IMG/VR virus record: IMGVR_UViG_3300043446_003513
Coordinates: 1-64,000 of that record
Source: a virus
Direction: 5' to 3' (one strand)
Length of the DNA: 64,000 nucleotides
This document shows, piece after piece, positions 1-64,000 of the stretch. Numbering within the stretch: the first letter of the stretch is position 1; the number at the start of each line of letters is the position of its first letter. Position numbers and translations under genes: made by a program. The notes beneath the pieces were generated by a model. It had not been told where the DNA came from. It saw nothing but the letters and a program-made list of their open reading frames with translations, and did no database searches.

Positions 1-829
1 TCTCTTCGACTGGTGCTAATGTTTCTGTGTTTTCTGACACTTCATTACCTCCTTCTGCGTTTGCCTGTTTTGCAATTATTTGTGTATCAGGCAACGTTAA
101 TCTTGATTTCTTAAACGAATCAAGAATTCTTTCTACTTCATTTGATTTGTTAACATCTGATTTTTCTACCCAACCGATTATTACTGCTGGTTTTCCAGAT
201 ACTGGAGACTCAAAAGTTTTTTCAGTAGATAGAAAAACAGAATTACTTTCTTCACAATAAAAAATGTTTTCAGTTACAACTTCAGCAGCCATACCTTTAA
301 ACATCATTTGTCCGCCAACTTTTTCAATTGAAAAAATATTGCAAAGCTCGTTTGCTGGAGAGTCAACAATTGAAAGTTCTACAAGCTCGTAATCTTTAAT
401 GAATCTAACTGTTTCGCCTGTTGCCTTGTTAACTTCATTCTCTGACTCTTTTATCTTACCGCCAATTGAAAAACCAGTAAGTGTGCCATCAAGCACTTTT
501 TCCCAAGTATCTTGTGCGCCCTTGGAAATGTAAGATGTTACATAAACGCCATTATAAAATTGCTTTGTCTTTTGATCATAGTATGTTTCTGGTTTAAAAG
601 AAACAACCTTGCCAACTGCAATTGGCTGATGCATCTCTCTAAGATTTCCTCTAAAGTTTTCAAATGCTTTGAGGCTTGCCTCTGCAGTAACAAGGTCTCC
701 AGTCTGATCTAAGTTGTCTAGAGTAGCGAAACCTGATACAGTTCGCTTTTCTTTGTTTACCTTAGTAAAAGGAACGGAGAGATGAAGATTTTCTCCGTTG
801 CTTGACCAGTGAGACTTTTCAATATTCAT
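1..829 (-). CDS. Prohead (capsid maturation) protease, runs off the left edge
   Basis: Manual translation from ATG at 829: MNIEKSHWSSNGENLHLSVPFTKVNKEKRTVSGFATLDNLDQTGDLV...NLREMHQP...LTGFSIGG. The EMH and GFSIGG motifs fit HK97/XkdF-type proteases; lies downstream of portal. Not in the ORF track. Confidence 0.8.
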   Translation of the reverse strand, partial: MNIEKSHWSSNGENLHLSVPFTKVNKEKRTVSGFATLDNLDQTGDLVTAEASLKAFENFRGNLREMHQPIAVGKVVSFKPETYYDQKTKQFYNGVYVTSYISKGAQDTWEKVLDGTLTGFSIGGKIKESENEVNKATGETVRFIKDYELVELSIVDSPANELCNIFSIEKVGGQMMFKGMAAEVVTENIFYCEESNSVFLSTEKTFESPVSGKPAVIIGWVEKSDVNKSNEVERILDSFKKSRLTLPDTQIIAKQANAEGGNEVSENTETLAPVEE

Positions 830-893
830 ATGGTTAATTTTATCTATATGTAGATAAAAAGGCAAATAGTAGTTGATTAGGACTTAGGATTAA

Positions 894-1532
894 TTAGGCC
901 TTATAGTCATTAAAATATTTTTCTTTCCATAGTTTTCCTATTTCAGAATTTAAAAAATCTTGTGAAGAGTGCACTGCTTTTTCCCTTAAAATACCCAATT
1001 CCTCACCAGATATTGTGTCATTAGGTTTATTTTTATCGTAAATTACAAAAGTTATAGTTCTTTTATTATTACCCTTTACTGGTAATGCTCCGTGGGGAAT
1101 ACCAGATGTATGTAATACTAAATCTCCTTTTTTAGGTTGAACCCATGTATTATTTGTTGGATAAAACAGGGCTCCGCCATCCATGTCAGAAAGGTAAATT
1201 ACTCCTGCCCATGCTTTTTTCATTGGAGTATCATCTGGAGCCTCGTCGTCTCTATGTACAGCAAACCATACTCCGTCTGGGACGTGCCAATGCAAAAACG
1301 ATTTTATTTCAAATTCTGTATTACAAAAAAAATTATTTACGGAATCTATAACCCGTTGATCCATTTTCCCGCCGAGTAGTTCTATTCCGTCTATTTCTCT
1401 TACATATTTATTTTCATCTTGTGATAAATTCCAAGATTCTTGAAAAACTTGATCGGAAATTTCTGGACTCAAAAACGATCTCCAAACATAGGCTTCGTCA
1501 TTTATTTTTTCAAGATTGCTTGTGTCAAACAT
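894..1532 (-). CDS. 2OG-Fe(II) oxygenase (P4Hc-like), inserted between portal and protease
   Basis: HRD...YL..MDGGALFYP...PKKGDLV...PHG...KR motif set. Confidence 0.85.
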   Translation of the reverse strand: MFDTSNLEKINDEAYVWRSFLSPEISDQVFQESWNLSQDENKYVREIDGIELLGGKMDQRVIDSVNNFFCNTEFEIKSFLHWHVPDGVWFAVHRDDEAPDDTPMKKAWAGVIYLSDMDGGALFYPTNNTWVQPKKGDLVLHTSGIPHGALPVKGNNKRTITFVIYDKNKPNDTISGEELGILREKAVHSSQDFLNSEIGKLWKEKYFNDYKA

Positions 1533-1539
1533 TTTAACT

Positions 1540-3120
1540 TTAGTCTACTTGACTTCCGTCCCCTTTTGCATTTCTACCTTCTCCAGAAATATCTGGAGAA
1601 TTATTTTGTCTTTCCTGAGATCTTTGTCTGGTATTTCCAGCCTGAGCCCTTACCTCCGCTTGCTGTTGAGGTTTTAATTGTACAACTTCGTCTCCTCCAT
1701 CGAGGGGGATCATTCCCTTTCTAATTCTAACCTCATTTGGAGTAATTACTTGCATACGCAAATATCTTTCATCAATTTTTGACTGAGTATCTTCATCAGT
1801 AAGACTTAATTCATTAAATTTAATAACTAATGCGTCTGTCTTTTCTTCAATAATTTTATTTATTTTTTTCTCAAATTTCATTTGAGCTGGTCTGCAAACC
1901 TGTTCTTTAAATGTTTTATCGGCATCTCTAGCGACTGCTAAATTTACGCCTTCTGGGGTTCCAATTTTATTAATAGGGACTCTGTGTGCCAGTAGAATTT
2001 CATCCCTATTTGCTTTTCTATAAATATTAAATGAGGACTCTTGCGGATTTGCTTCCACTGGCTCCATTTTAAATTCAACCTTTGAGTCTGGAGTATCTGC
2101 TGGAAGTGGAATATATAGCGACCTGTGATTTTTACCCTTTAATCCAACCTGAAAAAACTCTAAAAGCTTACGCTCAGATTCAGGTGAAAGCTTTGCACCC
2201 TTAACTGTAATAATATATCTAGGAACAGCTTTATTCTCAAAATAGTCTAGATTATATTTGCCAGAAAGCTCGTTGCCAGCTAAAGCTATTTGTGCTGCAA
2301 TTACATCTGGGATTCCATAATAATTATTCATAGGGGTATACTTTTTAAAATGAATAATTTCATTTGGTCTATCTGTTCCGCCAGAAATTGGATTTTCTGT
2401 TTCTTGATCTCCAAAGTTTCTGAAGAATACAGCCTTGCCATAAAGCAACTGAATAAATCCATCACGTAAACGGCGAACCCTCATGGTCTTTGCTGGAATG
2501 TGTCCAATATATCCAATGTCACCACGAACTGTTCTTCCTATTTCAAGGAATCCGTTACCAGTTGCCTCATAGTCTGTAAAAACCTTAATTAATGTTTCTG
2601 TAAATGTATCTTCATCATTTGTTGAATCCAACCATTCTTGAAGATCTTGTCTGAGCTTCCCAAGCTTTCTTCTTGCTCTCTCTAATTGTTTTTCATCAGT
2701 GATCGCATCAATTGCGTCGTTTGTTTTTCTTGTTTCTAAAAATGAATATCCAAGTCCTACTGTATTAGCAACTTTGGCATTAATTGCTGCATAGTTATAT
2801 GTTGATACTTCATAAATCTTAGATAAATATTCCATATTGTATACTGGCTGAACAAGGTCGAACATTGCATAACCAGTAACAGCCTGTTGTAGTAAATTCT
2901 GCTGTGTTCCAGTTCCATCAATTCCAGTAAATGCTTTTGAAAACTCTCTACCAATTTTACGTCTAAATGCTGGACTTAAATTCTTTAATTTTTTAATTCC
3001 ATCTAAATCAATATTAAATGGGTCATCATGCTCTTCTTGTTTTTTAATGTGGAAAAAATCGCTAGAATTTAAAACAGAAACATCGTCGTTTTTTTCAAAC
3101 TCTTCTTCTATAAATTCCAT
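1540..3120 (-). CDS. Portal protein
   Basis: 526 aa; GNGFLEI, NEIIHF..Y.P..YYGIP, YFENKAVPRYII, EILLAHRVP..IG and ITPNEVR...G..PL.GGD motifs. Confidence 0.92.
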   Translation of the reverse strand: MEFIEEEFEKNDDVSVLNSSDFFHIKKQEEHDDPFNIDLDGIKKLKNLSPAFRRKIGREFSKAFTGIDGTGTQQNLLQQAVTGYAMFDLVQPVYNMEYLSKIYEVSTYNYAAINAKVANTVGLGYSFLETRKTNDAIDAITDEKQLERARRKLGKLRQDLQEWLDSTNDEDTFTETLIKVFTDYEATGNGFLEIGRTVRGDIGYIGHIPAKTMRVRRLRDGFIQLLYGKAVFFRNFGDQETENPISGGTDRPNEIIHFKKYTPMNNYYGIPDVIAAQIALAGNELSGKYNLDYFENKAVPRYIITVKGAKLSPESERKLLEFFQVGLKGKNHRSLYIPLPADTPDSKVEFKMEPVEANPQESSFNIYRKANRDEILLAHRVPINKIGTPEGVNLAVARDADKTFKEQVCRPAQMKFEKKINKIIEEKTDALVIKFNELSLTDEDTQSKIDERYLRMQVITPNEVRIRKGMIPLDGGDEVVQLKPQQQAEVRAQAGNTRQRSQERQNNSPDISGEGRNAKGDGSQVD

Positions 3121-3449
3121 TATCTTTTCCTCATTTCATCTTTATAATTTCCAATATCTAGTGGGTCTGGAACTAAACCCCACTCAAGTCTTTTTTGCTG
3201 TAGTTCAAATTCCTCGTCGTCAATCTTTCTTCTTCCAGAAAGAAATTTAGGTTGACCCTCATTAATTCCATAGGACCTAACTTCTCTGGCTAAAGCATCA
3301 ATTCTAGACCTATTCCCCTTTTTGGAAGTTATCGATAAAAAGTTACCCTCATCATCGCCAATCCATCTTCCGTCTGGCATTTCCCAAACGTATATACCAA
3401 GGGGTGACTCGTCCTCTATTACCCTTGACCCAATTTTATTAATGTCCAT
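3120..3449 (-). CDS. Hypothetical protein coupled to portal
   Basis: 109-aa ORF with stop/start overlap with portal. Confidence 0.7.
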   Translation of the reverse strand: MDINKIGSRVIEDESPLGIYVWEMPDGRWIGDDEGNFLSITSKKGNRSRIDALAREVRSYGINEGQPKFLSGRRKIDDEEFELQQKRLEWGLVPDPLDIGNYKDEMRKR

Positions 3450-3512
3450 AGGATATATATTCTACCATTCTTTTGAGATAAAGTCCAGATTTTGTACCGA
3501 TCGGTGACAAAA

Positions 3513-5342
3513 TTAAGAACTTTGTACTACTAACCAGTCAACATTATCTATTTTGATCTTTTTTTCATCAATTGTTATAACTGGATCAACTAGTATTACC
3601 GAAGGGCTACCTGTCCATAATTTATAATTTGTCTGTATTTCAGAACCGTCTAGGCTATCTTCGTATAGGATAATATTGTTATAAAGATTTTCTGGCCCTG
3701 AATGCAAAGTATTTGGGTTACAGTTTATATAACAGTCTGCGCCAAATTTGGAGTCTAGAACTAGGACCACATGGTGCATTTGTCCTTCGCTAAATACATT
3801 TGAAATATTTGTCTCTGCAGCTTTTTCTATGCCATTTACATAAATCTTTGAAATTCCAGTTTTTGAAATTGTGCCGTCTGTATCCCATGAATATATTGAT
3901 GTTGGTCCAAACGGATAGCCCGCATAAACCAGGGTGCATTTATTTAAAGATATTGGAGTAAAAAACATTTCAATTGTTTGATACTTTAAACTTATATCTA
4001 TTGTTGATAGAATAAAGCCATCTATACATCTTACCCCATTATTATTGTGCCTTGAAAGAGTTGGATAGTTTAATGTTCCATAACTAATATCTGCTGTTGA
4101 AGATATTGATCCACCTGTAAAATATATTTTTCCTCCGCCATTATCAGAGTATAACTCTTTATTTTTATAAAAGACAATAGAAAGAAATGAAAACTCTGGA
4201 CTATATACCTCTCCATATTTTAATGAACTCATTGTTATTTTAATATAAAGAAATCCAGTTGTTGAGTATGATCCTCTTCTATATTGAGGTATTACTCCGC
4301 CATTATCACATATTTCATATGTTTGTCCATCATCACTTGTTTCTACTTTAATATTAGAATCTCCACGCCATTCTATTTTTGAAGTAGTTCCAATTCCTTC
4401 TGGAACAATAACAAAATCTTCTAAAACAATATCATACCCTTCGGTTAAAGTGTCATAAAATTTTAAACTTTTATTAGATAAGTCATAATAAATATAATTT
4501 GAATTATCACTGTTTATAAATGATTGCAAGGGCTTGTCTGCTGGATAGGTATAAATAAAACTTTCGTACAACTTTCCAGCATTTAAATCAAAAACTTTTC
4601 CGTTATTTTTTTTAGCAACTTGATTTAAATTAATTTGAGTATTGCCATCTATGTAATGAGATAAAATAGTTTGGTTTGTTAATGAGTATCTATAAAGAGC
4701 TACTGCATTAACTATGCATTTTACATCTGGATTAATCTCTAAAGATACTGCTGGATAATCTGATATTGGGGTTCCATAAAATTTAAAATCGTTTGGAAGG
4801 CTTGTTGTTTGTGTAAGCATTCCGTCTACATATAAAGATATACTGTCAACATTATAAACAGCAACAACATGAATTGCTTTTTTTGAATAATTTAAATAAC
4901 TTTTAGTTTCATAATAAGAATAATTATTTGATGAGTAAACCCCAAAAGCTAGGTGCCCTCTATTAACATAAATTACAAATCTGGGATCTACATAAGAATC
5001 TCGAATTATTAAACATTGATCTAACGAAGAAACCTCATTTAATGAAACCCAGAATTCTAAAGAAAATGGATTGTCTGACGTGCTGTATGTTCCAAAAAAT
5101 CCTTCGCTTTCTTTACCCGTGTAATCATTTAGTGGGCTTAATGTAACATAATTAGTTGGAGGATTAATCAATTTTCCTTCTCCGCTAATTGGTACCAAAG
5201 GGGGTAGATTATGAATAAACGATCCTTCATATGTGCCGTGGTTTCCTGCTCCAGAAATATCATATGCTACAGATCCAGAAGTTTCATTTAGAGGCCAAAA
5301 CCCGACTGGGTAGTCTCTCATTACCTTAAGTTGATAAGACAT
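3513..5342 (-). CDS. LamG/concanavalin A-like domain virion protein
   Basis: PVGFWPLNETSGSVAYDISG..NHGTY, FSLEFW, HVVAVY....SLYVDG and VALYRYSL are typical LamG motifs. Confidence 0.75.
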   Translation of the reverse strand: MSYQLKVMRDYPVGFWPLNETSGSVAYDISGAGNHGTYEGSFIHNLPPLVPISGEGKLINPPTNYVTLSPLNDYTGKESEGFFGTYSTSDNPFSLEFWVSLNEVSSLDQCLIIRDSYVDPRFVIYVNRGHLAFGVYSSNNYSYYETKSYLNYSKKAIHVVAVYNVDSISLYVDGMLTQTTSLPNDFKFYGTPISDYPAVSLEINPDVKCIVNAVALYRYSLTNQTILSHYIDGNTQINLNQVAKKNNGKVFDLNAGKLYESFIYTYPADKPLQSFINSDNSNYIYYDLSNKSLKFYDTLTEGYDIVLEDFVIVPEGIGTTSKIEWRGDSNIKVETSDDGQTYEICDNGGVIPQYRRGSYSTTGFLYIKITMSSLKYGEVYSPEFSFLSIVFYKNKELYSDNGGGKIYFTGGSISSTADISYGTLNYPTLSRHNNNGVRCIDGFILSTIDISLKYQTIEMFFTPISLNKCTLVYAGYPFGPTSIYSWDTDGTISKTGISKIYVNGIEKAAETNISNVFSEGQMHHVVLVLDSKFGADCYINCNPNTLHSGPENLYNNIILYEDSLDGSEIQTNYKLWTGSPSVILVDPVITIDEKKIKIDNVDWLVVQSS

Positions 5343-5359
5343 AATACTTTATTATAGCA

Positions 5360-5908
5360 CTATCCTTGTACAGTTCCAATTAAATACCTTGTTCCGTGTG
5401 TTATTGGAAGCACTAAATGGTCATATGCATAACAAGCTGGGAAAATGACTATTTGATCTTTTGCTGGTTTTATTTCAATATCAAATCTTGGAAACTGTAT
5501 TTCCCCACCCTCGTAATCATCATTAGGATAGTATAAGGTAGAAGACCTATATGGCTTTTCATCATCTTGATCATCAAAATGCCTAAACATGTGATTATTA
5601 TTTGAATATTTTGCTATCCAAACATAATGTCTTTTAAAGTTTATTATTTTTCTTGGAGTATGAAAATCTAAAAAATAATCTGATTCAATTTTTGAAAATT
5701 TTTTATCAAAATATTCAAAAATTTCTCTATAGCCCTCTTCTCCATCTGGATAAAATGTCATGTGAGAAGGTTCGTTTTCTTGTTCAATCCAATTTATTTT
5801 ACCCTGTTCAACATAATCTAAAATAAACCTCAGTCCATCTTTAAGTTCTGGAGCTATGGCAGAATATATTCCTGGAGCTAAAATTTCAAATTGTTTAAAT
5901 TTTTTCAT
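5360..5908 (-). CDS. 2OG-Fe(II) oxygenase (prolyl 4-hydroxylase-like)
   Basis: HFD, NDDYEGGEIQFP, IFP..Y.YDH.V.P...GTRY. Confidence 0.88.
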   Translation of the reverse strand: MKKFKQFEILAPGIYSAIAPELKDGLRFILDYVEQGKINWIEQENEPSHMTFYPDGEEGYREIFEYFDKKFSKIESDYFLDFHTPRKIINFKRHYVWIAKYSNNNHMFRHFDDQDDEKPYRSSTLYYPNDDYEGGEIQFPRFDIEIKPAKDQIVIFPACYAYDHLVLPITHGTRYLIGTVQG

Positions 5909-5914
5909 ATAGTT

Positions 5915-6505
5915 TTATTCTTTAAATCTAAGATGCAAAACAAGGCAGGATCTTTCTCCTGAAATCAAATCATTAACAGAATGTAGTGTGTGTCCATCAA
6001 AACATACAATGCTACCAGTGCTTGGCTTATAAAACTTTTTATTTTCTTTTACATCTTGATCTACATTATAAAATATAATTTCTCCACCTTCAAAGTTGTC
6101 ATTTAGATAAAGAACTGCTGTATATATTTTCCCACCCTCTCCATACTGATCACAGTGTGGCTCCATGCCTTTAAAAACTTTTTCTTTTGAATTAAGGCAT
6201 TTATAATGCATGGTCTCATATATAATTTCTGAATCTTTAAAATTAAATACATGACACATGTTTTTGCCTATTAAATTAAAAATGTCATATATTAATGAAT
6301 TTTGTAATTCTTTTTTTTCTAAAAAATCAAGCAAGTAAAAAATATCTTCGGTGTAACCCATGCAAATCGAGTTTTCGCCATCCTCTTTGTTAACAAAAAT
6401 TAAACACTGGCCATTGTGATCAATTAAACCTGATTCTTTCATGTAAGAGTCTATATAATTACACATTTCCTTATTAATAAAATTTTCAATTATTTTGGGT
6501 TTCAT
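5915..6505 (-). CDS. 2OG-Fe(II) oxygenase
   Basis: PHCD, YLNDNFEGGEIIF, LHSV, GER. Confidence 0.88.
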   Translation of the reverse strand: MKPKIIENFINKEMCNYIDSYMKESGLIDHNGQCLIFVNKEDGENSICMGYTEDIFYLLDFLEKKELQNSLIYDIFNLIGKNMCHVFNFKDSEIIYETMHYKCLNSKEKVFKGMEPHCDQYGEGGKIYTAVLYLNDNFEGGEIIFYNVDQDVKENKKFYKPSTGSIVCFDGHTLHSVNDLISGERSCLVLHLRFKE

Positions 6506-6562
6506 TAAACCCTCCTTTATTAAATAAATTTAACTATTTAAATTATATCACAAATTTATATT

Positions 6563-7186
6563 TTAAATAATCCAATGAGCGTTATAGATATATTTATTCC
6601 CCGATGTTATAGGAAGCGCCTGATGGATATATGGCTCTTGAGATGGAAACATTACTAAACTACCAGCTTTTGGTTTTAATTTAACATCGTGATTTGGAAA
6701 AACTAATTCTCCACCCTCATAGTCATCGTTTATGTATGTAACCAATGAAAATCTTAAAAATGAATCGCCATCTTGACCGTCATAATGCGGACCCATTCCC
6801 TGGCCAGTATAATATTTTTTTAAAGTAATATGAGAAAGATCTAAATTAATTTCATTTTTATCTGTTCCAGTAACTTCACAGTATCTTGCTGCACACATCT
6901 CTGGAGCCATATATATACTGTTTAAAATATAAAGAGTATTTTTATCTAGAAGATCATCACCTGTAGATAAAGAAAGCCTATCTTTTACAAGATTTTTTCT
7001 ATCTCCGTAGTGATAAGATTTATCATTACTTGCATACCAAGGTTCCCATTTTGGAATTCTAATATAAGTTTTTGGAATTTCATCTAGCTTATTTAAAAGA
7101 TCCAAGAACTCTTTTTCATAACTAATTACATTTTCAAAATAAAAAATACCTTTATTTTCAAACTTCAGGTCAAACATACTATACAT
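6563..7186 (-). CDS. 2OG-Fe(II) oxygenase
   Basis: MGPHYD, YINDDYEGGELVFP, KPKAGSLVMFPS..PYIH, GNKY. Confidence 0.9.
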   Translation of the reverse strand: MYSMFDLKFENKGIFYFENVISYEKEFLDLLNKLDEIPKTYIRIPKWEPWYASNDKSYHYGDRKNLVKDRLSLSTGDDLLDKNTLYILNSIYMAPEMCAARYCEVTGTDKNEINLDLSHITLKKYYTGQGMGPHYDGQDGDSFLRFSLVTYINDDYEGGELVFPNHDVKLKPKAGSLVMFPSQEPYIHQALPITSGNKYIYNAHWII

Positions 7187-7919
7187 CTATGTTTCCTTCT
7201 TTCGCAAGTTCGGCTGGATACTCTCCACCTTTTGGAGAAAGCCTTTTACCAGAAAGCCTTATCTTTTCCCATTCTGCTTGTTCTACTTTTTGTTTTGCCC
7301 TTGTTTCAGCAATCTCTTCAGCCCAAGCATCTCTGGTCTCCTGACTATAAGCTTCTTCTGGACGATCATCCCAAAAAGATCCTATCGTATACCTGTCTCC
7401 CTTTTTAACAACAGATACTTCATGCATATTGTGTCCTCCGCCAGCAAATATCACAAATAATCCTGGCTTTGGTTTAATAGATATTGGGTCATCTTTAAAG
7501 TTTAATTCCCCTCCTTCAAAATCATCATTTAAATAAATAAATCCAGCATATCTGCTTCTTTCAAAAGCACTCGGTTTTCCGTCATAACTATTATCTGAAT
7601 GAAATCCTGCAAAAGCTCCTGGTATCCATTTTTGAGTATGGAAACTAATTTTATGTGCTTCTCCACCTATTAAACTTTCTGCTGCAGACTTAACTCTTTT
7701 TTCAAGTTCTTCAAAAAAATTGCCTGGCAAATTAAATAATGCTAAATCAGGATCGTTTGGATAAGGATAACCAGAAGAATAAGATTCATAAAAGGATATC
7801 GGATGCCAACTAAATTCATTTTTTTGAACTTTGTATTCTAAAACCTTAATTATAGAGTCACATTCTTCTTTAGTTAAAAAATTATCATAGCATATGATAT
7901 CCGCTTTGAGCTTGTTCAT
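7179..7919 (-). CDS. 2OG-Fe(II) oxygenase
   Basis: FHSD, YLNDDFEGGELNF, NMHEV, GDRYT. Confidence 0.9.
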   Translation of the reverse strand: MNKLKADIICYDNFLTKEECDSIIKVLEYKVQKNEFSWHPISFYESYSSGYPYPNDPDLALFNLPGNFFEELEKRVKSAAESLIGGEAHKISFHTQKWIPGAFAGFHSDNSYDGKPSAFERSRYAGFIYLNDDFEGGELNFKDDPISIKPKPGLFVIFAGGGHNMHEVSVVKKGDRYTIGSFWDDRPEEAYSQETRDAWAEEIAETRAKQKVEQAEWEKIRLSGKRLSPKGGEYPAELAKEGNIDV

Positions 7920-8718
7920 GCGTTATCCTTTCTCCATTATGTAGGTAAACCATATTTTTTGGATCTTCTTGATCAATTCTTTCTTCTTCCATTCTTGCCC
8001 ATCTATATGCGCCAAACCTTCTCTGATTGTCTAGCCATTCATCTGAACCTGCATATGGAACCATAACAAAATTTCTAACAAAAAACTTGTATCCGTTTTC
8101 AATTAATTTAACTCCATGATAATACGGTTCTCCAGAAGGAAATATTACAATATCTCCAGCTTTTGGTTTATGGTTTATTAACTTATTATCAACAAAAAAT
8201 TCTATGTCTCCGCCATCATAATCATCATTAATATACATTGTACAGGTAATAAAAAATTTTGGACCAGGCATATCTTTTTGAGAAACAATATAATCTGTAT
8301 GATATTGCATTGTCATTTTATTTTCCATTTTATCTACATTTGGATTATATTTTGAAAAAGAAGAACCACTAAAATATGCATCTTTTGGTAAATCAACATC
8401 ATATTTTTTAACATAATGAGATAAAGATTTTATGTAGGCATCGCTGACAGCTTGTGCAAAATATTTTTCCTCATCATATATCTCACCATATTCTGCTGGA
8501 TCAGAACTTTCTTTATGTTGCGAATACGTTCCAAAAATAGACCATTGATCCCATGTCTTTAAAAAATATTTTCCTTCCGATGAAGCTTCAGATTTTTTCA
8601 TAATTTGATAAAGATTGTCTATGTCTGGAAGAATATTTCTAAAAACAAGAACCCTAGGATATAGTTCTATAACTTCATATTCTGGATTTTCTAAATTAAC
8701 ATCTACTAAATTAATCAT
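7885..8718 (-). CDS. 2OG-Fe(II) oxygenase
   Basis: YHTD, YINDDYDGGDIEF, PYYHGV; start moved to ATG 8718 (ATGA overlap with the upstream stop). Confidence 0.88.
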   Translation of the reverse strand: MINLVDVNLENPEYEVIELYPRVLVFRNILPDIDNLYQIMKKSEASSEGKYFLKTWDQWSIFGTYSQHKESSDPAEYGEIYDEEKYFAQAVSDAYIKSLSHYVKKYDVDLPKDAYFSGSSFSKYNPNVDKMENKMTMQYHTDYIVSQKDMPGPKFFITCTMYINDDYDGGDIEFFVDNKLINHKPKAGDIVIFPSGEPYYHGVKLIENGYKFFVRNFVMVPYAGSDEWLDNQRRFGAYRWARMEEERIDQEDPKNMVYLHNGERITHEQAQSGYHML

Positions 8719-9395
8719 GGCTGTCTTTCTCCCGTATGCCTTAATATCGTCCAAAAAAATGGAGATGTAAATCTATTTCCTGACTTTATTGGCCTTACCC
8801 CGTGAACATAATTTTTATCACCAGGGAAAAAATATGCTGCGCCAGCTTTAGGCTTAAACTCTATTCCATGTTGAGGAAAATATAATTCTCCTCCTTCGTA
8901 GTCATCATTAAAATAAAATAAACCAGCTATATCATAATGAGGAAAACTATTTGGCCTACCTCTTTCTTCGCCAATATGAAACTCTTTGTCCGCATGTGGC
9001 TCTTGTCTTGCTCCAATTGGCCACCGAACAATTGCTGGTCCAGTTTCAATAGCATCGACCTCAAAAAATTCATCTACTTTTGGTTTTAATCTTTTTATCA
9101 TATCATAAATTAAATCTAATATAGTTGGGTCAGATTTAACTAATGAAAGGTAAGTACAAACTCTATCTTTCCAAATATTTGCTTGATATAAAACTAAACC
9201 ATCTTCGTCTATATCGTCTTCAGTTGTATCCCAAATTTTATTATTTAAGGCAAAGTCCGTCAGCTTTTTTCTTTCCTCTTCCGTAAGAAAGTTTTCTATT
9301 TCTACTATATTATTTGAAGAATTTCCAAAAAACCCAGATGGCGTTATTGATTTAGGTCTTTTATCAGTTACATCTTCACCATTAATAATCATCAT
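8715..9395 (-). CDS. 2OG-Fe(II) oxygenase
   Basis: PHAD, YFNDDYEGGELYFP, YVHGV, GNRFT. Confidence 0.9.
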   Translation of the reverse strand: MMIINGEDVTDKRPKSITPSGFFGNSSNNIVEIENFLTEEERKKLTDFALNNKIWDTTEDDIDEDGLVLYQANIWKDRVCTYLSLVKSDPTILDLIYDMIKRLKPKVDEFFEVDAIETGPAIVRWPIGARQEPHADKEFHIGEERGRPNSFPHYDIAGLFYFNDDYEGGELYFPQHGIEFKPKAGAAYFFPGDKNYVHGVRPIKSGNRFTSPFFWTILRHTGERQP

Positions 9396-9424
9396 ATTAT
9401 CTCCTCACATAATAATAGCATATC

Positions 9425-10123
9425 TTATATCTCATTAACCTTTAATTTTATTGATTTAGTTTCATGTTGACCTAATTGGTTTCCTTCATGATCTTTTGCG
9501 TCTCTATAAAAATTTGACCACTTGCCTTCTTGGTTTAATTTTACCATTTCTTCAACATATTTTTTATCTAAAAAATAATTTTCTGGAGCCATTCCTCCCG
9601 ACATCAAATTAATTTCTGAATTATTTATTTCTCCAATAGATATAGGAACTATTGCTGATACTGGTGTATTAGCTTTAATTATAATTTCTTTATTTGGTTT
9701 GGTTATTTTCCAGGCGCAAGGGAATTCTCCTCTAAAAAAAGATGTAGTTATTATTGTGCTAAAACATTGTGCGCCATCAATAAATTGATTTGGAACAGGC
9801 ATCTGAAAAAGACTTACATTTGGATCTGTTTTAAAAACTAAACCAGTGTGAAAACTAATTGTAGCATTTGCTCTTCCAGTATCAACATATTTTTCTCCAG
9901 ACAAAATTTTAACATGGCTATCTGAAGAGTCTGAAATTCCATCCCATATAAAAACAATATCTTCTGGATACGACAAGCCCCACCCAAAAGAGTTGGTTAG
10001 AGTTACTGGAAAACATTTATAGGCATGAGCTTCCCATGTTTCATCCATCCAATCTCTTTTTACTGGAAGATTAGATATTATTGCTGGATTATGTCTAATT
10101 TTATATGCGTCAACTTTATACAT
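9425..10123 (-). CDS. DUF6065-like protein inside the oxygenase operon
   Basis: RDWMD...HAYKCFPVTLTN.FGW signature recalled from the DUF6065 family. Confidence 0.65.
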   Translation of the reverse strand: MYKVDAYKIRHNPAIISNLPVKRDWMDETWEAHAYKCFPVTLTNSFGWGLSYPEDIVFIWDGISDSSDSHVKILSGEKYVDTGRANATISFHTGLVFKTDPNVSLFQMPVPNQFIDGAQCFSTIITTSFFRGEFPCAWKITKPNKEIIIKANTPVSAIVPISIGEINNSEINLMSGGMAPENYFLDKKYVEEMVKLNQEGKWSNFYRDAKDHEGNQLGQHETKSIKLKVNEI

Positions 10124-10775
10124 TTTGTTTCGGCATTATTAGTTTATAGAAATCTTCACTGTGACAATTATCATTATAATCAAGCATTGTGACTATGGAG
10201 TACTTTGTTCCGCTAGCAACTGGCATTGCTTTATGAGAAAATAAATATGTTGATGGGAATATATATAAATCTCCTGCTTCTGGAGTAATTTTTAAATCTA
10301 ATTTTGGAAAATATAATTCTCCGCCCTCATAATCATCGTTTGGATATCCTACTAAAGATACAGTGGCAACATAAGAAAATCCATGATCTGCATGTTCTTC
10401 AAAGTGTTGTCCTGGACCATATTTAATAAAATTCATTGCTTCCCAAAAATCCATTTTTATACTATACATGTTACAGTAATCTAAAACTGCTGGAATTTGA
10501 GCATCATAAGCATCTTGCCAAATAGAATTTAAAACCTTTTGTTTTTCTGAAAGAATTAATGATTTATTTTTATTTAGTTTAAAATCAAAACAATCTCTGT
10601 AGCTTGGACGAGTTTCTCCATAGCCCACAAACGCCTGTTCCCATTTACCAAATGGATCATTTTCTATTGCTTTTTCTATTCTATTAATTAAATCTAATTC
10701 TTTTTTAAAGATGTCTTTATACTTCCATATGCCTAAAAACAATTCTTCTTTTGAAGTCCATGACTGTTGATTCAC
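10116..10775 (-). CDS. 2OG-Fe(II) oxygenase
   Basis: KYGPGQHFEEHAD, NDDYEGGELYFP, FPSTYLFSH, GTKYS. Confidence 0.9.
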   Translation of the reverse strand: MNQQSWTSKEELFLGIWKYKDIFKKELDLINRIEKAIENDPFGKWEQAFVGYGETRPSYRDCFDFKLNKNKSLILSEKQKVLNSIWQDAYDAQIPAVLDYCNMYSIKMDFWEAMNFIKYGPGQHFEEHADHGFSYVATVSLVGYPNDDYEGGELYFPKLDLKITPEAGDLYIFPSTYLFSHKAMPVASGTKYSIVTMLDYNDNCHSEDFYKLIMPKQNV

Positions 10776-10837
10776 AAAACGTCCAATCTCTATGTAGAGA
10801 TTATATAATTATATCCAATGTATGTCAAGATGCCAAA

Positions 10838-12184
10838 TTAACTAATTACTAGGTGATCGCCAGCAATAAACCATTTATTTGGTTCTGTTTTAATGGTGTA
10901 AACATCTTGATCTTCATCGCTAACTGTTATTGTTTCAATTTTGACAAAGTCAATGGAGCCGTTATTTTTAACCGCTAAAGCCTCGTCTCCTATATTAATT
11001 TCAGAAACAAGCACCGAAGTTATTCCGCTATCTTTTTTAATAAATATAGGTTGATTTAAAGAATAGTTTGCAATTTTATTATCATTAAACCAAACAATTT
11101 TTTCTTTTCCATGAGTTGCTTCAGTTACTGTTGTTTCTTCAAACTCTAGATTATTTGCATCTAAAAAGTATTCTTCATCAGAATTACTTGTTAAATTTTT
11201 TGAAGAAATTGTTAAAATATTTTGTCCAACAATAATTTCTTTTGCTAAACAAATTCCATCTTTAGTCAATATTGGAGTTTCCCCGCCAATGCAATAATAT
11301 GGAATTGGTTTTGAAAATCTTGGTGGAGAAAAAAAGGATGGAGGGAAAAAGAATCCTGGTGGAACAAAGAATGCTGGAGGAGAGAAGAACCCTGGAGGGG
11401 CAAAGAACCCTGGAGGGGCAAAGAACCCTGGAGGGGCAAAGAACCCTGGAGGGGCAAAGAACCCTGGAGGGGCAAAGAACCCAGGAGGAGAAAAGAACCC
11501 TGGAGGAGAAAAGAAGCTGGGCGGCAAAGTTGTTACGCTATTAGAAGCCGCTGATGTTATAGAATTTCCGTTAGCGTTAATTGCATAAACAGTATATGTT
11601 TGTGCCGTATTATATTCTTGTGATACAGTAACAGATGTTGAAGCTGTTGGTCCACCACCTGGAGTTCCTCCAGCTAAATTTGTTTTTCCATCTGAAGATG
11701 CCCAAATATATCCAGTAATATTTTTGCCACCAGTTGCTGGAGCTGTCCATGAAACTGTATCAGAATCTACGCCAGCAGTAGCAGTTGGGGCTGCTGGAGT
11801 AGCAGGAACTGTTGTTGCTAATACTGAAGATGATGTTGTGCCGCTTGCGGTTCCACCAATACTGACTGTTTGAACAGTAAACGTGTATGATGTATTAGAG
11901 GCGAGTCCTTGAAAAGTATATGATGTTGTAGATGTACCAGTATTTACTGTATATGTTGAAGGAGTAGATGTAATTATATAAGAGGTTGCCGCTGGAGATG
12001 TAGACGGAAGTGTCCAAGATAGTGTTACGGCTGCGCCAGTTCCCGCTGCAGATGCAGCAGATGTTGTATTGGCGGTTGCCAAATAAGGTCTATTAGTTCC
12101 TACATCTGTTGCCGTTAAAGATGTAACATCTAGTGGAGCGGGCGCTCCAGATCCTTTAATTCCCGTTCTTTTACCAGTAGCCAT
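10838..12184 (-). CDS. FN3-domain protein with (PPxFFx)12 repeat and C-terminal Hint domain
   Basis: Two FN3-like modules (VTLSWTLP..YTFTV; VSWTAPATGG..ITGY..YTVYAIN), a Pro/Phe repeat, then CIGGETPILTKDG...EI.VGQ and VYTIKTEPNKWFIAG Hint-like blocks. Confidence 0.8.
   Translation of the reverse strand: MATGKRTGIKGSGAPAPLDVTSLTATDVGTNRPYLATANTTSAASAAGTGAAVTLSWTLPSTSPAATSYIITSTPSTYTVNTGTSTTSYTFQGLASNTSYTFTVQTVSIGGTASGTTSSSVLATTVPATPAAPTATAGVDSDTVSWTAPATGGKNITGYIWASSDGKTNLAGGTPGGGPTASTSVTVSQEYNTAQTYTVYAINANGNSITSAASNSVTTLPPSFFSPPGFFSPPGFFAPPGFFAPPGFFAPPGFFAPPGFFAPPGFFSPPAFFVPPGFFFPPSFFSPPRFSKPIPYYCIGGETPILTKDGICLAKEIIVGQNILTISSKNLTSNSDEEYFLDANNLEFEETTVTEATHGKEKIVWFNDNKIANYSLNQPIFIKKDSGITSVLVSEINIGDEALAVKNNGSIDFVKIETITVSDEDQDVYTIKTEPNKWFIAGDHLVIS
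11309..11524 (-). repeat. Coding tandem repeat, 12 x 18 bp (PPxFFx)
   Basis: Unit ggcaaagaaccctggagg on the + strand; encodes PPSFFS PPGFFS (PPGFFA)5 PPGFFS PPAFFV PPGFFF PPSFFS PPRFSK. Confidence 0.97.
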
Positions 12185-12218
12185 TTTACCTCTTCCTATA
12201 TATTATACAATATTTATA

Positions 12219-15200
12219 TTATGCGGACAAATCTCCGAGTAATACCCACTCATTTGCAGCTCTTTTAAATAAAGTTGCAGATGACCAGCGATCTCTAAGA
12301 CTTTTTCCTGGTGTAGCATTAACGTTTGCCAAGCCAGAATTTGTGATTGTTACTGCACCAGTATTAATTCTTAATATATCAATAGATGTTCCAACTGGAT
12401 AAGTTAATGAGTTTGTGCCATCTTGAGGAACTGTAATTGTTATCGTTCCAGTAGAATCACAAGTAATCATTTGATCTCTTAAACTTGTTCCGCCATCGTT
12501 GATTCCAAAACTTGCGGTTTTTGCTGTTATTGTTGTTTGAGATGGAACGCCCTCTTTAGATTGTGTGCCATCAGAAAATGTAATGCTTGTTGCAGTTGCT
12601 GCGCCCAAAGTTGGTGTTACTAATGTTGGACTATTTGCAAAAAGAAGTGCTCCAGTTCCAGTTTCATCAGTAAGCGCTGCTGCAAGATTTGCAGATGATG
12701 GCGTTCCAAGAAATGTAGCAACTCCAGTTCCTAGAGATGTAATCCCTGTGCCTCCATTTGCTACTGGTAATGTACCAGTTACACCTGTGGTAAGTGGAAG
12801 ACCAGTTGCATTTGTTAGAGTTCCGCTTGAAGGTGTACCAAGTGCTCCACCATTGACTACTGGAGCGCCAGCAGATCCTACGTTAACTGCAAGAGCAGTT
12901 GCTACGCCAGTTCCAAAACCAGATATACCAGTAGATACTGGAAGTCCTGTTGCATTTGTGAGCGTGGCAGATGAAGGTGTGCCAAGCGCTGGTGTAGTTA
13001 ATGTTGGACTTGTAAGTGTTTTATTTGTCAGAGTTTGTGCTGTATTTAGATCAACAGTTGTAGCAGTATTAATGCTAAATGTATTTCCAGTTAATGTTAA
13101 TCCTGTACCTGCTACATATGTACCACTACCAGAAAATTGAGTAAATTCAATTGCATCTGTACCAATTGTAGTAATGGTATTTGTTTGTACCCAGCCAGTT
13201 TTTCCGTTAACCGTACCGTTTTCAACGAAGATAAAGTCTCCAGCATCTACCTCTGGGGTTGAGTCATAATCAGTTGCTCTTGTTGGAGCTCCAGAAGCAT
13301 TTACTGTATAAACACCATTTTGTGATTTTGTTGTTTGATTCTTAACAAGAATTCTATTGCCTGTTGCAAGAGTAACCCCATCAAGAACGTCACCATTTTC
13401 AACATCTGTCGCAAGTGTGATATTTGCAGTAGTTGCAGCCTTTACAGAATCATGTACGTTGAGACCAGAAGTTGCTGCATCTACATAAGCTTTTGTTGCT
13501 GCATCTTGATCTGCTGTAGGATCTGCAAGATTTGTAATCTTTTGACTGTTCATTGAAAATGAACTAGTAGGTGCAGCAAGATCTGTTACCTTAGATGTAC
13601 GAACTTGTGTATCAAAGTCTGAAATTGTACTTGCTGTTTGTGTGCCAGTATGATTTGCACGTGCAAGAGGGTCTGTGGCAAGTTTGCTGAGAGCAATTGC
13701 TGCTGAAGCATTAATATCAGCATTAACAATTGTCCCATCAGCAATCATAGTAGAAGTAACAGTTCCAGAAGGTAGTGTTACTGTTCCTGTAAATGTTGGA
13801 GAAGCAAGCGGAGCCTTTGCATCAAGAGCAGATTGAGTTGCTGTTGATACTGGCTTGTCTGCATCAGAAGTGTTGTCTACGTTTGCAAGTCCAATCATCG
13901 ACTTTGTAATACCTGAAACGGTACCAGTAAATGTTGGTGATGCAATTGGTGCATAAGTGCTTGACGCTGTAGATGTAGATAGTTTAGAATCAATTTGTGT
14001 TTGAATTGAACTGGTAACTCCGTCAACATAATTAAGTTCTGTTGTACTTAAAGTTGCCCCATCGAGAATATTTAATTCTGCTGTTGAAGCAGTTAATCCG
14101 TCAAGTATATTAATTTCTGATGTGGACGCAGTAACACCATCAAGAAGATTTATTTCAGAAGCCGAAGCTGTTATATCTGAAATATTTGCTGATTGAACAG
14201 TAAGAGTATTATTTAAATATGAAATTGTTTTATTAGTTAAAGTTTGTGTGTCGGATGTTCCAACTATATTGCCTGTAGTGCCATGAGAAGACGTATCTGT
14301 TGCGTGAGTTGAAATTTCATTTCCTACATATGTTTTTGTAGCCAAATTTGCAACATCATCAATTCCATGAACCATTGTACTTGTTTCAGAATGTGTTGTA
14401 AGATCATTATAAGTAACTCTATCATCAATTTGTGATTGAATTGCCGATGTTACTCCATCTAAATAAGAAATTTCTGATGAAGAAACTTGACCTATGCTTG
14501 TGGTATCTGGAAGAGTTACAGTTCCAGTAAATGTTGGAGCTAAAATAGGTGCATAAGTGGTTGATGCTGTAGAAGTATTTAATTTAGAATCAATTTGCGT
14601 TTGAATTGCTGAATAAACGCCACTTAAATAAGAAATTTCGACTGGAGTAACAGATCCTATTGTTGTTGTATTTGGTAAGGTGATATCTCCAGTTAACGTT
14701 GTATTATTTTTTACAGCATAATCTGAAGCTGCACTTGAAATAGAAAGTTTATTATTCAATTGTGTTTGAATTGCTGAAGTAACTCCATTTAAATATTGAA
14801 ATTCAGTATTGCTTACATCTCCTATATGTATTTCATCTCCATATAGTATTCCAAGCTGCATAGTTTCTTTTGTATAGGTTGAAAAATCAACAGTGTTTGT
14901 TGGTTCATTTGTTACACCAGAAAATAACTTCCAAACTCCGTCTGTTGCATCTTTTATAAAACCAGTGTGAGAATATGTGCCAGAAATTGTATGAGATCCA
15001 ATAATGCCTATGTCTACAGTATTAGAATTATTATTTTCTGCCATATAAATAATAGGATTTGTTACCGTTAAAGTTTCTACTGGAACTGTATTATAAGTTC
15101 CATTTACAGTTAAATCTCCATCAACTATTAACGATCCAGCTTGAACTTCTCCAGTAAAAATAGCAGAAGAGGCACCAATTTGGTCTGCCCCAAAACTTCC

Positions 15201-15935
15201 AGATATTGTTACGCTGTCTGATAAATTTACGGTTAGTGTTCCAGCATTATCATTATAAGAAGTATCAATATTATTTCCACCAATAATAGTTGAATTCATT
15301 AAATCTTGTGTTGTTTCTGTATAATCTGAAACACTTGTTGTAGTTATAGAAATACTATTGCTTGAACTATTAATTGTTTTATTTGTTAAAGTTTGATTTC
15401 CGTTTGTTGTAACTAATAGTGAAGTATCTGCTATTCCATGTATGTTTGTTGTGTTTGATTCATGAGACGCAATTAATGAATTAATTTCGCTTGTATTTGT
15501 TAAAGCTTTCCAGTTTGCATTTGTTGAAGCAGGGGAAGATTGAAGAACATAACTTGTTCCATTGTCATTTTGAATTGCAATATCTCCAGGTTGCGCTGTT
15601 AATGCAAGTCTTGCTGTTTGATCTGCAACAGTGTTTACTGTAACTTTAACAAGCGCTGGTAGCTGACTAGCTGGAACTAAACCGTCCGAATCAAGTGAAG
15701 CAACTCCATTTGCTTGTCCAACATCTGCTAACAAAACATAATCTGAAAGTGAATCTCCTAATCCAGTAGGAGTAACATTTGCATAAGGAAGCTCTGTCCA
15801 TGTATCGGAATTATTACCAATTTTAAATTTATTAGTATCGCTCTCAATGCCAACCTCCCCTGCAGCCAAGACTGGATCGACATCTGTCCAATCTGCTGCT
15901 AGACCTCTACGAAGTTGAATTCTTACTGTTGACAT
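12219..15935 (-). CDS. Long tail fibre protein
   Basis: N-terminal IQLRRG.AA.W...[20 protein letters not shown] (Mtd-N/hyaluronidase-type) module; repeated [14 protein letters not shown] and [12 protein letters not shown] fibre motifs. Confidence 0.85.
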
Positions 15936-15981
15936 TTATTGCTCCCTAAGTTTAAATTATATCATTTAGATAATTCAAATA

Positions 15982-16332
15982 CTAGGCTATTACCCCTGCA
16001 TCAAATTCATATCTAACTGTTGTTGTATTTGGATTTCCACCATCCAAAAATTTGCTTGTTCCAGAAACATTTATTCCGTTTCCCTGTATTATAAAAACTG
16101 GATTTCCATCGTAGTCTATAGTAAGACCAATGTCTTCATTGAATACCAAGACATCGGCATCTGACAATAAAGCTAACGGGAGCCATTGACCATCTACCTG
16201 AACTTTTAATCTACTGGTTTGTGTATCAAAGGCTAGCGGGGTTGTCCCTAAAATAACATCTGAATTAAATACTGCTTGTCCAGTTACATTTAATCCATTT
16301 TTTACCTTAAAGTTTTTATTTGACGTACTCAT
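15982..16332 (-). CDS. Small tail-associated protein
   Basis: Shares the N-terminal KNFxVxNG motif with both upstream genes; lies in the fibre operon. Confidence 0.6.
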   Translation of the reverse strand: MSTSNKNFKVKNGLNVTGQAVFNSDVILGTTPLAFDTQTSRLKVQVDGQWLPLALLSDADVLVFNEDIGLTIDYDGNPVFIIQGNGINVSGTSKFLDGGNPNTTTVRYEFDAGVIA

Positions 16333-16559
16333 TAATTGCCTCCATTATATTGAATTGGAGGAGAAGAAAAAACTCCTGTTTGTATGTCTGACAATAAAGC
16401 CATAGAGACCCACGCATTATCTACGAAGGCCTTTAGTCTATGTGTTGATTCGTCTATTGTAATCGGGGTGTCATTTATTGTAATACCAGAAGGAAAGGTA
16501 GCCGTACCGTTGACGTATATACCATTTTCTACAATAAAATTTTTATTGTTTACTGACAC
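16332..16559 (-). CDS. Small tail-associated protein, paralog of 15982..16332
   Basis: KNFIVENG...RLK..VD..W...ALLSD shared with neighbour. Confidence 0.6.
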   Translation of the reverse strand: MSVNNKNFIVENGIYVNGTATFPSGITINDTPITIDESTHRLKAFVDNAWVSMALLSDIQTGVFSSPPIQYNGGN

Positions 16560-16620
16560 GAGTTCACTATCCCCCGATTATTTGGCTGGGGATTTCTCCC
16601 CAGCCATTTAACTATTTTTA

Positions 16621-18270
16621 TTACTTAATTAATGATCCAACAGTCATAACTTCAGTGTTATTGTTTGCTGGTGTTACTCTAATTCTTACATCATTGCTAT
16701 TGATGTCTGCAGTAATATCCATCAAAGATCCGTTTGATGTGGTTATTGCATACTCATTAATTGCAATATTGTCTGAGGTATCAAGAGTTACGATAACCTC
16801 AGAAACGTGTGTGTGTGTTCCATTCTTAGCCTTTATAGTAAGCTTTGCGCTTCTATAATCAGCCTTTAACCATGCAAACGCAGTGGTTGCTGCTGCTGTA
16901 GCAATATTTCCAGTTGTAGCTGCAATTTGCTTTGCCACATCATTAATTGCTAACGATGTAAACGAACGATCTGTTCCGTCTACAGCATCTCTTGCACGAG
17001 CATCCGTGAAGTAAAGGTTTGAACCTTCTGAAACATCATCTGTATCTAGGCCTGTAACCGAAATTGTATCGCTTACAATGCTGATATTTGAGCCAGCGGT
17101 TAATGTATTTTGCTTTCCATTAAGACCATTAGCTACTGTAGTAAAGAAGTTTTCATCATCATTGATTGCTGCTGCCAACTCGTTTAATGTATCAAGAAGT
17201 CCTGGGGCTCCGTCAACAAGGTCGCTAATTGCGCCATCTACATATGACGTGGTTGCAATTGTATTGTCTACAGAGATTTCACCAGTTCCAGAATCATAAG
17301 ATATTCCAGTTCCAGCAGAAATGGCTCCACGAGCACGAGTATTTGTAAAGTACTGGTTAGTTGCACCCTCTTCAATATCGTCTGTGTCAAGAGCATTGAT
17401 AGCGTTATCTGTGTATGTGTTAGCTGCACCTTCAGCGCTTGATGCCGAACCATAAGCGTCATAAGCGGCAGATGTTGCATCAAGTGCTCTTTGGTTTGTA
17501 AAATACTTATTAGTAGCACCTTCTTCAATGTCATCAGTGTCAAGAGCGTTTATGGCGTTATCTGTGTATGTGTTTGCCGAACTTTCTGCTGATGAAGCTG
17601 CACCGTATGCATCATAAACTGTTGAAAGGGCAGAAATTTCTCCATCTGTGTAGCTATTTGCTGCTGTTTCAGCGTTTGAAGCTGCATCGTCAGCATAAGT
17701 CTTTGTTGCAATTGTATTATCTACTGCAATTTCACCAGTGCTGCTATTGTAGCTGATTCCAGTTCCACCAGAAATCGCGTTACGTGCTCTGGTGTTTGTG
17801 AAATAAAGGTTTGTAGTACCTTCTGCTAAATCGTCAGTGTCTGAATCTGCAACACCATTTTCAGCAGTGATTGTTAAGCCGTTACCGCTTCCAGTAATTG
17901 TAATATTGGTAAGATTTGCATTTGTTAATAAATCAGCTGCAGAGCTTTTTGCTCTTGCATCTGTAAAATATTGATTAGATGAACCTTCTGCAAGGTCATC
18001 TGTATCATGGTTTGAAAGGCTAGAAACTGTACCAGTTACATCACCAGTTAAATCTGCTGTAATTGTTCCAGCTGAAAAATTTCCACTACCATCACGCTTT
18101 ACAACAGAGTTTGCTGTATTTGCTGATGTGGCGGTTCCGCCAATAAGATCAATAATGTAATTTTCATCTGCTGTACTCTTTTTAAGTACATCGTAACCAT
18201 TAACTGTAGCTGTTGATCCTTCAACTACAAGGCCGTTTTTAACTCTAAAATTCTTGCTTACTGTTGCCAT
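16621..18270 (-). CDS. Tail fibre-like protein with five TDDxxEG-NxYFTxxRA repeats
   Basis: Repeats visible in the translation; Thr/Ser/Asn/Gly-rich. Confidence 0.75.
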   Translation of the reverse strand: MATVSKNFRVKNGLVVEGSTATVNGYDVLKKSTADENYIIDLIGGTATSANTANSVVKRDGSGNFSAGTITADLTGDVTGTVSSLSNHDTDDLAEGSSNQYFTDARAKSSAADLLTNANLTNITITGSGNGLTITAENGVADSDTDDLAEGTTNLYFTNTRARNAISGGTGISYNSSTGEIAVDNTIATKTYADDAASNAETAANSYTDGEISALSTVYDAYGAASSAESSANTYTDNAINALDTDDIEEGATNKYFTNQRALDATSAAYDAYGSASSAEGAANTYTDNAINALDTDDIEEGATNQYFTNTRARGAISAGTGISYDSGTGEISVDNTIATTSYVDGAISDLVDGAPGLLDTLNELAAAINDDENFFTTVANGLNGKQNTLTAGSNISIVSDTISVTGLDTDDVSEGSNLYFTDARARDAVDGTDRSFTSLAINDVAKQIAATTGNIATAAATTAFAWLKADYRSAKLTIKAKNGTHTHVSEVIVTLDTSDNIAINEYAITTSNGSLMDITADINSNDVRIRVTPANNNTEVMTVGSLIK

Positions 18271-18285
18271 GTGACAACCCCCTAA

Positions 18286-18843
18286 TTATATTTTTAATGC
18301 TGTTCTATAAAATCTGGCAGTTACGGCAGATGATACAGGTTCTACGTACAAACTAATTATACCCGAATTTTCTTCGAAAGTAACATTAGCTAAAGTATTT
18401 TCTGTGTTTGAAACAACCTCTAATTCATTGACATGAAAATCAGTTGAATCATGGGTAAAATCATATGAATTTGTTACGTATTCAGACCCTTTAGTAATTT
18501 GTACAACATATCTTACTGTTCGATAAACTGTTTTACTAAATGAATCTATTGATGTTTTATTTTCTATTCCAGAAACTATAAGGTCATTATTTCCTTCTAG
18601 TCCTAGAAGTGTTGTTACTGTTTCTGTATTATTTCCTATATTAGATACTTGTAACTCTAATGTATTAATCTTATAGTCAAAAGAATCGGTATCTTGTGAG
18701 CCATCCACGCCTATTTTTGTTTGAATAGCCTCAACAGCATCATTTAAATTAATGTGTTGTTGAGAATGGGATGGATTAGAAAGCGGACTTGTTGCTGTTG
18801 GATTTGTTAAAACGTCCAAAGAATTTGGAAAATTTGTTGCCAA
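18286..18843 (-). CDS. Putative virion structural protein
   Basis: MATNFPNSLD...HxxLNDAVEAIQTKIG module typical of fibre-associated proteins. Confidence 0.6.
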   Translation of the reverse strand: MATNFPNSLDVLTNPTATSPLSNPSHSQQHINLNDAVEAIQTKIGVDGSQDTDSFDYKINTLELQVSNIGNNTETVTTLLGLEGNNDLIVSGIENKTSIDSFSKTVYRTVRYVVQITKGSEYVTNSYDFTHDSTDFHVNELEVVSNTENTLANVTFEENSGIISLYVEPVSSAVTARFYRTALKI

Positions 18844-18889
18844 CGTCTCACCACCAAATAAAATTTATATAACTAATTTTACCATAAAA

Positions 18890-19228
18890 TTAATTAATAA
18901 TGCCACCATCTACATGAATTTCTGTAGCTGGTCCTGGTGGATCAGTATATGGTTGATCTAATGTTCCACCATCAACACTTAAGAGTCCAGACATATCATT
19001 TGCAACATCAAATGGTACTGGATTAATTGTGTCAACATCTCCATCATAATTATGAGTATGCAAATAAAATGGAGTGTCTGAAGCTGGCGTTAAGTCAATC
19101 CAAGATGTACCATTATGAACTCTAAGATTTGTTGTTGTAGTATTAACATATATATCTCCTAATTTGCCGTCGGCAGGATCAGTTTCTGAGGTATATAGAT
19201 TTAACGCCACCTTCATTTGTCTTGACAT
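18890..19228 (-). CDS. Putative virion structural protein
   Basis: GDIYVNTTTTNLRVHNGTSW beta-rich fibre motif. Confidence 0.6.
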   Translation of the reverse strand: MSRQMKVALNLYTSETDPADGKLGDIYVNTTTTNLRVHNGTSWIDLTPASDTPFYLHTHNYDGDVDTINPVPFDVANDMSGLLSVDGGTLDQPYTDPPGPATEIHVDGGIIN

Positions 19229-19232
19229 TGTA

Positions 19233-21437
19233 TTATCCTACTATTACTACTTCATATTGTCCAGTAGTTGGAGCGGAAGCAAACTTAAGAGTTACAACGC
19301 TTGTACTTGTATGCTCCACATCTGCTTCTATTTGAGCGTAAGGACTTGTTGCTTCAAATATTTGAACTGTTACATATCTTGTTCCAATTGAGTGTGTGAC
19401 TGTAAACGATGTTGCAGAATTATCACCAATTGTTGTTGTATATTTTTTAAGCCCATATCCTGAAGCGAATTCAAGTGAGCCTGATGACGTATCGAATCCA
19501 GTTCCAGCATTAATAGCTATATTTCCTGAGCCATCAAATTCTATGCCGTCACCAATCTTTGCGTAAACGCCATCTCCATCAATTGCAAGGCCTCTGGTGC
19601 CGTCTACAACAACATTGATTTCATTGCCATCAACTAGAATTGAATCTGATCCAATATATGTTCCCTGTCCCGAGAACTGAACCCATTCTTGGTTTGCAAA
19701 CGAGCTTAAGTAATGACTTGACTGAACCCACGATGTAGAACCGTAGGTGTCTCCTTCCATTACAAATACCGCTGCTCCAGTTAATTCGGCATCAGAATCG
19801 GCATCTACAGATCTTGTTAATGCATAATCTAAACCACCATTTGTAAACGCTAAATCATAGATACCATTTTGTGATGCTGTAGATTGATTGATTAAAAGTA
19901 CTCTATATCCACTTGAAAGAACGTGATTATCAATTGATAGCGGAGTATTTCCTGTCAATGGAATATTTATATTTGCTAAAACATTTACAGCTTGTTTCCA
20001 AGATAGTCCAGAAGAAGTTGCCTGGACATCTGAAATTCTAGCAATCTCGTTTCCAGGAGTTGCTGCTGAACCATAAAATGCTTTTGCTGATGCATCTGGA
20101 ATAATCTCAATATTTTTAGTTGTTCCATTGATGTGGATTTGAGAATCTTGGTTGCCATCTTTTAATGTAAGGCTTCCATCTGCAGAATTTAATGTTGATC
20201 CAACTAAATTAGTTGTATTTAAATTACTGCTAACATTTAATTGAGAATCAACATATACTTGGCCATCTGCATCTAATCTAATATCTCCATTATTTGAGTA
20301 AAGATTAAGATCTGCAACGTAGGCTCTAATTTCAAAGTTTTCATTGGAATCGTTGATCTTAATTCCACCATCATTTGGAATAGTAGATGGATTTGTAAAA
20401 TAAAGTTCATCATTTACAGTCTTATTTGTTAATACTGCTGATCCTGCTTCTGTTACAACTTTATTTCCAGTAGAAACGCTTCCAATAAATACGCCATTAT
20501 CATCATAGTCAAGAATTAAGTTGTTGGCTGCTGAAATTACTAAATCATTATTGCCATCATTAGATATTGATGATGTGTTAAATCCATTAGAATCACTTAA
20601 ATTAAGTTGTCCATTTACAGAAACTATATCTGTTGTTGAATTTGCAGTAAATACATTTGTTGTAGATCCTACTGCAAATGTGTCTGCTATTACAACATCG
20701 TCTGGAAGACCTACCGTTATGTTTCCAGAACCATCATCTGAAACTGTAACTTCATCAGTAGTTCCAAAAACTGATTGAACAACAGCATTTGATTCTAAGT
20801 CTCCAATTGTTGCAATACGATTGTTTGGAGATACATTAGATCCAATATATGCAGTTCCATCTGGATTAAGTACAATGTCTCCATTGACTGTTGTCAAGTT
20901 AATGTCTTGATTTGCAGATAGATTTAAGTTATTTGATGAAGCAACAATTTCAAGGTTGGTAGCTCCGTCGTCATGAATATATCCAACGTTTCCTCCCCCA
21001 TCATTAAAATGAAGGTTGTCTGAAATTGTTTTGTTTGAAAGTGTTTGTGTGTCTGAAGTTCCTACTACATCTCCAGTAACACCATGAACACCAGTTGTTA
21101 AATCACTGTGATCTTCAATCCAACCAGTTACATCTGATTCACTTAATGTTCCTTGAACCCAAGCTGAACCGTTGTCTACGTAAACAACTTTTGCTTCTGT
21201 ATCAATATATAATTGACCAGCCTTGCTAGCTGCTGGACGTGAAATTGTATTACCGAACTCTACTGAACTACCTGATATCCATTGAGATCCATCATAGTAT
21301 CTAAGTTCGTTATCTACTGTATTAAAATAAATCTGACCTGCCACAGGTGACGATGGATTAGCAGACAGATTTTGAATTCTAGCATTTTGTAACTCATTTT
21401 TATTGAGATTAATGCTAGTTGCAAATAATCTTGCCAT
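19233..21437 (-). CDS. Tail fibre/baseplate protein
   Basis: GQIYFNTVDNELRYYDGSQW; RVLL.NQ..ASQNGIY domain shared with 12219..15935. Confidence 0.75.
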   Translation of the reverse strand: MARLFATSINLNKNELQNARIQNLSANPSSPVAGQIYFNTVDNELRYYDGSQWISGSSVEFGNTISRPAASKAGQLYIDTEAKVVYVDNGSAWVQGTLSESDVTGWIEDHSDLTTGVHGVTGDVVGTSDTQTLSNKTISDNLHFNDGGGNVGYIHDDGATNLEIVASSNNLNLSANQDINLTTVNGDIVLNPDGTAYIGSNVSPNNRIATIGDLESNAVVQSVFGTTDEVTVSDDGSGNITVGLPDDVVIADTFAVGSTTNVFTANSTTDIVSVNGQLNLSDSNGFNTSSISNDGNNDLVISAANNLILDYDDNGVFIGSVSTGNKVVTEAGSAVLTNKTVNDELYFTNPSTIPNDGGIKINDSNENFEIRAYVADLNLYSNNGDIRLDADGQVYVDSQLNVSSNLNTTNLVGSTLNSADGSLTLKDGNQDSQIHINGTTKNIEIIPDASAKAFYGSAATPGNEIARISDVQATSSGLSWKQAVNVLANINIPLTGNTPLSIDNHVLSSGYRVLLINQSTASQNGIYDLAFTNGGLDYALTRSVDADSDAELTGAAVFVMEGDTYGSTSWVQSSHYLSSFANQEWVQFSGQGTYIGSDSILVDGNEINVVVDGTRGLAIDGDGVYAKIGDGIEFDGSGNIAINAGTGFDTSSGSLEFASGYGLKKYTTTIGDNSATSFTVTHSIGTRYVTVQIFEATSPYAQIEADVEHTSTSVVTLKFASAPTTGQYEVVIVG

Positions 21438-21451
21438 TTTTTATTTCTCCT

Positions 21452-21904
21452 TTATGACAGGTATGCTGTCCCTGAAAATGGTTGAGCCATTGTCAGTGTT
21501 ATTGTATTTGTATTGTTATAATTTATGCCAGTTTCTAACATGTCGCCAGAACTAGACTTTACTGTTACATTTGGATAAAATCCTAAATTATGTGTTATTT
21601 CTACAGAATAGATATTTGAAACTGGGCCAGTTACTTGTGCTAGTTCCCAAGATGTACTATAAGCATAATCTGATCCAGCTGTAGCTAATTGAATAACATT
21701 AGCCCCAGTCCAAGAAAAATCGGTTAACTTTGGACCATAAAATTGATGAGTATCATTATTTACATAAAAGTCGCCAGTGATTCCTAAATTATTTGATGGA
21801 GCACCACTGCCATTTAATATTGTACGGCCAGCTGGACCTTGAGGCCCAGGAGTCTTAACAATTACTTTTCTTTTTTCTTCTACTACTATAACTTTTTCTG
21901 GCAT
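21452..21904 (-). CDS. Tail-associated protein with short collagen-like segment
   Basis: GPQGPAG, GDFYVN, ITHNLGFYPNVTV. Confidence 0.65.
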   Translation of the reverse strand: MPEKVIVVEEKRKVIVKTPGPQGPAGRTILNGSGAPSNNLGITGDFYVNNDTHQFYGPKLTDFSWTGANVIQLATAGSDYAYSTSWELAQVTGPVSNIYSVEITHNLGFYPNVTVKSSSGDMLETGINYNNTNTITLTMAQPFSGTAYLS

Positions 21905-22251
21905 TAGATAGTTACCGATCTACTGAGAGTCAAAAACCCTTCGAGGAGTTTTATTTTTTTCCCATTAGAATCGACAACCATAATGTCATACGATGACTTT
22001 GGATAAAATAGCTTATTTGTTTGGGTTGGAGTTACAGTAATAGTTAATGTTCCAGTTGGACCATCAATTGAAATTCCTGTTGGTGAAGTTAAAGAAAATG
22101 CTAACTTACTTCCACCTTTTGTATCTCTAACCTGCATTTTTGCGGTTGCACCAGTAAGATCAATCGGGGTTACCTCATCATCTTCTGTATACTGAACCTG
22201 AAATGAGAATGTAGTATTTTGATCTACTTCCCAATTTTTTTGTACTGCCAT
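21904..22251 (-). CDS. Tail/baseplate adaptor-like protein
   Basis: PIDLTGATAKMQVR...YDI...LLEG.L pattern common in small virion adaptors. Confidence 0.65.
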   Translation of the reverse strand: MAVQKNWEVDQNTTFSFQVQYTEDDEVTPIDLTGATAKMQVRDTKGGSKLAFSLTSPTGISIDGPTGTLTITVTPTQTNKLFYPKSSYDIMVVDSNGKKIKLLEGFLTLSRSVTI

Positions 22252-22324
22252 TTACCTAAGTCTCCTAATAGGAATACTCCTGTACCTATTTTAGCACAGG
22301 AGTATTTCTAATTTGTTGAACTAT

Positions 22325-22567
22325 TTACTTCTTTTTAATTCCAAAAGACGCATCGTTTGGATTAATTCCTTTAAGAATAACTGGTGCTACGGCGGCTACG
22401 CCAGCTGCAAGAATTGCCTTTAGATCTGTATTTCCAGTCATATATAAAGCAATTGCTGCTGAAAGAAAAGCTCTTCCATATGTGCCTAGTGCTGCTAAAA
22501 TTTGTTCTTGCACAGTTACTTTACCATCCTTATTTAAATCTTCTTTGCTAACTTTTTTAGTTGCCAA
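22325..22567 (-). CDS. Putative holin
   Basis: 80 aa, two hydrophobic helices, basic C-terminus; YGRAFL...PVILK..NPND..FG. Confidence 0.6.
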   Translation of the reverse strand: MATKKVSKEDLNKDGKVTVQEQILAALGTYGRAFLSAAIALYMTGNTDLKAILAAGVAAVAPVILKGINPNDASFGIKKK

Positions 22568-22628
22568 GATATCATCTCCTTCAAGGCCCTATGCCCTAAA
22601 TTTAGGTTTCCCTAATATTATTGTAGCA

Positions 22629-24566
22629 TTATGCAGATATATCTACAATTTCACAATTTCCGTCAGATGTACAGGCCAGCGTTTGTGTTCCACTGGTTCC
22701 ATCTTCTGTTTCATAAAAAGATAGATCTTCCCATCTAATTGAAGACGGCATTTTGGCGGACAGCTCAAGATACTCTACTTCTGAAACCTCTTGATATGGA
22801 GCTTGCTTATAGGAATGATCTGAGTATGGTAGGAATGAAATTCCAGAAACCTCGTCAAAATGCTTATAGACCCAAGCTCCTACCTCCATCCATTCTTCTT
22901 CCTTTACTGAAACAGTAATTGATGGTTTGTGCTCACACCAGGCTCTTTGATATACAAGCCAAATGTTTAAATGATCAATTGCAGTTAAGTGTTCTCTTAA
23001 TATTGCACCTTCTGGTGCCTTAACTGGAAACGAAAATACATATGTATCTGTTGGTTTCATAAAATCATCTTCTACTGGAATGCCTACTTCTTTTAAAAAT
23101 GTTGAGAGTGGATCTTTTTTGTCTCCACGAACTGTTCTAATATAATAATCAGAATGCCATGGATGCATTCCAGAAGATACCCCGACCAATTGAGATACTG
23201 TTCCAGAAGGCTTTACACATGTAATAGCTGCAGACTCAGAAATCCCAATTTTTCCAGCCTCTTCAGAATTAATTGTTCTTGCGTATTCACGAAGTCTATT
23301 TAAAGCGTCCTCTAACTTATTGAGGTCTTCTTTGCCAGAAAAAAACTTATTTCCAAACTGACCAGTTAGGGATACGCCTAGTAATCGTTCTTCTTCTGTA
23401 TTATCTTTCCAAATCTTTCTAAGATATTTAAAGTCTGTTAATGTAGACTGCCATGTTCCTAATATTGTTGCTAGTCTTACTTTTTCCGCAACAGTTGTAG
23501 TAGTATCATTTTCGCGTATAACAACTTCTGATAAATTACAAAATTGATAAGGGCGAAGAATAATTTCAGCGCAAGGATTAGTGCCATAATGAATTTCAGG
23601 ATCTCTTCGGCCATATTTAGCAGCTTGATTTTGAGCAGCTTTAACATTATAAATTCCCCGTTCTCCAGATTTTGAATCATACAAAGACTTCCACTCTGCT
23701 ATAAACTGTTCCATTTCTGGTTTTCTAGAGTATGCGACAGAGTTATTAGATAATGCTCTTTGAGAATTTGATTCCCACCAATTGCCAGACTTTGCTTGTG
23801 CCATTTCAATATCATTAATATTTGATAGTGAAATCATTGCAGATCTTCTAACTCCACCAACAACAACAATCTCGCCAATCTTACACATAATGTCATGACA
23901 TTCAATTGGTTTTAGTTGACGTCCAAGAGCTCCCTTAAACTTTGCAATTGTGAAATCAAAAAGATTTACAAGTGGCTGAGGACCAGATGATCTTCCGCCC
24001 ATGGTTTTTAGTCTTGCTCCAGCTGGTCTAAGCTTGCTAACATCAATTGATGGAATTTGACCAGACCACAATAAAGCAAGAAGTTCTCTGTAAGCTTTTG
24101 CCCAACCCTGCTTAGAATCTTCTACAATAATTGTTGTACTAGATTTTTCAAGTGTGTCTGGAACTGATGGAAGTTTGTTAATATACTTATATTCTACAGA
24201 AAATCCAACTCCTGTTCCGCACATAAGAATATACATTGTTTCATCAAAGGACCTAGGTGAGTCGACTGGAACAAATGAGCAATTGTATCCAGCAACATTA
24301 TCTCTATCCAATGCTGCGCCAGCAGTCATAACAGACCTCATTGATGGCATTACATTTCTATTAAAAACTGCCTCTTTAAGATCTGACAAAAGGGTGTCTT
24401 CTGGAACATAGTTATAGTTTTCCTTTAAGTGATTAGTCATAAAGCTAAAATAACGATCTACGGTTTCTCTCCATGTCTCACGACGATTTTCTTCTGGGAT
24501 CCACCTTGCATATCTAGATAAAGCAATAAAATTTTCATATGGATTTGCAATGCTGTTGTTTGACAT
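22629..24566 (-). CDS. nrdJ: Class II (adenosylcobalamin-dependent) ribonucleotide reductase
   Basis: YNCS, VVGGVRRSA, TNPCAEI, TCVKPSGTVSQL and C-terminal CxxxxC; start set at ATG 24566. Confidence 0.93.
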   Translation of the reverse strand: MSNNSIANPYENFIALSRYARWIPEENRRETWRETVDRYFSFMTNHLKENYNYVPEDTLLSDLKEAVFNRNVMPSMRSVMTAGAALDRDNVAGYNCSFVPVDSPRSFDETMYILMCGTGVGFSVEYKYINKLPSVPDTLEKSSTTIIVEDSKQGWAKAYRELLALLWSGQIPSIDVSKLRPAGARLKTMGGRSSGPQPLVNLFDFTIAKFKGALGRQLKPIECHDIMCKIGEIVVVGGVRRSAMISLSNINDIEMAQAKSGNWWESNSQRALSNNSVAYSRKPEMEQFIAEWKSLYDSKSGERGIYNVKAAQNQAAKYGRRDPEIHYGTNPCAEIILRPYQFCNLSEVVIRENDTTTTVAEKVRLATILGTWQSTLTDFKYLRKIWKDNTEEERLLGVSLTGQFGNKFFSGKEDLNKLEDALNRLREYARTINSEEAGKIGISESAAITCVKPSGTVSQLVGVSSGMHPWHSDYYIRTVRGDKKDPLSTFLKEVGIPVEDDFMKPTDTYVFSFPVKAPEGAILREHLTAIDHLNIWLVYQRAWCEHKPSITVSVKEEEWMEVGAWVYKHFDEVSGISFLPYSDHSYKQAPYQEVSEVEYLELSAKMPSSIRWEDLSFYETEDGTSGTQTLACTSDGNCEIVDISA

Positions 24567-24652
24567 GAATACACCTTTTCTGCCATCCATCGATGACTTA
24601 TGATTTTTTGTAGATTTATAGTGTATCAAATGTTTTGTTGCATGAAAAGACT

Positions 24653-25642
24653 TTAGGAAAACTTTTTTACAACATCTTTAAAAGCATTATTAGTCAACTG
24701 AATCCAGTTATATTCTTTATGAATTTTAGAAGCTTGTGCATAATAGTATCCAGAGTATGCTTTAAAATTATGAACAACATCTCTCATAACCTCAAGTAGA
24801 TGTTGATACTCTGGTTCAAACATTTTGCCCTCATGAGGAAATGGCCAAGGAGAGTCAACTAGTTCTGACTTTAATGCAAGAGGTCCTAAGTAGTTTTTAT
24901 AGTGTGCCCAATTTTCAGTACAAATAGTCGGCATTCCAGTTGCTAAAGCTTGTAATGGAATAAATCCAAATCCCTCTCCGTAGCTTGGATAAAGTAAAAC
25001 ATCATGATCATGAAAAAGTTTTACTAATTCTAAATCAGAGAGTTGTTCTGTTATTATATTTATATTGTTATATACTTGATGTGGTAAGCCAATAATATTT
25101 TTATCTAAATAATTATTATATATTCTTGTAGTATTATTAAAATAAGCTTTTATGGTTAAAGAATATCTTGGATCATTTCCAAATAGTTGTGAGAATGCAT
25201 CTACAACCATTTGCCCACCTTTTCTTGGTGCTGGCTCTCCAACATGCAAAAACTTTATTACTTCGCCTTCGTTTCTTTTTTTAAGTTTCCAAATATCTTG
25301 AATGCCATGAGGATAAACTTTTATATCTTTAAATCCATTATCTTCAAAAACATTAGCACACCAATTTGATGTAGTCCACAACTCATCACATGCTTTCATC
25401 ATATTGATCCATCTATCTGGAATTTTCGTAGATTCCCAAGGAGTGTATCCTATTTGGTATTGACCTTTATGCATTTTAAAATGTTCTGGTTGTGCAAAGT
25501 TTAATTGAACTGGAGATTTAGCATTTGAATAGGGAACAATGTGACCAAGGGTTTTTAATGAATCAACTATATTTAAGCCAGCATAACCGTATCCATTAGA
25601 ATTTTTTAAATTAATAGTTGGTGTAAAAAATGAAATTTCCAT
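24653..25642 (-). CDS. Glycosyltransferase (GT-B fold, GT4-like)
   Basis: RKG and YPSYGEGFGFIPLQALATGMPTI motifs. Confidence 0.9.
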   Translation of the reverse strand: MEISFFTPTINLKNSNGYGYAGLNIVDSLKTLGHIVPYSNAKSPVQLNFAQPEHFKMHKGQYQIGYTPWESTKIPDRWINMMKACDELWTTSNWCANVFEDNGFKDIKVYPHGIQDIWKLKKRNEGEVIKFLHVGEPAPRKGGQMVVDAFSQLFGNDPRYSLTIKAYFNNTTRIYNNYLDKNIIGLPHQVYNNINIITEQLSDLELVKLFHDHDVLLYPSYGEGFGFIPLQALATGMPTICTENWAHYKNYLGPLALKSELVDSPWPFPHEGKMFEPEYQHLLEVMRDVVHNFKAYSGYYYAQASKIHKEYNWIQLTNNAFKDVVKKFS

Positions 25643-25726
25643 AGTTTTTCCTGGTCAACTGGCTTGACAAGGGTTGTCCGCCAATGTTATGATTGTAGTT
25701 CGTTATCTCTAAAGGAGGAAATGCCA

Positions 25727-26302
25727 ATGGAGAATATCAAACAAAGTTTCAGTGATGTTGTACATAACTGGACTGTGATAACAATGATAGCATTATTTTT
25801 GTTTTCAACCAGCCCAGTAGTAAAATTTCCAGCTGAAGCTTCTGTAGTAAGACCCAGAATTGTTGTGCAGGAAAAAACTGCAGAACAAATCAAGAAAGAA
25901 ACCTTAGAAAAGTACAGCAGTACTGTTTATGGAGAATGGGATCAGCTTAGCGATTTTGAACTTAAGGAATTGTTATTGTTGATCGGATTCGAAGGAAGTG
26001 CCCTTAAAACGGCATGGGCTATTGCTAAGCGGGAGTCTAACGGACGACCAATGGCTTACAATGGTAACAGGAAAACTGGAGACAGTTCCTACGGAATTTT
26101 TCAGATTAATATGTTGGGAAACCTCGGCATTGATCGTAAAGAAAAATTTGATTTAAAGTCGAATAAAGAATTATTCGATCCAGTTAGAAATGTTGAGATA
26201 ACGTACTACATGACCGATGGCGGTAAAGATTGGTCAGCCTGGAAGGGACTTACCCCAAGGGCACAGGAATGGCTAGAAAAATTTCCTGACAAAGAAAAGT
26301 AG
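25727..26302 (+). CDS. Lytic transglycosylase (SLT/lysozyme-like) with N-terminal hydrophobic segment
   Basis: AWAIAKRES, SYGIFQIN, LFDPV.N, GKDWSAW; RBS aaggagg at 25712. Confidence 0.85.
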   Translation: MENIKQSFSDVVHNWTVITMIALFLFSTSPVVKFPAEASVVRPRIVVQEKTAEQIKKETLEKYSSTVYGEWDQLSDFELKELLLLIGFEGSALKTAWAIAKRESNGRPMAYNGNRKTGDSSYGIFQINMLGNLGIDRKEKFDLKSNKELFDPVRNVEITYYMTDGGKDWSAWKGLTPRAQEWLEKFPDKEK

Positions 26303-26307
26303 GAGAT

Positions 26308-26523
26308 ATGCAACAGATACAATATGTATCTAAATATTTAGCCCTAGCAGAAGAAGGCCTTGTATCAAGAATGGACTGTCCAATTGATCAAGGTCTTCTT
26401 TTTCCTAATTTAGATAATGATGATAATATATTTTTGTATTGCATTTCATGTTCTTATAAAAAAAATATTGGACTAGATTTATATAATAAGATTAAAGAAA
26501 AGGTAGAAGAAAATAATGAGTGA
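26308..26523 (+). CDS. Small Zn-ribbon-like protein
   Basis: CPID...CISC. Confidence 0.6.
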   Translation: MQQIQYVSKYLALAEEGLVSRMDCPIDQGLLFPNLDNDDNIFLYCISCSYKKNIGLDLYNKIKEKVEENNE

Positions 26524-26731
26524 AAATAATCAAGAGATGGAAAATCTGGAAGAAAATCTTCCAATGGTAAATTATATTATGCTTCACAGAATTTATGATT
26601 TATTAACTCTTATTGCAAACAAGCTGGTTGGACCAGAAGATGTATCTAAAATGGTTTCATATCATGATCAAGGATACCTGCTTGGACCTATGCCGTCTTT
26701 TGTTCCTCCGTCTCAAGGAGAAGTTGATTGA
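26516..26731 (+). CDS. Hypothetical protein
   Basis: Overlapping ORF in the same operon. Confidence 0.65.
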   Translation: MSENNQEMENLEENLPMVNYIMLHRIYDLLTLIANKLVGPEDVSKMVSYHDQGYLLGPMPSFVPPSQGEVD

Positions 26732-26756
26732 CTTTAAAATATATATATTTTATACT
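26728..26756 (+). promoter_or_regulatory. Sigma70/SigA-type promoter
   Basis: TTGACT-N17-TATACT. Confidence 0.75.
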
Positions 26757-26761
26757 TGTTT

Positions 26762-26843
26762 AACGAGTAGAGCAAAGCTCCTCGTTCGGCATCTCAAGAT
26801 GCTACTAAGTCCCAGTTGAATCCGCCTTTAACTGGGACTTTTT
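26762..26843 (+). ncRNA. Candidate ~80-nt sRNA of three hairpins ending in an intrinsic terminator
   Basis: No ORF between promoter and terminator; stems aacgag/ctcgtt, ggcatc/gatgct and aagtcccagtt/aactgggactt followed by a T run. Confidence 0.55.
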
Positions 26844-26879
26844 ATATGCTTTATATTAATTTAATTGTATAATTGATAT

Positions 26880-27149
26880 ATGCTAAGACACAGAATAGTG
26901 GAGCTAACATCTACTCCAGCTTTAATGACAACTCACGAACCAGTAGACAGACTTAATGTTTTATCTATTCAAAACGTGATGATGACTGGATTTGCTTATT
27001 TAGGAAATTCTAATGTGTCTACAACAACATATGGACATAAATTATATCCAGGCCAAAGTTTTACCATAGAACTTGCTCCAAATGATCGTGTGTGGGCTGT
27101 TGGAGATGCTGGAGTAAGCGTTGCAATATTTAATTTGGACATAGGATGA
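26880..27149 (+). CDS. Hypothetical protein, leaderless
   Basis: TATAAT-N6-ATG. Confidence 0.65.
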   Translation: MLRHRIVELTSTPALMTTHEPVDRLNVLSIQNVMMTGFAYLGNSNVSTTTYGHKLYPGQSFTIELAPNDRVWAVGDAGVSVAIFNLDIG

Positions 27150-27781
27150 GCCAACCAAGAATACGAATTACAACTGCACCATTAGATCCATCATCTATAA
27201 TTGCGGCGTATACATCTACAATAAAACATTTGGTTAAAAGCGATTATGATGGAACAATAAATAAAGGCCAGGCTGTCTATGTTACTGGCTCAACTGGTCA
27301 ATCTGGCACAAACATGTTAGTTAATAGGGCAAGCAATAACATTGAAATGACTTCATCAAAAACTATGGGGCTTTTAGAAACAAGTCTTTCAAAAAATGAA
27401 ATTGGCTATGTTGTTACAGAAGGGCTGCTTGCTGGATTAGATACTTCTAGTGCTGGTCAGGCTGGAGATCCAGTTTGGCTTGGAGTAGATGGAAATTTAA
27501 TTTATGGATTAACAAATAAACCAGTAGCGCCAGCTCATTTAGTTTTTATTGGAATAGTGACTCGCAAACAACAAAACAACGGTGAAATATTTGTTAAAGT
27601 TCAAAATGGTTTTGAGTTAGAAGAACTTCATAATTTAGTTTTAAACGGCAAAGCAGAAGGAGATATGATTAAGTGGGACGGAACTAAATGGATTAACTTT
27701 CATGGCGCCACGGGATCATTTATATCAACAGATAATAAAACAGTTATAGTAACTAATGGTATAATTACATCTATTGTCTAA
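27146..27781 (+). CDS. Putative virion decoration/fibre protein
   Basis: TINKGQAVYV, GYVVTEGLLAGLDT, GEIFVKVQNGFELEELHN and VTNGIITSI are structural-type motifs. Confidence 0.55.
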   Translation: MSQPRIRITTAPLDPSSIIAAYTSTIKHLVKSDYDGTINKGQAVYVTGSTGQSGTNMLVNRASNNIEMTSSKTMGLLETSLSKNEIGYVVTEGLLAGLDTSSAGQAGDPVWLGVDGNLIYGLTNKPVAPAHLVFIGIVTRKQQNNGEIFVKVQNGFELEELHNLVLNGKAEGDMIKWDGTKWINFHGATGSFISTDNKTVIVTNGIITSIV

Positions 27782-27797
27782 TAGAATAGGATACAAA

Positions 27798-27983
27798 ATG
27801 GATAAAAGATTTAACCCAGAATTAAGAAGAAATGTTGCAGAAAGCATTCCATGCATACACATGAATTCTATGTCTTTGGCTGACAGAACACTAAAAACAA
27901 TTGTTAGATATCTAAAAGATGCTCAAAGCAGAGGGCTTACAACTATTGATCAAGTTTTGAGTGACATGGAGAGGGAAGACTAA
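27798..27983 (+). CDS. Hypothetical protein
   Basis: ORF; start moved to ATG 27798. Confidence 0.5.
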   Translation: MDKRFNPELRRNVAESIPCIHMNSMSLADRTLKTIVRYLKDAQSRGLTTIDQVLSDMERED

Positions 27984-29017
27984 TCGCAATGGTCTTTTCT
28001 GTTATAAACATATAGATCAACAAACTCTTCTATTGGAAATGGCTGTTCGTCATCATCTGAAAAAGTAAATCTATTTTGCTTTGAAATAAGATCATGATTT
28101 CCAGATTTTAAAACATAAATATTTGTATCTTTTTTAAGAATTCTTTGTTCGTCAATTGTTTCCTTGGTGGCAAACAACATGCCACGCCATTCCTTATTTA
28201 AAAACCCATCCTTTTCAATTTCTGCAATTTTTTTCATAAAATCTTCATCAGACAATGAGCTTTCCATATCTGTCCATTCTTGCGGAATTGGGGCTGATAA
28301 AAAATGTCTTACATAATATTTTTTACCTTTTATTGGAAATACAGCGTGGGGAATGTCTGTTCTAAACAATAATCCATCTCCAGCTTCCATTTTATATGTA
28401 ATTGGATCGTCTACATAATAACAAGTCTTTTCGTCTCCAACTTGATTTATATAAGAAGTTTTTTCAGCATTTTCTATATCAATAAACTGAATTTCTCCGC
28501 CTTCATAATCATCGTTAATATAAATATTGTAATTAAATATTTGTGGAGAAGGAGTAATCCATCTTCTTTTATCTAAATGATAATCCATTGATAAAAATTT
28601 TGTTGGATTTGTATTTAAAGATTCTGCAATCAATAAATCTGGATACTGCCACCCTACAATATTTTTTTTATTATCAAAAAATTCTTCAAAATTTGATGGA
28701 ACAGTTTTGCTATCTGCAAATGAATCTACATAATTACTGTCCCATAAATTTTCTTTATAATATTTAATTGCATCCCAAAAAGAATCTGTTGTTTCTTTTA
28801 TAAAATATGCCCCATCAGAGTCAGAGTGCATCCAGGAAGTATCTTCAACAGGGTAAACTTTTGAATAGTAACCCCATGGTTTCCAATTTACCCATGAACT
28901 AAAAAAATCTACTTTTTCTGTTTTACTTTTTTTAATTATTTCATAAAGTTTATTTGGGTTGCTAACAGCATTTTTAATTAAAAGAATTTCTTTTCCTAGT
29001 TCAATGTATTCTTTCAA
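27980..29017 (-). CDS. 2OG-Fe(II) oxygenase
   Basis: YHLD, YINDDYEGGEIQF, PHAV; resembles 7885..8718. Confidence 0.82.
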   Translation of the reverse strand: MKEYIELGKEILLIKNAVSNPNKLYEIIKKSKTEKVDFFSSWVNWKPWGYYSKVYPVEDTSWMHSDSDGAYFIKETTDSFWDAIKYYKENLWDSNYVDSFADSKTVPSNFEEFFDNKKNIVGWQYPDLLIAESLNTNPTKFLSMDYHLDKRRWITPSPQIFNYNIYINDDYEGGEIQFIDIENAEKTSYINQVGDEKTCYYVDDPITYKMEAGDGLLFRTDIPHAVFPIKGKKYYVRHFLSAPIPQEWTDMESSLSDEDFMKKIAEIEKDGFLNKEWRGMLFATKETIDEQRILKKDTNIYVLKSGNHDLISKQNRFTFSDDDEQPFPIEEFVDLYVYNRKDHCD

Positions 29018-29294
29018 GACTCTATCTCATTTTCTTTGTTTGGCCAAGCCAAAACAATAAATGTAATTATTGAAAAAGTTACCGCTAATATACTTACAAT
29101 TATCATAATAAAATTATACAATATTTTTATTTTTGTGACAATTACACTCACAAATAGCCTTTTTGTTATTCCAGTCTATATATGACCACCTACATTCTTC
29201 ATGTAGCTCATCCATACACCACCCAAATTTTCTTATTTTTATAGACATGCGCTTATAGTATCATATTGTGGTATAATTTTGTAGGAGGAAACAC

Positions 29295-29435
29295 ATGGGA
29301 AGAGATCATTTTAAAAAAGTATTTTTTTCACCATACTTTCAATCCAACCATTATAAAAATGAAACTCCTGGCGGAAAGATAGAAAAAAAAATCGAGAATT
29401 GGTTTAAAAAATTTTTTAAAAAGGATGAAAAATAA
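29295..29435 (+). CDS. Small basic hypothetical protein (46 aa)
   Basis: RBS aggagg; MGRDHFKKVFFSPYF...; stop overlaps the next ATG. Confidence 0.55.
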   Translation: MGRDHFKKVFFSPYFQSNHYKNETPGGKIEKKIENWFKKFFKKDEK

Positions 29436-30238
29436 TGTTTTATGACAGACCAGACTGTATTAAATTGGCGGAAAAAATATTTTTGTTTAAAAATGCTTTA
29501 CCCAAAGAATTAATTGATCATTTAAATAAAGCATATATGGAAATGGATCAATCTACACTAGAATATGAAGATACTTTAATAGAATGGTATTCAAATAAAG
29601 TTGCTACAGAAATGCCAACTCCTAGAATTCATGAGGCCTGGGAACTTATTAGTGATATTTTATATCCAGAATATATTCTTCACCCTTCAGTAAATGTTTT
29701 AGCTGTAAAGCCAGGGGATGGCGGTATGTTTGTTCACGCAGATAGCCCAGGTCGAGGATGCGAAGATATGCTTACGCAACTTGATGAATTTAGCACATGT
29801 TGCATTATTGATTATGGTTTAGTAATGTATCTTGGAGAATGGACTGGAGGGGCTATATTTTATCCCCAGTTAAATCCAGATGGAACACCTAAGATGCATG
29901 AAAATGTTCAAGAAGGATGTTTTGAATATACTCCAGAAATTGGAGATATAATTATTCATAGTGCTCATTCTCCATATGAACATGGAGTAAGAGAAGTTGA
30001 ATCTGGTACAAGGTTTGCATACTCTAACTTTGTTTTAAGAATGGAAGATAATCCTGGATCATTTTATACTTATAAAACTCCAGAGTATTACGAACAACTT
30101 GGTGAAAAAGAAGATGGATTTTTAAAGAGATGGATTATTCCTTTATACCAGAGCGATGTTTCATATAAGCTCAGAAAAGAATTCGGTAAAGAAATTCCAG
30201 ATCTTCCAACTAAAGATCAGCTATTAAATAATAAATAA
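29435..30238 (+). CDS. 2OG-Fe(II) oxygenase
   Basis: MFVHAD, YLGEWTGGAIFYP, YEHGV, GTRF. Confidence 0.87.
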   Translation: MFYDRPDCIKLAEKIFLFKNALPKELIDHLNKAYMEMDQSTLEYEDTLIEWYSNKVATEMPTPRIHEAWELISDILYPEYILHPSVNVLAVKPGDGGMFVHADSPGRGCEDMLTQLDEFSTCCIIDYGLVMYLGEWTGGAIFYPQLNPDGTPKMHENVQEGCFEYTPEIGDIIIHSAHSPYEHGVREVESGTRFAYSNFVLRMEDNPGSFYTYKTPEYYEQLGEKEDGFLKRWIIPLYQSDVSYKLRKEFGKEIPDLPTKDQLLNNK

Positions 30239-30314
30239 GTGCGAAATTTAGTGTCGCGGCGGCAGAGAACAAACATACCCCATATAATTCATATAAGCCC
30301 ATTAGAGAGACTTT

Positions 30315-30464
30315 CTAGAATAGAGTAGGGTCTTCCTCTATGTCGTCATCATATACGTCGAATGTTTCCTCAAATAGGTCAGCGGCATCATTTACTTGAT
30401 CAATAACGAACCATAATAGGAATCCAAATAGACCTACAAGAGCGACGGGCAGAAAGCGTTTCAT
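30315..30464 (-). CDS. Small membrane protein with acidic tail (49 aa)
   Basis: MKRFLPVALVGLFGFLLWFVID...DDDIEEDPTLF; ATGA overlap with speD. Confidence 0.5.
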   Translation of the reverse strand: MKRFLPVALVGLFGFLLWFVIDQVNDAADLFEETFDVYDDDIEEDPTLF

Positions 30465-30850
30465 AATAGCTCATTTCCTATTACTTCAGTCTTAAATCCA
30501 TCTTCTCTATCAAATAGAACATAATCAATAGAACTAACGTCAAAGGCATTTCTAAATATTGTAAGCACTTTATCCAAATCTAGCTTGCCACAAGTATATA
30601 GATCAAATTGAACCAAAGAAGGATCCATCTCGTCCCATATATGAAATGCTATATGACTAGTTTCGATCATTACTATGGCTGTTAGCCCTTTATTCCCCGC
30701 CTTGTCTACATAACTTGCAAATGGACCTTTTATGATCTTCATATCGATATCATTTACTAGCTTAGTGAGAAAATCGATACCCTCTTCTTCGGTATTCATT
30801 GGATTATGTACTTTTGCATTTATAAGTAAGTGCTTGTGATATATCATCAT
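30461..30850 (-). CDS. speD: S-adenosylmethionine decarboxylase proenzyme
   Basis: GLTAIVMIETSHIAFHIWDE and QFDLYTCG motifs. Confidence 0.85.
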   Translation of the reverse strand: MMIYHKHLLINAKVHNPMNTEEEGIDFLTKLVNDIDMKIIKGPFASYVDKAGNKGLTAIVMIETSHIAFHIWDEMDPSLVQFDLYTCGKLDLDKVLTIFRNAFDVSSIDYVLFDREDGFKTEVIGNELL

Positions 30851-31112
30851 CTTCCGTTTCTACATCAAATATATTCTAGTCGACTATAATTTTAGATTAT
30901 ATAAAATGTTATATATATTTTTTATAAGTATATCTGGGGATTTAGATTTTTAGGAAAGCCCCCCTACCCCCCAAGTTTTTTCTTCTTGGAAAGATAGAGA
31001 AAGCTACATCTGGTACATTTGAGTTCCTAGTGTAAGCCCCCACAAACCAAAGTAAGTATAACATTATAAAAATTTTTCTGTCAAACTACTACAAATATTG
31101 TATAATGGTTTT

Positions 31113-31676
31113 ATGCAGCCAACAATAATAAAAAATTTTATTAGTAAAGACACAGCTTATTATTTAAATAATTATTTTAGGCCTTTGGTTGAAATAAATC
31201 CTAATGGTTTACTTAATGTTCCTCTTACTGCTGGAGACAATGGACTTGGATTTTCTTGCAAAGATCCAGCAATAAAAGAATCAAATATTTCACTTGATAT
31301 AGTGACTTTAATTGTTGAAGCAATTGCACATAGGTTTAATTTGCCAAAAAATAGAGTATCAATTAGAAGCTGTAACTATCAAGTGCTGGTTGAAGGTCAA
31401 GAAATTGGTTATCATTCTGATAATCGTGGAGCATATCGAAATAAAATGAAAAACGATGGTTGGTCTGCCCTTCTTTATTTGGATGATCAGTATACTGGTG
31501 GAGAAATTTTGTTCTATGAATTAGATGAAAATGGCAAAGAAATATCTAAATCTTATCACCCCACACCAGGAACATTAATCTATTTTAAAGGCGATGAAGA
31601 ACATTGTCATTCTGTTAATAAAGTGATAAATGGAGAAAGACCAAATCTTATCTTATTTTTTGATGTAAATGATTAA
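31113..31676 (+). CDS. 2OG-Fe(II) oxygenase, leaderless
   Basis: YHSD, YLDDQYTGGEILF, CHSV, GER; TATAAT-N6-ATG at 31113. Confidence 0.87.
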   Translation: MQPTIIKNFISKDTAYYLNNYFRPLVEINPNGLLNVPLTAGDNGLGFSCKDPAIKESNISLDIVTLIVEAIAHRFNLPKNRVSIRSCNYQVLVEGQEIGYHSDNRGAYRNKMKNDGWSALLYLDDQYTGGEILFYELDENGKEISKSYHPTPGTLIYFKGDEEHCHSVNKVINGERPNLILFFDVND

Positions 31677-31690
31677 GTTTCACATGAAAC
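31677..31690. promoter_or_regulatory. parS-like palindrome
   Basis: GTTTCACATGAAAC, one mismatch to GTTTCACGTGAAAC. Confidence 0.35.
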
Positions 31691-31808
31691 AATATTCTAG
31701 TCAACTGCTTTTTTAGATTTCATAAAATGTTAATATAATTTTTATTTGTATGATCCAGCCCGCTGACAAATCGGACATTTAGGATAGTCCGCCCATATTG
31801 CTGACCTT

Positions 31809-31824
31809 TGTGAGCCATATCACA
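31809..31824. promoter_or_regulatory. CRP/GlxR-type site
   Basis: TGTGA-gccata-TCACA, perfect consensus. Confidence 0.55.
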
Positions 31825-32209
31825 CACTTTTTCTAAATTATTTTTGAGAATGTCCGAATTGTTAGCATTTTAGATTTGATTTTGTCGGTGGCTTCTGCCA
31901 GACTTGAGGTATCAAGATAAAGAAAGGAAGTCGCAAAATGAGCAACATGAAGCGATATATCGAGGAAGTCGAAGGCGAAACCTTTGACCAAGCACTAGAG
32001 GCTCTGGTAGCCTTTTATCATCAAGAATTAGAACTAGAGAAAGAAGGTAAGTAATATGTTTGATATAGAGAACGATAGCGACTACTGGAGTAGTCAATTA
32101 CCCGCCTCCGTTTATCGCAACGGATACCTTAGCGAAAAGCGCAAGAAAGAAATACGCGAAGCAGTTGCTCGCGTACAAGGTAGAACACTAGAGAACGGAA
32201 ATAAATAAT

Positions 32210-32416
32210 ATGGCTAAATTATATTCAGTAGAAAGTTTGCTAATTGGCAAACGATACGATTCCGCTAGCCTCAATGGTGTAATCGTAAATGCTACCGAAA
32301 CCGATAAAGTTTGGTTTGGTAGTGGATTAGATTCTTATCTCGTAGAGATTAGAGAGGATGGTAGTTTCATCAACACCTTCCGCTATGTTGCCGTAAAGAA
32401 TGGAGAGCTAGTATGA
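32210..32416 (+). CDS. Early hypothetical protein, paralog of 33320..33517
   Basis: MAKLYSVESLLIGKRYDSASL...RYVAV. Confidence 0.75.
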   Translation: MAKLYSVESLLIGKRYDSASLNGVIVNATETDKVWFGSGLDSYLVEIREDGSFINTFRYVAVKNGELV

Positions 32417-32578
32417 AAATAACCTACACACTTTGGATGGGCTCTAGAATTATAGGTAACGGATTAGTTGCCTATAAAGTAGAGGAAATAAACGAGATGA
32501 TAGATGAACTAAAGAAACTAGATAACCTAATCGAGCCACACGCAACAATTCTAAAAGTAGAGAACGGAGATAACTAAA

Positions 32579-32758
32579 GTGTATTCATTCGACACCATCA
32601 ACGATTCAGAATATAAATATGAGAGCATTCAGGATTATTATCCGCTAGAGGAATTGGTAGAGGAATCAGACCCTATAGACCCTATCGAATACTACCTTTC
32701 CGACATAGAGCAAGAGCAACGCGATTGGGAAGAAGACGACGGGTGGATGTTCTTATGA
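32579..32758 (+). CDS. Very acidic small early protein (59 aa)
   Basis: Manual translation from GTG; 20 D/E versus 2 K/R. Confidence 0.55.
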   Translation: MYSFDTINDSEYKYESIQDYYPLEELVEESDPIDPIEYYLSDIEQEQRDWEEDDGWMFL

Positions 32759-33319
32759 GAGCCCTAGTATTCCTAACCCTTGCCTCGTGGGTGTATCTGA
32801 ACTACCTATGGCTAAAGGCAAGGGCTAAGGGCTAAGGGCGGGCCGAGATCGGGTTACGGCACAATAATAAAAAATCCCAGAAAGGAAAATGAAATGAAAA
32901 TAGATCAATACGGAGTAATGCTAGACTTTGGCGATACGCTATATATCTCGTCATCGTGGTTAGGGGTTCTTAGCCTAGCTGTTGTGTATGGCGTGTATAG
33001 AGTAGTAAAATACTACTACCTCTAAAAAAGGGGAAAATATTCGTGTAACGCGTTCGGGCGTGTCGCCTGAACGCAAAACGGACAAATGGCCCACTCTTTT
33101 GAGGGGGCTTTTGTCCTATTATGTCCGATATTCAAAAATCCCTGAAAGTTTGACCATTTTACGGGCGTGTCGATTTGACAGACAAAACGGACATATAGGA
33201 TGTGACGCACACCACAAAAATATTTTTCAAGATGTCCGATTTGATAGCATTTCTAATTTGATAATGTCGGTGGGTTCGTGTATCGTAGTACCTATCAACC
33301 TAGAGAAAGAAGGTTCATC

Positions 33320-33517
33320 ATGGCAAACCTCTACACAGTAGAAGAATTGCTAGTTGGCAAGCGTTACAATTCTGCCAGCCTCGCTGGTGTTATCATCAGC
33401 GCAACAAAGACCGATAAGGTCTATTATCAAAACGCCGAAACCTATTTGGTAGAGGTGCGAGAAGATGGCGGATTTATTCGCCACCCTTATCGCTATGTAG
33501 CAGTTAGGGGGGAATAA
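33320..33517 (+). CDS. Early hypothetical protein, paralog of 32210..32416
   Basis: MANLYTVEELLVGKRYNSASL...RYVAV; RBS gaagg. Confidence 0.75.
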   Translation: MANLYTVEELLVGKRYNSASLAGVIISATKTDKVYYQNAETYLVEVREDGGFIRHPYRYVAVRGE

Positions 33518-33639
33518 CATGGCAGATATGTTTATTTTCCGCATGGATTCAGAGGGAGCGGGCTGGGCTAATTTCTCAGACGCTACCCCTGAGGAAATCC
33601 TAAATTTGGAAATCGGTCTATATAATGAAATGGGGAAAA

Positions 33640-33807
33640 ATGCTAACTAGAAAACACTTTCAGGCAACGGCAGAAATTCTAAATACCCACCGCAAATTTA
33701 TACACCCCGCCGCTTATCAAAGTCTAATCAAAGAATTTGCCAAAGTTTATTCGGAGGAAAATCCCTCGTTTGATCCCGTCAAATTTGCCAAGGTAGTTTA
33801 TAAATAA
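33640..33807 (+). CDS. Early hypothetical protein
   Basis: MLTRKHF...ENPSFDPVKF; similar to the C-terminus of 53289..53738. Confidence 0.65.
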   Translation: MLTRKHFQATAEILNTHRKFIHPAAYQSLIKEFAKVYSEENPSFDPVKFAKVVYK

Positions 33808-33855
33808 ATGTCGGTGGCTTCCGCTATAATCTAACCAGTAACGAAAGGAAACGAA

Positions 33856-34053
33856 ATGAATAAATACAAAGTGTTCTTAGAAACTTATGTTGAGGCAGAG
33901 GATTATCTCAAAGCCGCTTTCGCGGCGTTTCATAAGTTAGACCCATTGGGTGATGTTCAGTTTCAGTTTGAGATTGTAGATGTTCATCACTTTACCAGCG
34001 AAGGCTGGAAATCCCCCACGGGAATTGTTGAGATGTTAGAGAGGTATCGCTAA
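33856..34053 (+). CDS. Early hypothetical protein
   Basis: RBS aacgaaaggaa and its own promoter. Confidence 0.7.
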   Translation: MNKYKVFLETYVEAEDYLKAAFAAFHKLDPLGDVQFQFEIVDVHHFTSEGWKSPTGIVEMLERYR

Positions 34054-34608
34054 AATGTTTTTTGTAATCGTATTTGGTTTGGGTGTATTGACTACACTTC
34101 TCGGAACAGCTCTCGCATTATTGTTTTTTGATTTGGAGGACTAATGAAAAAATGTAGTTTGTGTCGCAAATATCGAATTCTAAAAAATGCGTATTTGTGT
34201 GCGGAGTGTAATCAGCTTATTCGCGGCGACCTCAAGTAGTAAAAAAGCCGAATATTTTCGTGTAACGCGTTCGGGCGTGTCGCCCAGTATTTTGCGGCCT
34301 CTTAGATCTTGTTACGACACGAAAAAATATTTCCCCAAAACTTGATTATTGTCGGTGCGTTGTGCTATTGTTTTCCTATCAACAAAAGGAGCTCATATGC
34401 GTAACTGCGTTTATTGTAAAAAAGAAACCACCCTCTTTACCACCGACGACGGTGAGTACTACTACCCCGTATGTAACGAGTGTGGATAGGAGCCCACGTT
34501 TTTGCGGCCCCCAAGATCTGCTTACGGCGCAACACGCCGATTTCCTGAAATTTGGATAATGTCGGTGCGGTGTGCTATTATCTGCTTATCAACTACGAAA
34601 GGAAAAAA

Positions 34609-34779
34609 ATGGATAATCTCTTCGATTCCTACGACGGCTCTGACGAGGCTTGGGCTGACCCAGCTGAGCAGGAGGATTGGGTCGATACCGACCTTTTCTA
34701 CGAGAGCGTTTCTGATTCGGACGCCCTCATCTCTATCGGTTGGGGCACCGATGAGGACTACGGGTACTACGGGGAGTAA
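34609..34779 (+). CDS. Very acidic small early protein (56 aa)
   Basis: RBS acgaaaggaa; 18 D/E and no K/R. Confidence 0.7.
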   Translation: MDNLFDSYDGSDEAWADPAEQEDWVDTDLFYESVSDSDALISIGWGTDEDYGYYGE

Positions 34780-34931
34780 TCCCCGCTAGGCCCACGTTTT
34801 TGGCGGCATTTTTTCTCTGTTACGGAGATCACAAAAAAATTCCTGGATTCTGTCCAGAAACGCCCAATTTTAGATTAGGTTATGTCGGTTAGCGATGATA
34901 CAATATACGCACCAACAACGAAAGGTAAAAA

Positions 34932-35225
34932 ATGGAACAACCGCTTATCAGCAAAATGCTTGACCACGCTATTGAGGCTATTCACTCTGATGATGTTACA
35001 GAATCTGCTCGTCGTATTATCAATACAGAATACGCAAATGTTGATGATAAGATTCGTGACCTCTTTGCTTACTCGCAAGAACTCTGCTCAATGTTCATCA
35101 CCAAATATCTTTGTGCTAACTACACCGATGAGCAAATCGAGCAACTACAAAATGATGTTGAGGAATATATGGGCTATCAACTCAGCGATGAAATTGAGCA
35201 ATTCCTACTTGCTGGGGGTGAGTAA
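34932..35225 (+). CDS. Early hypothetical protein
   Basis: RBS aacgaaagg; acidic. Confidence 0.7.
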   Translation: MEQPLISKMLDHAIEAIHSDDVTESARRIINTEYANVDDKIRDLFAYSQELCSMFITKYLCANYTDEQIEQLQNDVEEYMGYQLSDEIEQFLLAGGE

Positions 35226-35226
35226 T

Positions 35227-35439
35227 ATGGAGAATAAGTTTATTCACGAAACAACAGTTGTGTTTCAGCACGAAATCTCTCTTGATGAATTTTCAGAAAT
35301 TCTACAATATGGTGAGGAGCATATCAAATCAATGCTCGACACTATGGTGTATGAAATTTTCAAGTTGCGAGAAACTGAAGCCGAAGTAAACGAACACGGA
35401 ACCAAGGCGTTTTGTAGAATCAAGGAGGTGTCTCGATGA
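35227..35439 (+). CDS. Early hypothetical protein
   Basis: True start ATG 35227 (MENKFIH), following the previous stop. Confidence 0.6.
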   Translation: MENKFIHETTVVFQHEISLDEFSEILQYGEEHIKSMLDTMVYEIFKLRETEAEVNEHGTKAFCRIKEVSR

Positions 35440-35665
35440 GCTTAGAAACACTACAGTATCTTTGCGAAGTTTTCGATTGGTCAACTGATGTAGATAATGA
35501 AGGTCAACTAATTATTTACACGGGAATCTATAACTCGTAATGTTGGGAAGCCGCCCTTCGGGGCGGTGATCCCACTCTTTTGCGGGGTTTTTGATCGTGT
35601 TACGTAGTTATAGAAAATGTCCCTGCCATGTGGTAGAATAATCCCACCAAGAACGAAAGGCAACA

Positions 35666-36382
35666 ATGAAACTCAAACGCTCTAACGATAGGAAGGTCGC
35701 TAATGCGGTATCGAAAAACGGAAAAACACCCGCTATTGCTAATACTTTTGGGCTACCTGCTGGGAAGAATTTCTCATGTCCTGGCGCTACTAGCGTATGC
35801 GAAAGTGTCTGCTACGCAGGAAAGCTTGAAAAACTCTACAAAGGAGTAAAAAATAATCTTCTCCATAACTGGGAATTACTAAAAGACGCTGATTTTGATA
35901 GCATGCTCTTATTGCTTGACGATATGATTGTAGATTTCATTGATGATTGCACTAAGCGTAATGCGCCTAAATTATTCCGCATTCATTGGGATGGCGATTT
36001 CTTCTCCGATACTTATGCGTACGCATGGCGTGTAATTATTACTAATCACCCAGATGTTCAATTCTGGGTATACACTCGTGTAAAGTCTGCCGCCGAGATT
36101 CTTCAAGGCATTGAAAACTTATCTCTTTATTATTCTACCGATTCAGAAAATAAAGATATCGCTCAAGAATTATCTAATAAGGGCGTAAAGCTTGCATACC
36201 TTGCTACAACTTTTGCAATGGCAAAGGAAGACATGCTAAACCTTATCGGAAAGTCTGGTGTAAAGTGTCCTGAGAATAATAAAAAGATTCCGCTAATATC
36301 AGTCAACGGGTCTGCGTGTGTTACTTGCGGGCAATGCGTATATGAGCGTAACGATATTCTATTCTCCGCAACTAAAAAATAA
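35666..36382 (+). CDS. GP88-like Cys-rich phage protein
   Basis: CPGATSVCESVCYA, FRIHWDGDFFS, FWVYTR, ACVTCGQC. Confidence 0.75.
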   Translation: MKLKRSNDRKVANAVSKNGKTPAIANTFGLPAGKNFSCPGATSVCESVCYAGKLEKLYKGVKNNLLHNWELLKDADFDSMLLLLDDMIVDFIDDCTKRNAPKLFRIHWDGDFFSDTYAYAWRVIITNHPDVQFWVYTRVKSAAEILQGIENLSLYYSTDSENKDIAQELSNKGVKLAYLATTFAMAKEDMLNLIGKSGVKCPENNKKIPLISVNGSACVTCGQCVYERNDILFSATKK

Positions 36383-36671
36383 GGAAGGAAAAATAAATGG
36401 ATCAAGATGTAAAAGATTGGGAAGATCGTATAGAGCTCTCTCATATTGAACAATTAGAAAAGTTTGGCTGGTGTGTTTGCGAAGATACAAATGGAGAAGG
36501 CCAAATGGCAGAGGATTGCCCTCCTAATTAGGAGGGCCCACTATTTTGGGGGGTCTTGTCAAGTGTTACGGACATCACATTTATTTTCCTGGATTGCCTT
36601 TACAAATGTCGGTGGGGTCGAGTATAATATACCCATAACTTCATACAACTACTATCGAAAGGAAATGCCAC

Positions 36672-37091
36672 ATGGCAAGAGGTAAAGCAATAAATGTAAA
36701 GATTGCCACAGCAAAGGTAATCAAAGCACTAGAAACAAAGTTAGCACAAATCAAAAAAGACAAGGCTAACCAAAAATCTAACGAGGAAAAGTATAAGAAG
36801 GAAGTTGAGAAGTGGGGCAAAGAACTTGCCAAACTTGCGCTTACTAAAATTAGTAAGGCAGAAAATCTTTCTGCCACTACGCGATATAACAATGATGTTT
36901 ATATCAACTTTACTTTACCTGCTGGAACCATCACAGTACCTGATGAGCCCGAAAGAAATTTCGAGGTAATTTATGACCACAACTATCGTGAGATGGTAGA
37001 GGAAATTGAGAACGCAATTCGTATTCTCAAAATGACCGACGAGGAAACAGTAAGCACCTCAACTTACAACTCTATCGCTAAATATCTCTAA
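36672..37091 (+). CDS. Early hypothetical protein
   Basis: RBS cgaaaggaa; 139 aa; GC-rich hairpin follows at 37098-37126. Confidence 0.75.
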   Translation: MARGKAINVKIATAKVIKALETKLAQIKKDKANQKSNEEKYKKEVEKWGKELAKLALTKISKAENLSATTRYNNDVYINFTLPAGTITVPDEPERNFEVIYDHNYREMVEEIENAIRILKMTDEETVSTSTYNSIAKYL

Positions 37092-37144
37092 CTAGAATTG
37101 GGGAGGGACACGGACACCCTCCCCAAATATCCGCTAGGCGGTTT

Positions 37145-37273
37145 GGTGCTGAGCAACACCTAAGGTAAAAATGGCTACCTCACCTGAGTATGTGAAGGCT
37201 AAACTACTCACCAAGTGTATCTCCCAGTGCCATGGCGAGGGAGGCAGTTCCTGAGCATGAACTGAAACTGCTC
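37145..37273 (+). ncRNA. Tandem small H-type pseudoknot motifs (37178-37209, 37245-37273; degenerate copy at 37145)
   Basis: P1-CT-GAGYA-T-P1'-AAAC-TRCTC; P1 stems differ between copies but stay paired. Confidence 0.55.
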
Positions 37274-37296
37274 ACCACTACTAACAAAGGAAAGAA

Positions 37297-37557
37297 ATGG
37301 CAAACCGATATCGAGTAGAGATATTCGACGAAATGAAGTCAAACGATTTGACGATTTACTCAGATACAAATGTTGATAAGGATTTACTAACTGAAATGGT
37401 ATTTAGTAATATCAGCAAGTTTGAGGGAAATATCAGCGCATTCGTTTATGATAATGAAAAAAAGAAAAAGACAACTGTTCTAATCCTTCCTTGGGAAACT
37501 GTAAGAAACATCAACTCCAAAATTCGTTGGGGATATGAGGCGCTGGGTCTCTCCTGA
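37297..37557 (+). CDS. Early hypothetical protein
   Basis: RBS aaaggaaa. Confidence 0.7.
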   Translation: MANRYRVEIFDEMKSNDLTIYSDTNVDKDLLTEMVFSNISKFEGNISAFVYDNEKKKKTTVLILPWETVRNINSKIRWGYEALGLS

Positions 37558-37685
37558 GATCCAGTTGCCCACGTTTTTGTGGCCACATTTTATCTGTTAC
37601 GTACGCGATCAACATTCCCCAAAATAAGCTTTACAATGTCGTACCCTGCTGATATAATTCAACTAATCTAATCGAAAGGAAACCA

Positions 37686-38693
37686 ATGGCTCATAATCTC
37701 GAAGTCGAGAATGGCGAAGTTGCTTTTGCGCTACGCGGAACCCCCGCTTGGCACAATCTCGCCAATCGTATTTTCTCACAAGATGAGGAAGTATCTACAC
37801 AAACAATGCTATCAGAAGCGAAACTATCTAATTGGGATGTTCGCCTATCTCCAGTAACCGACCACATTCCTAGCGAATGGAATGATGTTAGCGGGGCACA
37901 ATATGTTCTTCGTACTAACCCATTCAATCAAGGAACTGATGTTCTATCCGTAGTTGGTTCTCGCTATCAAGTAATTCAGAATGAAGATTTATTTTCGTTT
38001 GCTGATAATGTTCTTGACGGGGATTCCCGTTGCGCTTGGGAATCTGCTGGTTCTCTAAAGAATGGTAAAGTTGTATTCGGCTCTCTTACTGTTCCCCGCG
38101 AAATGGTGTTAGACCCACAAGGTGCTAACGATACAACTAAACTGTATCTTATCGTTTGGACTTCACACGATGGTTCTGTTGCGGTTCAGGCAGCAATTAC
38201 TCCTGTTCGTGTTGTATGCCAAAATACTCTCAATCTTGCTATGCGTAACGCTAAACAATCATTCAAGATTCGCCACACGCAGACCGCTGACGGCAAGATT
38301 CAAGTTGCCCGCGAAACCCTCGGACTTACATTCGGATATTTTGATGAGTTTGAGAAACAAGCGCAGGAACTATTCAAGCAAGAGATTTCCGACAAGGATT
38401 TTTCTAAACTGCTAACCACTATCTATCCTAAGCCAGAGGCTGACGCTAAAAATGCTCTCAAGCGTTGGGAAAATAAAGTCGTATTGCTTGATGACCTTTA
38501 TTTCAATTCACCTACCAATGCTAACATCAAGGGCACAAAGTGGGGAGCGTTCAATGCGCTAACTGAACGCCTTGATTATTTCCGTTCAACTCGTAAGAGC
38601 AATACGGAATCTAAATGGGCTTCCGCTTCAGGGTTTGACCCAATCATTACTGCCGAAAAGAATAAGATTCTTCAGGTTGTAAAAGCGTTCTAG
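37686..38693 (+). CDS. DUF932/DUF945-family phage-plasmid protein
   Basis: MAHNLE, PAWH.L, VGSRY..IQNED.F, ESAGSL..G..VF, SHDGS, TPVRVVCQNTL, IRHT, GT.WGAFNALTE..D. Confidence 0.88.
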   Translation: MAHNLEVENGEVAFALRGTPAWHNLANRIFSQDEEVSTQTMLSEAKLSNWDVRLSPVTDHIPSEWNDVSGAQYVLRTNPFNQGTDVLSVVGSRYQVIQNEDLFSFADNVLDGDSRCAWESAGSLKNGKVVFGSLTVPREMVLDPQGANDTTKLYLIVWTSHDGSVAVQAAITPVRVVCQNTLNLAMRNAKQSFKIRHTQTADGKIQVARETLGLTFGYFDEFEKQAQELFKQEISDKDFSKLLTTIYPKPEADAKNALKRWENKVVLLDDLYFNSPTNANIKGTKWGAFNALTERLDYFRSTRKSNTESKWASASGFDPIITAEKNKILQVVKAF

Positions 38694-38699
38694 TACGCA

Positions 38700-38726
38700 A
38701 CTCCTGGGTATGAGTATAAACTGCCT
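38700..38726 (+). ncRNA. Further copy of the pseudoknot motif, directly 5' of tRNA-Asp
   Basis: actc-CT-GGGTA-T-gagt-at-AAAC-TGCCT. Confidence 0.5.
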
Positions 38727-38730
38727 TCCT

Positions 38731-38803
38731 GGCCCATTAGCTTAGCGGTTAAAGCGCTACCCTGTCACGGTAGAGATCGTCGGTTCAAATCCGATATGGG
38801 TCG
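38731..38803 (+). tRNA. tRNA-Asp(GTC)
   Basis: Acceptor GGCCCAT/ATGGGTC, anticodon loop CT-GTC-AC, T-loop GGTTCAAATCC; CCA not encoded. Confidence 0.92.
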
Positions 38804-38920
38804 CCCCCAAAATCATGGGTGCAAAAATGCTTTTACGCAACCCAAAAATATTTTCCCGAAATGCTTGATATTGTCAGTGGCCTCGTGTATACTTCTGCCA
38901 ACAGAACGAAAGGAATAAAT

Positions 38921-39382
38921 ATGGACGAGTTTGTAGAGTTATCATATGATGAGTGGGTAGATACTTATAGGCCTATCAAAAATCATATTGACCCAAATGC
39001 TTCTATGGACGGCTATATGTTTGAGACGTATGATTCAGAGAAAGACTTTGTAAAGCAATCTTTCCCCGAATATATTTGGACTTATGGCGATGGTGATGAC
39101 GGCGGTATGTATATTTGGAATGGTTATGGAATTGTAAATCGCATTGGTTATTTTGTAACTGAGATTCCTTGCCCGCCAAAAACTACTATTCAGGTATTGG
39201 TATCTCATAACTGGTATTACTGCGAGAGCTGCGGTTCAGAAACAGAAGACCCAGATAATCTAATTAGAGATTCATTTCAGGATATTGACTTAGATAAGTG
39301 TCCTAACTGTGCTACCGCTGAGGAGCTAACAACCGCTGGCTTTACTCAAATAAGAGAAGGGCTCTGGAGCGTGGGTCAGTAA
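38921..39382 (+). CDS. Early hypothetical protein with Zn-ribbon
   Basis: RBS aacgaaaggaa; CESC...CPNC. Confidence 0.7.
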   Translation: MDEFVELSYDEWVDTYRPIKNHIDPNASMDGYMFETYDSEKDFVKQSFPEYIWTYGDGDDGGMYIWNGYGIVNRIGYFVTEIPCPPKTTIQVLVSHNWYYCESCGSETEDPDNLIRDSFQDIDLDKCPNCATAEELTTAGFTQIREGLWSVGQ

Positions 39383-39460
39383 TGACCCACAGGATCGTGG
39401 CGAGACTTGTGCTTGTCAGTGGCAACTGCTATACTACACCCAATCAACGAAAGGAAGGCA

Positions 39461-39883
39461 ATGTACCAAGACAATAACCCAATTGTCGATAAACCGATAC
39501 CGACATTGGAAGAGCAATACAAGCAAGAAATGGAATTAAGATATGGTAGCGAAATTACTATATTAAACAATAAGTTACACGACCGTAATCAACGCATATC
39601 TGATTTCAACACTAACATCAACGCTGTTCGTGATTATCTAGTTGAGAATTATGATGAACTAGAAGGTCACGCTGATTCTATCGCCGACCTTCTTGGCGTA
39701 GATTTAACTAAAACAACTACTTTCACAGTTGTCGCAACTTACACAGTTGAAATTACTCACGACATTAATCATTTGCCAACTGACTTTGATTTCGCAATTG
39801 GTTGGTCTAATGGACTTGAATACAATGGTGAAGGCGACATTGAAATTATTGATTCAGACATAACTGAGATTCACGAGGTATAA
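39461..39883 (+). CDS. Early hypothetical protein
   Basis: RBS aacgaaaggaag; start ATG 39461. Confidence 0.7.
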   Translation: MYQDNNPIVDKPIPTLEEQYKQEMELRYGSEITILNNKLHDRNQRISDFNTNINAVRDYLVENYDELEGHADSIADLLGVDLTKTTTFTVVATYTVEITHDINHLPTDFDFAIGWSNGLEYNGEGDIEIIDSDITEIHEV

Positions 39884-40113
39884 TGTTCTATCGACTTAAG
39901 GCAAAGAATAAGGTCTCATTTAATGGGGCCTTATTCACCGCAGACATAAATGGACTTGACCCTGATAACTTTAACCCAAAAGAATATATATTTGAAATTG
40001 GAACGGGAAAGGTGGAAAAAGTTTCACGCTTGATTTCTCAATACAATTTAGATATACTTGTCGAATCGGACTACGCACCAAATCAATATGCGTATCTAGT
40101 GGAAGGGGTATAA
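39883..40113 (+). CDS. Early hypothetical protein
   Basis: Translationally coupled ORF. Confidence 0.65.
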   Translation: MFYRLKAKNKVSFNGALFTADINGLDPDNFNPKEYIFEIGTGKVEKVSRLISQYNLDILVESDYAPNQYAYLVEGV

Positions 40114-40258
40114 TGTCTGACAGTTATCAAGAAGGATACGCAGACGGCTATAAGTTTGCTCGTGATGAAATCATTGAGAAACTAAGAGAAATAGATATTG
40201 ACGATATCGATGGCTGGCTATTAGATAAGTTATCTGACATGATTGAGAGAAACGACAT

Positions 40259-40453
40259 ATGACAGAAGAATGGATCGGCTGCGATAAATGTTCAGTAGCA
40301 CAGGCTAGGTATTTATTGAGAGGTGTTGAAGGGGATTTATATTTCTGCCACCACCACTATAACAGTTTCAAGGGTGGCCTAGACAAATGGTCCTTTGAAA
40401 TGATAGAATTGAACAAGAAGGAAGAAACACCACAACTAGAAAAGGCGGAATAA
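40259..40453 (+). CDS. Small Zn-binding protein
   Basis: CDKC...LYFCHHH. Confidence 0.65.
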   Translation: MTEEWIGCDKCSVAQARYLLRGVEGDLYFCHHHYNSFKGGLDKWSFEMIELNKKEETPQLEKAE

Positions 40454-40454
40454 T

Positions 40455-40859
40455 ATGGGAGACAGAGCAAACTTTGGATTTGTGCAGCCTAACGGTCACA
40501 CAATTGTATTGTATGGGCACTGGGCTGGTGAGAATATGCTAGCTAATTTAGCAGATGCAGTTAATGCAGCTCGTCCTCGTTGGGGCGATTCATCATATGC
40601 GACACGTATTGCAATTAGTCAATTAATTGGCAATGAATGGAACGGTGAGCTTGGCTGGGGTTTGGCCGTAGATGAGATTCTAGACAATGAGCACCACATT
40701 GCAATTGTTGATTTTGAACAGCAAATATTTTCTCTTCATCCTGAGGATGAGCACGTCAACAAGGATAACAAGGTTAGGGGAATGCGTAATGAACCTAAAT
40801 TCACCATGGACCTAGATTCATTTGTGAATAAATATGGAGACGTTGTAGTTGGCGTTTGA
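40455..40859 (+). CDS. Early hypothetical protein
   Basis: MGDRAN...LYGHWAG...RWGDSSYATRI. Confidence 0.7.
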   Translation: MGDRANFGFVQPNGHTIVLYGHWAGENMLANLADAVNAARPRWGDSSYATRIAISQLIGNEWNGELGWGLAVDEILDNEHHIAIVDFEQQIFSLHPEDEHVNKDNKVRGMRNEPKFTMDLDSFVNKYGDVVVGV

Positions 40860-40885
40860 CATATTAGCCGAAGTTATTCTATAAT
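40856..40885 (+). promoter_or_regulatory. Consensus SigA-type promoter
   Basis: TTGACA-N18-TATAAT. Confidence 0.8.
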
Positions 40886-40889
40886 ATGA

Positions 40890-41038
40890 ATAGGTCTTCC
40901 AGGGCCTATTCATTATAGGTAAGGTGCCGCTACTAGGTCTATCACCGAGTGGCTAAGTAAGGCAAGCGTTCTTCCTTTCGTTTCGCTAGCAGCCTACCAC
41001 ATTAATCCCCGCAGCTTATGTTGCGGGGATCTTATTTT
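40890..41038 (+). ncRNA. Candidate ~150-nt sRNA with a loop-exposed anti-RBS sequence
   Basis: Own promoter and terminator (atccccgca/tgcggggat, 41005-41030); no credible ORF; loop ttcttcctttcgttt closed by gcaagcg/cgctagc. Confidence 0.65.
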
Positions 41039-41099
41039 GCCCATAAAAAATAGGGTAACAACTTTGTCTTACGGAGTCAAGTTCAATTTTCCCGAAATT

Positions 41100-41115
41100 T
41101 GTGATAACGATCACA
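41100..41115. promoter_or_regulatory. CRP/GlxR-type site
   Basis: TGTGA-taacga-TCACA, perfect consensus. Confidence 0.55.
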
Positions 41116-41178
41116 CGAAATTGGGTGGACAATTGTCAGTGTCTTGATATATAATTATGCCATAACGAAAGGAAAATT

Positions 41179-41427
41179 ATGGAAGAAGTATATGTTGAAA
41201 GAGTAGAATCTTTAGTTAACTATATAGAGATACACTTAACTAGTTTACAGCAAGACCTAGATAAACTATCTGAGCAAATGGAAAAGTATGATGAGGATTC
41301 TAAGGCTCACCGCTCTATGGATGAAGAGTATCTTTATTTAAGTGGACAGATTACTGCCGCCAGCCATTTATTGTCGGTGGTCAATGATACAATGGTCACC
41401 TGGAAAAGGGAGAAAAATAATGGCTGA
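41179..41427 (+). CDS. Early hypothetical protein
   Basis: RBS aacgaaaggaa. Confidence 0.7.
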   Translation: MEEVYVERVESLVNYIEIHLTSLQQDLDKLSEQMEKYDEDSKAHRSMDEEYLYLSGQITAASHLLSVVNDTMVTWKREKNNG

Positions 41428-41659
41428 TGTTTCATTCTTAGAAAATGAAAACCAAATGGTAATTGACGCAGAATTACAAACAATTGCCGAACAACTACTA
41501 GAGGACTGGCTCTATGAAAATTTGAATGAGGGTCAATTTTATGCTGATTGGCGTATTGCTTCTATGTCTGATAGTAATTACTTAAAAGGTAGATTTAATC
41601 AATTCTATAACTTACAGCCTGATAGCGATTATTATATTGAGTGGGATGAGGAGAAGTAA
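41420..41659 (+). CDS. Early acidic hypothetical protein
   Basis: Start ATG 41420 after gggag. Confidence 0.65.
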   Translation: MADVSFLENENQMVIDAELQTIAEQLLEDWLYENLNEGQFYADWRIASMSDSNYLKGRFNQFYNLQPDSDYYIEWDEEK

Positions 41660-41807
41660 TGTTAGGTTATAACTATCAAGATATACAAGATATGGGTGTT
41701 GGATTATCATGGGCTATTGATAATGCCCCCGCTGATATGAAAACTAGTTTATTAGAAATATGGAATTTCTTTGAAGGACTACTAGCAGAAGGGTATGTTG
41801 CAGAATA

Positions 41808-41999
41808 ATGGAAGATGAAGAATTATTTACTTTCTTTGCTACTATGTATGATAAGTTTGGTCAATTTGCTGTAATTGACTTTGTTAGGTCCCGCCAAGAA
41901 AATATGCAGTTACAACATATTCATTGGCAAGACTGTAATGGTTGTGACTGGCACACCCCTTATTTAAATACTAATTGTTTGGTTTGTGGAGGATACTAA
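41808..41999 (+). CDS. Small Zn-ribbon protein
   Basis: CNGC...CLVC. Confidence 0.6.
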   Translation: MEDEELFTFFATMYDKFGQFAVIDFVRSRQENMQLQHIHWQDCNGCDWHTPYLNTNCLVCGGY

Positions 42000-42277
42000 T
42001 GGGAAGCAATATGGCATATGAGTTAGCAAATTCTGATCTAAGTATGGAAAGGGCTATTGGATATCACTTACAGGGTAATCATTATCCACCCGTCCCGCTC
42101 ACCATGGTCCAACCTTGCCTTGATGCAATTCAAGCATATTGGGAAGATGAAATAGATAGGGAGATTGCAATGCCAGAGGGTGTCTCATATAAAGGTAGAG
42201 ATACCGCACCTGCCTGGGCAATAATCGAACAGCACCACCTTGACGCTTGGATATCTCATGAGGAGGAATATGACTGA
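41999..42277 (+). CDS. Early hypothetical protein
   Basis: HLQGNHYPPVP...AIIEQHHLDAW. Confidence 0.65.
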   Translation: MGSNMAYELANSDLSMERAIGYHLQGNHYPPVPLTMVQPCLDAIQAYWEDEIDREIAMPEGVSYKGRDTAPAWAIIEQHHLDAWISHEEEYD

Positions 42278-42440
42278 GACATTAATAGATCTAGTTGAAC
42301 ACATAGAAGAACAAATTAAGTTATACGAGGATGACCTTGATATGACCACAGAGGAAGATATGGCCTCATTCTACCAGGGCCAACTGGAAGCATATGAGGA
42401 TTGTTTAATTAAATTAAAGTATATCTTGGATATGGACTAA
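42270..42440 (+). CDS. Early acidic hypothetical protein
   Basis: RBS gaggagg. Confidence 0.6.
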   Translation: MTETLIDLVEHIEEQIKLYEDDLDMTTEEDMASFYQGQLEAYEDCLIKLKYILDMD

Positions 42441-42540
42441 GATCTTAAGGGCAAGAAAAATTGCTTACGTATTTATGTCAAAATGCCCTTGACGGGTTTG
42501 CAAATTCAATATATAATATTAATATAGCGAAAGGATAACA

Positions 42541-42813
42541 ATGGAAACTTTAACACTGGACCCCCGTCTTCAACGACAGGTTGAACTTGGGAGCTCTGGC
42601 CTAGATATCATTCATGGCGAGCTGAAGAATCTCATGTTACAAGCAGAAGTACATTTAGAAGCTGCCAGGGAGGTTGAGGAGGAATCTGGCTCTGCAATTG
42701 ATTCCATGGAGCGGACGTACTGGGAGGGACACCTAGACGCCTTGTCAGATATCTACAGTCTCACATATGCATTGGCATTCGAAATTCAAGAAAGGGATTC
42801 TCGTGAAGTATAA
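42541..42813 (+). CDS. Early hypothetical protein
   Basis: RBS cgaaagga. Confidence 0.65.
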   Translation: METLTLDPRLQRQVELGSSGLDIIHGELKNLMLQAEVHLEAAREVEEESGSAIDSMERTYWEGHLDALSDIYSLTYALAFEIQERDSREV

Positions 42814-42982
42814 AGTATACGGTCGTAAGAACCAAGATTTTATAATTACAGTAAATGCTACAAGTCCTGAGGAGGCTGCAAGCATTGCAAATGGAATGTC
42901 TTCACATCTATGGACTGAGATTGAAACGGACGACGTCATCGAAGCAATTGACGTTGTTGACTATGAATTGGGGAATCGATAA
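42803..42982 (+). CDS. Early hypothetical protein
   Basis: GTG start; V.A.SPEEA..IA motif. Confidence 0.55.
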   Translation: MKYKVYGRKNQDFIITVNATSPEEAASIANGMSSHLWTEIETDDVIEAIDVVDYELGNR

Positions 42983-43223
42983 TGGAGACTACTAAGGCCC
43001 ATATCTCAGACGTTTTAAAGAAGGTCCAGTCCCTTATGGACTCAGGATCCCTGCACGAGCTGGATGAGGCCTATAGCCTCATCTCAGATTTAATTAATGA
43101 TATCGAGATGTCCTAATTGGGGGCGGAAAAACCCAGTTACGGAAATAACTAAATATAGGCGGAAAGCTGTTTACAAATCCTTGTAAATGGTATATAATTA
43201 AAAAGATCATGAAAGGATCTAAA

Positions 43224-43367
43224 ATGACAACAAAGCGAGAATATCTAAAGTCCAAGGGAATCACAGTTGGAGCCCGTGGCCGTTTTTCAGGTGCAGCTAA
43301 GCAAGCCATTCAAGAGGCTTTGCAAAAGGGTGTAACCTTCACAGATGAGAAGGCCCCACGCAAGTAA
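43224..43367 (+). CDS. 47-aa Lsr2-like DNA-binding mini-protein
   Basis: MTTKREYLKSKGITVGARGRFSGAAKQAIQEA resembles the Lsr2 C-terminal RGR AT-hook domain; promoter TTTACA-N17-TATAAT, RBS gaaagga and a downstream terminator. Confidence 0.65.
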   Translation: MTTKREYLKSKGITVGARGRFSGAAKQAIQEALQKGVTFTDEKAPRK

Positions 43368-43380
43368 CCTGAACTAATAC

Positions 43381-43420
43381 GGAGGGATGGTTGAGGAGAC
43401 TTGCCATCCCTCCTTTCATT
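43381..43420 (+). terminator. Intrinsic terminator
   Basis: ggagggatgg...ccatccctcc then ttt. Confidence 0.55.
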
Positions 43421-43449
43421 TGGTAGAATTGAACATTTGAGAGGCGGAC

Positions 43450-43728
43450 ATGAAGAAAAAGATACCTGAGGCAAAAGTAGTAGAGGCTCTAGCAAGCCTA
43501 TTAGATAATTACTGGTTCAACCCCAAGATATTCGCAAATCTAATTGTTAACGAATATCCACTATATACCCAAGATAAACTAACTGAGTTAATTGTAGAGA
43601 TAGTAAGATATCAGAAGCAACGCTTCTCACACGAGTTGGAGCACGGTGAGACGTCTTCGGGACTGCTCTTCTCCGAGTACATTGGGTCCATTATCGAAGC
43701 AAATGAGGGCAGCAATGGCCAGGGCTGA
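43450..43728 (+). CDS. Hypothetical protein
   Basis: 92-aa ORF. Confidence 0.65.
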   Translation: MKKKIPEAKVVEALASLLDNYWFNPKIFANLIVNEYPLYTQDKLTELIVEIVRYQKQRFSHELEHGETSSGLLFSEYIGSIIEANEGSNGQG

Positions 43729-43909
43729 ATTCGATAGCTTAGGAAGAAGCAATCGGCTCAAAAGAGGCAAGCGGGCCCAGGATAAAGACTATGCATGGCA
43801 AATGACTAAGAAGATAATTGATCGGCGGAAGGCCGATAAACAAAAAGAAATAGATCTCTATAATGAACTTTGTGGTCCAGTAACTATAACATATATAGAT
43901 AAGAACTAA
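43715..43909 (+). CDS. Basic hypothetical protein
   Basis: Start ATG 43715. Confidence 0.55.
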   Translation: MARAEFDSLGRSNRLKRGKRAQDKDYAWQMTKKIIDRRKADKQKEIDLYNELCGPVTITYIDKN

Positions 43910-43927
43910 TTAGATATATCTTCCCCT

Positions 43928-43960
43928 TATGCCCAAGTTTTATTGCTTGGGCATATTTTT
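43928..43960 (+). terminator. Terminator closing the early region
   Basis: tatgcccaag...cttgggcata then ttttt. Confidence 0.65.
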
Positions 43961-44297
43961 ATGGGCAAAATCAAGGGCCAAATGTCTGCTTTACGACATA
44001 TGATCAAAAATCCCAGAAATTTACATATAAATCTATCAATATGTCGACAAATCTATATAGAATTATACCAATTTAGATCTAAATCTGCTAAAATTTAGTC
44101 AAAATATGGGCCATTTTTCTCGTTTACGAGGGCATATAAAATGTCCCTGAACGGTACAAATTGGACATATATGGACAAAGTGGAGCAAAATGGTATTAAG
44201 TGGGGCATTATGGGGTGGCTCAATTACTCATATATAAATTTGTCGATATATCTCTAGTAATTAGACCAATATCTATAGTCATTTAGATCATAGGATA

Positions 44298-44555
44298 CTA
44301 GTCAGAATAGCCTTTAAAGGGCTTATAAGGCCATTTAAGAGGGCGGGAGAATCTCTTGATAGTGTTCTCTTTTGGCTCATTTGATGAATTTTTATCAAGG
44401 CTATTAAGCCTTCTAATGGCATCAGTATAGCCTTTGAGAACAGTCTCGTAATTGGCATTTAATTTCTCGTATTTGGAATATATCATAATATACTGTCCTA
44501 CGATATATATAAAGGCTATTGTAGTTATTATAGATACTACTTGGTAGATTACCAT
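44298..44555 (-). CDS. Small membrane protein
   Basis: N-terminal TM helix plus coiled coil. Confidence 0.55.
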   Translation of the reverse strand: MVIYQVVSIITTIAFIYIVGQYIMIYSKYEKLNANYETVLKGYTDAIRRLNSLDKNSSNEPKENTIKRFSRPLKWPYKPFKGYSD

Positions 44556-44740
44556 TGAGCTTCCCCGTCCCATTCTGCCAGAATTTCCATGGCTTTTATG
44601 AGGCTAGTTTCTGGGATGTCATTAAATAGGATACGGTTCTTTTCTGTATGCCTAGTCCAGCCCCGCCATCCCTGCCTATCCTGCCACATTTTACTGGCAG
44701 TATTATGACGATCCAAAAGATGATTATTTATTGTATCCAT
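44549..44740 (-). CDS. Hypothetical protein
   Basis: RBS ggag; coupled ORF. Confidence 0.5.
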   Translation of the reverse strand: MDTINNHLLDRHNTASKMWQDRQGWRGWTRHTEKNRILFNDIPETSLIKAMEILAEWDGEAQW

Positions 44741-44879
44741 TTATCTCCATCCCAATTCTTTTTAGCCCATTCTGCAACGAAGTCTGCCGAATCTACGCAT
44801 GGTCTACATAGCCAAAGCATCTTATCTCCGTCCTGGTAAGCGTAGCTTCCCTTTCGGAGGCATGTGTCGCATCTAGTCA

Positions 44880-45077
44880 TCATAAAATTTCCTTCTCTCG
44901 CGTCGCACTTTTCGCACTTTCTGTCGAATTGTGATCTAATTTAACTATATGGTAATTATTTTTCTCTAATATATACATAATGAATTTAGCCATCTGTCTA
45001 GGCTCGTCTGGAAGCCCATATTGATATTGATGATATAAGCCTTCCTGTAATATATAGAATGGAGTATCTTTATTCAC
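44880..45077 (-). CDS. Hypothetical protein
   Basis: Coupled ORF. Confidence 0.5.
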   Translation of the reverse strand: MNKDTPFYILQEGLYHQYQYGLPDEPRQMAKFIMYILEKNNYHIVKLDHNSTESAKSATREKEIL

Positions 45078-45268
45078 TTTACATCCTTCATAATAAAAGC
45101 CGCTGCTTCATCGTAGCCAGCCTCTACTAACATATCCGCCACTGTTTCCCTTTCAAGCTTACGAGCCTTTGTACAGCCGCTGCAAGGGCATTTCCAGGAC
45201 GTCTTCCTGTAGGTTATTTGATCCCTGGGTGGTCTTAAATGATCCGTCTCTGCCGCTTCTAAATCCAT
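45074..45268 (-). CDS. Hypothetical protein with CxCxxC motif
   Basis: WKCPCSGC; RBS ggagg. Confidence 0.55.
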   Translation of the reverse strand: MDLEAAETDHLRPPRDQITYRKTSWKCPCSGCTKARKLERETVADMLVEAGYDEAAAFIMKDVK

Positions 45269-45309
45269 TTCCGCCTCCGTGTAAAGTATATAATATTAAA
45301 ATATTCTAG

Positions 45310-45498
45310 TCAACCACATTTAGGACATTGATATTTACTATGAACACATGATGGAAGTTTACGATAAATACTAAAATCATTTAACCAAGATATAATTACT
45401 GTGGTAGTAGTATTGCATTGATTAGCTATTTCTTCTACTGATCTTTTTTGATTAACATATTGTTCTATTAACCATTTTTTGTCTGTAAATTTCGCCAA
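45310..45498 (-). CDS. Small HTH-like protein
   Basis: WL.EQY...KRSVEEIA.QC.T....I..WL. Confidence 0.55.
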   Translation of the reverse strand: MAKFTDKKWLIEQYVNQKRSVEEIANQCNTTTTVIISWLNDFSIYRKLPSCVHSKYQCPKCG

Positions 45499-45577
45499 GG
45501 GCTTTCCTCCGCCTCATCAATATAGTCATCCATATTTTTGGTGTGATCGATAGTACAATTTCCACATGCCCTACACA

Positions 45578-46135
45578 TCATGGCATAAAATATCCAGGAT
45601 GAGGAAATATATAATCCATATAGGCATATCTAGTTCCAGATAAAACCTCCTGAGTATAATGATTTGTTTCTGGTAAGTAATCAAATATTAATAAATCATT
45701 GTGTTCTGGCTTATATTTAAAGTTTAAGTTAGGAAATACTATTTCCCCTCCAGTAAAATCTCCTAAATACCAAGCTATTTTATAATCTATGAAGCTATTT
45801 GATTCATGTTTTGAAATTTCAGACTTTTGACCAGTTCTCAATCTTATAAAATTAATATGCTGATAGGTCCAATGTGTTGGTGCCAACATGTCTATTAATG
45901 GATCATGAACATCTTGATAACTTATTATATCAACCCCACATTTATCTTCCCAATAGGTTCCTTGTATATCGCCAGACTCATAGTTTTCATGTTCGTACCA
46001 AACACTTTCTGGGTGGGAATTCAATATAGATATATATTTGTCAGCTATCGACAAATCAAAAAAGTTTTTATATAAATATACATGATCATTTAATTTAATT
46101 ATTTTTTGATCTGTCAATAGCCGTGGAGTATTCAT
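45578..46135 (-). CDS. Degenerate 2OG-Fe(II) oxygenase
   Basis: YLGDFTGGEIVFP, NHYT, GTRY, but no clear HxD. Confidence 0.7.
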   Translation of the reverse strand: MNTPRLLTDQKIIKLNDHVYLYKNFFDLSIADKYISILNSHPESVWYEHENYESGDIQGTYWEDKCGVDIISYQDVHDPLIDMLAPTHWTYQHINFIRLRTGQKSEISKHESNSFIDYKIAWYLGDFTGGEIVFPNLNFKYKPEHNDLLIFDYLPETNHYTQEVLSGTRYAYMDYIFPHPGYFMP

Positions 46136-46136
46136 T

Positions 46137-46646
46137 TTAAGCCGATAAGATTTTTGAAATTGCATTTATTGTTGATGCAATTCTTCCAATATCTCTAAGT
46201 TGTTCCGTAGAGTATCCTTCTTGCTTTAAAGTGTCATAATGAGCTTTCACACAAAAATGGCACTTTCCAATTATTGATGCTACTAATGAGTAGGCTTCAA
46301 ACTTGCCCTTGGTAGTTCCGCCATGACTTGAAATAGCATTCATTCTTAATTGAGCTGGAAGACCTTTTAAGTCTTTATCTCCCGCCATCTCAATATACGG
46401 GTACCAAATATTATTTTGAGCCATTAATGATGCAGCAGTAAGAGCGGCATCTCTTTCAGTAACATTATCAGCGCTTGCTAAAATAAAAGTTAAAAGCTTA
46501 CTGTTTCCTGTAGCAAATGCAGCAGAAATAGATAAATACTTTGCTTCTTCTGGATCAATAGAAGATCTATTAATAACTGCATCTAGATTTAACTTAATAT
46601 CTTTAGCGTAATCAGGAATAGACTCTTTTAGTTGATCAACCCACAT
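46137..46646 (-). CDS. ahpD: Alkylhydroperoxidase AhpD
   Basis: IPDYAKDIKLNL, MAQNNIWY, SIIGKCHFCVKAH. Confidence 0.92.
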   Translation of the reverse strand: MWVDQLKESIPDYAKDIKLNLDAVINRSSIDPEEAKYLSISAAFATGNSKLLTFILASADNVTERDAALTAASLMAQNNIWYPYIEMAGDKDLKGLPAQLRMNAISSHGGTTKGKFEAYSLVASIIGKCHFCVKAHYDTLKQEGYSTEQLRDIGRIASTINAISKILSA

Positions 46647-47181
46647 TTAATGTGTCTCCACCCAAAGGTCTGTTGCATGCACAAAGTTCTCCAGTTTGCA
46701 AGGCGTCCAAAACTCTCAAAGCTTCGTCTGCATTGCGACCAACGTCTAGATTATTGCAAGTAACATGTTGAATAATATTATCTGGATCTACAATAAATGT
46801 TGCACGATATGTAACTCCAGATGAATGGTGAACGCCTAAATCATTTGCTAATTGGTGCGCCGTATCTGCAAATGACCAAGAATTTGTTTTTCTTAGATCT
46901 TCATGAGCATTTCTCCAGGCCACCTTACAAAATTCATTATCGACAGAACCAGTCATTAATACTGCATCACGGTCGTTAAAATCATTGACTAACTTATCAT
47001 ATGCAACAATTTCTGTTGGACATACAAAAGTAAAGTCTTTTGGATAAAAAACAATTATTTTCCATTTTCCAGGAAATGAATCTTGTGTAATAGTTTCGAA
47101 AGTTGAATCGTCATAAGTTAAAGCTCCTGGCTTAACACCAGTAACAGCAAAATCTCCTAATTTGCTTCCAACAGTTTTCAT
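46636..47181 (-). CDS. ahpC: Peroxiredoxin AhpC (actinobacterial type)
   Basis: FYPKDFTFVCPTE, GRN.DE.LRVLDALQ, ELCACN. Confidence 0.95.
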   Translation of the reverse strand: MKTVGSKLGDFAVTGVKPGALTYDDSTFETITQDSFPGKWKIIVFYPKDFTFVCPTEIVAYDKLVNDFNDRDAVLMTGSVDNEFCKVAWRNAHEDLRKTNSWSFADTAHQLANDLGVHHSSGVTYRATFIVDPDNIIQHVTCNNLDVGRNADEALRVLDALQTGELCACNRPLGGDTLNVG

Positions 47182-47232
47182 TTTTCTCCTTTGTGTAGGG
47201 TTTTAGTATACAAAATGTTTTTGTATCTGTCA

Positions 47233-47264
47233 AAAAAAATAATAGCTCGCATAAGCGAGCTATT
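47233..47264 (-). terminator. Intrinsic terminator
   Basis: aatagctcgc/gcgagctatt with T run on the minus strand. Confidence 0.7.
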
Positions 47265-47279
47265 ACTATAATGTTATTT

Positions 47280-47483
47280 TTATACTTTTCTGCGACCAGT
47301 CTTTTTTGGTTTAATTCCGCCAACGGGCCTTTCTCTACGAATGCCATGTCGGTTTCTATCTACAACTAATCCTTGTTTTGGATATTTTCTTGTAGCCTGT
47401 TCGCTTGTTACAGCTCCTGCTGGAGCTGAATTTGGTGGCGGAACCATTCCAGTTCCATCATCCTTTTTAAAATTTTCAGACAT
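47280..47483 (-). CDS. Small basic hypothetical protein
   Basis: RBS gagg; Arg/Lys-rich C-terminus. Confidence 0.55.
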   Translation of the reverse strand: MSENFKKDDGTGMVPPPNSAPAGAVTSEQATRKYPKQGLVVDRNRHGIRRERPVGGIKPKKTGRRKV

Positions 47484-47759
47484 TAATTAATCCTCTTCTG
47501 CATTTAAAGGATTTTCTAATTCTGACTCATTTTCCATTTCAGAAATTTCAAGATTCAATCCCTGATATGCTGCATTTGATCCAAGAGGGTTCATTGAGTC
47601 AGTAGAAAACATTCCACCAGAACGAATAACTTGAGGCTCTCCATTAATATTTTGTATCATTACATGTCCTCCTTTTTTGATTCGAGTGACATTGTCTTAG
47701 CATCTTTTAATGGTACACCCATAAAATCTTCGCTGTCACAACCACACATAGCGCACATA

Positions 47760-47963
47760 TTAGTTTCCTGCGCCGAAGTTACGAGTCTCTTCTACAGAGT
47801 GGACCATTTTGTTTGTTAATCCAGCTTCTCCCTGTGAAGACTTGTCTTGTGCTGCTGGGAATGATCCTGTCGCTGGAGAATAGTCTCCCGACGCATTAAT
47901 ACCATTTGTTCCTGCTGCACGACGATTTGCTGTAAAACCGTCCATGTTAATTCCGTTTGTCAT
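47760..47963 (-). CDS. Small hypothetical protein
   Basis: RBS aggag. Confidence 0.55.
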   Translation of the reverse strand: MTNGINMDGFTANRRAAGTNGINASGDYSPATGSFPAAQDKSSQGEAGLTNKMVHSVEETRNFGAGN

Positions 47964-48031
47964 TATATCTCCTATAGGTTATATTTAAGCGGGTCTAGAA
48001 GTCCGCTCATCAGTCTATTATAGCATTTAAA

Positions 48032-48709
48032 TCAACTAAAAGTACTTAGTTGGCCTAGGTCGTTTAAAGTAATTGGTCTCTCTTTTGGGTAAGAATTTGG
48101 TGGGGTATTTTTACCAGAACCAGGGGTGTCAGTTAAGAATATAACAACATTGTGTCTTTCCCCACTAATTATCTCAAAAACCTCGTGAGGAACTGATTTG
48201 TTCCCCTCAAAAAATATTAAGGTGCCTTCTTCTGGCTTCAATATTAAATTTTGTAAAGGAAAGGATATCTCTCCGCCAGAGTATTCGTTTGGATTATTTA
48301 AATACAAAAGAGCAGATTTATCATTTTCAAAACCAGGCCGTCCTTTAAAGCTTTCAGTAGTTGAGTCTAAATAATAATTATCCATGTGTAATTTATTTTT
48401 AGATCCTGGCACCATTTTGTTGTAATGTATATTTCTTACAAAATATCTTGATCCATATTTATCTGAAATTGTCTTTGCAATACATGTGGCAAGCATGGTA
48501 ACTAAATCTATTGCAATGTTGTAATTGCTATCAATTGTATATTCTGAAATTGGATTTCCGAGTTTTAAGTGATCTTCTGTTTGATTTTTTGAAAACCCGC
48601 CAAATACACCTGGATCTGGTGTTTCAACAGTATTTGGTCCAATTGTTTTGTATAAAAATTTTGCAGTATCTGAAGAAATATAACTTTTAATTATATTTAT
48701 TTCTTGCAT
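48032..48709 (-). CDS. 2OG-Fe(II) oxygenase
   Basis: LHMD, SALLYLN..EYSGGEISFP, PHEV, GER. Confidence 0.87.
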   Translation of the reverse strand: MQEINIIKSYISSDTAKFLYKTIGPNTVETPDPGVFGGFSKNQTEDHLKLGNPISEYTIDSNYNIAIDLVTMLATCIAKTISDKYGSRYFVRNIHYNKMVPGSKNKLHMDNYYLDSTTESFKGRPGFENDKSALLYLNNPNEYSGGEISFPLQNLILKPEEGTLIFFEGNKSVPHEVFEIISGERHNVVIFLTDTPGSGKNTPPNSYPKERPITLNDLGQLSTFS

Positions 48710-48909
48710 TATTTAACTTTGTTTCCAAATTTAGCCCAAATTCTTTCATGAATATAATACCCTATTGATTCCCACGCAATGTAAATTAAAGCCCCCAGGC
48801 TGGCATATTCCCATTCGCCAGTAAATAAATAAATTACTCCAGCAACGCCAATTAAATGAAAGGTTTCCCAACTTAATGTTTTTATTAAACTTTTTTTATT
48901 AGATTCCAT
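48709..48909 (-). CDS. DUF2061-like small membrane protein
   Basis: KSLIKTLSW...YYIHERIW. Confidence 0.7.
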   Translation of the reverse strand: MESNKKSLIKTLSWETFHLIGVAGVIYLFTGEWEYASLGALIYIAWESIGYYIHERIWAKFGNKVK

Positions 48910-49099
48910 TATATCCCCTTATATATTATTGTAGCATATTAATTAAGGTGAAATACTCTTACACAAAAAGCACATGGGTCTCCACCACTTTCCCATTGGT
49001 TCATTTCGTCATCATCCCATGGCGCTCCATCATGAGTGTCACAAAAAACATCTGATATCCAGCCTTGATCATATCCATATTTAATCCATTCGTCAAAAT

Positions 49100-49405
49100 C
49101 TATAGCCATTGTTTAAGCTCCTCAACTACAAAATGTTTAGGTTTAGCGCCAACAATTCTTTTAACCTCTTTGCCGTTTTCAAAAACTATGGTAGTTGGAA
49201 CTGATGTTATTTGATATTTGCTTGATTGAATTGGATTTAAATCAATATCTATTTTTGCAATCCATACGGCATATTCTTTAGAGATTTCATCTAAGATTGG
49301 GGAAAACATTTTACATGGTCTGCACCATTCTGCCCAAAAATCAACAACTAAAACATTGTGCTGTTGTAAATGAGAGTCTAAATTATCATCAGTTGCTAGT
49401 ATCAT
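49100..49405 (-). CDS. trxA: Thioredoxin
   Basis: VVDFWAEWCRPCK, SVPT; start ATG 49405 after aaggag. Confidence 0.9.
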   Translation of the reverse strand: MILATDDNLDSHLQQHNVLVVDFWAEWCRPCKMFSPILDEISKEYAVWIAKIDIDLNPIQSSKYQITSVPTTIVFENGKEVKRIVGAKPKHFVVEELKQWL

Positions 49406-49871
49406 TTTTCTCCTTATGTGTTGGCCAAAAATAGTTACATGTATCACAACATACATACCCTATGTTTCTGTAGTCTGCAAACTCTGAATAAAACCAATAA
49501 TGATCTGGATCTTTTTCGTAGAGCCTCCCCTTGTGGCTGTAATGTAACTCTTCTAGTTCTAACCACCAAGGCTTGTCTGATTCAACTCCCCAAAAATTAT
49601 CCCAATATACTTTAATAAACTGATCTCTAGTATTATCCTTATACCCTCTTCTAATTACTTCTTTAATAATTGACTCGTTATAAAGTAGTAACCAGTCTTC
49701 GTGGCCATCCCACATTCTTACTGCTGGGTGATTAGACCAAGCCCCTGATTCATATAACCCAGCTAAAGATTTTAATATTTGAAAATTTTCAATTCGCTGT
49801 TTCATCAATCTTTTTGAATCTAAACTTTGTGCAATAAGATCAAAGTCCGACTCTGGTAAAAATGTCTGCAT
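49389..49871 (-). CDS. Pyrimidine-dimer DNA glycosylase-like protein (MSMEG_6728 type)
   Basis: MQTFLP, LD.KRL.KQR.E..QIL, W.NHPAVRMW.G, H.SH...L..KDP.HY. Confidence 0.82.
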   Translation of the reverse strand: MQTFLPESDFDLIAQSLDSKRLMKQRIENFQILKSLAGLYESGAWSNHPAVRMWDGHEDWLLLYNESIIKEVIRRGYKDNTRDQFIKVYWDNFWGVESDKPWWLELEELHYSHKGRLYEKDPDHYWFYSEFADYRNIGYVCCDTCNYFWPTHKEKNDTSN

Positions 49872-50455
49872 TATTTCCCGCCCTCTCTATTCGCAAACTT
49901 AAACCACGCACTAGCAGTATACCTATTTTTGCCAAAAACTTCAAGCACCTCGTGATAATAGTTTTCATTTCCTGGAAAAGAAATCGTACTATTTGCAATT
50001 GGTTTTATTTTTAAATTATGTTGAGGAAAATGTAGCTCTCCCCCGTCATAATCATCATTTAAATAATAAATAATTGAAAGGTTAAAATCTGACATAATTT
50101 CTTCATCGTAGTGAGCGTTCATGTGTATATTTTTTTTCCATTTATTTATAAACATTGAATTTGATCCTTCGTCTTCTATCCGATGCTCAAACTCAACTCC
50201 ATATTTTTTTTCTATTTGTTCTTTTACGGAAGTAAAAATATTTTGTAAAATATTTTTTATTTCATCTGGAAGATCTTTTTGATATTGCTTATATATATTT
50301 TTTTCTATCTCTAATTCTTCTAAAGTTTTTTCTTTAGTTCCTTGATAATCAAAATCTGCGGTTTCCACAAAATTCAACAACTTAATTCTATCAAACTCAT
50401 TTAAAATATCTGTATGTATCATTATGTTATCGGTGGAACCATCAAATTTAAACAT
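49871..50455 (-). CDS. 2OG-Fe(II) oxygenase
   Basis: AHYD, YLNDDYDGGELHFP, YYHEV, NRYT. Confidence 0.88.
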   Translation of the reverse strand: MFKFDGSTDNIMIHTDILNEFDRIKLLNFVETADFDYQGTKEKTLEELEIEKNIYKQYQKDLPDEIKNILQNIFTSVKEQIEKKYGVEFEHRIEDEGSNSMFINKWKKNIHMNAHYDEEIMSDFNLSIIYYLNDDYDGGELHFPQHNLKIKPIANSTISFPGNENYYHEVLEVFGKNRYTASAWFKFANREGGK

Positions 50456-50657
50456 CAGATTTTAACTCTTCCGCTGCAGCATTAAACTTATTCATAAAGT
50501 TTTGAATGATAAATATCGTAGTCTCATTAGCATTATTTGCTAAGGCTTTTGAGGACTCCTCTGTTTTATCTTCCTCTGGAATAGCGTTATACCATTTCTG
50601 GTATAACTCTATCGCAAGGTCTCTTATAATCTCTTCTAAGACTGTTAAATTAGCCAT
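50448..50657 (-). CDS. Hypothetical protein
   Basis: Start ATG 50657. Confidence 0.6.
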   Translation of the reverse strand: MANLTVLEEIIRDLAIELYQKWYNAIPEEDKTEESSKALANNANETTIFIIQNFMNKFNAAAEELKSDV

Positions 50658-51582
50658 TAATAGATGCTCCAATGTTTATTAAGCCTGGGAAGGATCCTTG
50701 TCTTCCCCGAACCGTTGTTGATGTACGATAAACTAAATCAAATTGTTCTGTAAATGAAAGTCCTGGCTTAGCACTTTTTATTGCAATCCATTGTGCTGCA
50801 GCAATTTGAGTAGAAGCCGAAGTTCCAGCAGCATTTGCTTTAGCCCCGCCAGGAAGAATTGCAGTCGTATTACCAAGCGCAAACAACATTTTTAAATTTT
50901 TGTCTACATTTGAATACATGGCAATATCATTTTGTTGATCTGTCGCAGACACTGGAATGGCGCCAGCCTCACATGCTGGCCAATCAACTCTATTATAATC
51001 TCTATCATTTCCAGATGAAACAAAGAAAGGTACGTTCATAGAAGAAAGAGTCTTAATATTGTTGTTCACTCTTGCATTAACTGGACAGTAATTCTGTCTA
51101 GACATCAGATTGTGGTGGCTTTGTGCGCTTGCAACTGCTTGAATATTGTATTTGTCTTTATTATCAATAACCCATTTTAACGCATTTTCTACAGATCTTG
51201 GGCCAGCAAGTTGCCTACTGCCAGATTTAGTATTACCAATAATTCTAATAAAAACAATTTTCATATTTGGGTTAGCATTAACAGCAATTGAAGCCATTTG
51301 TGTCCCGTGATTAAAATCTCTAGTTACCATAAAATTAAGAGGGATAACTGAGGCTCCAGGGCCCTCCATGAAAGACGTCCCATTTGGACAGGAATTCCAT
51401 TCGAGGACACAAACCTCTTGGGCTATCCTATCTTGAAAAATAGGGAGTGATGTATCCAATGCTGTGTCGAGAATAGCTAAAGCTGGTTGCGCTACTGCAT
51501 CTTGATTTTTAATCGCTGCATTCGCTGTTGTTGGAATAATTAATAGTAATGATAAAACCGCCAAAATAATTTTTTTATTCAT
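50650..51582 (-). CDS. Secreted subtilisin-like (S8) serine protease
   Basis: Signal peptide; AILDT, HGTQMAS, SSGN, AGTSAS catalytic motifs. Confidence 0.85.
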   Translation of the reverse strand: MNKKIILAVLSLLLIIPTTANAAIKNQDAVAQPALAILDTALDTSLPIFQDRIAQEVCVLEWNSCPNGTSFMEGPGASVIPLNFMVTRDFNHGTQMASIAVNANPNMKIVFIRIIGNTKSGSRQLAGPRSVENALKWVIDNKDKYNIQAVASAQSHHNLMSRQNYCPVNARVNNNIKTLSSMNVPFFVSSGNDRDYNRVDWPACEAGAIPVSATDQQNDIAMYSNVDKNLKMLFALGNTTAILPGGAKANAAGTSASTQIAAAQWIAIKSAKPGLSFTEQFDLVYRTSTTVRGRQGSFPGLINIGASING

Positions 51583-51780
51583 GATGTTATTCTACTAAAT
51601 TAGGGTTAGTCTGTCAATCGTTTTTTGGAAAATTATCTAGATACCACTTATCTGCATCTAATGTAGGATAAGTAGATTTATTTAGCTGAATTAAGTAATT
51701 GACTAACTGGGTCAATTCATGCATTTCATATTGCATTCTAACGAAATCAAGTTCTAACAACCTAAGTCTTTCAGACTTTC

Positions 51781-52110
51781 TCATTCTGATTCCTCTCGAT
51801 CTACTGGAGTAGGCGCTGTTGCCAAACTACCACAATTTGCACATTCCATATCCAAAAAATAAGTAGATATTTGATAATCTTCGAATGAAGCTTTTAGGTT
51901 CCAAATGCTACACCCACATATACAAATGTGTGTTGGGGTTCCTCTTAAATCTACTGCATTTTCATAAGTTGGGGGATCATAAAAATCTTGTGGCTCTTCT
52001 AATCTATCTACATAGTAGAGCCCAACTTTATATCTAGAAAACAAGGCTTTTAAAACATCGAACAAAACAAACATTAATGCGAAAACCCCTAGCCCTTTTA
52101 AGATCTTCAT
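51781..52110 (-). CDS. Membrane-anchored Zn-finger protein
   Basis: TM helix; CICGC...CANCG. Confidence 0.6.
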   Translation of the reverse strand: MKILKGLGVFALMFVLFDVLKALFSRYKVGLYYVDRLEEPQDFYDPPTYENAVDLRGTPTHICICGCSIWNLKASFEDYQISTYFLDMECANCGSLATAPTPVDREESE

Positions 52111-52124
52111 AAGTACATTATACT

Positions 52125-52682
52125 CTATACTTGAATATATGTAAATGGTGAAGAAACGCTCATTGAAAATTCTGAAGCTGCCTCAAGAGCCAGTTTTAAT
52201 CTTGTCTTGGGATTCTTTATGTTTTTAGTAGCAAACAAAGCTCCTAGAGCAAAAGCTCCGCCGCTTCCCTCTGCCATGTAGTTAAAGTTATTTTCTGCAA
52301 CATGGAAATCCTCATCAATTGTAAAAAGTCTTCCTTCTACTCCAACTAAAAATATTCCGCCAACATCGCCATCTTCGTTAGGCCCAAAATTTCCGTAACC
52401 ATTTTCCTTAAAAGCCTCTTTGACAGAGTCAATAAATTTAGTTCTCATGAACTTATCTAATCCATTATTAGTTTTTGTAGGAGTATATTTTGGTGGGAGC
52501 CAATTATATTGTAAAATTTGTCCCATTCTGAAACTATCAGTAAATGCGATTCCGTATTGTCCAACCTTAAATACTTTTGGATCTTTTCTGACTAAAATCC
52601 ATCCGCTTTTTTCATCTGAAGCGGCATGATCGGCAGCCATATGGACTACCCCATTTTGAGCTATGGCTACAACACAAGTCAT
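52125..52682 (-). CDS. HslV/proteasome-beta-like Ntn hydrolase
   Basis: MTC start (Thr nucleophile), MAAD, KVF, AEGSGG.FALGAL. Confidence 0.75.
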   Translation of the reverse strand: MTCVVAIAQNGVVHMAADHAASDEKSGWILVRKDPKVFKVGQYGIAFTDSFRMGQILQYNWLPPKYTPTKTNNGLDKFMRTKFIDSVKEAFKENGYGNFGPNEDGDVGGIFLVGVEGRLFTIDEDFHVAENNFNYMAEGSGGAFALGALFATKNIKNPKTRLKLALEAASEFSMSVSSPFTYIQV

Positions 52683-52715
52683 ACCATACAGTATACTAAA
52701 TATAAATTCGAAGTG

Positions 52716-53018
52716 CTAGTACTCAATTGTTTGATTAATTAAAGATAATTTAACCAAGGTTTCTTCTAGCTCAGCTTTTACGGAAATTAATTCTTGAATA
52801 GTAGTATAATATTTATTTTTCCACTCATCTAAATCTTTTTCTAATTTATATAATTTAATTTGAAGATCTTTTAATTCAAGTTTTAATTCGTCTTGTTCTT
52901 TTTCTGCCTTACGAACTTTTTCTCTTTTTTGCTCCTGATAATAGGACAACAAAGATACACCAAATCCGCTTAAAACGGCGGAAATTAGCGTTAATGCTAT
53001 TACGGAACTATTATTCAT
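52716..53018 (-). CDS. Membrane-anchored coiled-coil protein
   Basis: TM helix plus heptad repeats. Confidence 0.6.
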   Translation of the reverse strand: MNNSSVIALTLISAVLSGFGVSLLSYYQEQKREKVRKAEKEQDELKLELKDLQIKLYKLEKDLDEWKNKYYTTIQELISVKAELEETLVKLSLINQTIEY

Positions 53019-53052
53019 TATATGAATATTATACCGTAATTTATTTAATTAA

Positions 53053-53289
53053 TTAAATTAATAGCTCTGAAGCGGAAATTTCTTCGCCAATATATCTCTT
53101 TTTTAATACAAAATCCTTAACAGAATCCGCACCGTTTTGCCTTCCAGCAATGATTACAGCCCACCTTGGTTCAAATTTAGATTCAATGCAGGTTTCACAC
53201 ATTAATAGATTAATAGAAAGCAAGGAAGACTTTTTTACATTTAACTTATTCTTAGTCTTATTACATGAATAACACAATATTTTTTCCAC
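53053..53289 (-). CDS. Zn-binding hypothetical protein
   Basis: CYSC...CETC, FEPRW. Confidence 0.6.
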   Translation of the reverse strand: MEKILCYSCNKTKNKLNVKKSSLLSINLLMCETCIESKFEPRWAVIIAGRQNGADSVKDFVLKKRYIGEEISASELLI

Positions 53290-53738
53290 TATTCTGTTAC
53301 CTCTCTGCTACATTCCGTAGCAATAAAAAATCTTACTGGATCAAATCTCCAATTATCCATAGAAAAAATTTTAGCAATTTCCTTTATTAGTTTTGCGTAA
53401 GAGTCTTCTTCAAGTTGCCCTTTAATGCTTAAAAGAATTTTTGCTATTTTATAATACTGTTCTCTAACAAAAACACATTCACCTGCTGGAGGCCTCTTTA
53501 ATATTTTTGTAAAAACATTACCGTTTGGCTCGTAGAGTGAAACAGTTAAATATTCTTTTGCAAATCCCCAATCAGTGTATGAATTATAACCATTTACTGC
53601 GTCTAAACAATTATTAAATATATAGACAGATCTTTCTGGAGTTTCGCCATCTCTAGCAATTGTTAACATATAATTGTTTTCTGGATTTTCTTTATATTTT
53701 TTAATTGTTTCAACCTGTGTATTAACAAAATACTCCAC
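53289..53738 (-). CDS. Hypothetical protein
   Basis: Coupled ORF. Confidence 0.65.
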   Translation of the reverse strand: MEYFVNTQVETIKKYKENPENNYMLTIARDGETPERSVYIFNNCLDAVNGYNSYTDWGFAKEYLTVSLYEPNGNVFTKILKRPPAGECVFVREQYYKIAKILLSIKGQLEEDSYAKLIKEIAKIFSMDNWRFDPVRFFIATECSREVTE

Positions 53739-53938
53739 TATTCGGATTCCTCTACATGTTCAAATACAATTTCGTCAACTATTGTAAAATCTTGGTTGTC
53801 CAAAAGCTCTTCCTTTTCTACTCCATCTTTAATATATTTTACCACAGATCCATAAACTCCGAGCGTTTCAACTGTTCCGTAACATTGTTCTTCATGAATT
53901 ACAACAACTGCTATCCTGTCATAATACTCTTTGCTCAT
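53738..53938 (-). CDS. Hypothetical protein
   Basis: Coupled ORF. Confidence 0.6.
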   Translation of the reverse strand: MSKEYYDRIAVVVIHEEQCYGTVETLGVYGSVVKYIKDGVEKEELLDNQDFTIVDEIVFEHVEESE

Positions 53939-54222
53939 TTTGCACCTTCCAGTTCACATCTTACGCCGTAAGACTCTATAGTATTTTTTATCATCTCAAT
54001 ATATTCAATTACTTTTACTCTATGTGATCCATCATATTTTGCAAAATTGCTTTCGTATAATCTTATAGCTAAAAATTCTGGATATTTAACTATATCCATT
54101 TTTAAATCTGGCACAGGACACCTTAATTCTCTTACTCTTTTAGCCATTTCTTTTGTATAAAAAACTGGCTTGTTTGGCTCACCAGTCCATTGGTTTATGC
54201 CATATTTAAAATGATTATCCAT
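53935..54222 (-). CDS. Hypothetical protein
   Basis: Coupled ORF. Confidence 0.6.
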   Translation of the reverse strand: MDNHFKYGINQWTGEPNKPVFYTKEMAKRVRELRCPVPDLKMDIVKYPEFLAIRLYESNFAKYDGSHRVKVIEYIEMIKNTIESYGVRCELEGAK

Positions 54223-54523
54223 TTTTCTTTCTTATTCTTTTCCATATATCTGGTGTTTTGTGAAGATTCTTAGTTTTATCTACAGATCCAGAGTTTAAAT
54301 AAACTCCACCCCACACCCCATATTCATTATTTTCTATACCAGACTGATAGCAAAGTTTAGAAACTGGGCATCCTAAGCATGCCTCATCTACATTTCTAGC
54401 TATATTTTGATCAATTTCATATTTATCAAAAAATAGATTTGTATCCATTCCCTTACATACTGCTATGTCATACCAATTAAAATCTTCTTTATCTATACCT
54501 AAACTATCTAAAATGTTTGACAT
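54215..54523 (-). CDS. whiB: WhiB-family Fe-S transcription factor
   Basis: AVCKG.D..LFF, CLGCPVSKLC, EYGVWGG. Confidence 0.9.
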   Translation of the reverse strand: MSNILDSLGIDKEDFNWYDIAVCKGMDTNLFFDKYEIDQNIARNVDEACLGCPVSKLCYQSGIENNEYGVWGGVYLNSGSVDKTKNLHKTPDIWKRIRKKNG

Positions 54524-54737
54524 ACTTTAATGGCAACTTCCATATCCCAGTTTCATCAACAGAAATTTTTTCTGCTGTTCCCCATGCACTTTCTCTAAAC
54601 ATTCCGTTAATACTGGTAAAACCATTTGGATTTTTCTTCCAAATTATTAAATCATAATTATTCCAAAAACTGTGTTGGTTATTAGACTTAGATTTGTCTA
54701 TAAAAACCTCTACACCCTTTAGTGTAAGATGAAGCAA
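54504..54737 (-). CDS. Hypothetical protein
   Basis: FWNNYDLIIW...GMF...WG. Confidence 0.6.
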   Translation of the reverse strand: MLHLTLKGVEVFIDKSKSNNQHSFWNNYDLIIWKKNPNGFTSINGMFRESAWGTAEKISVDETGIWKLPLKYVKHFR

Positions 54738-54758
54738 TTTTTTCTCCGAACTTTATAG

Positions 54759-54831
54759 CTGGCCCACCTGGACTCGAACCAGGAACCTATGAGTTAACAG
54801 CTCACCGCTCTGCCTATTGAGCTATGGGCCA
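54759..54831 (-). tRNA. tRNA-Asn(GTT)
   Basis: TGGCCCA/TGGGCCA acceptor, CT-GTT-AA loop, GGTTCGAGTCC. Confidence 0.93.
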
Positions 54832-54876
54832 TTACAACTCAATAAGTATAATTATACATTATTAAACAGGTTGATG

Positions 54877-55563
54877 TCAACGAAGCTTAAATTTTCTTTT
54901 TGCAAAAGAAACTGGGTCTAATTTGCCAGTCCATAAAGTTTTTTCTACCTTTTCTACTGGAACACAATTAGGAACCATTCTTCCGCCTTTTTCTTTCATG
55001 CCAACCTGCTTGTATCCAGTCCAACATTTTTGCATTTCGTTGTCCCATTTATCTTCATCTTCATTATCTGATTTATAAATTTCATTTTTATTTTCTGACT
55101 CAAGGTCGGTCTGACCATCCATTTTTTCAAAATCTTGATCGTCTTCTATTTCAATTACTGTATCTATTGGATTCATAATGTCATCTAATAAATCTGCTAA
55201 CTCTAGTGCTAAACTGTCTTCGTTTACAAAAGATTTTTTCATGTTCTTTTCTCTTTCAACAATTTTTCTAGACCAAGAAAATCCAGCATCTCCACCCCAA
55301 GCATCCCACATAATTCTTCCATTAGACGGATTTGATGTGTTGTAGAAATCTTTTCCCTTTTTGTCTACTTCATGTCTTGAAAAGAAAGAATACATGCGCT
55401 TAACTGTAGAAAGACTTAATGTTTCTCCACGAGCTAACTGTCCAGCTCTTGTCCAACCAACTGCAGTTCCAGCTCCCTTTGCCTTACCTTCTTCTTTCCA
55501 TCTAATTGCTCTTTTTGCCGCTGACTTCATTCCAGAAGTAGGCTTGTATCCTTCTTTTGCCAT
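54877..55563 (-). CDS. Conserved phage protein, possibly head-associated
   Basis: GTAVGWTRA.QLA, TVKRMYSFFSRH, PSNGRIMWDAWGGDAG and CW.GY...G.K.K.G..VPNCVP modules. Confidence 0.7.
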   Translation of the reverse strand: MAKEGYKPTSGMKSAAKRAIRWKEEGKAKGAGTAVGWTRAGQLARGETLSLSTVKRMYSFFSRHEVDKKGKDFYNTSNPSNGRIMWDAWGGDAGFSWSRKIVEREKNMKKSFVNEDSLALELADLLDDIMNPIDTVIEIEDDQDFEKMDGQTDLESENKNEIYKSDNEDEDKWDNEMQKCWTGYKQVGMKEKGGRMVPNCVPVEKVEKTLWTGKLDPVSFAKRKFKLR

Positions 55564-55706
55564 TATTTCTCCTTAATACTATTAATTTTAATGCTCTTAA
55601 TTTCATCGTCTACGCTAAAAATATCACTAACATACTCTGAAGCATCATCTTCATTGAACGCCTGAATTTCTATTTCTACGTCTAGCTTAATTTTATAGGT
55701 GTTCAC
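55563..55706 (-). CDS. Small hypothetical protein (47 aa), leaderless
   Basis: TATAAT-N6-GTG; manual translation. Confidence 0.55.
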   Translation of the reverse strand: MNTYKIKLDVEIEIQAFNEDDASEYVSDIFSVDDEIKSIKINSIKEK

Positions 55707-55722
55707 TAAATAATTATAGCAT

Positions 55723-55753
55723 AAAATAAGGCGACGCCAGAAGCGTCGCCTTA
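55723..55753 (-). terminator. Intrinsic terminator
   Basis: taaggcgacgc/gcgtcgcctta. Confidence 0.65.
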
Positions 55754-55763
55754 AATATAGGTT

Positions 55764-56009
55764 TTATTTCTTTACCCCTTTTTTGTCAACGGCATTAAAA
55801 GCTTCATTAATTTCTTCTAATGAAAGCTTACCGTCGTCAAGGAACGAACGTGCTAATTTTTCTACAACGGTAGCAACTCCAAGACCGCCAGCAAGCATTA
55901 CTGCCTTCATTGTATCAATTCCAACAACGGCCCCAGCTCCAATTACGGATAGTCCAGATGCTGCAAAAACTGCTACGATACGCATTATTACATTAACCAT
56001 GCCTTGCAT
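55764..56009 (-). CDS. Small two-TM membrane protein
   Basis: Two hydrophobic helices; DDGKLSLEE. Confidence 0.65.
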   Translation of the reverse strand: MQGMVNVIMRIVAVFAASGLSVIGAGAVVGIDTMKAVMLAGGLGVATVVEKLARSFLDDGKLSLEEINEAFNAVDKKGVKK

Positions 56010-56010
56010 T

Positions 56011-56223
56011 TTAGTCCTCCTTTTTATTTCTTATTCTTAAAGTAACAATCCAAACAATTGTTGACCAAACAATTGCCCATCCAACTATTGTTCTGGCTGC
56101 TCCAGTAAGTGTTAGCCATGCGATAAAGAATCCAAGTAGTGTGAATGTTTGATTCATTATTTCAATAAATGAATCCCTTATCCATGCAAAAAATCCTTTT
56201 ATCATTTTAATTACTAGTTTCAT
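56011..56223 (-). CDS. Small membrane protein
   Basis: Two TM helices. Confidence 0.65.
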   Translation of the reverse strand: MKLVIKMIKGFFAWIRDSFIEIMNQTFTLLGFFIAWLTLTGAARTIVGWAIVWSTIVWIVTLRIRNKKED

Positions 56224-58412
56224 TAGATCCTCCTCGCTGATAATATATTTGCGACAGCATTCATAACTTGAGAAACTATAATTACAGGAATAATTACTTC
56301 CTGAGCTTTTTCTCTTTGATCATCTGTCATGTCCGACCCAAGGCTAGCTAAAGCTTCTCCTGGATTAGAAAGTAAATCTGAAGTAAATTGAGCTAATTCT
56401 TGTAAGCTCTCACCAACTGCAGCAGCAGCTGCACCTGGGTCTGTAAACGCTTCTGTAAGTCCTGAAATAATTTGTTCTGCTTGAACCTCTGTTGCTGCAT
56501 CAGCAAGTGTGTATGGCATAGGGGAATTTGCATTAGCCTCCGCTCTTTGATTAAATTGTTCTACTGCTTGTGCAATTACTGGATCAGATTTAATTAATTC
56601 TGCCAATAATTTTACATCTTCCTTTGATAAATCAGTTTCTTTAATTACTTCAATTAATTGTTCTGTTTCTTTTTTAGATAATCCGCTATCTTCTAATATA
56701 TTTGCTATAATTATTTCATCTTTAGAAAGGTTTTCAGTTGGAAGATTTTCTTGAACATCTTGGTCCTGGACATCATTTATGGTCTCTTGAGGATCTTGTG
56801 TCTCTGTATTATCTTCAACAGGGACTTCTGGCTCAGGAGGTAGGACTTCAGTCTGATCTGGCTCTACTGGAACAGGTTCTGGATTTGGTACATCATCGAC
56901 TGGGGGATTCTGTTCATCGATTGGAGTTTCATCAATTGGTGTTTCTGGTTCAACAGGAATTGTTGAATCCTGATTTGGATCAGGATCTTGTTCTGGTTCG
57001 GGAGCTGGCGGAACAACGGGATCGGGATTTGGAATTACTGGTGGCTGGACTGGTACGGGAGGAGGCTCTGGTGTCGGAGGTTGAACTGGTGGAGTGGGAT
57101 TGGGTTCTGGTGCAGGAGGAGGCTCTGGAGTCGGAGGTTGCTGAGGTGAAGGCTCGGGAGTTGGAGTTGGTGTTGGAGACGGCTCGACAGGAGCGGGAGA
57201 AGTTGGAGTGGGCGAAGGCTCCGTGGGAGTTGGAGATGGGCTCGGGGTGGGTTCAGGAGCGTTCTTAAAAGTAATAGAAAGTATTAATATTTTACCAACT
57301 CCTGGAACTGGATCTGTAAAGTTAGCATTTGTAGCAGATATATTTGCTGTAGCTAAATTTGTAAATTGTTCTGTAAGCTGACTAGAAACATTAATACCTT
57401 GAGAGCCATCATTTGGGTGCCCATACCAACCAATGATTTGATCTATTAGTTTACCTTCTGGTGCATTTATAACTATAGAATCATTTTCATTTATTGTATG
57501 TTGTGGAGTAAATGGTAGTGGTGATGGAATATATAAAGTTACTACATTAGAATCTTGAGAATAAGTTGACAAACTATCATTGTCTGCTCTTATTTTAAAC
57601 TGATACTCTTTACCAGTTCCGTCAGTAGTAATTACGCTATATGGAATTGTTATAGATGTATTTAATGCTGTTTCGCTTCCAACATTACCAGTTGCTACCC
57701 CCCACCCATTAGTTGTAAAATTTGTTGTAGACCAGCTGATTGCGTATCTTTCTACTGCTGTATTTGCTTGAGTTGGAACAGGTGCAGTCCAAGATAAAGT
57801 TATATTTTCTGATTGTGTGCTTAAAGACAAACCTGTGGGAGGATTTAAAGATGGTGGAAGTGGGGGAGTTGGTTCTGTCAAATAAAAAACTGTGGACGGA
57901 ACAATTTGATCCCCAGAACCATCGTTCCAATATAACCAAACATTTGCCCCACCGCCATTTTCATAAAACCATAAAGTGAATGGATATGGGGTATTTGCTT
58001 GTAAAGTAACTGGCTGACTTATACTTCCGCCGCCACCTTTGTCATACCAGTCATTAATTAAAACTATATTATTAAAAGTAAAATGTATACCATCATCGCC
58101 AGGAGCATAAAAGTTTACTGTCTTTGTTACTGGAGACATAATATAACCAGTAAATTTAACTTCTACATCTTCATATCTATTACTAAGTACTGGTCCACCA
58201 CCCCAGTTAAAATCTATTGTAGATACTGTTGTGGTATTAATTAACACATTTTGATAGCATGGTCTAGGTGGAGCATTGTTCCATCCTGCACAATTGTATA
58301 CTTGTGCTGTTATGCCATTCTCATTAGTAGCCGCTGCCGACTCTACAAAACCAAAAAAGGATGACCCAAAGATCACCCCTAGGACGGCAACTATGCGAAA
58401 AAGTTTTTTCAA
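56223..58412 (-). CDS. Exported PA14 + FN3 + Pro/Thr-rich protein with C-terminal hydrophobic anchor
   Basis: Signal peptide; IDFNWGGG, DDG and WFYENGGGA (PA14); LSWTAP (FN3); long PTPEP tract; VIIPVIIVSQV. Confidence 0.8.
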   Translation of the reverse strand: MKKLFRIVAVLGVIFGSSFFGFVESAAATNENGITAQVYNCAGWNNAPPRPCYQNVLINTTTVSTIDFNWGGGPVLSNRYEDVEVKFTGYIMSPVTKTVNFYAPGDDGIHFTFNNIVLINDWYDKGGGGSISQPVTLQANTPYPFTLWFYENGGGANVWLYWNDGSGDQIVPSTVFYLTEPTPPLPPSLNPPTGLSLSTQSENITLSWTAPVPTQANTAVERYAISWSTTNFTTNGWGVATGNVGSETALNTSITIPYSVITTDGTGKEYQFKIRADNDSLSTYSQDSNVVTLYIPSPLPFTPQHTINENDSIVINAPEGKLIDQIIGWYGHPNDGSQGINVSSQLTEQFTNLATANISATNANFTDPVPGVGKILILSITFKNAPEPTPSPSPTPTEPSPTPTSPAPVEPSPTPTPTPEPSPQQPPTPEPPPAPEPNPTPPVQPPTPEPPPVPVQPPVIPNPDPVVPPAPEPEQDPDPNQDSTIPVEPETPIDETPIDEQNPPVDDVPNPEPVPVEPDQTEVLPPEPEVPVEDNTETQDPQETINDVQDQDVQENLPTENLSKDEIIIANILEDSGLSKKETEQLIEVIKETDLSKEDVKLLAELIKSDPVIAQAVEQFNQRAEANANSPMPYTLADAATEVQAEQIISGLTEAFTDPGAAAAAVGESLQELAQFTSDLLSNPGEALASLGSDMTDDQREKAQEVIIPVIIVSQVMNAVANILSARRI

Positions 58413-58494
58413 CCTCTTTCTCCCAATGTTTTATAACTTATTTATAAAACATTGAAATTATAGCATGTTTTAAAGCCTAATTTATTTTAGTTAA

Positions 58495-58674
58495 CTACTT
58501 ATTATCTGTCTTGTAGAATCCAGTTCCTTTAAACTGTATTCCAACTGATCCATAAGATCTTGTAGTAGCGTAACCGCAAGATAGGCATCTGGGAACAACT
58601 TCTTCGTCGTGAAAACCCCTAGTTACCTCTAATGATTTATCGCATGTCACACATACATACTCATATACTGGCAT
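58495..58674 (-). CDS. FmdB-family Zn-ribbon protein
   Basis: MPVYEYVC..C...C..C...FKGTGFY.TD. Confidence 0.85.
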   Translation of the reverse strand: MPVYEYVCVTCDKSLEVTRGFHDEEVVPRCLSCGYATTRSYGSVGIQFKGTGFYKTDNK

Positions 58675-59251
58675 TTTTATTTTCCTCATTTTTGTTAACT
58701 GGAATATCAAAAATTATGGTTGCTCTGGGCTCAAAAATTACAGCTTGATGTATTATACCCGTTGGTATATAAATAACATCTCCAGGAGATAAAATATATT
58801 TTTCATATTTTAATCCTCTAAAGTCTATGGGCTCTCCAAAATTACATGGAACGTCTTCATAGATTCTATACTCCACGCTTCCAATACATTGCCAAGAAAT
58901 CACATCTTGTGGATCTTTGTGTGCACTATAAAGGGCTTCTTTGCCAACAAAATTTATTAAGGCTTTTGCATACCATTCTTTTTTTTCTTTAAATAAATAT
59001 TTTTCTGCATTTTTAATTTCTTGAAAAAATGTTTTTTTATTTAAAAATGTTGCAACATTCCAAAACTGTGGATCAAATTTATTGTACATAAAAATGTCAG
59101 TACATTTATCTTCTTTAAAAACAAACTCGTCTTTTGATCCGTGTATAAAATCTTCATGTGGATTATTAAATTTATAATCCAAAGCACGAATAAAGTCTTC
59201 CCAGTGTGGCACTATTGGTAAAACATTTTTTTTGTATTCTACCACATTCAT
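58661..59251 (-). CDS. JmjC/cupin-type hydroxylase
   Basis: AHKDPQDVISWQCIG, L.PGDVIYIP.G..H. Confidence 0.75.
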   Translation of the reverse strand: MNVVEYKKNVLPIVPHWEDFIRALDYKFNNPHEDFIHGSKDEFVFKEDKCTDIFMYNKFDPQFWNVATFLNKKTFFQEIKNAEKYLFKEKKEWYAKALINFVGKEALYSAHKDPQDVISWQCIGSVEYRIYEDVPCNFGEPIDFRGLKYEKYILSPGDVIYIPTGIIHQAVIFEPRATIIFDIPVNKNEENKNASI

Positions 59252-59265
59252 TAATATCCTTAATA

Positions 59266-59294
59266 TAAAAGCATGGCGCGATGCGCCATGCTTT
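59266..59294 (-). terminator. Intrinsic terminator
   Basis: aaagcatggcgc/gcgccatgcttt. Confidence 0.65.
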
Positions 59295-59301
59295 ATTTTA
59301 T

Positions 59302-59925
59302 TTATTTCTTTTTAGGAGCAGATTTTTTAGCTGGAGTTTTAGCTGGTGCTTTCTTAGCAGCAGGTTTTGCTGGTGCAGCAGCTTTTACTTCCTTCTTTTT
59401 TACTGGAGTGCCAAATGCTGGTCTGCCGAATCCAACAATTGCAACTGGCTTGCTTGGCATAACCTTAGATCCGTTTTTCTTCTTGTATGCTCGACGCTGT
59501 AGGCAAACCTCTCCGCCATTTCTTTGATCTCCAGCCTTTGCCTTTGTTGTGTTTCCTTCAATGACCATGACTGTTCCATCGCCGTTGTCTTTTACAACAA
59601 TTCCAACGTGTGAAATTCTATCTACGCCATCATTTGGAAAATCAAAATAAGCAATGTCTCCTGGTTGTGGGGTTGCCTCTTCTGCCTTTTGCCATGTTCC
59701 AGCCTTCATAAATGCTTGTGCCCCCGCTGGAGTATAAACAGTATTTGGCATTTTTACTTGTGCTTCATTTGCACACCACATGACAAAGCTTCCACACCAT
59801 GGCTGGAAATTTGATCCAGTAAATGCGCCAAACTTTGTCTCGTTGTCTTTTGGACCCTCGACATATCCTTCTTCCGCTAAAGCAATTTCTACTAGTTTTG
59901 CTGCAGAACCTGGTACTGCTGTCAT
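59302..59925 (-). CDS. CHAP-domain endolysin with Ala/Lys/Pro-rich tail
   Basis: PWCGSFVMW, PGDIAYF, SHVGIV, IEGNT. Confidence 0.88.
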   Translation of the reverse strand: MTAVPGSAAKLVEIALAEEGYVEGPKDNETKFGAFTGSNFQPWCGSFVMWCANEAQVKMPNTVYTPAGAQAFMKAGTWQKAEEATPQPGDIAYFDFPNDGVDRISHVGIVVKDNGDGTVMVIEGNTTKAKAGDQRNGGEVCLQRRAYKKKNGSKVMPSKPVAIVGFGRPAFGTPVKKKEVKAAAPAKPAAKKAPAKTPAKKSAPKKK

Positions 59926-60386
59926 TATTCTCCTTGATTATTTATAATAGTTTTTAAAGATGAAACCATTTTCCATCTAAATTTTTCATGCACGGCAATT
60001 CTATCTGCAAAAAAGTTTGCCACTCCTTGCTCGCCAGCAATGTTTGCCATATTAAATGCATTCTTTAGGTCTTCAATAATTCTTTCATTAGAAACTACCA
60101 AAGACTTTAGCATGTCTGTTGGATTATTAGTATTTCCTAGATCGTACTTTACATTAGAAGTCATAACAGCTTTTGCAGCATCAAAATCTGCATACTGTCC
60201 AAAAATTCTAATCCATTCAGCATATCCATCTATAGAATTCCATGCATCGTTATATATTTCTGAGAAAAAATCATGGAACTGATTAAAAAGAATTCCTTCC
60301 GTGTTCCAGTGATATCCATGTGCCTTTGTGTAGTAAACAAAAGCATTGGCTTGAAGTAATCTTAATTGTTGAATCAGCGTTTCCAT
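59925..60386 (-). CDS. dps: Dps/ferritin-like protein
   Basis: KAHGYHWN.EG..F..FH.FF..IY, D..AE.IR, H.K..W. Confidence 0.9.
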   Translation of the reverse strand: METLIQQLRLLQANAFVYYTKAHGYHWNTEGILFNQFHDFFSEIYNDAWNSIDGYAEWIRIFGQYADFDAAKAVMTSNVKYDLGNTNNPTDMLKSLVVSNERIIEDLKNAFNMANIAGEQGVANFFADRIAVHEKFRWKMVSSLKTIINNQGE

Positions 60387-60434
60387 TGATCCCTCCTTAA
60401 ATGTTTATAATCATTATACCATTTATATATTTTG

Positions 60435-60506
60435 AGCCCCCAGAGGGATTTGAACCCCCGACCTACGCATTACAAGTGCGTTGCTCTACCTCTGAGCTAT
60501 GAAGGC
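60435..60506 (-). tRNA. tRNA-Thr(TGT)
   Basis: Cloverleaf; anticodon arm ACGCA-CT-TGT-AA-TGCGT. Confidence 0.9.
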
Positions 60507-60510
60507 GTTG

Positions 60511-60583
60511 CGCCTTTGGCAGGAATCGAACCTGCGACCTAATGCTTAGAAGGCATCCGCTCTGTCCCCTGAGCTACAAAGGC
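60511..60583 (-). tRNA. tRNA-Arg(TCT)
   Basis: GCCTTTG/CAAAGGC acceptor; CT-TCT-AA loop. Confidence 0.92.
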
Positions 60584-60589
60584 GTGTAT

Positions 60590-60748
60590 TTATTTTTTAC
60601 TATTTTTAGATTCTGAAGCATATAATGCTTTTAAATGTGCCAATGCTCTAGATTTGCTTGGATGGCAACCAACTAATTCGTTAGTTCCTTCTTTTACAAC
60701 AGCAAATCCTTTGCAACCAGCCGCATTTTGTTTTATTTGCCAAGGCAT
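60590..60748 (-). CDS. Small phage protein (52 aa)
   Basis: MPWQIK...GC..FAVVK...VGCH.....A...ALYASE; manual translation. Confidence 0.6.
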   Translation of the reverse strand: MPWQIKQNAAGCKGFAVVKEGTNELVGCHPSKSRALAHLKALYASESKNSKK

Positions 60749-61042
60749 CTAGTCTTCCTCTCCTGGAAATTGAAACAATCCATACTCTTCAGCCAAAGAT
60801 ATCCCTTCGTCTGTTAATTCAAATGTTGCCTCTAATTCCTCATTATATGAGACAGACAATAATCCTTTTTCGTAAAGATCCATGAGCATTTCATCAACAT
60901 TTTGTTGATGCGCCTTCCATAAAAGAGGAGCCACCTCTTTTGCCTTTTTTGTTATTCTAAACATAAACTCTCCATTTTCGTCTATGCCAGTTAATTCTAC
61001 AGCGCCCACTTCAAGGTAGTATTCTAGATCCTCTGATTCCAT
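60749..61042 (-). CDS. Acidic hypothetical protein
   Basis: RBS gaggag. Confidence 0.65.
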   Translation of the reverse strand: MESEDLEYYLEVGAVELTGIDENGEFMFRITKKAKEVAPLLWKAHQQNVDEMLMDLYEKGLLSVSYNEELEATFELTDEGISLAEEYGLFQFPGEED

Positions 61043-61072
61043 AACTTCTCCTCAATGTAATTATACAATAAT

Positions 61073-61789
61073 TTAAGAAAATTCTCTAACTATCTCGTCT
61101 AATATCTTTTTATTAAATTCTTGTTTTAAATGATCTAATTTAAAGTTTATAAATCTTGGATCTAAACAATCTATGCACTCATGGCACTCAAAAGACTCGT
61201 CTAGCCGATCTACTCCTAAAATATCTTCTGTGCTTATTGGTTCTTTTAATCCAAATTCTTTCAAATATTTTCTTAAAAAATATTTATATTCTTTATGATA
61301 TGGAAATCTGGATTGAAAATCGTAATTCGGGTTACCAGATCCTAATGGGTTAATAAATTGTGGAATTGGTTCTATAAATTGCAATTTGTATCCTTCAAAA
61401 AAATTTAAAGTTTTTTCAATATAATTTTTTATTACAACTTCTGTATTTTTTTGATGAGGTAAATGTGCTTTTATGTCAATATACCCAAAAAATGGAAAAA
61501 CTGTAAAATCTTTTGTAATTGTTTTTTTAATACAGGGATATTCCCCTCTGGTATATGAACATGAATAAGCGGAACCTCCCCTATGACCAGAAAAATAAAC
61601 ATCAACTGGCAAATTTTTTGATTTAGTAACATGAAACATTACGCAATCTGAATGATAATTAAAACTATCATCATGTTGAAAAATTTCACTATCTGGTTTC
61701 CATGTGCATCCGTCTACATGATCTTGTCCTTCTAACCCTATAGAATTTCTTAATCTAAATGTATGACTATCTCCTATAATATATAACAT
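61073..61789 (-). CDS. SGNH-like hypothetical protein
   Basis: IIGDSH start, G.ID...HL and late DH motif. Confidence 0.5.
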   Translation of the reverse strand: MLYIIGDSHTFRLRNSIGLEGQDHVDGCTWKPDSEIFQHDDSFNYHSDCVMFHVTKSKNLPVDVYFSGHRGGSAYSCSYTRGEYPCIKKTITKDFTVFPFFGYIDIKAHLPHQKNTEVVIKNYIEKTLNFFEGYKLQFIEPIPQFINPLGSGNPNYDFQSRFPYHKEYKYFLRKYLKEFGLKEPISTEDILGVDRLDESFECHECIDCLDPRFINFKLDHLKQEFNKKILDEIVREFS

Positions 61790-61803
61790 TAATAACCTCT
61801 TTC

Positions 61804-62385
61804 TTAAAGTTCAATTAGTTTTCCATTGTATGATTTGTCTGCATTTAAAATAATTTTTGAAATATTTTTTCTTATATCGTCTGTTATTGTAGGTGGAGAT
61901 ATACAAAAAATAGCTTGTTCATTTTTTGCATATAACGAAAAAGATCTCGCAAAAGATTGTATAGCTCCCTTTACTGCAGATAAATTAAAATCTTCATAAG
62001 GTACATTTGCAACTAAAGAAGAAATTAAAATTAAATGTCCGTCCTCGTCTAAAAAATTAAATAAATTATAAACAAGATATATATAATTAAACAAATACGA
62101 ATCATAGTAAATTTTAATTTTTTTAAAGTCTAAATTTAAATAATCTGAAGGGAAAGCATTTCCAGATAAAATAATTATTTTTTTATATTTATTGTTTGCC
62201 TTGTTTATAAAATTATCTATAGATTCTTTATTTTCTAAATCCAAATATTGCCAATTGTATTTTGAGTTTATTTTAAACCTATTTCTATAACTTACCAGGG
62301 ATATTAAATAATTTTTTTCCTCTAAGTCTTTACTTAAAAAATTAAAAATACTACTGGTCCCTCCAACTACTAAAACATTTTTCAT
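61804..62385 (-). CDS. Short-chain dehydrogenase-like protein, possibly degenerate
   Basis: VLVVGGTSSI, LDL, ILISS; LSAVK in place of YxxxK. Confidence 0.65.
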   Translation of the reverse strand: MKNVLVVGGTSSIFNFLSKDLEEKNYLISLVSYRNRFKINSKYNWQYLDLENKESIDNFINKANNKYKKIIILSGNAFPSDYLNLDFKKIKIYYDSYLFNYIYLVYNLFNFLDEDGHLILISSLVANVPYEDFNLSAVKGAIQSFARSFSLYAKNEQAIFCISPPTITDDIRKNISKIILNADKSYNGKLIEL

Positions 62386-62405
62386 AAAATCCTTTCAATT
62401 AATTG

Positions 62406-62479
62406 TACACCAGGTAGGACTTGAACCTACGATAACCGAATTATGAGTTCGGGGCCTTGACCAACTTGGCTACTGGTGC
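62406..62479 (-). tRNA. tRNA with CAT anticodon (Ile2 or elongator Met)
   Basis: CCGAA-CT-CAT-AA-TTCGG arm; lacks the GGG/CCC initiator stem. Confidence 0.88.
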
Positions 62480-62489
62480 AAGACCTAAA

Positions 62490-62738
62490 TTATAGCGTTC
62501 CATCTTGATTTTTGTCAATAGATTCTTCTACAATTTGCTGCACATATTCAGAAAAGTGTTTTCTAATACTACCAGCTGGTCTTGCTCCAATTAGTTTCCA
62601 TAATCTTGTATATTCCATTATATTTGCAAAAGTTGTTGGACATACTTGTATTCCGTTATATTCTTTTAATATTGTAGGCAATGGAACATGTTTTCCACAA
62701 CACTTACATTCTTTTGCTTTTTCTTGATAAATGCTCAT
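62490..62738 (-). CDS. Hypothetical protein
   Basis: ATGA overlap with terminase. Confidence 0.6.
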   Translation of the reverse strand: MSIYQEKAKECKCCGKHVPLPTILKEYNGIQVCPTTFANIMEYTRLWKLIGARPAGSIRKHFSEYVQQIVEESIDKNQDGTL

Positions 62739-64000
62739 AATATCATCATGTTTTCTATTGAATCTTTTAAATGCTCTGGCATTCTTGGTGGCCTAATCAT
62801 ATTTTGCACATGCTCCTGCTCTCCATCTGGTTCTATTAAATCATTATCTTCAATTAAAGATTCATATGTATGAATTTTAATTTCATTATTTCCATCAAAT
62901 CTAGATCTGCTTATTGCATTATAAATAGATCCACACACCGCATCCGCCAAGTCCTTGGAACCTTTTCTTGGGTGGTCTACTCTATCACGCATAATTTTTA
63001 ACTGAAGTAATTCATCTATTAACAAGGGGATGTGCGGACCAATTAATCTTTCTTCTAAAACTACCATAGCCATATCGTCATAATGTTTTTTAGCAACAGA
63101 TAAAATTTCTGTGTTAATGCCATATTGTTTTAATTGCTGCATCATGTCATGAGAATTCCATCTGTCAAAAGTACAAACCCTTATTTTAAATCCTTTTGTC
63201 CTTAAAGATAAAATATAGTCTTTGACTTCTGTAAAATCAACAGACTTATCAGCTGTAGGCGTCCAATATCTTACAGCATCAATTTCAACAATTGGTGCTG
63301 GCTGAGAATATGTATCTGTTACTTTTACATTTACCCACTTTTGAACATGAGAAAGAGAAACCGCACAATGGTCATGTTTTTGTGCTAAGTCAACATGCAT
63401 AAAATATTCTTTGTCTGGATCTGGAACAAACCAGTTTTCAAATCTTCCAAATTGATCTATTGCTAATGACGTATTTCTAAATGCTACCTCAATTTTTTCT
63501 CTTGATTTAAAAAATGCATCAATTGCTTCTGGTGGCATACACGCAAATCTGCCAAGGGCGTCTGAAGAATTTTTATAAAAAGAAACTTTAAAATCATCTA
63601 TGCTTCTGGTTGGATTAACTTCCCAGGTAGGTCTTTTAAGAGCGTACACCTTTGGAACTGCATATGAAAGAATATGATCTTCTTCCCATTGAATTTCAAA
63701 TTCGTTACCCTCTACCCCATCTGGTAAATCAATATCCATTTTAAATTTATGCGTTCTTATCACCGTTTCTTTTTCTGCAATTACTGAATCATAAAATTTT
63801 TGAATGGGATCATTTTTAAATCTTGGGAATGAAAGAAGAATAACCTTTCCAAAGTCGGGAAAACGAGAATCCACGGAGGCACGATACATATCATATATCG
63901 CATCTGCTGTTTTTGCTTGATCGTGTCCAGTTGTATTTTCTGTAGCAAATCCAGAAATTTCATCTAGAATAACAACAATTACGTTATATCCTTCCCATGC
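62735..64000 (-). CDS. Terminase large subunit, runs off the right edge
   Basis: Frame open to the edge; Walker B VIVVILDEISGF, LLSFPR, nuclease motifs HVDLA..HD, FDRW and DHP..GSKDLADAV. Confidence 0.9.
   Translation of the reverse strand, partial: AWEGYNVIVVILDEISGFATENTTGHDQAKTADAIYDMYRASVDSRFPDFGKVILLSFPRFKNDPIQKFYDSVIAEKETVIRTHKFKMDIDLPDGVEGNEFEIQWEEDHILSYAVPKVYALKRPTWEVNPTRSIDDFKVSFYKNSSDALGRFACMPPEAIDAFFKSREKIEVAFRNTSLAIDQFGRFENWFVPDPDKEYFMHVDLAQKHDHCAVSLSHVQKWVNVKVTDTYSQPAPIVEIDAVRYWTPTADKSVDFTEVKDYILSLRTKGFKIRVCTFDRWNSHDMMQQLKQYGINTEILSVAKKHYDDMAMVVLEERLIGPHIPLLIDELLQLKIMRDRVDHPRKGSKDLADAVCGSIYNAISRSRFDGNNEIKIHTYESLIEDNDLIEPDGEQEHVQNMIRPPRMPEHLKDSIENMMIL

Follow-up and report, generated by a model that had tools for sequence, protein, structure and literature searches.

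Among the closest known systems is the tandem dioxygenase array gp41-gp54 of the Synechococcus phage Syn9, of which Iyer, Abhiman, de Souza and Aravind (2010, PMC2938197) gave an in silico description. Both the Syn9 array and the array presented here lie directly after fibre genes, and Syn9 gp43 is homologous (hhalign 96%, E 4e-9) to X249, a sister family of the DUF6065 family found in our locus. However, the Syn9 array holds tryptophan halogenases and a JmjC member, whereas the oxygenases of the present array all belong to PF13640. Moreover, the present array is tied to a protein with a Pro/Phe repeat, and related phages add sulfotransferase and Asp/Asn beta-hydroxylase (AspH)-like genes; no Pro-rich tract was found in Syn9 gp32-gp40, gp43 and gp44 (at most 6 Pro in any 30 residues). 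A repetitive structural protein likewise stands beside hydroxylases in predicted bacterial operons (PMC2938197) that combine dioxygenases and sulfotransferases with collagen-like or phage tail-collar proteins; for these proteins, hydroxylation followed by sulfation was predicted. The sulfotransferase is shared with relatives of our phage but absent from the window itself, and the substrates of the bacterial operons are Gly-rich or collagen-like, secreted, and cellular rather than phage proteins.

The chlorovirus PBCV-1 encodes both a prolyl 4-hydroxylase (P4H) of the PF13640 type (5C5T) and tandem Pro-rich repeats that are the likely targets of this enzyme, which is reported to hydroxylate (Pro-Ala-Pro-Lys)n-type peptides. 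However, this eukaryotic giant virus has a single enzyme and its Pro-Ala-Pro-Lys repeats are charged, while the tract described here is a hydrophobic (PPxFFx)12, and PBCV-1 has no Hint domain, DUF6065 partner or battery of paralogues. The P4H of Bacillus anthracis (3ITQ, 5HV0, 5IAX), the best solved relative of our oxygenase A and among the best for oxygenase B, binds and hydroxylates (Pro-Pro-Gly)n peptides, and the commonest unit of the phage repeat protein P0001 starts with Pro-Pro-Gly. Nevertheless, it is a cellular enzyme aligned over only ~100 residues and is naturally partnered with collagen-like Gly-X-Y proteins, whereas the P0001 tract is not Gly-X-Y. The C-terminal domain of P0001 resembles the bacterial intein-like (BIL) domain 2LWY and Hedgehog-type C-terminal Hint domains (profile E 4e-7, invariant first Cys at the junction), but its block-B His is replaced by Gln and it follows a Pro/Phe polymer, where it is gained and lost freely. 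BIL domains occur in variable surface proteins.

The window, i.e. the whole analysed stretch of 64,000 nucleotides (positions 1 to 64,000 of IMG/VR record IMGVR_UViG_3300043446_003513), belongs to an uncultured, lake-type phage of 107 kb (106.7 kb), whose repeat protein is encoded among fibre genes. All genes of the locus lie on the minus strand. As the preliminary description had it, the repeat gene directly follows a long fibre gene, here the 1238-aa fibre ORF (12219..15935, minus strand), which carries Pfam Mtd_N at residues 6-41, matches PHROG tail-fibre and head-decoration families and is also found upstream of the repeat gene in relatives. The features claimed for the 448-aa repeat gene, the seven oxygenases and DUF6065 were all recovered at their coordinates. 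P0001 (FN3-FN3-(PPxFFx)12-Hint, 448 aa, 10838..12184; homologues in ~65 loci) is followed by oxygenase A (219 aa, 10116..10775, 48.3 bits), DUF6065 (PF19541, 232 aa, 9425..10123, 109.6 bits), oxygenases B (226 aa, 8715..9395, 33 bits), C (289 aa, 7885..8754, 36.7 bits), D (246 aa, 7179..7919, 39.1 bits), E (207 aa, 6563..7186, 50.5 bits), F (196 aa, 5915..6505, 42.4 bits) and G (182 aa, 5360..5908, 39.6 bits). The block is closed by a LamG/concanavalin-like protein of 609 aa (3513..5342, Laminin_G_3 52.5 bits), a homologue of gp46 of the cultured relative, Streptomyces phage LukeCage (E 3e-12); in all relatives its gene is followed by a 109-aa gene and the portal gene.

Of the two FN3 modules attributed to P0001, the first (residues 48-113) scored 48.7 bits, above the Pfam threshold, while the second (residues ~139-214) remained sub-threshold at 20.1 bits (cut-off 25, E 7.6e-4). 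The translation confirmed the 12 tandem PPxFFx units at residues 221-292 (11309..11524), which read in order PPSFFS, PPGFFS, five exact PPGFFA, PPGFFS, PPAFFV, PPGFFF, PPSFFS and PPRFSK, followed by PIPYY and then Cys298. At the DNA level, Tandem Repeats Finder detected an 18-bp period at 11348-11515 (9.3 copies, 90% matches) and a second, 54-bp period at 11321-11529. In relatives, the tract is fused not only to FN3 modules but also to fibre-like proteins of 725-830 aa. In genomes with two repeat-bearing proteins, the repeat subtype and the ending match each other (cosine 0.74 within genomes, 0.02 between).

The C-terminal 151 aa of P0001, starting from Cys298 (10841..11293), are called Hint on profile evidence only. 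The Pfam models Intein_splicing (19.6 bits) and Hint (15.7 bits) both stayed below their cut-offs, the single sequence matched inteins at about E 1e-3, and the profile A2 of 23 homologues matched 2LWY (E 4e-7) as well as inteins (E 2e-4 to 3e-2). Cys1 adjoins the upstream polypeptide and is invariant among the 23 homologues. Since block B reads S-L-N-Q in place of T-x-x-H and the C-terminus (...GDHLVIS) lacks the terminal His-Asn, which the other Hint subtype of relatives retains with a tail of 1-6 residues, self-cleavage in P0001 is only putative, and the C-terminal position would permit N-terminal cleavage only. Homologues stop just past the repeat, continue into a Cys-rich tail or carry one of the two Hint subtypes; the domain is optional in relatives and has been freely gained and lost.

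These endings bear on the analogy with RiPP clusters drawn in the preliminary description; on a RiPP-like reading, the repeat would be a core peptide, tailored and then freed or cyclised as a bioactive peptide via the Hint thioester. The order of substrate and enzymes, the Cys in a thioester-forming position after the tract and the Cys-rich tails of some relatives would fit such a scheme. However, many homologues end after the repeat with no Hint, the tract is joined to FN3 modules or large fibre-like proteins, no exporter or transporter, leader peptide or peptidase, or N-terminal protease site is present, and Hint cleavage would release the Hint domain while the repeat stays on the FN3 part. 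We consider a RiPP-like product extremely unlikely and rejected the analogy, the supposed precursor being a 448-aa FN3 protein of the fibre region with neither transporter nor leader peptidase; the layout of substrate plus tailoring enzymes is partly supported by the repeat-block pairing and the P4H-like oxygenases A and B.

All seven oxygenase ORFs in the block 5360-10775 exceeded the PF13640 cut-off, and HxD..H and the C-terminal R/K are intact in 7/7, as had been proposed; at the level of sequence motifs, A-G retain the catalytic residues of collagen-type prolyl hydroxylases, although they are mutually divergent (18-30% identity). Together with DUF6065 they form a translationally coupled operon with four overlapping gene junctions, behind a consensus promoter of its own. 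This sigma-70-type site, TTGACA-17-TATAAT (10800..10828, minus strand, 12/12 match), lies in the 62-bp gap ahead of oxygenase A; the 106.7 kb contain five sites of this kind in all, and ~20/51 distinct relatives retain TTGACA near position -51 relative to gene A. With a promoter of its own, the operon does not require co-expression with the repeat gene. The nearest solved relatives of A and B are the B. anthracis P4H, human P3H1, the PBCV-1 P4H and PiuC: the profile of A matched 3ITQ (E 1.3e-7) and 5C5T (E 3e-3), and that of B matched P3H1 (E 3e-6) and the B. anthracis P4H (E 8e-6). By profile similarity, collagen-type prolyl hydroxylases such as the B. anthracis collagen prolyl 4-hydroxylase are the closest relatives of A and B. 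Oxygenase B is the most conserved member (median 77% identity across relatives) and has an invariant N-terminal S-x-T-P-S-G-F-F-G.

Orthologues of A, C, D and E comprise 85, 74, 75 and 77 ORFs of relatives, respectively. Each of A-E has one-to-one orthologues, and their order is fixed; the core A-DUF6065-B-C-D-E is maintained in this order across the lineage, and the complete A B C D E pattern was found in 44 loci. Oxygenase G is confined to the nearest relatives (five orthologous ORFs, all in L001, L004 and L006). Oxygenase F had no orthologue among the fetched loci and is, within the sampled genomes, unique to this one; its nearest in-genome paralogues lie at 31098 and 48032 (24-32% identity). 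In total, the genome encodes 17 PF13640-type oxygenases, ten of which are scattered away from the repeat gene; one of these paralogues sits between the portal and capsid genes.

The AF2 model of DUF6065 (pLDDT 70.6) gave Z 9.2 with VIA, where the top 22 rows were all dUTPase or dCTP deaminase, and Foldseek returned the same family. On this model, DUF6065 is a protein of dUTPase-like fold, not an oxygenase; it has an invariant Cys37. The fold is shared with X249, whose consensus keeps a G-I-I-D-x-D motif which we take to resemble dUTPase motif III. It could follow that the module acts on nucleotides or DNA, with dUTPase-fold proteins binding the nucleotide and the oxygenases oxidising a base or a nucleotide-linked group. 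We regard this as very unlikely: the motif is absent from DUF6065 itself, PF13640, unlike AlkB and TET/JBP, is not known as a family of nucleic-acid oxygenases, and the block contains no kinase or DNA-binding gene. In addition, 9 of ~30 bacterial DUF6065 homologues are fused to oxygenase domains of the JmjC/Cupin_8 family, which mostly acts on proteins.

The same fusions count against a small-molecule or metabolic role with no virion protein as substrate, in which the array would make a secondary metabolite or shift the 2-oxoglutarate/succinate pool. Secondary-metabolite synthesis was proposed for the Syn9 array with the same dUTPase-fold partner, the X249 homologue gp43 (PMC2938197), and a host 2-oxoglutarate/succinate shift through cyanophage 'auxiliary metabolic genes' is summarised in PMC9602691. 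Five anciently diverged enzymes in fixed order also look pathway-like, and the sulfotransferase and methyltransferase genes of relatives are found in natural-product clusters too. However, no scaffold-forming NRPS, PKS, ATP-grasp or halogenase gene was found among the block genes or their variants, the closest solved relatives work on peptides, and the block always lies among fibre genes beside a low-complexity protein, so we rate a metabolic role as rather improbable.

The pairing of repeat genes with oxygenase/DUF6065 blocks held in both search directions. Starting from DUF6065, a Pro/Phe-repeat ORF was found within 4.5 kb upstream in 46/47 loci with at least 3 kb of upstream DNA, and further up in the 47th; starting from DNA encoding PPFFPPFFPP, the block was present in most matches. 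The block occurs independently of Hint in relatives, but its link to the repeat persists. In many relatives, a sulfotransferase gene and one resembling Asp/Asn beta-hydroxylase occupy precisely the junction of repeat gene and oxygenase A. As the pairing comes mostly from one broad phage lineage, inherited gene order accounts for much of it. The only nearly independent case is G007, an 88-kb contig with only 8 non-oxygenase ORFs in common with this genome; none of our portal, capsid or fibre ORFs and no common structural gene was detected in it. It has a single PF13640 gene, in one cassette with its own repeat gene and ~5 kb downstream of it; the genes between the two encode a sulfotransferase, an Asp/Asn-hydroxylase-like cupin, a methyltransferase and two proteins of the DUF6065 superfamily. 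In G006 (GC 0.48), the gene immediately behind a 163-aa FN3-repeat gene encodes a B-like oxygenase, and an A-like gene, DUF6065 and four more oxygenase genes lie 3-10 kb further down. The oxygenase count rises with the proline count (rho 0.61, n=24), a trend driven by one clade and uncorrected for phylogeny. LukeCage has no PF13640 gene and no such block in its annotated RNR-portal region. Its glycosyltransferase is 48% identical to the one at 24653, which had been suggested to modify the repeat; the latter was rejected as part of the system and is a backbone gene.

We read the segment as a module among the fibre genes that tailors a virion protein, its oxygenases modifying the Pro/Phe tail, with a probability of roughly 0.45, and the repeat as a candidate substrate by sequence and gene context. 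This reading draws on the anatomy and catalytic residues, the P4H-like relatives, the conserved order and two-way pairing, G006 and G007, the enzymes at the junction, the DUF6065-JmjC/Cupin_8 fusions, the matched tails, the Hint domain and the LukeCage control. During infection, the oxygenases would hydroxylate prolines of the tail and possibly other residues, with different paralogues taking different positions or carbon atoms and DUF6065 as a non-catalytic or accessory partner. Hydroxylation might solubilise the very hydrophobic tail and give it the stiffness of a polyproline-II rod. The Hint domain could then carry out an N-to-S acyl shift at Tyr297-Cys298 and be lost, either through hydrolysis or through transfer of the tail's C-terminus, so that mature P0001 would end like its Hint-less homologues. 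The product would stay associated with the fibre as a modified appendage rather than be released as a peptide.

Several observations count against tailoring of the tail and suit oxygenases that modify other proteins, the adjacency of the repeat being inherited gene order in the fibre region. The block has its own promoter, ten paralogues lie elsewhere, one of them between portal and capsid genes, and in the close relative L151 (7.3-kb contig) the repeat-Hint gene stands directly ahead of LamG-portal with the block missing there. Cyanophages have similar arrays but no Pro/Phe tracts (PMC2938197; PMC9602691); in Syn9, the array comes after the fibre genes and there is no Pro-rich tract. Phage targets could be the LamG protein, the long fibre, the collagen-like fibre with S74 chaperone that most relatives encode right behind the block, or a Pro-rich PA14 protein; in this genome the latter, at 56223-58412, is another candidate substrate. 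Host targets could be, e.g., translation factors or ribosomal proteins, as PF13640 includes EF-Tu and ribosomal-protein prolyl hydroxylases. On the other hand, block and repeat gene are both kept in this genome and in L001, its closest relative, although neither has a collagen-like gene behind the block; the only PF13640 gene of G007 lies in the repeat cassette, and the B-like oxygenase of G006 has been relocated directly behind the repeat gene. Other proteins as the sole targets therefore seem somewhat unlikely.

The preliminary description knew of no account of this system; tandem phage dioxygenase arrays with a dUTPase-fold partner were in fact described in 2010 (PMC2938197), but the repeat as a candidate substrate was not. 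The pairing of repeat and oxygenases recurs even in a very distant phage, which makes the repeat testable as a candidate substrate of phage oxygenases.

Translation, Pfam searches and a Hint profile confirmed the preliminary description of an FN3 protein with 12 repeats and a Hint domain, accompanied by seven oxygenases and a DUF6065 gene. The repeat protein P0001 (448 aa by translation; 10838-12184, minus strand) is encoded downstream of a fibre gene whose 1238-aa product starts with Mtd_N. Its first FN3 module spans residues 48-113 (Pfam, 48.7 bits), and a second FN3-like module scores 20.1 bits, which is under the Pfam threshold. The Pro/Phe tract (residues 221-292) consists of 12 hexapeptides, five of which are exact PPGFFA, and is followed by PIPYY and Cys298; its DNA has an 18-bp period with 90% matches. 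Every third residue of the tract is one of G, A, S, V, F and K, which leaves Gly possible in alternate triplets only, and no gene of the segment matched Pfam Collagen. A collagen triple helix was considered for the tract and rejected, because Gly does not occur at every third residue and period-4 PPFF replaces the period-6 units in relatives.

All seven oxygenases of the block (A-G; 5360-10775, minus strand, with the DUF6065 gene between A and B) scored 33.0-50.5 bits against PF13640, for which the curated Pfam cut-off is 27 bits. In the alignment of 17 paralogues, the H, D and distal H are conserved at 80% or more and are complete in all block members, and an R or K, the basic residue for the 2-oxoglutarate C5 carboxylate, follows a conserved Gly close to the C-terminus in 7/7; the HxD...H...R/K motifs reported earlier are thus all present. 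The gene overlaps also described there were found at four junctions of the block. The enzymes are mutually 18-30% identical. The profiles of A and B match the collagen P4H of B. anthracis (E 1.3e-7 and 8e-6, respectively) and further match human P3H1, PBCV-1 P4H and PiuC; PiuC-type members, whose substrate is not known, score nearly as high as the P4H/P3H structures. Peptidyl-proline hydroxylation by the block enzymes is a prediction from their relatedness to P4H and P3H structures only. Oxygenases A-E are one-to-one orthologues across relatives, B being the best conserved (median identity 77%); among the loci sampled, F has no orthologue outside this genome, and G has orthologues in the nearest relatives only. 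Residues 16-24 of oxygenase B (8715-9395, minus strand), S-I/V-T-P-S-G-F-F-G, are invariant in 12/12 aligned orthologues except for the Ile/Val position; the segment resembles PP(S/G)FF and may be a pseudo-substrate, a self-recognition segment or a coincidence. In one sub-lineage (L010-L014), a DUF6817/HD-domain gene and a weakly scoring extra 2OG oxygenase lie between B and C (L010:12049-12489).

The association of the repeat gene with the block was analysed in viral contigs. The search with the DUF6065 profile gave 506 related stretches, of which 80 were fetched. The conserved gene order in these relatives begins with a fibre gene, the FN3-FN3-Pro/Phe repeat gene, optional genes and oxygenase A, continues with one to three copies of DUF6065, optionally X249 (a sister family of DUF6065), and oxygenases B, C, D and E, and ends, often after a collagen-like S74-chaperone fibre, with LamG, a small gene and the portal. 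A Pro/Phe-repeat ORF is located within 4.5 kb upstream of the block in 46 of the 47 informative loci, i.e., those with at least 3 kb of upstream sequence, and further up in the 47th. The co-occurrence of repeat-Hint genes with the block, expected from this genome, therefore held for the repeat and not for the Hint domain, which is optional, as the C-termini of the homologues vary: some have no additional element, others a Cys-rich tail, and others a Hint domain of either of two subtypes. The reverse search of viral contigs with DNA encoding PPFFPPFFPP gave at least 120 stretches, and the 80 fetched were mostly of the same lineage, with the block present. The word-based search with the repeat tract, which is limited by the low complexity of the tract, returned 19 matches, all of them FN3-bearing relatives.

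Two more distant contigs and one counter-example bear on how far this pairing extends. In G006 (GC 0.48), a fibre gene and a 163-aa FN3-repeat gene are immediately followed by a B-like oxygenase, and within 3-10 kb further downstream there are four other oxygenase genes as well as an A-like oxygenase and DUF6065 (31% identity), which represents a rearrangement of the same module. G007 (88 kb, GC 0.39) comes nearest to an independent recurrence of the pairing; by whole-contig tblastn it has eight non-oxygenase ORFs in common with this genome, the portal, capsid and fibre ORFs not being among them. Its single PF13640 gene is situated about 5 kb downstream of the repeat gene, and between the two there are DUF6171, two X249 genes, a sulfotransferase, an AspH-like gene and a methyltransferase. 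With the portal as query, no match was obtained in G005-G007, a result that is uninformative where the contigs are fragments. The counter-example is L151 (3-7076), from a close relative with a portal 77% identical to that of this genome, in which the repeat-Hint gene is followed at once by LamG and the portal, without an intervening block; as the contig is only 7.3 kb long, the block may be elsewhere in that genome.

Across the relatives, the composition of the repeat is kept and its register is not, the forms being PPxFFx, PPFF, PPHF/PPYF and PFF. Many genomes encode a second repeat protein of 725-830 aa whose repeat subtype and terminal motif agree with those of the FN3 protein; the 5-mer cosine similarity is 0.74 within genomes versus 0.02 between genomes. 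In place of the Hint domain, the C-terminus of some repeat proteins is a Cys-rich tail (...CGICCLYGPCEYGCGPCDFWCDD). The repeat genes of relatives are often followed by a DUF6171 protein (about 79 aa, Cys-rich, CxxC...CxxCGC...C) and a second 79-aa ORF; examples of these Cys-rich loci are L008:3714-5039, L010:2146-2617 and L033:3129-3362. Exactly between the repeat gene and A, many relatives carry a sulfotransferase gene (PF03567) together with one of the Asp/Asn beta-hydroxylase-like type (PF05118). The number of oxygenases correlates with the proline count (rho 0.61, n=24, not corrected for phylogeny), and X249 presence shows a trend with the repeat period; both trends are confounded by phylogeny. 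A fibre of about 370-400 aa, with short Gly-X-Y collagen-like runs and Peptidase_S74, directly follows the block in most relatives (e.g., L027:14361-15518); neither this genome nor L001 has it.

The last 151 residues of P0001 are a Hint domain by profile evidence. The profile A2, built from 23 aligned homologues, matches the solved bacterial intein-like domain 2LWY (E 4e-7) and the RadA, Cdc21 and PolII inteins (E 2e-4 to 2e-3); the single-sequence Pfam scores are under the cut-offs (19.6 vs 35.8 bits and 15.7 vs 29.7 bits). Cys298, the first Hint residue at the junction, is invariant in the 23 homologues (19-70% identical) and is one of only four invariant columns. In block B, where T-x-x-H is expected, P0001 has S-L-N-Q, the His being replaced by Gln; the homologues mostly have S/T-x-x-Q, and His occurs in only three. 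The C-terminus of P0001 (...GDHLVIS) is without His-Asn, while the second Hint subtype of the relatives ends in ...VVHN followed by 1-6 residues. A terminal His-Asn is required for C-terminal cleavage and splicing, not for N-terminal cleavage. Given the Gln in block B and the C-terminus without His-Asn, putative N-terminal cleavage is the sole activity conceivable for this domain from its sequence. In the literature searched, Hint mentions in papers on the phages phiCbK and CBB concerned ordinary inteins in terminases.

The DUF6065 gene scores above the PF19541 cut-off (109.6 vs 26.6 bits). Comparison of its AF2 model (pLDDT 70.6) with known structures (VIA) gave Z 9.2 and rmsd 2.5 over 120 aligned residues, with all top 22 rows being dUTPase or dCTP deaminase, and the top Foldseek matches were all dUTPases (E about 3e-3). 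As modelled, DUF6065 has a dUTPase-like fold, which describes the fold and not membership among these enzymes; its interpretation as an eighth oxygenase or a cupin was rejected because of this fold. The 240-aa X249 protein, previously unannotated, follows DUF6065 in the period-4 lineages and is also present in G007. It is a distant homologue of DUF6065 (hhalign 85%, E 7e-6), and its model (pLDDT 87.6) is better than that of DUF6065 and aligns with the same dUTPase/dCTP deaminase set (Z 8.6). Only fold comparison worked for these families: against PDB sequences, the DUF6065 profile had no meaningful match and none to dUTPases, and the X249 profile had no meaningful match either. DUF6065 carries an invariant Cys37; the motif III-like G-I-I-D-x-D is present in X249 and absent from DUF6065. 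The bacterial DUF6065 loci had no PF13640 neighbours. However, reading these loci revealed that nine of about 30 bacterial homologues, from Sphingomonas and others, mostly Alphaproteobacteria, are fused to a C-terminal Cupin_8/JmjC domain (L114:7941-9563, L100:7920-9638, and L090, L095, L096, L098, L109, L115 and L120), which ties the family to protein-type dioxygenases; the word-based search for longer forms gave none. The term 'DUF6065' occurred in no paper of the literature searched.

The record is 106,679 bp long with direct terminal repeats, and the window is its first 64 kb. Streptomyces BE-type siphoviruses, among them the cultured phage LukeCage, have portals with 58% identity to that of this phage. 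Neither the segment (megablast) nor P0001 or DUF6065 (tblastn) had a match among 50,697 records of cultured phages, in which relatives were found with the portal alone. An exact-sequence cluster look-up supplied no names. The LukeCage backbone is ordered as glycosyltransferase, RNR, (LysM protein), LamG-like gp46, gp47 and portal, with no PF13640 gene in that phage. The LamG protein of the window (3513-5342, minus strand) matches gp46, and the glycosyltransferase at 24653, once considered part of the system, proved to be a backbone gene, 48% identical to its LukeCage counterpart. Thus, the fibre genes, the repeat gene and the oxygenase block constitute an insertion of about 17 kb into the backbone. 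A perfect TTGACA-17-TATAAT promoter (10800-10828) lies in the 62 bp that separate oxygenase A from the repeat gene, and therefore the oxygenases form their own transcription unit. Perfect promoters with a spacing of 16 to 18 number only five in the whole genome, the others being at 40856-40885, 54851-54880, 62489-62518 and, beyond the window, 65969-65997; TTGACA at about -51 of gene A is present in about 20 of 51 distinct relatives.

Besides the seven oxygenases of the block, the genome contains ten dispersed PF13640-type paralogues, and these 17 genes make up about one-tenth of it. The dispersed members are located at 894-1532, 27980-29017, 29435-30238, 31098-31676, 45578-46165, 48032-48709 and 49871-50455 in the window and at 64527-65114, 69810-70691 and 70688-71656 beyond it; they are 13-33% identical to one another, and one lies between the portal and capsid genes. 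On the minus strand, a ferritin-like gene (59925-60386), a CHAP-domain gene (59302-59925) and a JmjC gene (58661-59251) are placed ahead of a PA14 gene. The 729-aa PA14 protein, encoded within 56223-60386 (minus strand), has a stalk of about 150 aa with 23 Pro in 40 residues. This region may be a second oxygenase-substrate pair, and a phage ferritin beside 18 iron-dependent oxygenases may be relevant to iron supply.

Aquatic phages are rich in 2OG-Fe(II) oxygenase genes, which are usually classed as 'auxiliary metabolic genes'. For cyanophage S-SCSM1, 24 of them are reported in a paper which states that their viral function has not been investigated (PMC9602691). For the tandem dioxygenase array gp41-54 of Syn9, a role in secondary-metabolite synthesis was proposed (Iyer et al. 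2010, PMC2938197), and in the same work bacterial collagen-like and tail-collar proteins encoded beside dioxygenases and sulfotransferases were predicted to be hydroxylated and then sulfated. Like the Syn9 array, the block combines several divergent tandem dioxygenases, here seven, with a dUTPase-fold protein having a conserved Cys, and Syn9 gp43 is homologous to X249 (hhalign 96%, E 4e-9). Unlike that array, the nine-gene segment is without a JmjC (MINA/No66-like) gene, this genome's JmjC gene being elsewhere (58661-59251), and without a tryptophan halogenase. The Syn9 array also stands directly after fibre genes (gp32-39), but no Pro-rich tract is found there. Between those fibre genes and the array, Syn9 (L242, 20000-50000) encodes Gly-rich, Cys-containing gp36 and gp38 ('tail fiber assembly'), which may correspond, as targets of low complexity, to the Pro/Phe proteins. 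Phage gene neighbourhoods in which such an enzyme array occurs together with a dUTPase-fold protein were already known; the novelty, with respect to the literature searched, is that the array is tightly and recurrently paired with fibre-region proteins bearing a Pro/Phe polymer, in many cases with a Hint domain as cap.

The RiPP-like cluster envisaged in the preliminary description was rejected: in place of a short precursor made up of leader and core there is a 448-aa protein with FN3 modules, and no protease or transporter family, as expected for leader removal or export, was found among the nine genes of the segment. The best-supported mechanism, to which we give a probability of roughly 45%, is that the adjacent oxygenases would hydroxylate the Pro/Phe tail and that, where a Hint domain is present, this cap would then be removed. 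Caution is warranted because shared ancestry accounts for most of the pairing, the operon is headed by a promoter of its own, ten paralogues are encoded elsewhere in the genome, and other Pro-containing fibre proteins are available as targets. A more far-reaching proposal, which we consider improbable, is that the tail is a new enzymatically built virion material: at least five oxygenases with a dUTPase-fold adaptor would hydroxylate both Pro, and perhaps Phe, of each unit, sulfation and methylation would follow in relatives, and the Hint thioester, beyond mere hydrolysis, would ligate the tail covalently to another virion protein or a host envelope component. Such a ligated tail would be a mussel-glue-like or extensin-like adhesive anchor of bacteriophage make.

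For these enzymes a definite candidate substrate can be named, namely short peptides built from repeats, (PPGFFA)n being one example. If the tail is not hydroxylated, attention would turn to the collagen-like fibre or to host targets. If hydroxylation of the tail by the adjacent oxygenases is true, protein engineering would gain a set of peptide hydroxylases that are orthogonal, together with a new C-terminal Hint cassette, and DUF6065 and the sister family resembling Syn9 gp43 would receive their first functions. Such hydroxylation would also reveal hydroxyproline-type protein chemistry in bacteriophages and mean that this whole class of genes belongs to 'virion protein chemistry' instead of 'host metabolism'.

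Follow-up and report, generated by a model that had tools for sequence, protein, structure and literature searches.

Promoters of the PafBC type precede a gene block of an uncultured lake actinophage and suggest a link to the host DNA-damage switch

The window analysed here, a stretch of 64,000 nucleotides, belongs to a complete viral genome of 106,679 bp. It contains a gene block (31.9-41.4 kb) in which TGTC lies 12 nt before a -10 element at 13/13 sites, all on the + strand between 31883 and 41393, and a ribosome site of the GAAAGGA type and then a start codon follow each of them at 25-45 nt. Judged by sequence, the 13 sites are genuine promoters serving a single gene block, each built in the manner of PafBC promoters.

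31883-31904, + strand: box promoter 1, TGTCGG box and deviant -10 (CAGACT), upstream of the gene at 31938-32054
33265-33286, + strand: box promoter 2, strict motif and -35-like hexamer (5/6), upstream of the gene at 33320-33517
33809-33830, + strand: box promoter 3, strict motif with TATAAT and no -35, upstream of the gene at 33856-34053
34350-34371, + strand: box promoter 4, strict motif and extended -10
34560-34581, + strand: box promoter 5, strict motif and extended -10
34883-34904, + strand: box promoter 6, TGTCGG core intact and last box position deviant, upstream of the gene at 34932-35225
35618-35639, + strand: box promoter 7, degenerate box TGTCCC, upstream of the GP88-family gene
36607-36628, + strand: box promoter 8, strict motif and -35-like hexamer (5/6), upstream of the gene at 36672-37091
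37637-37658, + strand: box promoter 9, degenerate box TGTCGT with near-consensus -35 and -10, upstream of the DUF932 gene
38872-38893, + strand: box promoter 10, strict motif, upstream of the gene at 38921-39382
39414-39435, + strand: box promoter 11, strict motif and extended -10, upstream of the gene starting at 39461
41134-41155, + strand: box promoter 12, strict motif, upstream of the gene at 41179-41427
41372-41393, + strand: box promoter 13, strict motif within the 3' end of the ORF at 41179-41427, upstream of the gene at 41420-41659

Searches of the 12 larger genes of this arm against PHROGs, Pfam and PDB sequences gave no informative family except GP88 and DUF932; beyond these, one PHROG without a name and weak matches of the zinc-ribbon type were obtained. 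The three genes to which the text refers by family are as follows.

35666-36382, + strand: GP88-family gene (PF17338), downstream of box 7
37686-38693, + strand: DUF932 gene, sharing about 50% identity with terminal-repeat-arm genes of Streptomyces phages, e.g., Jay2Jay
54215-54523, - strand: WhiB-like gene, marker of an actinobacterial host (PMC10202952), outside the promoter set

No paper assigning a function to DUF932 was found. Inheritance of the box from cultured actinophages sharing the DUF932 arm was rejected, as the terminal-repeat arm is boxless in Streptomyces phage Jay2Jay and carries -35/-10 promoters with a TAGACT -10. The GP88-family gene served as the anchor for collecting at least 591 related IMG/VR contigs.

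Within the window, TGTC(G/A)GTG is present at ten of the 13 sites and TGTCGG at one more, while the boxes at 34883, 35618 and 37637 are degenerate. The full pattern (TGTCRGTG, then TAnnnT 8 nt on) is matched at nine sites against 0.02 expected, a count reached in 0/100 shuffles; the tenth TGTCRGTG site (31883) fails it owing to its -10. No further full-pattern copies were found on either strand of the whole genome. Across 80 related IMG/VR loci, 477 strict boxes lie on the gene strand as opposed to 2 on the opposite strand, and five related genomes (four complete) contain 4-10 copies each, confined to one arm and one strand, with zero matches to a reversed control pattern in the same five. At the position of box 7, the promoter of the relatives reads TGTCRG in 66/69 loci. 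When only TGTC-N12-TAnnnT was used as an anchor for an unbiased test of the core in the family loci, TGTC on the gene strand was followed by R in 97% and then G in 91%, with no preference on the opposite strand. The resulting family core, TGTC-R-G, 10 nt and TAnnnT plus an extended -10, equals to the nucleotide, apart from the extended -10, the published PafBC consensus tGTCgg(N10)tA(N3)T, in which GTC is invariant and the -26 element spans -23 to -28 (PMC8635444). The initial annotation had described 13 co-oriented promoters with this TGTC spacing, ten TGTC(G/A)GTG sites, a copy at 41372 kept inside a coding sequence and a likeness to the PafBC motif, all of which are borne out. Box arrays range from 4 to 14 per viral genome, and those of 11-14 copies occur on contigs which, over the stretch fetched, have almost no genes in common with the phage.

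The genome has a GC content of 35%, direct terminal repeats and an encoded WhiB, and neither tyrosine nor serine integrase genes nor a recognisable repressor gene were found in it. These features, taken with the missing integrase, identify an uncultured lake actinophage and not a mycobacteriophage; the lack of an integrase also indicates that the phage is probably lytic. Mycobacteriophage or Streptomyces phage identity was ruled out by the GC content and by the absence of a nucleotide match in the phage collection. A temperate phage with damage-induced induction was dismissed for want of either integrase type, and SOS/LexA wiring was ruled out as the actinobacterial SOS box TCGAAC-N4-GTTCGA has no match in the window at up to 2 mismatches. 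The host was also sought via WhiB, whose sole genome matches lie on contigs of 38-42% GC assigned to MAGs with the labels Bacteroidia, Aquiluna and Saccharibacteria. As these contigs probably stem from phages and were mis-binned, they point to no host. The relatives of the phage are uncultured IMG/VR contigs, and it would infect an actinobacterium other than a mycobacterium, and the mycobacterial setting suggested earlier is not upheld.

Cellular counterparts of the box were examined in a sample of one actinobacterial class that stands in for the putative host and was reached through a MAG contig which is itself probably a phage contig. All recA loci from 19 small actinobacterial genomes (19/19) carry the box upstream, approximately 170-190 nt from the start codon in the four genomes measured. 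The commonest form of the recA box begins TGTCAGTGG, which is the phage family consensus, and phage box and cellular recA box are identical at 9/9 positions. Other cellular boxes are located upstream of genes for a PHP/DnaE polymerase, DUF6504, a LysM protein, an OGG glycosylase, an exonuclease and CarD, and complete cellular genomes of 1.3-1.4 Mb contain 0-9 strict boxes each, compared with 10 in one phage genome. WYL proteins are encoded in 299/301 sampled genomes of this class. In the small genomes, tandem WYL genes precede tatA-tatC and the genes for a lipid kinase and a helicase, which, the kinase gene excepted, is the mycobacterial order pafB-pafC-tatA-tatC-helY. The best solved relatives of the tandem WYL proteins are M. 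smegmatis PafB (4e-39) and PafC (9e-22) in 7P5X, and the DNA-reading arginines R46 and R50 of PafB are conserved in the sampled homologues. The PafBC interpretation of the initial annotation is partly supported, with syntenic pafB-pafC present in the sampled actinobacteria. A WYL domain is absent from the complete phage genome, two complete relatives and three other box-bearing contigs, and a phage-encoded WYL activator outside the window, named earlier as an alternative, is thereby set aside.

The phage promoters differ from their cellular counterparts in the elements surrounding the box. In the phage, the -10 regions come close to the consensus and have TG just before them (TGnTATAAT at most sites), whereas cellular boxes precede weak -10s such as TACCTT, and the bases before the box are A/A in the phage and usually T in cells. 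A -35-like hexamer of at least 4/6 is found at 9/13 window promoters, a departure from the -35-less form that defines PafBC promoters; among the family sites, 68% score no more than 3/6 against TTGACA and 17% score at least 5/6, against approximately 1% expected. The strong -10s, the -35-like hexamers and the differing bases before the box count against a PafBC reading, as does the persistence of three promoters at the same positions despite degenerate boxes. Other phage promoters, including consensus ones in the same arm, are of the plain extended -10 or -35/-10 type and boxless, and the box is therefore an added, block-specific element. Since RNA polymerase may not need PafBC at such near-consensus -10s, strict PafBC dependence may be lacking in these composite promoters, which join the extended -10 to the box, often with a -35-like hexamer and often with a CRP-like site.

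The latter sites conform to TGTGA-N6-TCACA with at most 1 mismatch, and all five occurrences in the window lie before a box.

31809-31824, no strand assigned: CRP-like palindrome (10/10), centre 66 nt upstream of box 1
33201-33216, no strand assigned: CRP-like palindrome (9/10), centre 56 nt upstream of box 2
34818-34833, no strand assigned: CRP-like palindrome (9/10), centre 57 nt upstream of box 6
36564-36579, no strand assigned: CRP-like palindrome (9/10), centre 35 nt upstream of box 8
41100-41115, no strand assigned: CRP-like palindrome (10/10), centre 26 nt upstream of box 12

In the family, such a palindrome lies within 130 nt of 448/781 boxes (57% as opposed to 8% expected), with distances that peak at 26, 36, 46 and 56 nt and thus follow 10-bp steps. 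Cellular boxes are preceded by none (0/39). A CRP-type protein of 230 aa is encoded in 5/5 small actinobacterial genomes, and no gene with a CRP-type helix-turn-helix was found in the phage.

Both the sequence and the exact spacing of the promoters are those of host PafBC promoters, so the phage probably plugs into the DNA-damage switch of its host, with the gene block driven via the host's own PafBC. Each promoter has TGTC-R-G at -28 to -23, ten further bases and a -10 hexamer, mostly without a clear -35 in the family, and the block would be transcribed by the host housekeeping RNA polymerase while host PafBC would bridge the box and sigma region 4 ("sigma adaptation"). As PafBC becomes active on binding single-stranded DNA, the appearance of such DNA would switch the block on or raise its expression, possibly upon infection itself or in a cell with pre-existing DNA damage. 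The phage version is a stronger composite, in which the extended -10 is near consensus, a -35-like hexamer is sometimes added, and a CRP-like palindrome lies at whole helical turns upstream in over half of the family promoters; from this form, some basal activity independent of PafBC is likely, as is a second input from the host. PafBC binding, activation, trigger, timing and host are all points that we infer, and the early expression, anti-defence role and DNA-entry trigger named by the initial annotation are putative. A more far-reaching version, which we regard as doubtful, would have an abundant family of uncultured actinophages use composite promoters that join two host global regulators through the phased CRP-like site and the PafBC box. 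Firing of the first gene block would then require a joint report of metabolic state and single-stranded DNA, and in an infected, genome-streamlined cell dozens to thousands of phage boxes would also outcompete the few PafBC promoters of the host, including those of possible PafBC-controlled defence islands. In that event, this would be the first virulent phage to run a gene class through a WYL-type alarm activator of its host.

Several other explanations of the box have to be weighed. The promoters could be constitutive SigA promoters of the extended -10 and partly -35/-10 type, in which the box is dispensable for firing and instead acts as a decoy, luring PafBC, alone or loaded on polymerase, off host boxes. 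With growing numbers of phage DNA copies, this would blunt the damage response of the host together with any defence genes under PafBC control. The near-consensus TGnTATAAT, the evident sufficiency of plain extended -10 promoters elsewhere, the excess of strict boxes in one phage genome over entire cellular genomes and the persistence of promoters with degenerate boxes are in line with such a sink, which would nonetheless have no need for single-nucleotide spacing to the -10, for one strand or for placement before every transcription unit. Furthermore, PafBC without polymerase failed to bind the motif in vitro (PMC6789036), and free boxes may therefore not titrate it; overall, we consider a decoy unlikely. 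Quite improbable in our estimate is a phage protein unrecognisable by sequence which, like MotA, reads the box and perhaps the palindrome, is expressed from the arm's plain SigA promoters or enters together with the injected DNA, and owes the PafBC-like site to convergence or deliberate competition. The uninformative larger arm genes with their one weak zinc-ribbon match leave room for such a factor, plain consensus promoters in the arm could act first, and the pairing of CRP-like site and box is phage-specific. Yet neither a WYL nor a CRP-type helix-turn-helix was found in the phage, all nine positions of the box are those of its counterpart before cellular recA, and the large arrays on nearly gene-unrelated contigs are better explained by a host factor.

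The box might, moreover, act as a shut-off operator, where a host or phage repressor binds the spacer of strong promoters and silences the block later in infection. Repeated sites in one orientation are known from temperate mycobacteriophages (L5 stoperators), which would be a precedent, and the box does sit in the spacer of seemingly self-sufficient promoters. Against this, integrase and recognisable repressor are both absent, the actinobacterial SOS box is missing from the window, and sequence and spacing fit an activator site; we know of no repressor site that matches the box in both respects. An operator role hence appears very improbable, and control via host PafBC is the most likely reading.

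The literature yielded no paper in which phage promoters are connected with PafBC boxes, and a text search for the box sequence matched primers only. Among the DNA-damage activators of actinobacteria, PafBC is the principal one, and single-stranded DNA switches it on. If control via PafBC holds true, an integrase-less virus would time its programme by a host alarm activator in place of its own factor or a host repressor. The family would then also provide a natural collection of strong, compact PafBC-responsive promoters. It would further suggest that phage infection, damage sensing and cAMP-type signalling influence one another in freshwater bacteria that rank among the most abundant.

Control of phage promoters by LexA, the SOS repressor of the host, is known, for example, from coliphage 186 tum and GIL01. 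Such promoters likewise tie phage expression to the DNA-damage signal via the site of a host regulator; however, those phages are temperate and induced via LexA repression, while the present phage has no SOS box, no integrase and a putative activator. At class I CRP-dependent promoters of E. coli, the site is centred near -61.5, -71.5, -82.5 or -92.5. The phage palindromes resemble these in lying upstream of the core promoter in steps of one helical turn, but are paired with a PafBC-type box, and their binding protein is putative. For a transcription start 7 nt downstream of the -10, their centres fall near -54.5, -64.5, -74.5 and -84.5.

The closest likeness is to the PafBC-dependent promoters (RecA-NDp, recA P1-type) of Mycobacterium, Streptomyces and other actinobacteria, which operate by "sigma adaptation" (PMC8635444, PMC6789036, PMC5087735). 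Shared with the phage promoters are the TGTC-R-G box at -28 to -23, the 10-nt gap to TAnnnT and perhaps the usual lack of a -35, and the same box precedes recA and repair genes in the sampled actinobacteria. In contrast, the phages carry arrays of 4-14 in integrase-less genomes, before small uncharacterised genes and not repair genes, with a near-consensus extended -10 where cells have a weak one, a -35-like hexamer in a subset and, unlike any of the 39 cellular boxes, a phased CRP-like site at over half of the family boxes; PafBC dependence of the phage promoters is a prediction. The nearest phage parallel is provided by the T4 middle promoters, in which a MotA box at -30 acts together with AsiA in "sigma appropriation" (PMC8635444). 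There, too, a phage gene class has an activator box in place of the -35 and retains the host housekeeping sigma. T4, however, encodes both factors and remodels sigma region 4, whereas no such factor was found in the present phage, whose box is a host activator's own site.

Nine copies of the strict motif TGTCRGTG-N8-TAnnnT are present in the window, all on the plus strand between 33265 and 41393. Shuffled sequence yields 0.02 copies by chance, none of 100 shuffles reaches nine, and no further strict copy is found on either strand of the whole 106,679-bp genome. A relaxed pattern (TGTC-N12-TAnnnT) adds the sites 34883, 35618 and 37637 in the same block, and at 31883 the box is followed by a -10 of CAGACT. 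A pattern scan of the window thereby recovers the thirteen promoters of the initial annotation, ten of them with TGTC(G/A)GTG, as well as the copy said to be kept inside a coding sequence: the 41372 box lies in the final 56 nt of ORF 41179–41427, and the gene it serves starts at 41420. Downstream of each site, at a distance of 25–45 nt, stand a ribosome site of the GAAAGGA type and a start codon. Terminator-like hairpins precede several sites, and the block is thus a string of short transcription units. The block also contains a tRNA-Asp gene (38730–38806), placed after the DUF932 gene and ahead of the box promoter that comes next.

The genome is 35.3% GC, carries direct terminal repeats and is estimated to be complete. 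A nucleotide comparison with 50,697 phage records gave no match, and no integrase of the tyrosine or serine type was found. Its proteins resemble actinophage proteins: the DUF932 gene shares about 50% identity with Streptomyces phage genes, there is a gene of the GP88 family, and a tail-fibre-like protein has domains in common with Mycobacterium phages. A WhiB-like protein is encoded on the minus strand (54215–54523); WhiB is restricted to actinobacteria and serves as a marker for their phages (PMC10202952; PMC10914622). An identity as a mycobacteriophage was considered and rejected. The minus strand carries nearly all genes, and the plus-strand arm at 25.7–44 kb is the sole divergent block, with a GC content of about 41% in its 32–44 kb part vs. 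about 33% elsewhere. No regulators were recognized in the left part of the arm (25664–31676), where the following genes lie:

25664–26302, SLT-type lysozyme gene
27980–29017, minus strand, 2OG-Fe(II) oxygenase gene
30461–30850, minus strand, AdoMet decarboxylase gene
31098–31676, 2OG-Fe(II) oxygenase gene

The box arrangement is conserved well beyond this phage. The GP88 gene (35666–36382) has at least 591 relatives in IMG/VR, and the best 80 of these loci (1.28 Mb) contain 477 strict motifs on the gene strand and two on the opposite strand. Five related genomes of 104–116 kb, four estimated to be complete and one at 85%, carry 4–10 strict copies apiece, all on one strand and in one arm of about 5–12 kb; a reversed control pattern gives no match in these five. 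A very strict consensus matches at least 120 further IMG/VR stretches, among them a few contigs with 11–14 copies which share almost no genes with the window phage in the fetched stretch. When only TGTC and TAnnnT are fixed, the 815 unique gene-strand sites show A/G at the next position in 97% and G at the one after in 91%, then W, S and S, plus a T-G immediately before the -10, while none of these preferences is seen at the 128 opposite-strand sites. At the orthologous GP88 promoter, TGTCRG is retained in 66 of 69 relatives and the two bases after it vary. Together, these patterns define the conserved unit as TGTC-R-G, ten bases and TAnnnT with an extended -10.

This unit closely matches the PafBC motif determined by ChIP-seq in M. 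smegmatis, tGTCgg(N10)tA(N3)T, whose 3′ part is the SigA -10 and whose 5′ part, at -23 to -28, is read by the PafB helix-turn-helix via R46 and R50; promoters of this kind lack a -35 (PMC8635444). The RecA-NDp promoter type also occurs in Streptomyces (PMC5087735). Counting the -10 hexamer as -12 to -7 puts the first base of the phage TGTC at -28, so the likeness proposed initially holds to the nucleotide in its geometry. No actinobacterial SOS box was found in the window with up to two mismatches allowed. No paper linking PafBC boxes to phage promoters was found; a passage in PMC12848934 cites work as showing that pafBC affects mycobacteriophage resistance.

Cellular genomes were entered through a WhiB match on a contig of an “uncultured Aquiluna” metagenome-assembled genome (MAG). 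This contig has 40% GC in a MAG of about 52–55% GC; it therefore probably stems from a phage and was mis-binned, and so points to no host. In all, WhiB-bearing contigs of 38–42% GC (L083, L084, and L085) occur in MAGs labelled Bacteroidia, Aquiluna and Saccharibacteria, and binning has probably placed phage sequence there by mistake. The Aquiluna contig was used as the center for sampling its class, and the sampled cells may not represent the host lineage of the phage. WYL-domain proteins occur in 299 of 301 genomes of the class, a tally which includes seven unpublished genomes (G007, G022, G027, G030, G036, G241, and G279) on which no other claim rests. A closer comparison covered nineteen genomes of 1.3–1.5 Mb, with loci of 44–52% GC, which may be freshwater lineages with reduced genomes. 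Four of five small genomes contain 4–9 strict boxes vs. 0–2 matches of a control pattern, and the genes behind cellular boxes include recA, a PHP/DnaE polymerase, DUF6504, a LysM protein, an OGG-type glycosylase, a C5 methylase and CarD. In the Aquiluna MAG, a strict box stands before an RNase T-type exonuclease.

Located via its protein family and hence independently of the motif, recA is preceded by a box in all nineteen loci, about 170–190 nt ahead of the start in the four that were measured. Most of these boxes read TGTCAGTGG, which is the consensus of the phage family. An SOS half-site directly follows the box in 13 of the 19: in these loci (L123–L136, all but L132) the promoter is followed by TCGAACAG, with TCGAAC, half of the actinobacterial SOS box, immediately after the -10. 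PafBC and LexA control would then overlap at one promoter. Two adjacent WYL genes were found in each of three genomes examined. In one of these, the 1.4-Mb genome G127, they encode 327 and 307 aa, and behind them come tatA, tatC and genes for a lipid kinase and a helicase, an order which, the kinase gene apart, is that of mycobacterial pafB-pafC-tatA-tatC-helY. Among solved structures, the pair comes closest to M. smegmatis PafB (4e-39) and PafC (9e-22) of the polymerase complex 7P5X, and both arginines with which PafB reads DNA are retained. The same genome also holds seven strict boxes within 25 kb (G127:C1:443341-467143; L088, L092, L096, L100, L104, L107, and L108), preceding a trypsin-like protease, two TPR proteins, small unknown genes, a C5 DNA methylase and an OGG-like glycosylase; this cluster may be an island for stress response or defence under PafBC control.

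The phage box promoters differ from the cellular ones in form. Their -10 comes close to the consensus TATAAT and has a TG ahead of it, whereas cellular boxes stand before weak hexamers. A -35-like hexamer matching at least 5/6 is present at 17% of family sites vs. about 1% expected, and one matching at least 4/6 at nine of the 13 window promoters. In addition, the window holds five sites that match TGTGA-N6-TCACA with no more than one mismatch, all in the arm (31809–41115) and each 26–66 nt before a box. Across the related phage loci (L002–L081), such a CRP-like site lies within 130 nt of 448 of 781 boxes (57%) vs. 8% expected, and of none of 39 cellular boxes examined. Distances cluster at 26, 36, 46, and 56 nt, and a smaller group sits at 41; the main peaks thus step by one helical turn. 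In many other units just the left half (TGTTACG) remains, with a TTTCCC..AAA box after it. All five small genomes encode a CRP-type protein of about 230 aa, and no CRP-type helix-turn-helix was found in the phage.

The most parsimonious reading, which we hold to be somewhat favored by these sequence comparisons, is that host PafBC would engage the phage box promoters through sigma adaptation, with single-stranded DNA as the activating signal. In view of the strength of the -10, the partial -35 and the three promoters whose boxes have decayed, PafBC may enhance transcription from these promoters and not be required for it. A phage-encoded WYL activator outside the window, raised initially as an alternative, finds no counterpart: a search for WYL domains found none in the genome of the window phage, two complete relatives and three further contigs with boxes. 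Reading of the box by an unrecognized phage factor is possible, as is a role of the box as a decoy or as a shut-off operator. Early timing of the block genes is suggested solely by their form (small ORFans, short units, many promoters), and the proposed anti-defence role is unsupported.

The other promoters of the phage are plain extended -10 or -35/-10 promoters without the box, which makes the box an extra, block-specific signal. Plain consensus -35/-10 promoters without it lie in the same plus-strand arm at 40856–40885 (12/12 matches, no ORF behind), 42489–42517, 43170–43198 and 25664–25693; the arm thus contains two classes of promoter, and these could correspond to two classes of timing. 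Few promoters serve the long minus-strand operons, and they have an extended -10 (TGnTATAAT), no box and no clear -35. These unit promoters lie at the following genome coordinates:

just above 55706, minus strand, unit promoter
just above 58412, minus strand, unit promoter
just above 60386, minus strand, unit promoter
just above 100867, minus strand, unit promoter
just above 104899, minus strand, unit promoter

Among known systems, the corresponding arm of Streptomyces phage Jay2Jay is without such a box. Its terminal-repeat arm (L258, 1–12000) instead carries TTGTAT/TTGCAT-N17-TAGACT promoters with CGGACA-type boxes ahead. In the window, the stretch 33040–33200 holds similar “cggaca...atagg” elements at about 33080–33200, and CAGACT is the -10 of the first box promoter.

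Follow-up and report, generated by a model that had tools for sequence, protein, structure and literature searches.

Large lytic phages time their gene expression, as far as is known, mainly by means of proteins such as sigma factors, RegA and RegB. Promoter-early-stem-loop style cassettes occur in such phages, as in the T4-type PeSLs and the SPO1 host-takeover module, and no small RNA (sRNA) complementary to a shared ribosome-binding site (RBS) is known from systems of this kind or was found for them in the literature. In bacteria, RsaE/RoxS and 6C RNA act independently of Hfq, and their pyrimidine-rich hairpin loops pair with the purine-rich Shine-Dalgarno (SD) regions of several mRNAs. In phage T4, the translational repressor RegA vies with ribosomes for about 30 mRNAs, and the endoribonuclease RegB cuts GGAG in early SDs, sparing late messages (PMC3014915). 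A structured phage RNA also controls translation in P1 and P7, where loop complementarities of the c4 RNA pair around the RBS and block translation (PMC12197685).

Here we describe an sRNA locus in an uncultured phage that invites comparison with all of these systems. The window, that is, the whole stretch of DNA analysed, covers 64 kb from the start of an IMG/VR phage genome that is complete at 106,679 bp, has a G+C content of 35% and carries 127-bp direct terminal repeats at its ends. The phage encodes a WhiB-family protein (54302-54475, minus strand; 45.1 bits, over the cut-off), and since WhiB is characteristic of Actinobacteria and of the phages that infect them, this points to an actinobacterial host, in agreement with weak DNA similarity to Streptomyces phages in other parts of the window. 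Integrase and resolvase were searched for and neither was found in the phage, which is thus probably virulent; the Pfam Lsr2 N-terminal and WYL models had no match in it either. Between 31.9 and 44 kb the genes are on the plus strand, small, mostly of unassigned function and organized in units with their own promoter and terminator, and the remainder of the genome carries genes mostly on the minus strand. A scan of the whole window at Rfam gathering thresholds returned five tRNAs and nothing else. The source phages are abundant, uncultured freshwater actinophages.

The sRNA gene lies within the plus-strand arm and is delimited by the following elements:

40856-40885, plus strand: sRNA promoter, with -35 TTGACA at 40856-40861, an 18-nt spacer and -10 TATAAT at 40880-40885 (12/12 match)
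40886-40913, plus strand: optional 5' hairpin, 40886-40894 pairing with 40905-40913, missing from several subgroups
40915-41002, plus strand: conserved core, a three-way junction (covariance model R1, covariation)
41005-41038, plus strand: intrinsic terminator, whose stem of 11 bp (7 of them G-C) closes a 4-nt loop and is followed by a T run

The sequence-only reading had seen a promoter and a terminator around about 150 nt with no credible ORF, and this description holds. All 12 promoter positions match, the terminator (41005-41030 and its T run) is the sole terminator-like site across 39.5-42.5 kb, and no plus-strand ORF of at least 25 aa was found inside the unit; by its predicted promoter and terminator and by the absence of an ORF, the sRNA is predicted to have a non-coding transcription unit of its own. 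The -35 element overlaps the stop codon of an upstream gene encoding 134 aa, and the promoter is without the TGTC box that the predicted targets carry. Relatives hold an extended -10 element, TGnTATAAT, in the same position instead of the consensus -35/-10 pair, which suggests that promoter function is kept by differing means. A -10 element lies upstream of the core in every subgroup, and those that are devoid of the 5' hairpin have one just before helix P1. Relatives also keep a 3' terminator hairpin with its U run, the hairpin sequence itself being different.

On the plus strand, the segment 40892-41038 folds at -52.5 kcal/mol with a z-score of -4.0, as compared with -1.6 for the minus strand. 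The consensus fold consists, in order, of P1, P2, a joiner, P3 and then the terminator, with the elements of the core placed as follows:

40919-40925 with 40992-40998, plus strand: core helix P1
40926-40931 with 40948-40953, plus strand: core helix P2, its tip pairing 40936-40938 with 40944-40946
40954-40961, plus strand: J2/3 (UAAGUAAG), the unpaired UAA-UAA-GC joiner
40962-40968 with 40984-40990, plus strand: core helix P3, whose distal pairs covary
40969-40983, plus strand: P3 loop UUCUUCCUUUCGUUU, with the anti-RBS core UUCCUUUCGUU at 40972-40982 and CUUUCGUU at 40975-40982

The hairpin stem gcaagcg/cgctagc, first noticed in the single sequence, is identical to the comparatively derived P3 helix. 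In a MAFFT alignment of the core, 89.6% of the cells are paired, 13 pairs show compensatory changes and none of 500 shuffles reaches the observed value, the slid controls giving 25-46% pairing (23-46% over both alignments used). The model-fitted alignment yields 92.2% paired cells and 16 pairs with compensatory changes, values that have to be read with the bias of this alignment towards the model in mind. RNAalifold recovered only P1 from the MAFFT core alignment, in which one subgroup is misaligned; the covariance-model alignment resolves this. In the single-sequence minimum-energy fold, the P3 stem is displaced and CGUUU is paired, with UUCUUCCUUU left open. Across homologues, the distal P3 pairs vary among CG, GC, UA and AU, and because they covary, the motif is placed in a loop. 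The 5' hairpin is likewise backed by comparison (76.5% of cells paired, double changes in 8/9 pairs, covariation score reached in 0/500 shuffles), and its stem covaries up to the first base past TATAAT. Because the stem covaries next to the -10 box, the position of the sRNA 5' end is tentative, and there may be a form that arises by read-through or from a 3' UTR. Outside the loop, the unpaired nucleotides UAA-UAA-GC, GGUGC and AGCAGCC are invariant. Two further structural ideas were considered and dropped: a pseudoknot between J2/3 (AAGUAAA) and the loop (UUUACUU), which shows 83.7% pairing, no compensatory change and an uncompensated G-to-A exchange, and a hammerhead, other ribozyme or SRP-like reading of GGU/GCC and AGCA, which was made by eye only and has no Rfam support. 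Covariation supports the interpretation of this locus as a genuine structured non-coding RNA with its own predicted promoter and terminator.

An exact 29-mer scan of IMG/VR gave no relatives, and these were reached via the neighbouring 134-aa protein, which led to 52 related IMG/VR loci (66-77% identity). The 51 syntenic loci that cover the spot all hold one homologue each, scoring 49.9-101 bits with the covariance model R1 built here; the genome under study has a single copy at 71.1 bits. Two pattern scans of IMG/VR, one requiring the loop motif and one blind to the loop, returned at least about 120 contigs each, and 60 out of 64 additional IMG/VR loci scored as homologues with the covariance model. 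Homologues are found once per contig in more than 110 IMG/VR phage contigs, and the RNA family is spread over more than 120 IMG/VR contigs. Pattern scanning of 185,579 species genomes, for which the exact loop core was required, produced three hits; these reside on roughly 3-kb contigs, in MAGs from unrelated taxa, that bear the phage RNA (60.8-100.7 bits) and are therefore mis-binned phage. The sRNA thus appears to be phage-specific, without a bacterial-chromosome homologue in a scan requiring the exact loop core. No family of Rfam 15 matched, a permissive scan of 40700-41250 reaching at most 19 bits against cut-offs of at least 37, and the distant cultured relative Streptomyces phage EGole has neither an sRNA homologue nor an enrichment of the motif. 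Judged by these scans, the sRNA is a new, widespread, covariation-supported phage RNA family.

The property that would link this RNA to gene regulation is the sequence of its P3 loop, whose core at 40972-40982 had been recognized as the reverse complement of AACGAAAGGAA. This 11-mer occurs on the plus strand at 33840, 38905, 39446 and 41164, which bears out the four perfect sites claimed, and on the minus strand at 40972 only; a reversed-pattern control found no occurrence in the 106,679-bp genome, and chance expectation for a given 11-mer is about 0.05 on both strands of 107 kb. All copies with one mismatch lie on the plus strand at 31.9-41.2 kb, 5-8 nt ahead of an ATG. The additional matches of 8-10 nt noted previously at 34595, 34917, 35652, 36656, 37673 and 42528 are indeed present, and the predicted target sites are these:

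33840-33850, plus strand: predicted target AACGAAAGGAA, behind a TGTCGGTG-N8-TATAAT promoter and followed after 5 nt by the ATG of an early gene for 65 aa
34594-34604, plus strand: predicted target TACGAAAGGAA, 10/11 positions
34917-34927, plus strand: predicted target AACGAAAGGTA, 10/11 positions
35652-35662, plus strand: predicted target AACGAAAGGCA, 10/11 positions
36654-36664, plus strand: predicted target ATCGAAAGGAA, 10/11 positions
37671-37681, plus strand: predicted target ATCGAAAGGAA, 10/11 positions
38905-38915, plus strand: predicted target, exact 11-mer before the ATG at 38921 (-15.7 kcal/mol)
39446-39456, plus strand: predicted target, exact 11-mer within an unbroken complementarity of 12 bases, followed by the ATG at 39461 (best rank, -18.2 kcal/mol)
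41164-41174, plus strand: predicted target, exact 11-mer before the ATG at 41179 of the first gene downstream of the sRNA
42528-42535, plus strand: weaker predicted target, the 8-nt match CGAAAGGA upstream of the ATG at 42541

Ahead of early genes at 33.8-42.5 kb there are four exact sites and no fewer than six near-exact ones, all at a distance of 5-8 nt from the start codon, and the pattern recurs across the lineage. The gene behind the best-ranked site at 39446 is the first of an operon that ends just upstream of the sRNA. An unbiased 8-mer walk along the sRNA found strand-biased complements for 40972-40982 only (11:0, 10:0, 7:1 and 6:0), and these cluster at early start codons. A ranking of targets, a check that had been proposed with IntaRNA and was run here with RNAduplex, gave a divided answer. 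Early genes did come out on top, and 21 targets were predicted at -12 kcal/mol or below; shuffled CU-rich loops, with a mean of 10.8 and a maximum of 26 targets at the same threshold, nearly equalled this count, so that energy counts alone are no evidence.

Conservation of the loop, likewise set as a check, is clear: CUUUCGUU is invariant in all homologues of the main clade, and this linear 8-mer stays fixed in a P3 loop that varies between 13 and 25 nt in length. The base that precedes it is mostly C; one subgroup has U, which would form a G-U wobble with the RBS, and another has A, which would mismatch. In about 41 loci, about a third of the family, UUAC replaces UUCC; since these loops face an RBS that still has GGAA, contiguous pairing drops to 8-12 nt. 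The loop core is exposed, with a mean unpaired probability of 0.67 versus 0.42 for the whole RNA in 80 homologues, in keeping with the earlier proposal that the anti-RBS sequence is displayed by a hairpin loop. The invariant CUUUCGUU, the covarying P3 and the unpaired probability together give the RNA the seed expected of a base-pairing sRNA, and both partners, loop and RBS, are conserved in at least 110 related contigs.

The RBS that faces this loop is peculiar to one gene class. As had been suggested, early RBS sites follow PafBC-type promoters, nine of them lying behind TGTC(G/A)GTG-N8-TAnnnT; these TGTC-box promoters have conserved TTACG and TTTCCnGAAAT elements further upstream. We take TGTC(G/A)GTG to be the RecA-NDp motif, which PafBC presumably uses to activate its targets. 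The RecA-NDp motif is named in PMC6789036. From GAAAGG sites ahead of start codons, the first 43 distinct related loci gave an RBS logo of A (79%), A (78%), C (69%), GAAAGG, A (65%) and A (65%), and over the full set of 165 main-clade loci the base ahead of GAAAGG is C in 69% of 757 sites. In the main-clade loci, this C is present in 76% of the sites on the early strand (n = 573) versus 0/11 on the opposite strand, and the late genes of the phage, on the other strand, use AGGAG, GGAGG or AAGGAG as SD. The AACG extension, earlier said to fall outside the pairing with 16S rRNA, is hence private to the early class, and it is evidently not a ribosome requirement. The early motif begins at a median of 13 nt past the -10 box, and so roughly 5-7 nt into the predicted mRNA, and the start codon follows 7-9 nt downstream of it. 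For the actinobacterial-type 16S 3' tail we assume the sequence CCUCCUUUCU, from which the host's own tail may differ. The 11-bp duplex of loop and RBS is predicted at -13.4 kcal/mol versus -9.8 kcal/mol for that of RBS and 16S, a comparison made with an actinobacterial-type tail that may not be the host's.

Comparison across lineages shows that loop and RBS are coupled at the level of clades. The loop-blind scan retrieved scaffold homologues with other P3 loops at 43-58 bits; the rest of the scaffold aligns, and the loop alone is replaced. One such group, a sister clade represented by eight contigs and having genomes near 104 kb in size, carries the P3 loops CCUCGAAAA, CCUAGAAAU or CCUUGAAAU. 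Its TGTC-box cassettes are leaderless in 12/25 cases, with the ATG 6-9 nt past the -10 box; AnCGAAAG follows none of these 25 cassettes versus 622 of 1126 in the main clade, and AACGAAAGG is absent from the one complete sister-clade genome searched for it. Lineage G001 has the P3 loop CUGGGGGUGUU and leadered early genes with the RBS AAAGAAAGGAA, in which, over 24 sites, GAAAGG is preceded by A in 79% and by C in 12%, A being the 16S-complementary choice. Complementary targets for the variant loops of the sister lineages were sought in their own phages and none were found. The C that misfits the ribosome occurs where, and only where, the sRNA loop has a matching G, and this we consider the strongest support for pairing. 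The coupling consists of one or two contrasts between clades and could reflect a single historical event. Covariation of loop and RBS over related phages, proposed as a check on the idea, was thus seen between clades and did not extend to the fine scale: no base-by-base compensation was found between loop flanks and RBS flanks at the related loci, which display weak trends and no clear gain of own over swapped combinations.

These properties lead us to propose a mechanism in which the phage encodes a trans-acting sRNA of about 110-150 nt, transcribed from a housekeeping-type promoter, whose three-way-junction scaffold would hold out the 13-25-nt P3 loop. In this phage and the main clade, the loop UUCCUUUCGUU, with its invariant CUUUCGUU, would pair with AACGAAAGGAA, the private SD region of promoter-proximal early genes with leaders of about 25-30 nt. 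Pairing at roughly +6 to +16 of the early leaders would mask the SD and compete with 30S subunits; 30S subunits should be excluded, since the duplex would span the SD and its predicted stability exceeds that of the SD:16S helix. The translation of the early class would thereby be lowered as a group, probably along with mRNA stability via exposure to decay, and middle and late genes with AGGAG/GGAGG SDs would be spared. The sRNA would, in other words, probably silence early genes as a group. We infer from sequence that the RNA is made and where its transcript ends, that it pairs in vivo, that it represses and when it does so, and we see an even chance that it is a trans-acting, base-pairing anti-RBS repressor of the early class. 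It may act late as an off-switch, filter by a threshold right from the onset of infection, or work in some other way, and a delayed off-switch is not self-evident because the sRNA promoter looks constitutive.

Several other readings of the same RNA have to be weighed against an anti-RBS repressor. Its three-way junction could serve to bind, titrate or guide a phage or host protein, the complementarity to the RBS being incidental or secondary. The many invariant unpaired positions beyond the loop (GGUGC, UAA-UAA-GC and AGCAGCC) fit such a role, as do the missing fine-scale covariation and the persistence of the scaffold, at 43-58 bits, with the unrelated loops CCUCGAAAA, CCUAGAAAU and CUGGGGGUGUU, whose targets were not found in their own phages. 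We nevertheless consider a pure scaffold rather unlikely: a fixed linear 8-mer within a loop of 13-25 nt suits linear recognition over tertiary contact, no other segment of the sRNA has enriched complements, and the 8-11 nt complementary to the loop coincide exactly with what sets the early RBS apart as a class, and they are gone from the RBS where the loop differs. It seems more improbable still that the RNA is a general anti-SD mimic, whose CCUUUC loop would bind host and phage mRNAs with GAAAGG-type SDs and aid host shut-off, the early genes of the phage not being its intended targets. Against this, the CGUU of the invariant CUUUCGUU is without a counterpart in the 16S tail and matches the early tag, which other phage genes do not have, and the motif is lost entirely from the sister lineages, presumably also actinophages because they too have PafBC-type promoters and leaderless starts. 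What speaks for mimicry is that UCCUUUC is common to the loop and to the 16S tail assumed here (CCUCCUUUCU), that CU-rich loops pair with numerous initiation regions and that the sRNA promoter looks constitutive.

Action in cis, either as a leader with a riboswitch-like sensor (an aptamer and a terminator that controls read-through) or as a 3'-UTR element of the upstream operon, has in its favour the sequence of junction and terminator, the high conservation of the junction nucleotides and the 5' hairpin that covaries into the -10 box, suggestive of read-through transcripts from the upstream gene. Yet the next gene possesses a complete promoter cassette and RBS of its own at 41126-41174, all subgroups have a -10 element ahead of the core, the alignments show freely varying terminator sequences and no conserved antiterminator helix, and no Rfam riboswitch matches. 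The locus thus shows neither a 5'-UTR position nor mutually exclusive terminator and antiterminator helices, and we hold a cis-acting element to be very unlikely. The possibility, one of those named at the outset as refuting an sRNA, that AACGAAAGGAA on the minus strand simply serves a small peptide encoded there as its RBS is close to negligible, and so is a chance match. A TTG does lie 6 nt past the motif on the minus strand in the window, but its frame comprises only 7 codons and relatives are without a start codon at that spacing; moreover, no promoter cassette lies upstream on the minus strand, which folds poorly, indels do not come in threes, and covariation backs the plus-strand RNA. 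A chance match, expected about 0.05 times per genome, is at odds with conservation in at least 110 contigs.

The invariant unpaired nucleotides and the persistence of the scaffold with non-RBS loops suggest a further partner or function of the conserved scaffold. We speculate, with considerable reserve, that the RNA is a modular, addressable regulator: a three-way-junction chassis, perhaps bound by a protein of phage or host, would carry a swappable P3 loop that picks the mRNA class to be silenced, and the early genes of the main clade would have evolved a private AAC extension of their SD. If so, one RNA could switch off the whole host-takeover class and leave late and host messages untouched, and a temporal gene class would be defined by an RBS code that an RNA reads. 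The present analysis adds a new RNA family from uncultured freshwater actinophages with an apparently exchangeable loop; should the proposed pairing be true, a single sRNA that addresses a gene class by a private RBS code would constitute a new design of developmental switch and a natural case of orthogonal RBS addressing. Our literature search found no description of an sRNA matching a private early-gene RBS.

Each of the known systems shares part of this design. RsaE/RoxS and 6C RNA are chromosomal RNAs of Gram-positive and actinobacterial hosts, with other folds and CCC/UCCC motifs; their Rfam models are unmatched here, and, unlike theirs, the seed of the phage sRNA runs past the SD into a phage-specific tag. 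As in the PeSLs and the SPO1 module, the predicted targets belong to an arm in which numerous small genes each have their own strong promoter, a strong uniform RBS and a terminator. The antisense RNA c4 of P1/P7 resembles the present RNA in being phage-encoded and structured, trans action and loop-RBS pairing being predicted in our case. It acts on one mRNA (icd-ant), from whose operon it is processed, within the immunity circuit of a temperate phage; the predicted target of the sRNA is, by contrast, common to about ten dispersed transcription units, this phage is without integrase and resolvase, which makes a c4-like immunity role unlikely, and the two RNAs have no sequence or Rfam relationship. 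With RegA and RegB, the proposed sRNA would share class-wide post-transcriptional control at the initiation regions of prereplicative mRNAs. This is a functional analogy only: RegA and RegB are proteins, whereas the discriminator here would be an RNA loop, addressed to an early class that has a private SD extension.

The early cassettes between 33800 and 41160 of the window share the promoter motif TGTC(G/A)GTG-N8-TAnnnT, which also occurs in the related loci L243, L250 and L260 and whose TGTC box is kept in all three lineages of the small-RNA phage family. Conserved TTACG and TTTCCnGAAAT boxes precede it, and it matches the motif of PafBC / RecA-NDp promoters. Examples are:

33809-33831, TGTC-box promoter
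38872-38894, TGTC-box promoter
41134-41155, TGTC-box promoter

No WYL-domain gene was found in the phage, and an activator supplied by the host would therefore be needed for these PafBC-type cassettes. Other genes of the window include:

54302-54475, minus strand, WhiB-family gene (Pfam PF02467, 45.1 bits)
40259-40450, plus strand, 64-aa early protein (DUF7455 match, 34.4 bits)
38730-38806, 54758-54831, 60434-60583 and 62405-62479, five tRNA genes (Asp, Asn, Thr, Arg, Met)

The WhiB gene supports an actinobacterial host despite the 35% G+C of the phage. The tRNA-Asp gene lies within the early arm, directly upstream of a target cassette. The small RNA itself is also carried by three contigs of about 3 kb (L230, L231 and L232), binned into MAGs labeled Bacteroidia, Polynucleobacter and 'bacterium'; these are probably mis-binned phage fragments.

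The 134-aa gene directly upstream of the small RNA matches only PHROG 31860, a family of unknown function. The stem of the 5' hairpin (40886-40913) covaries as far as the nucleotide directly after the -10 TATAAT, which is odd given a start site 7 nt downstream and hints at a second, longer form of the transcript; alternatively, the hairpin may terminate or process the transcript of the upstream operon. Directly 3' of the terminator, a conserved TTTGCCCGCA-like box (41039-41050), found at the same place in most relatives, may be part of the upstream element of the next cassette.

In the sister clade, whose scaffold homologues bear other P3 loops, the loop GCCUAGAAAU repeats, in the sense orientation and not as a complement, 8 nt of one early gene, located between its SD and ATG (GGCUAGAAAUG); this identity is possibly a coincidence. 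The segments compared with the P3 loop of their own phage are:

L243:3-50, early-gene segment
L250:3153-3200, early-gene segment

Early genes are leadered in the window's clade, whereas at about half of the sister-clade TGTC-box promoters (L250:765-10790, L243, L241, L249) the ATG follows the -10 box by 6-9 nt, a spacing that makes the early mRNAs of this half leaderless. Leaderless mRNAs are an actinobacterial trait.
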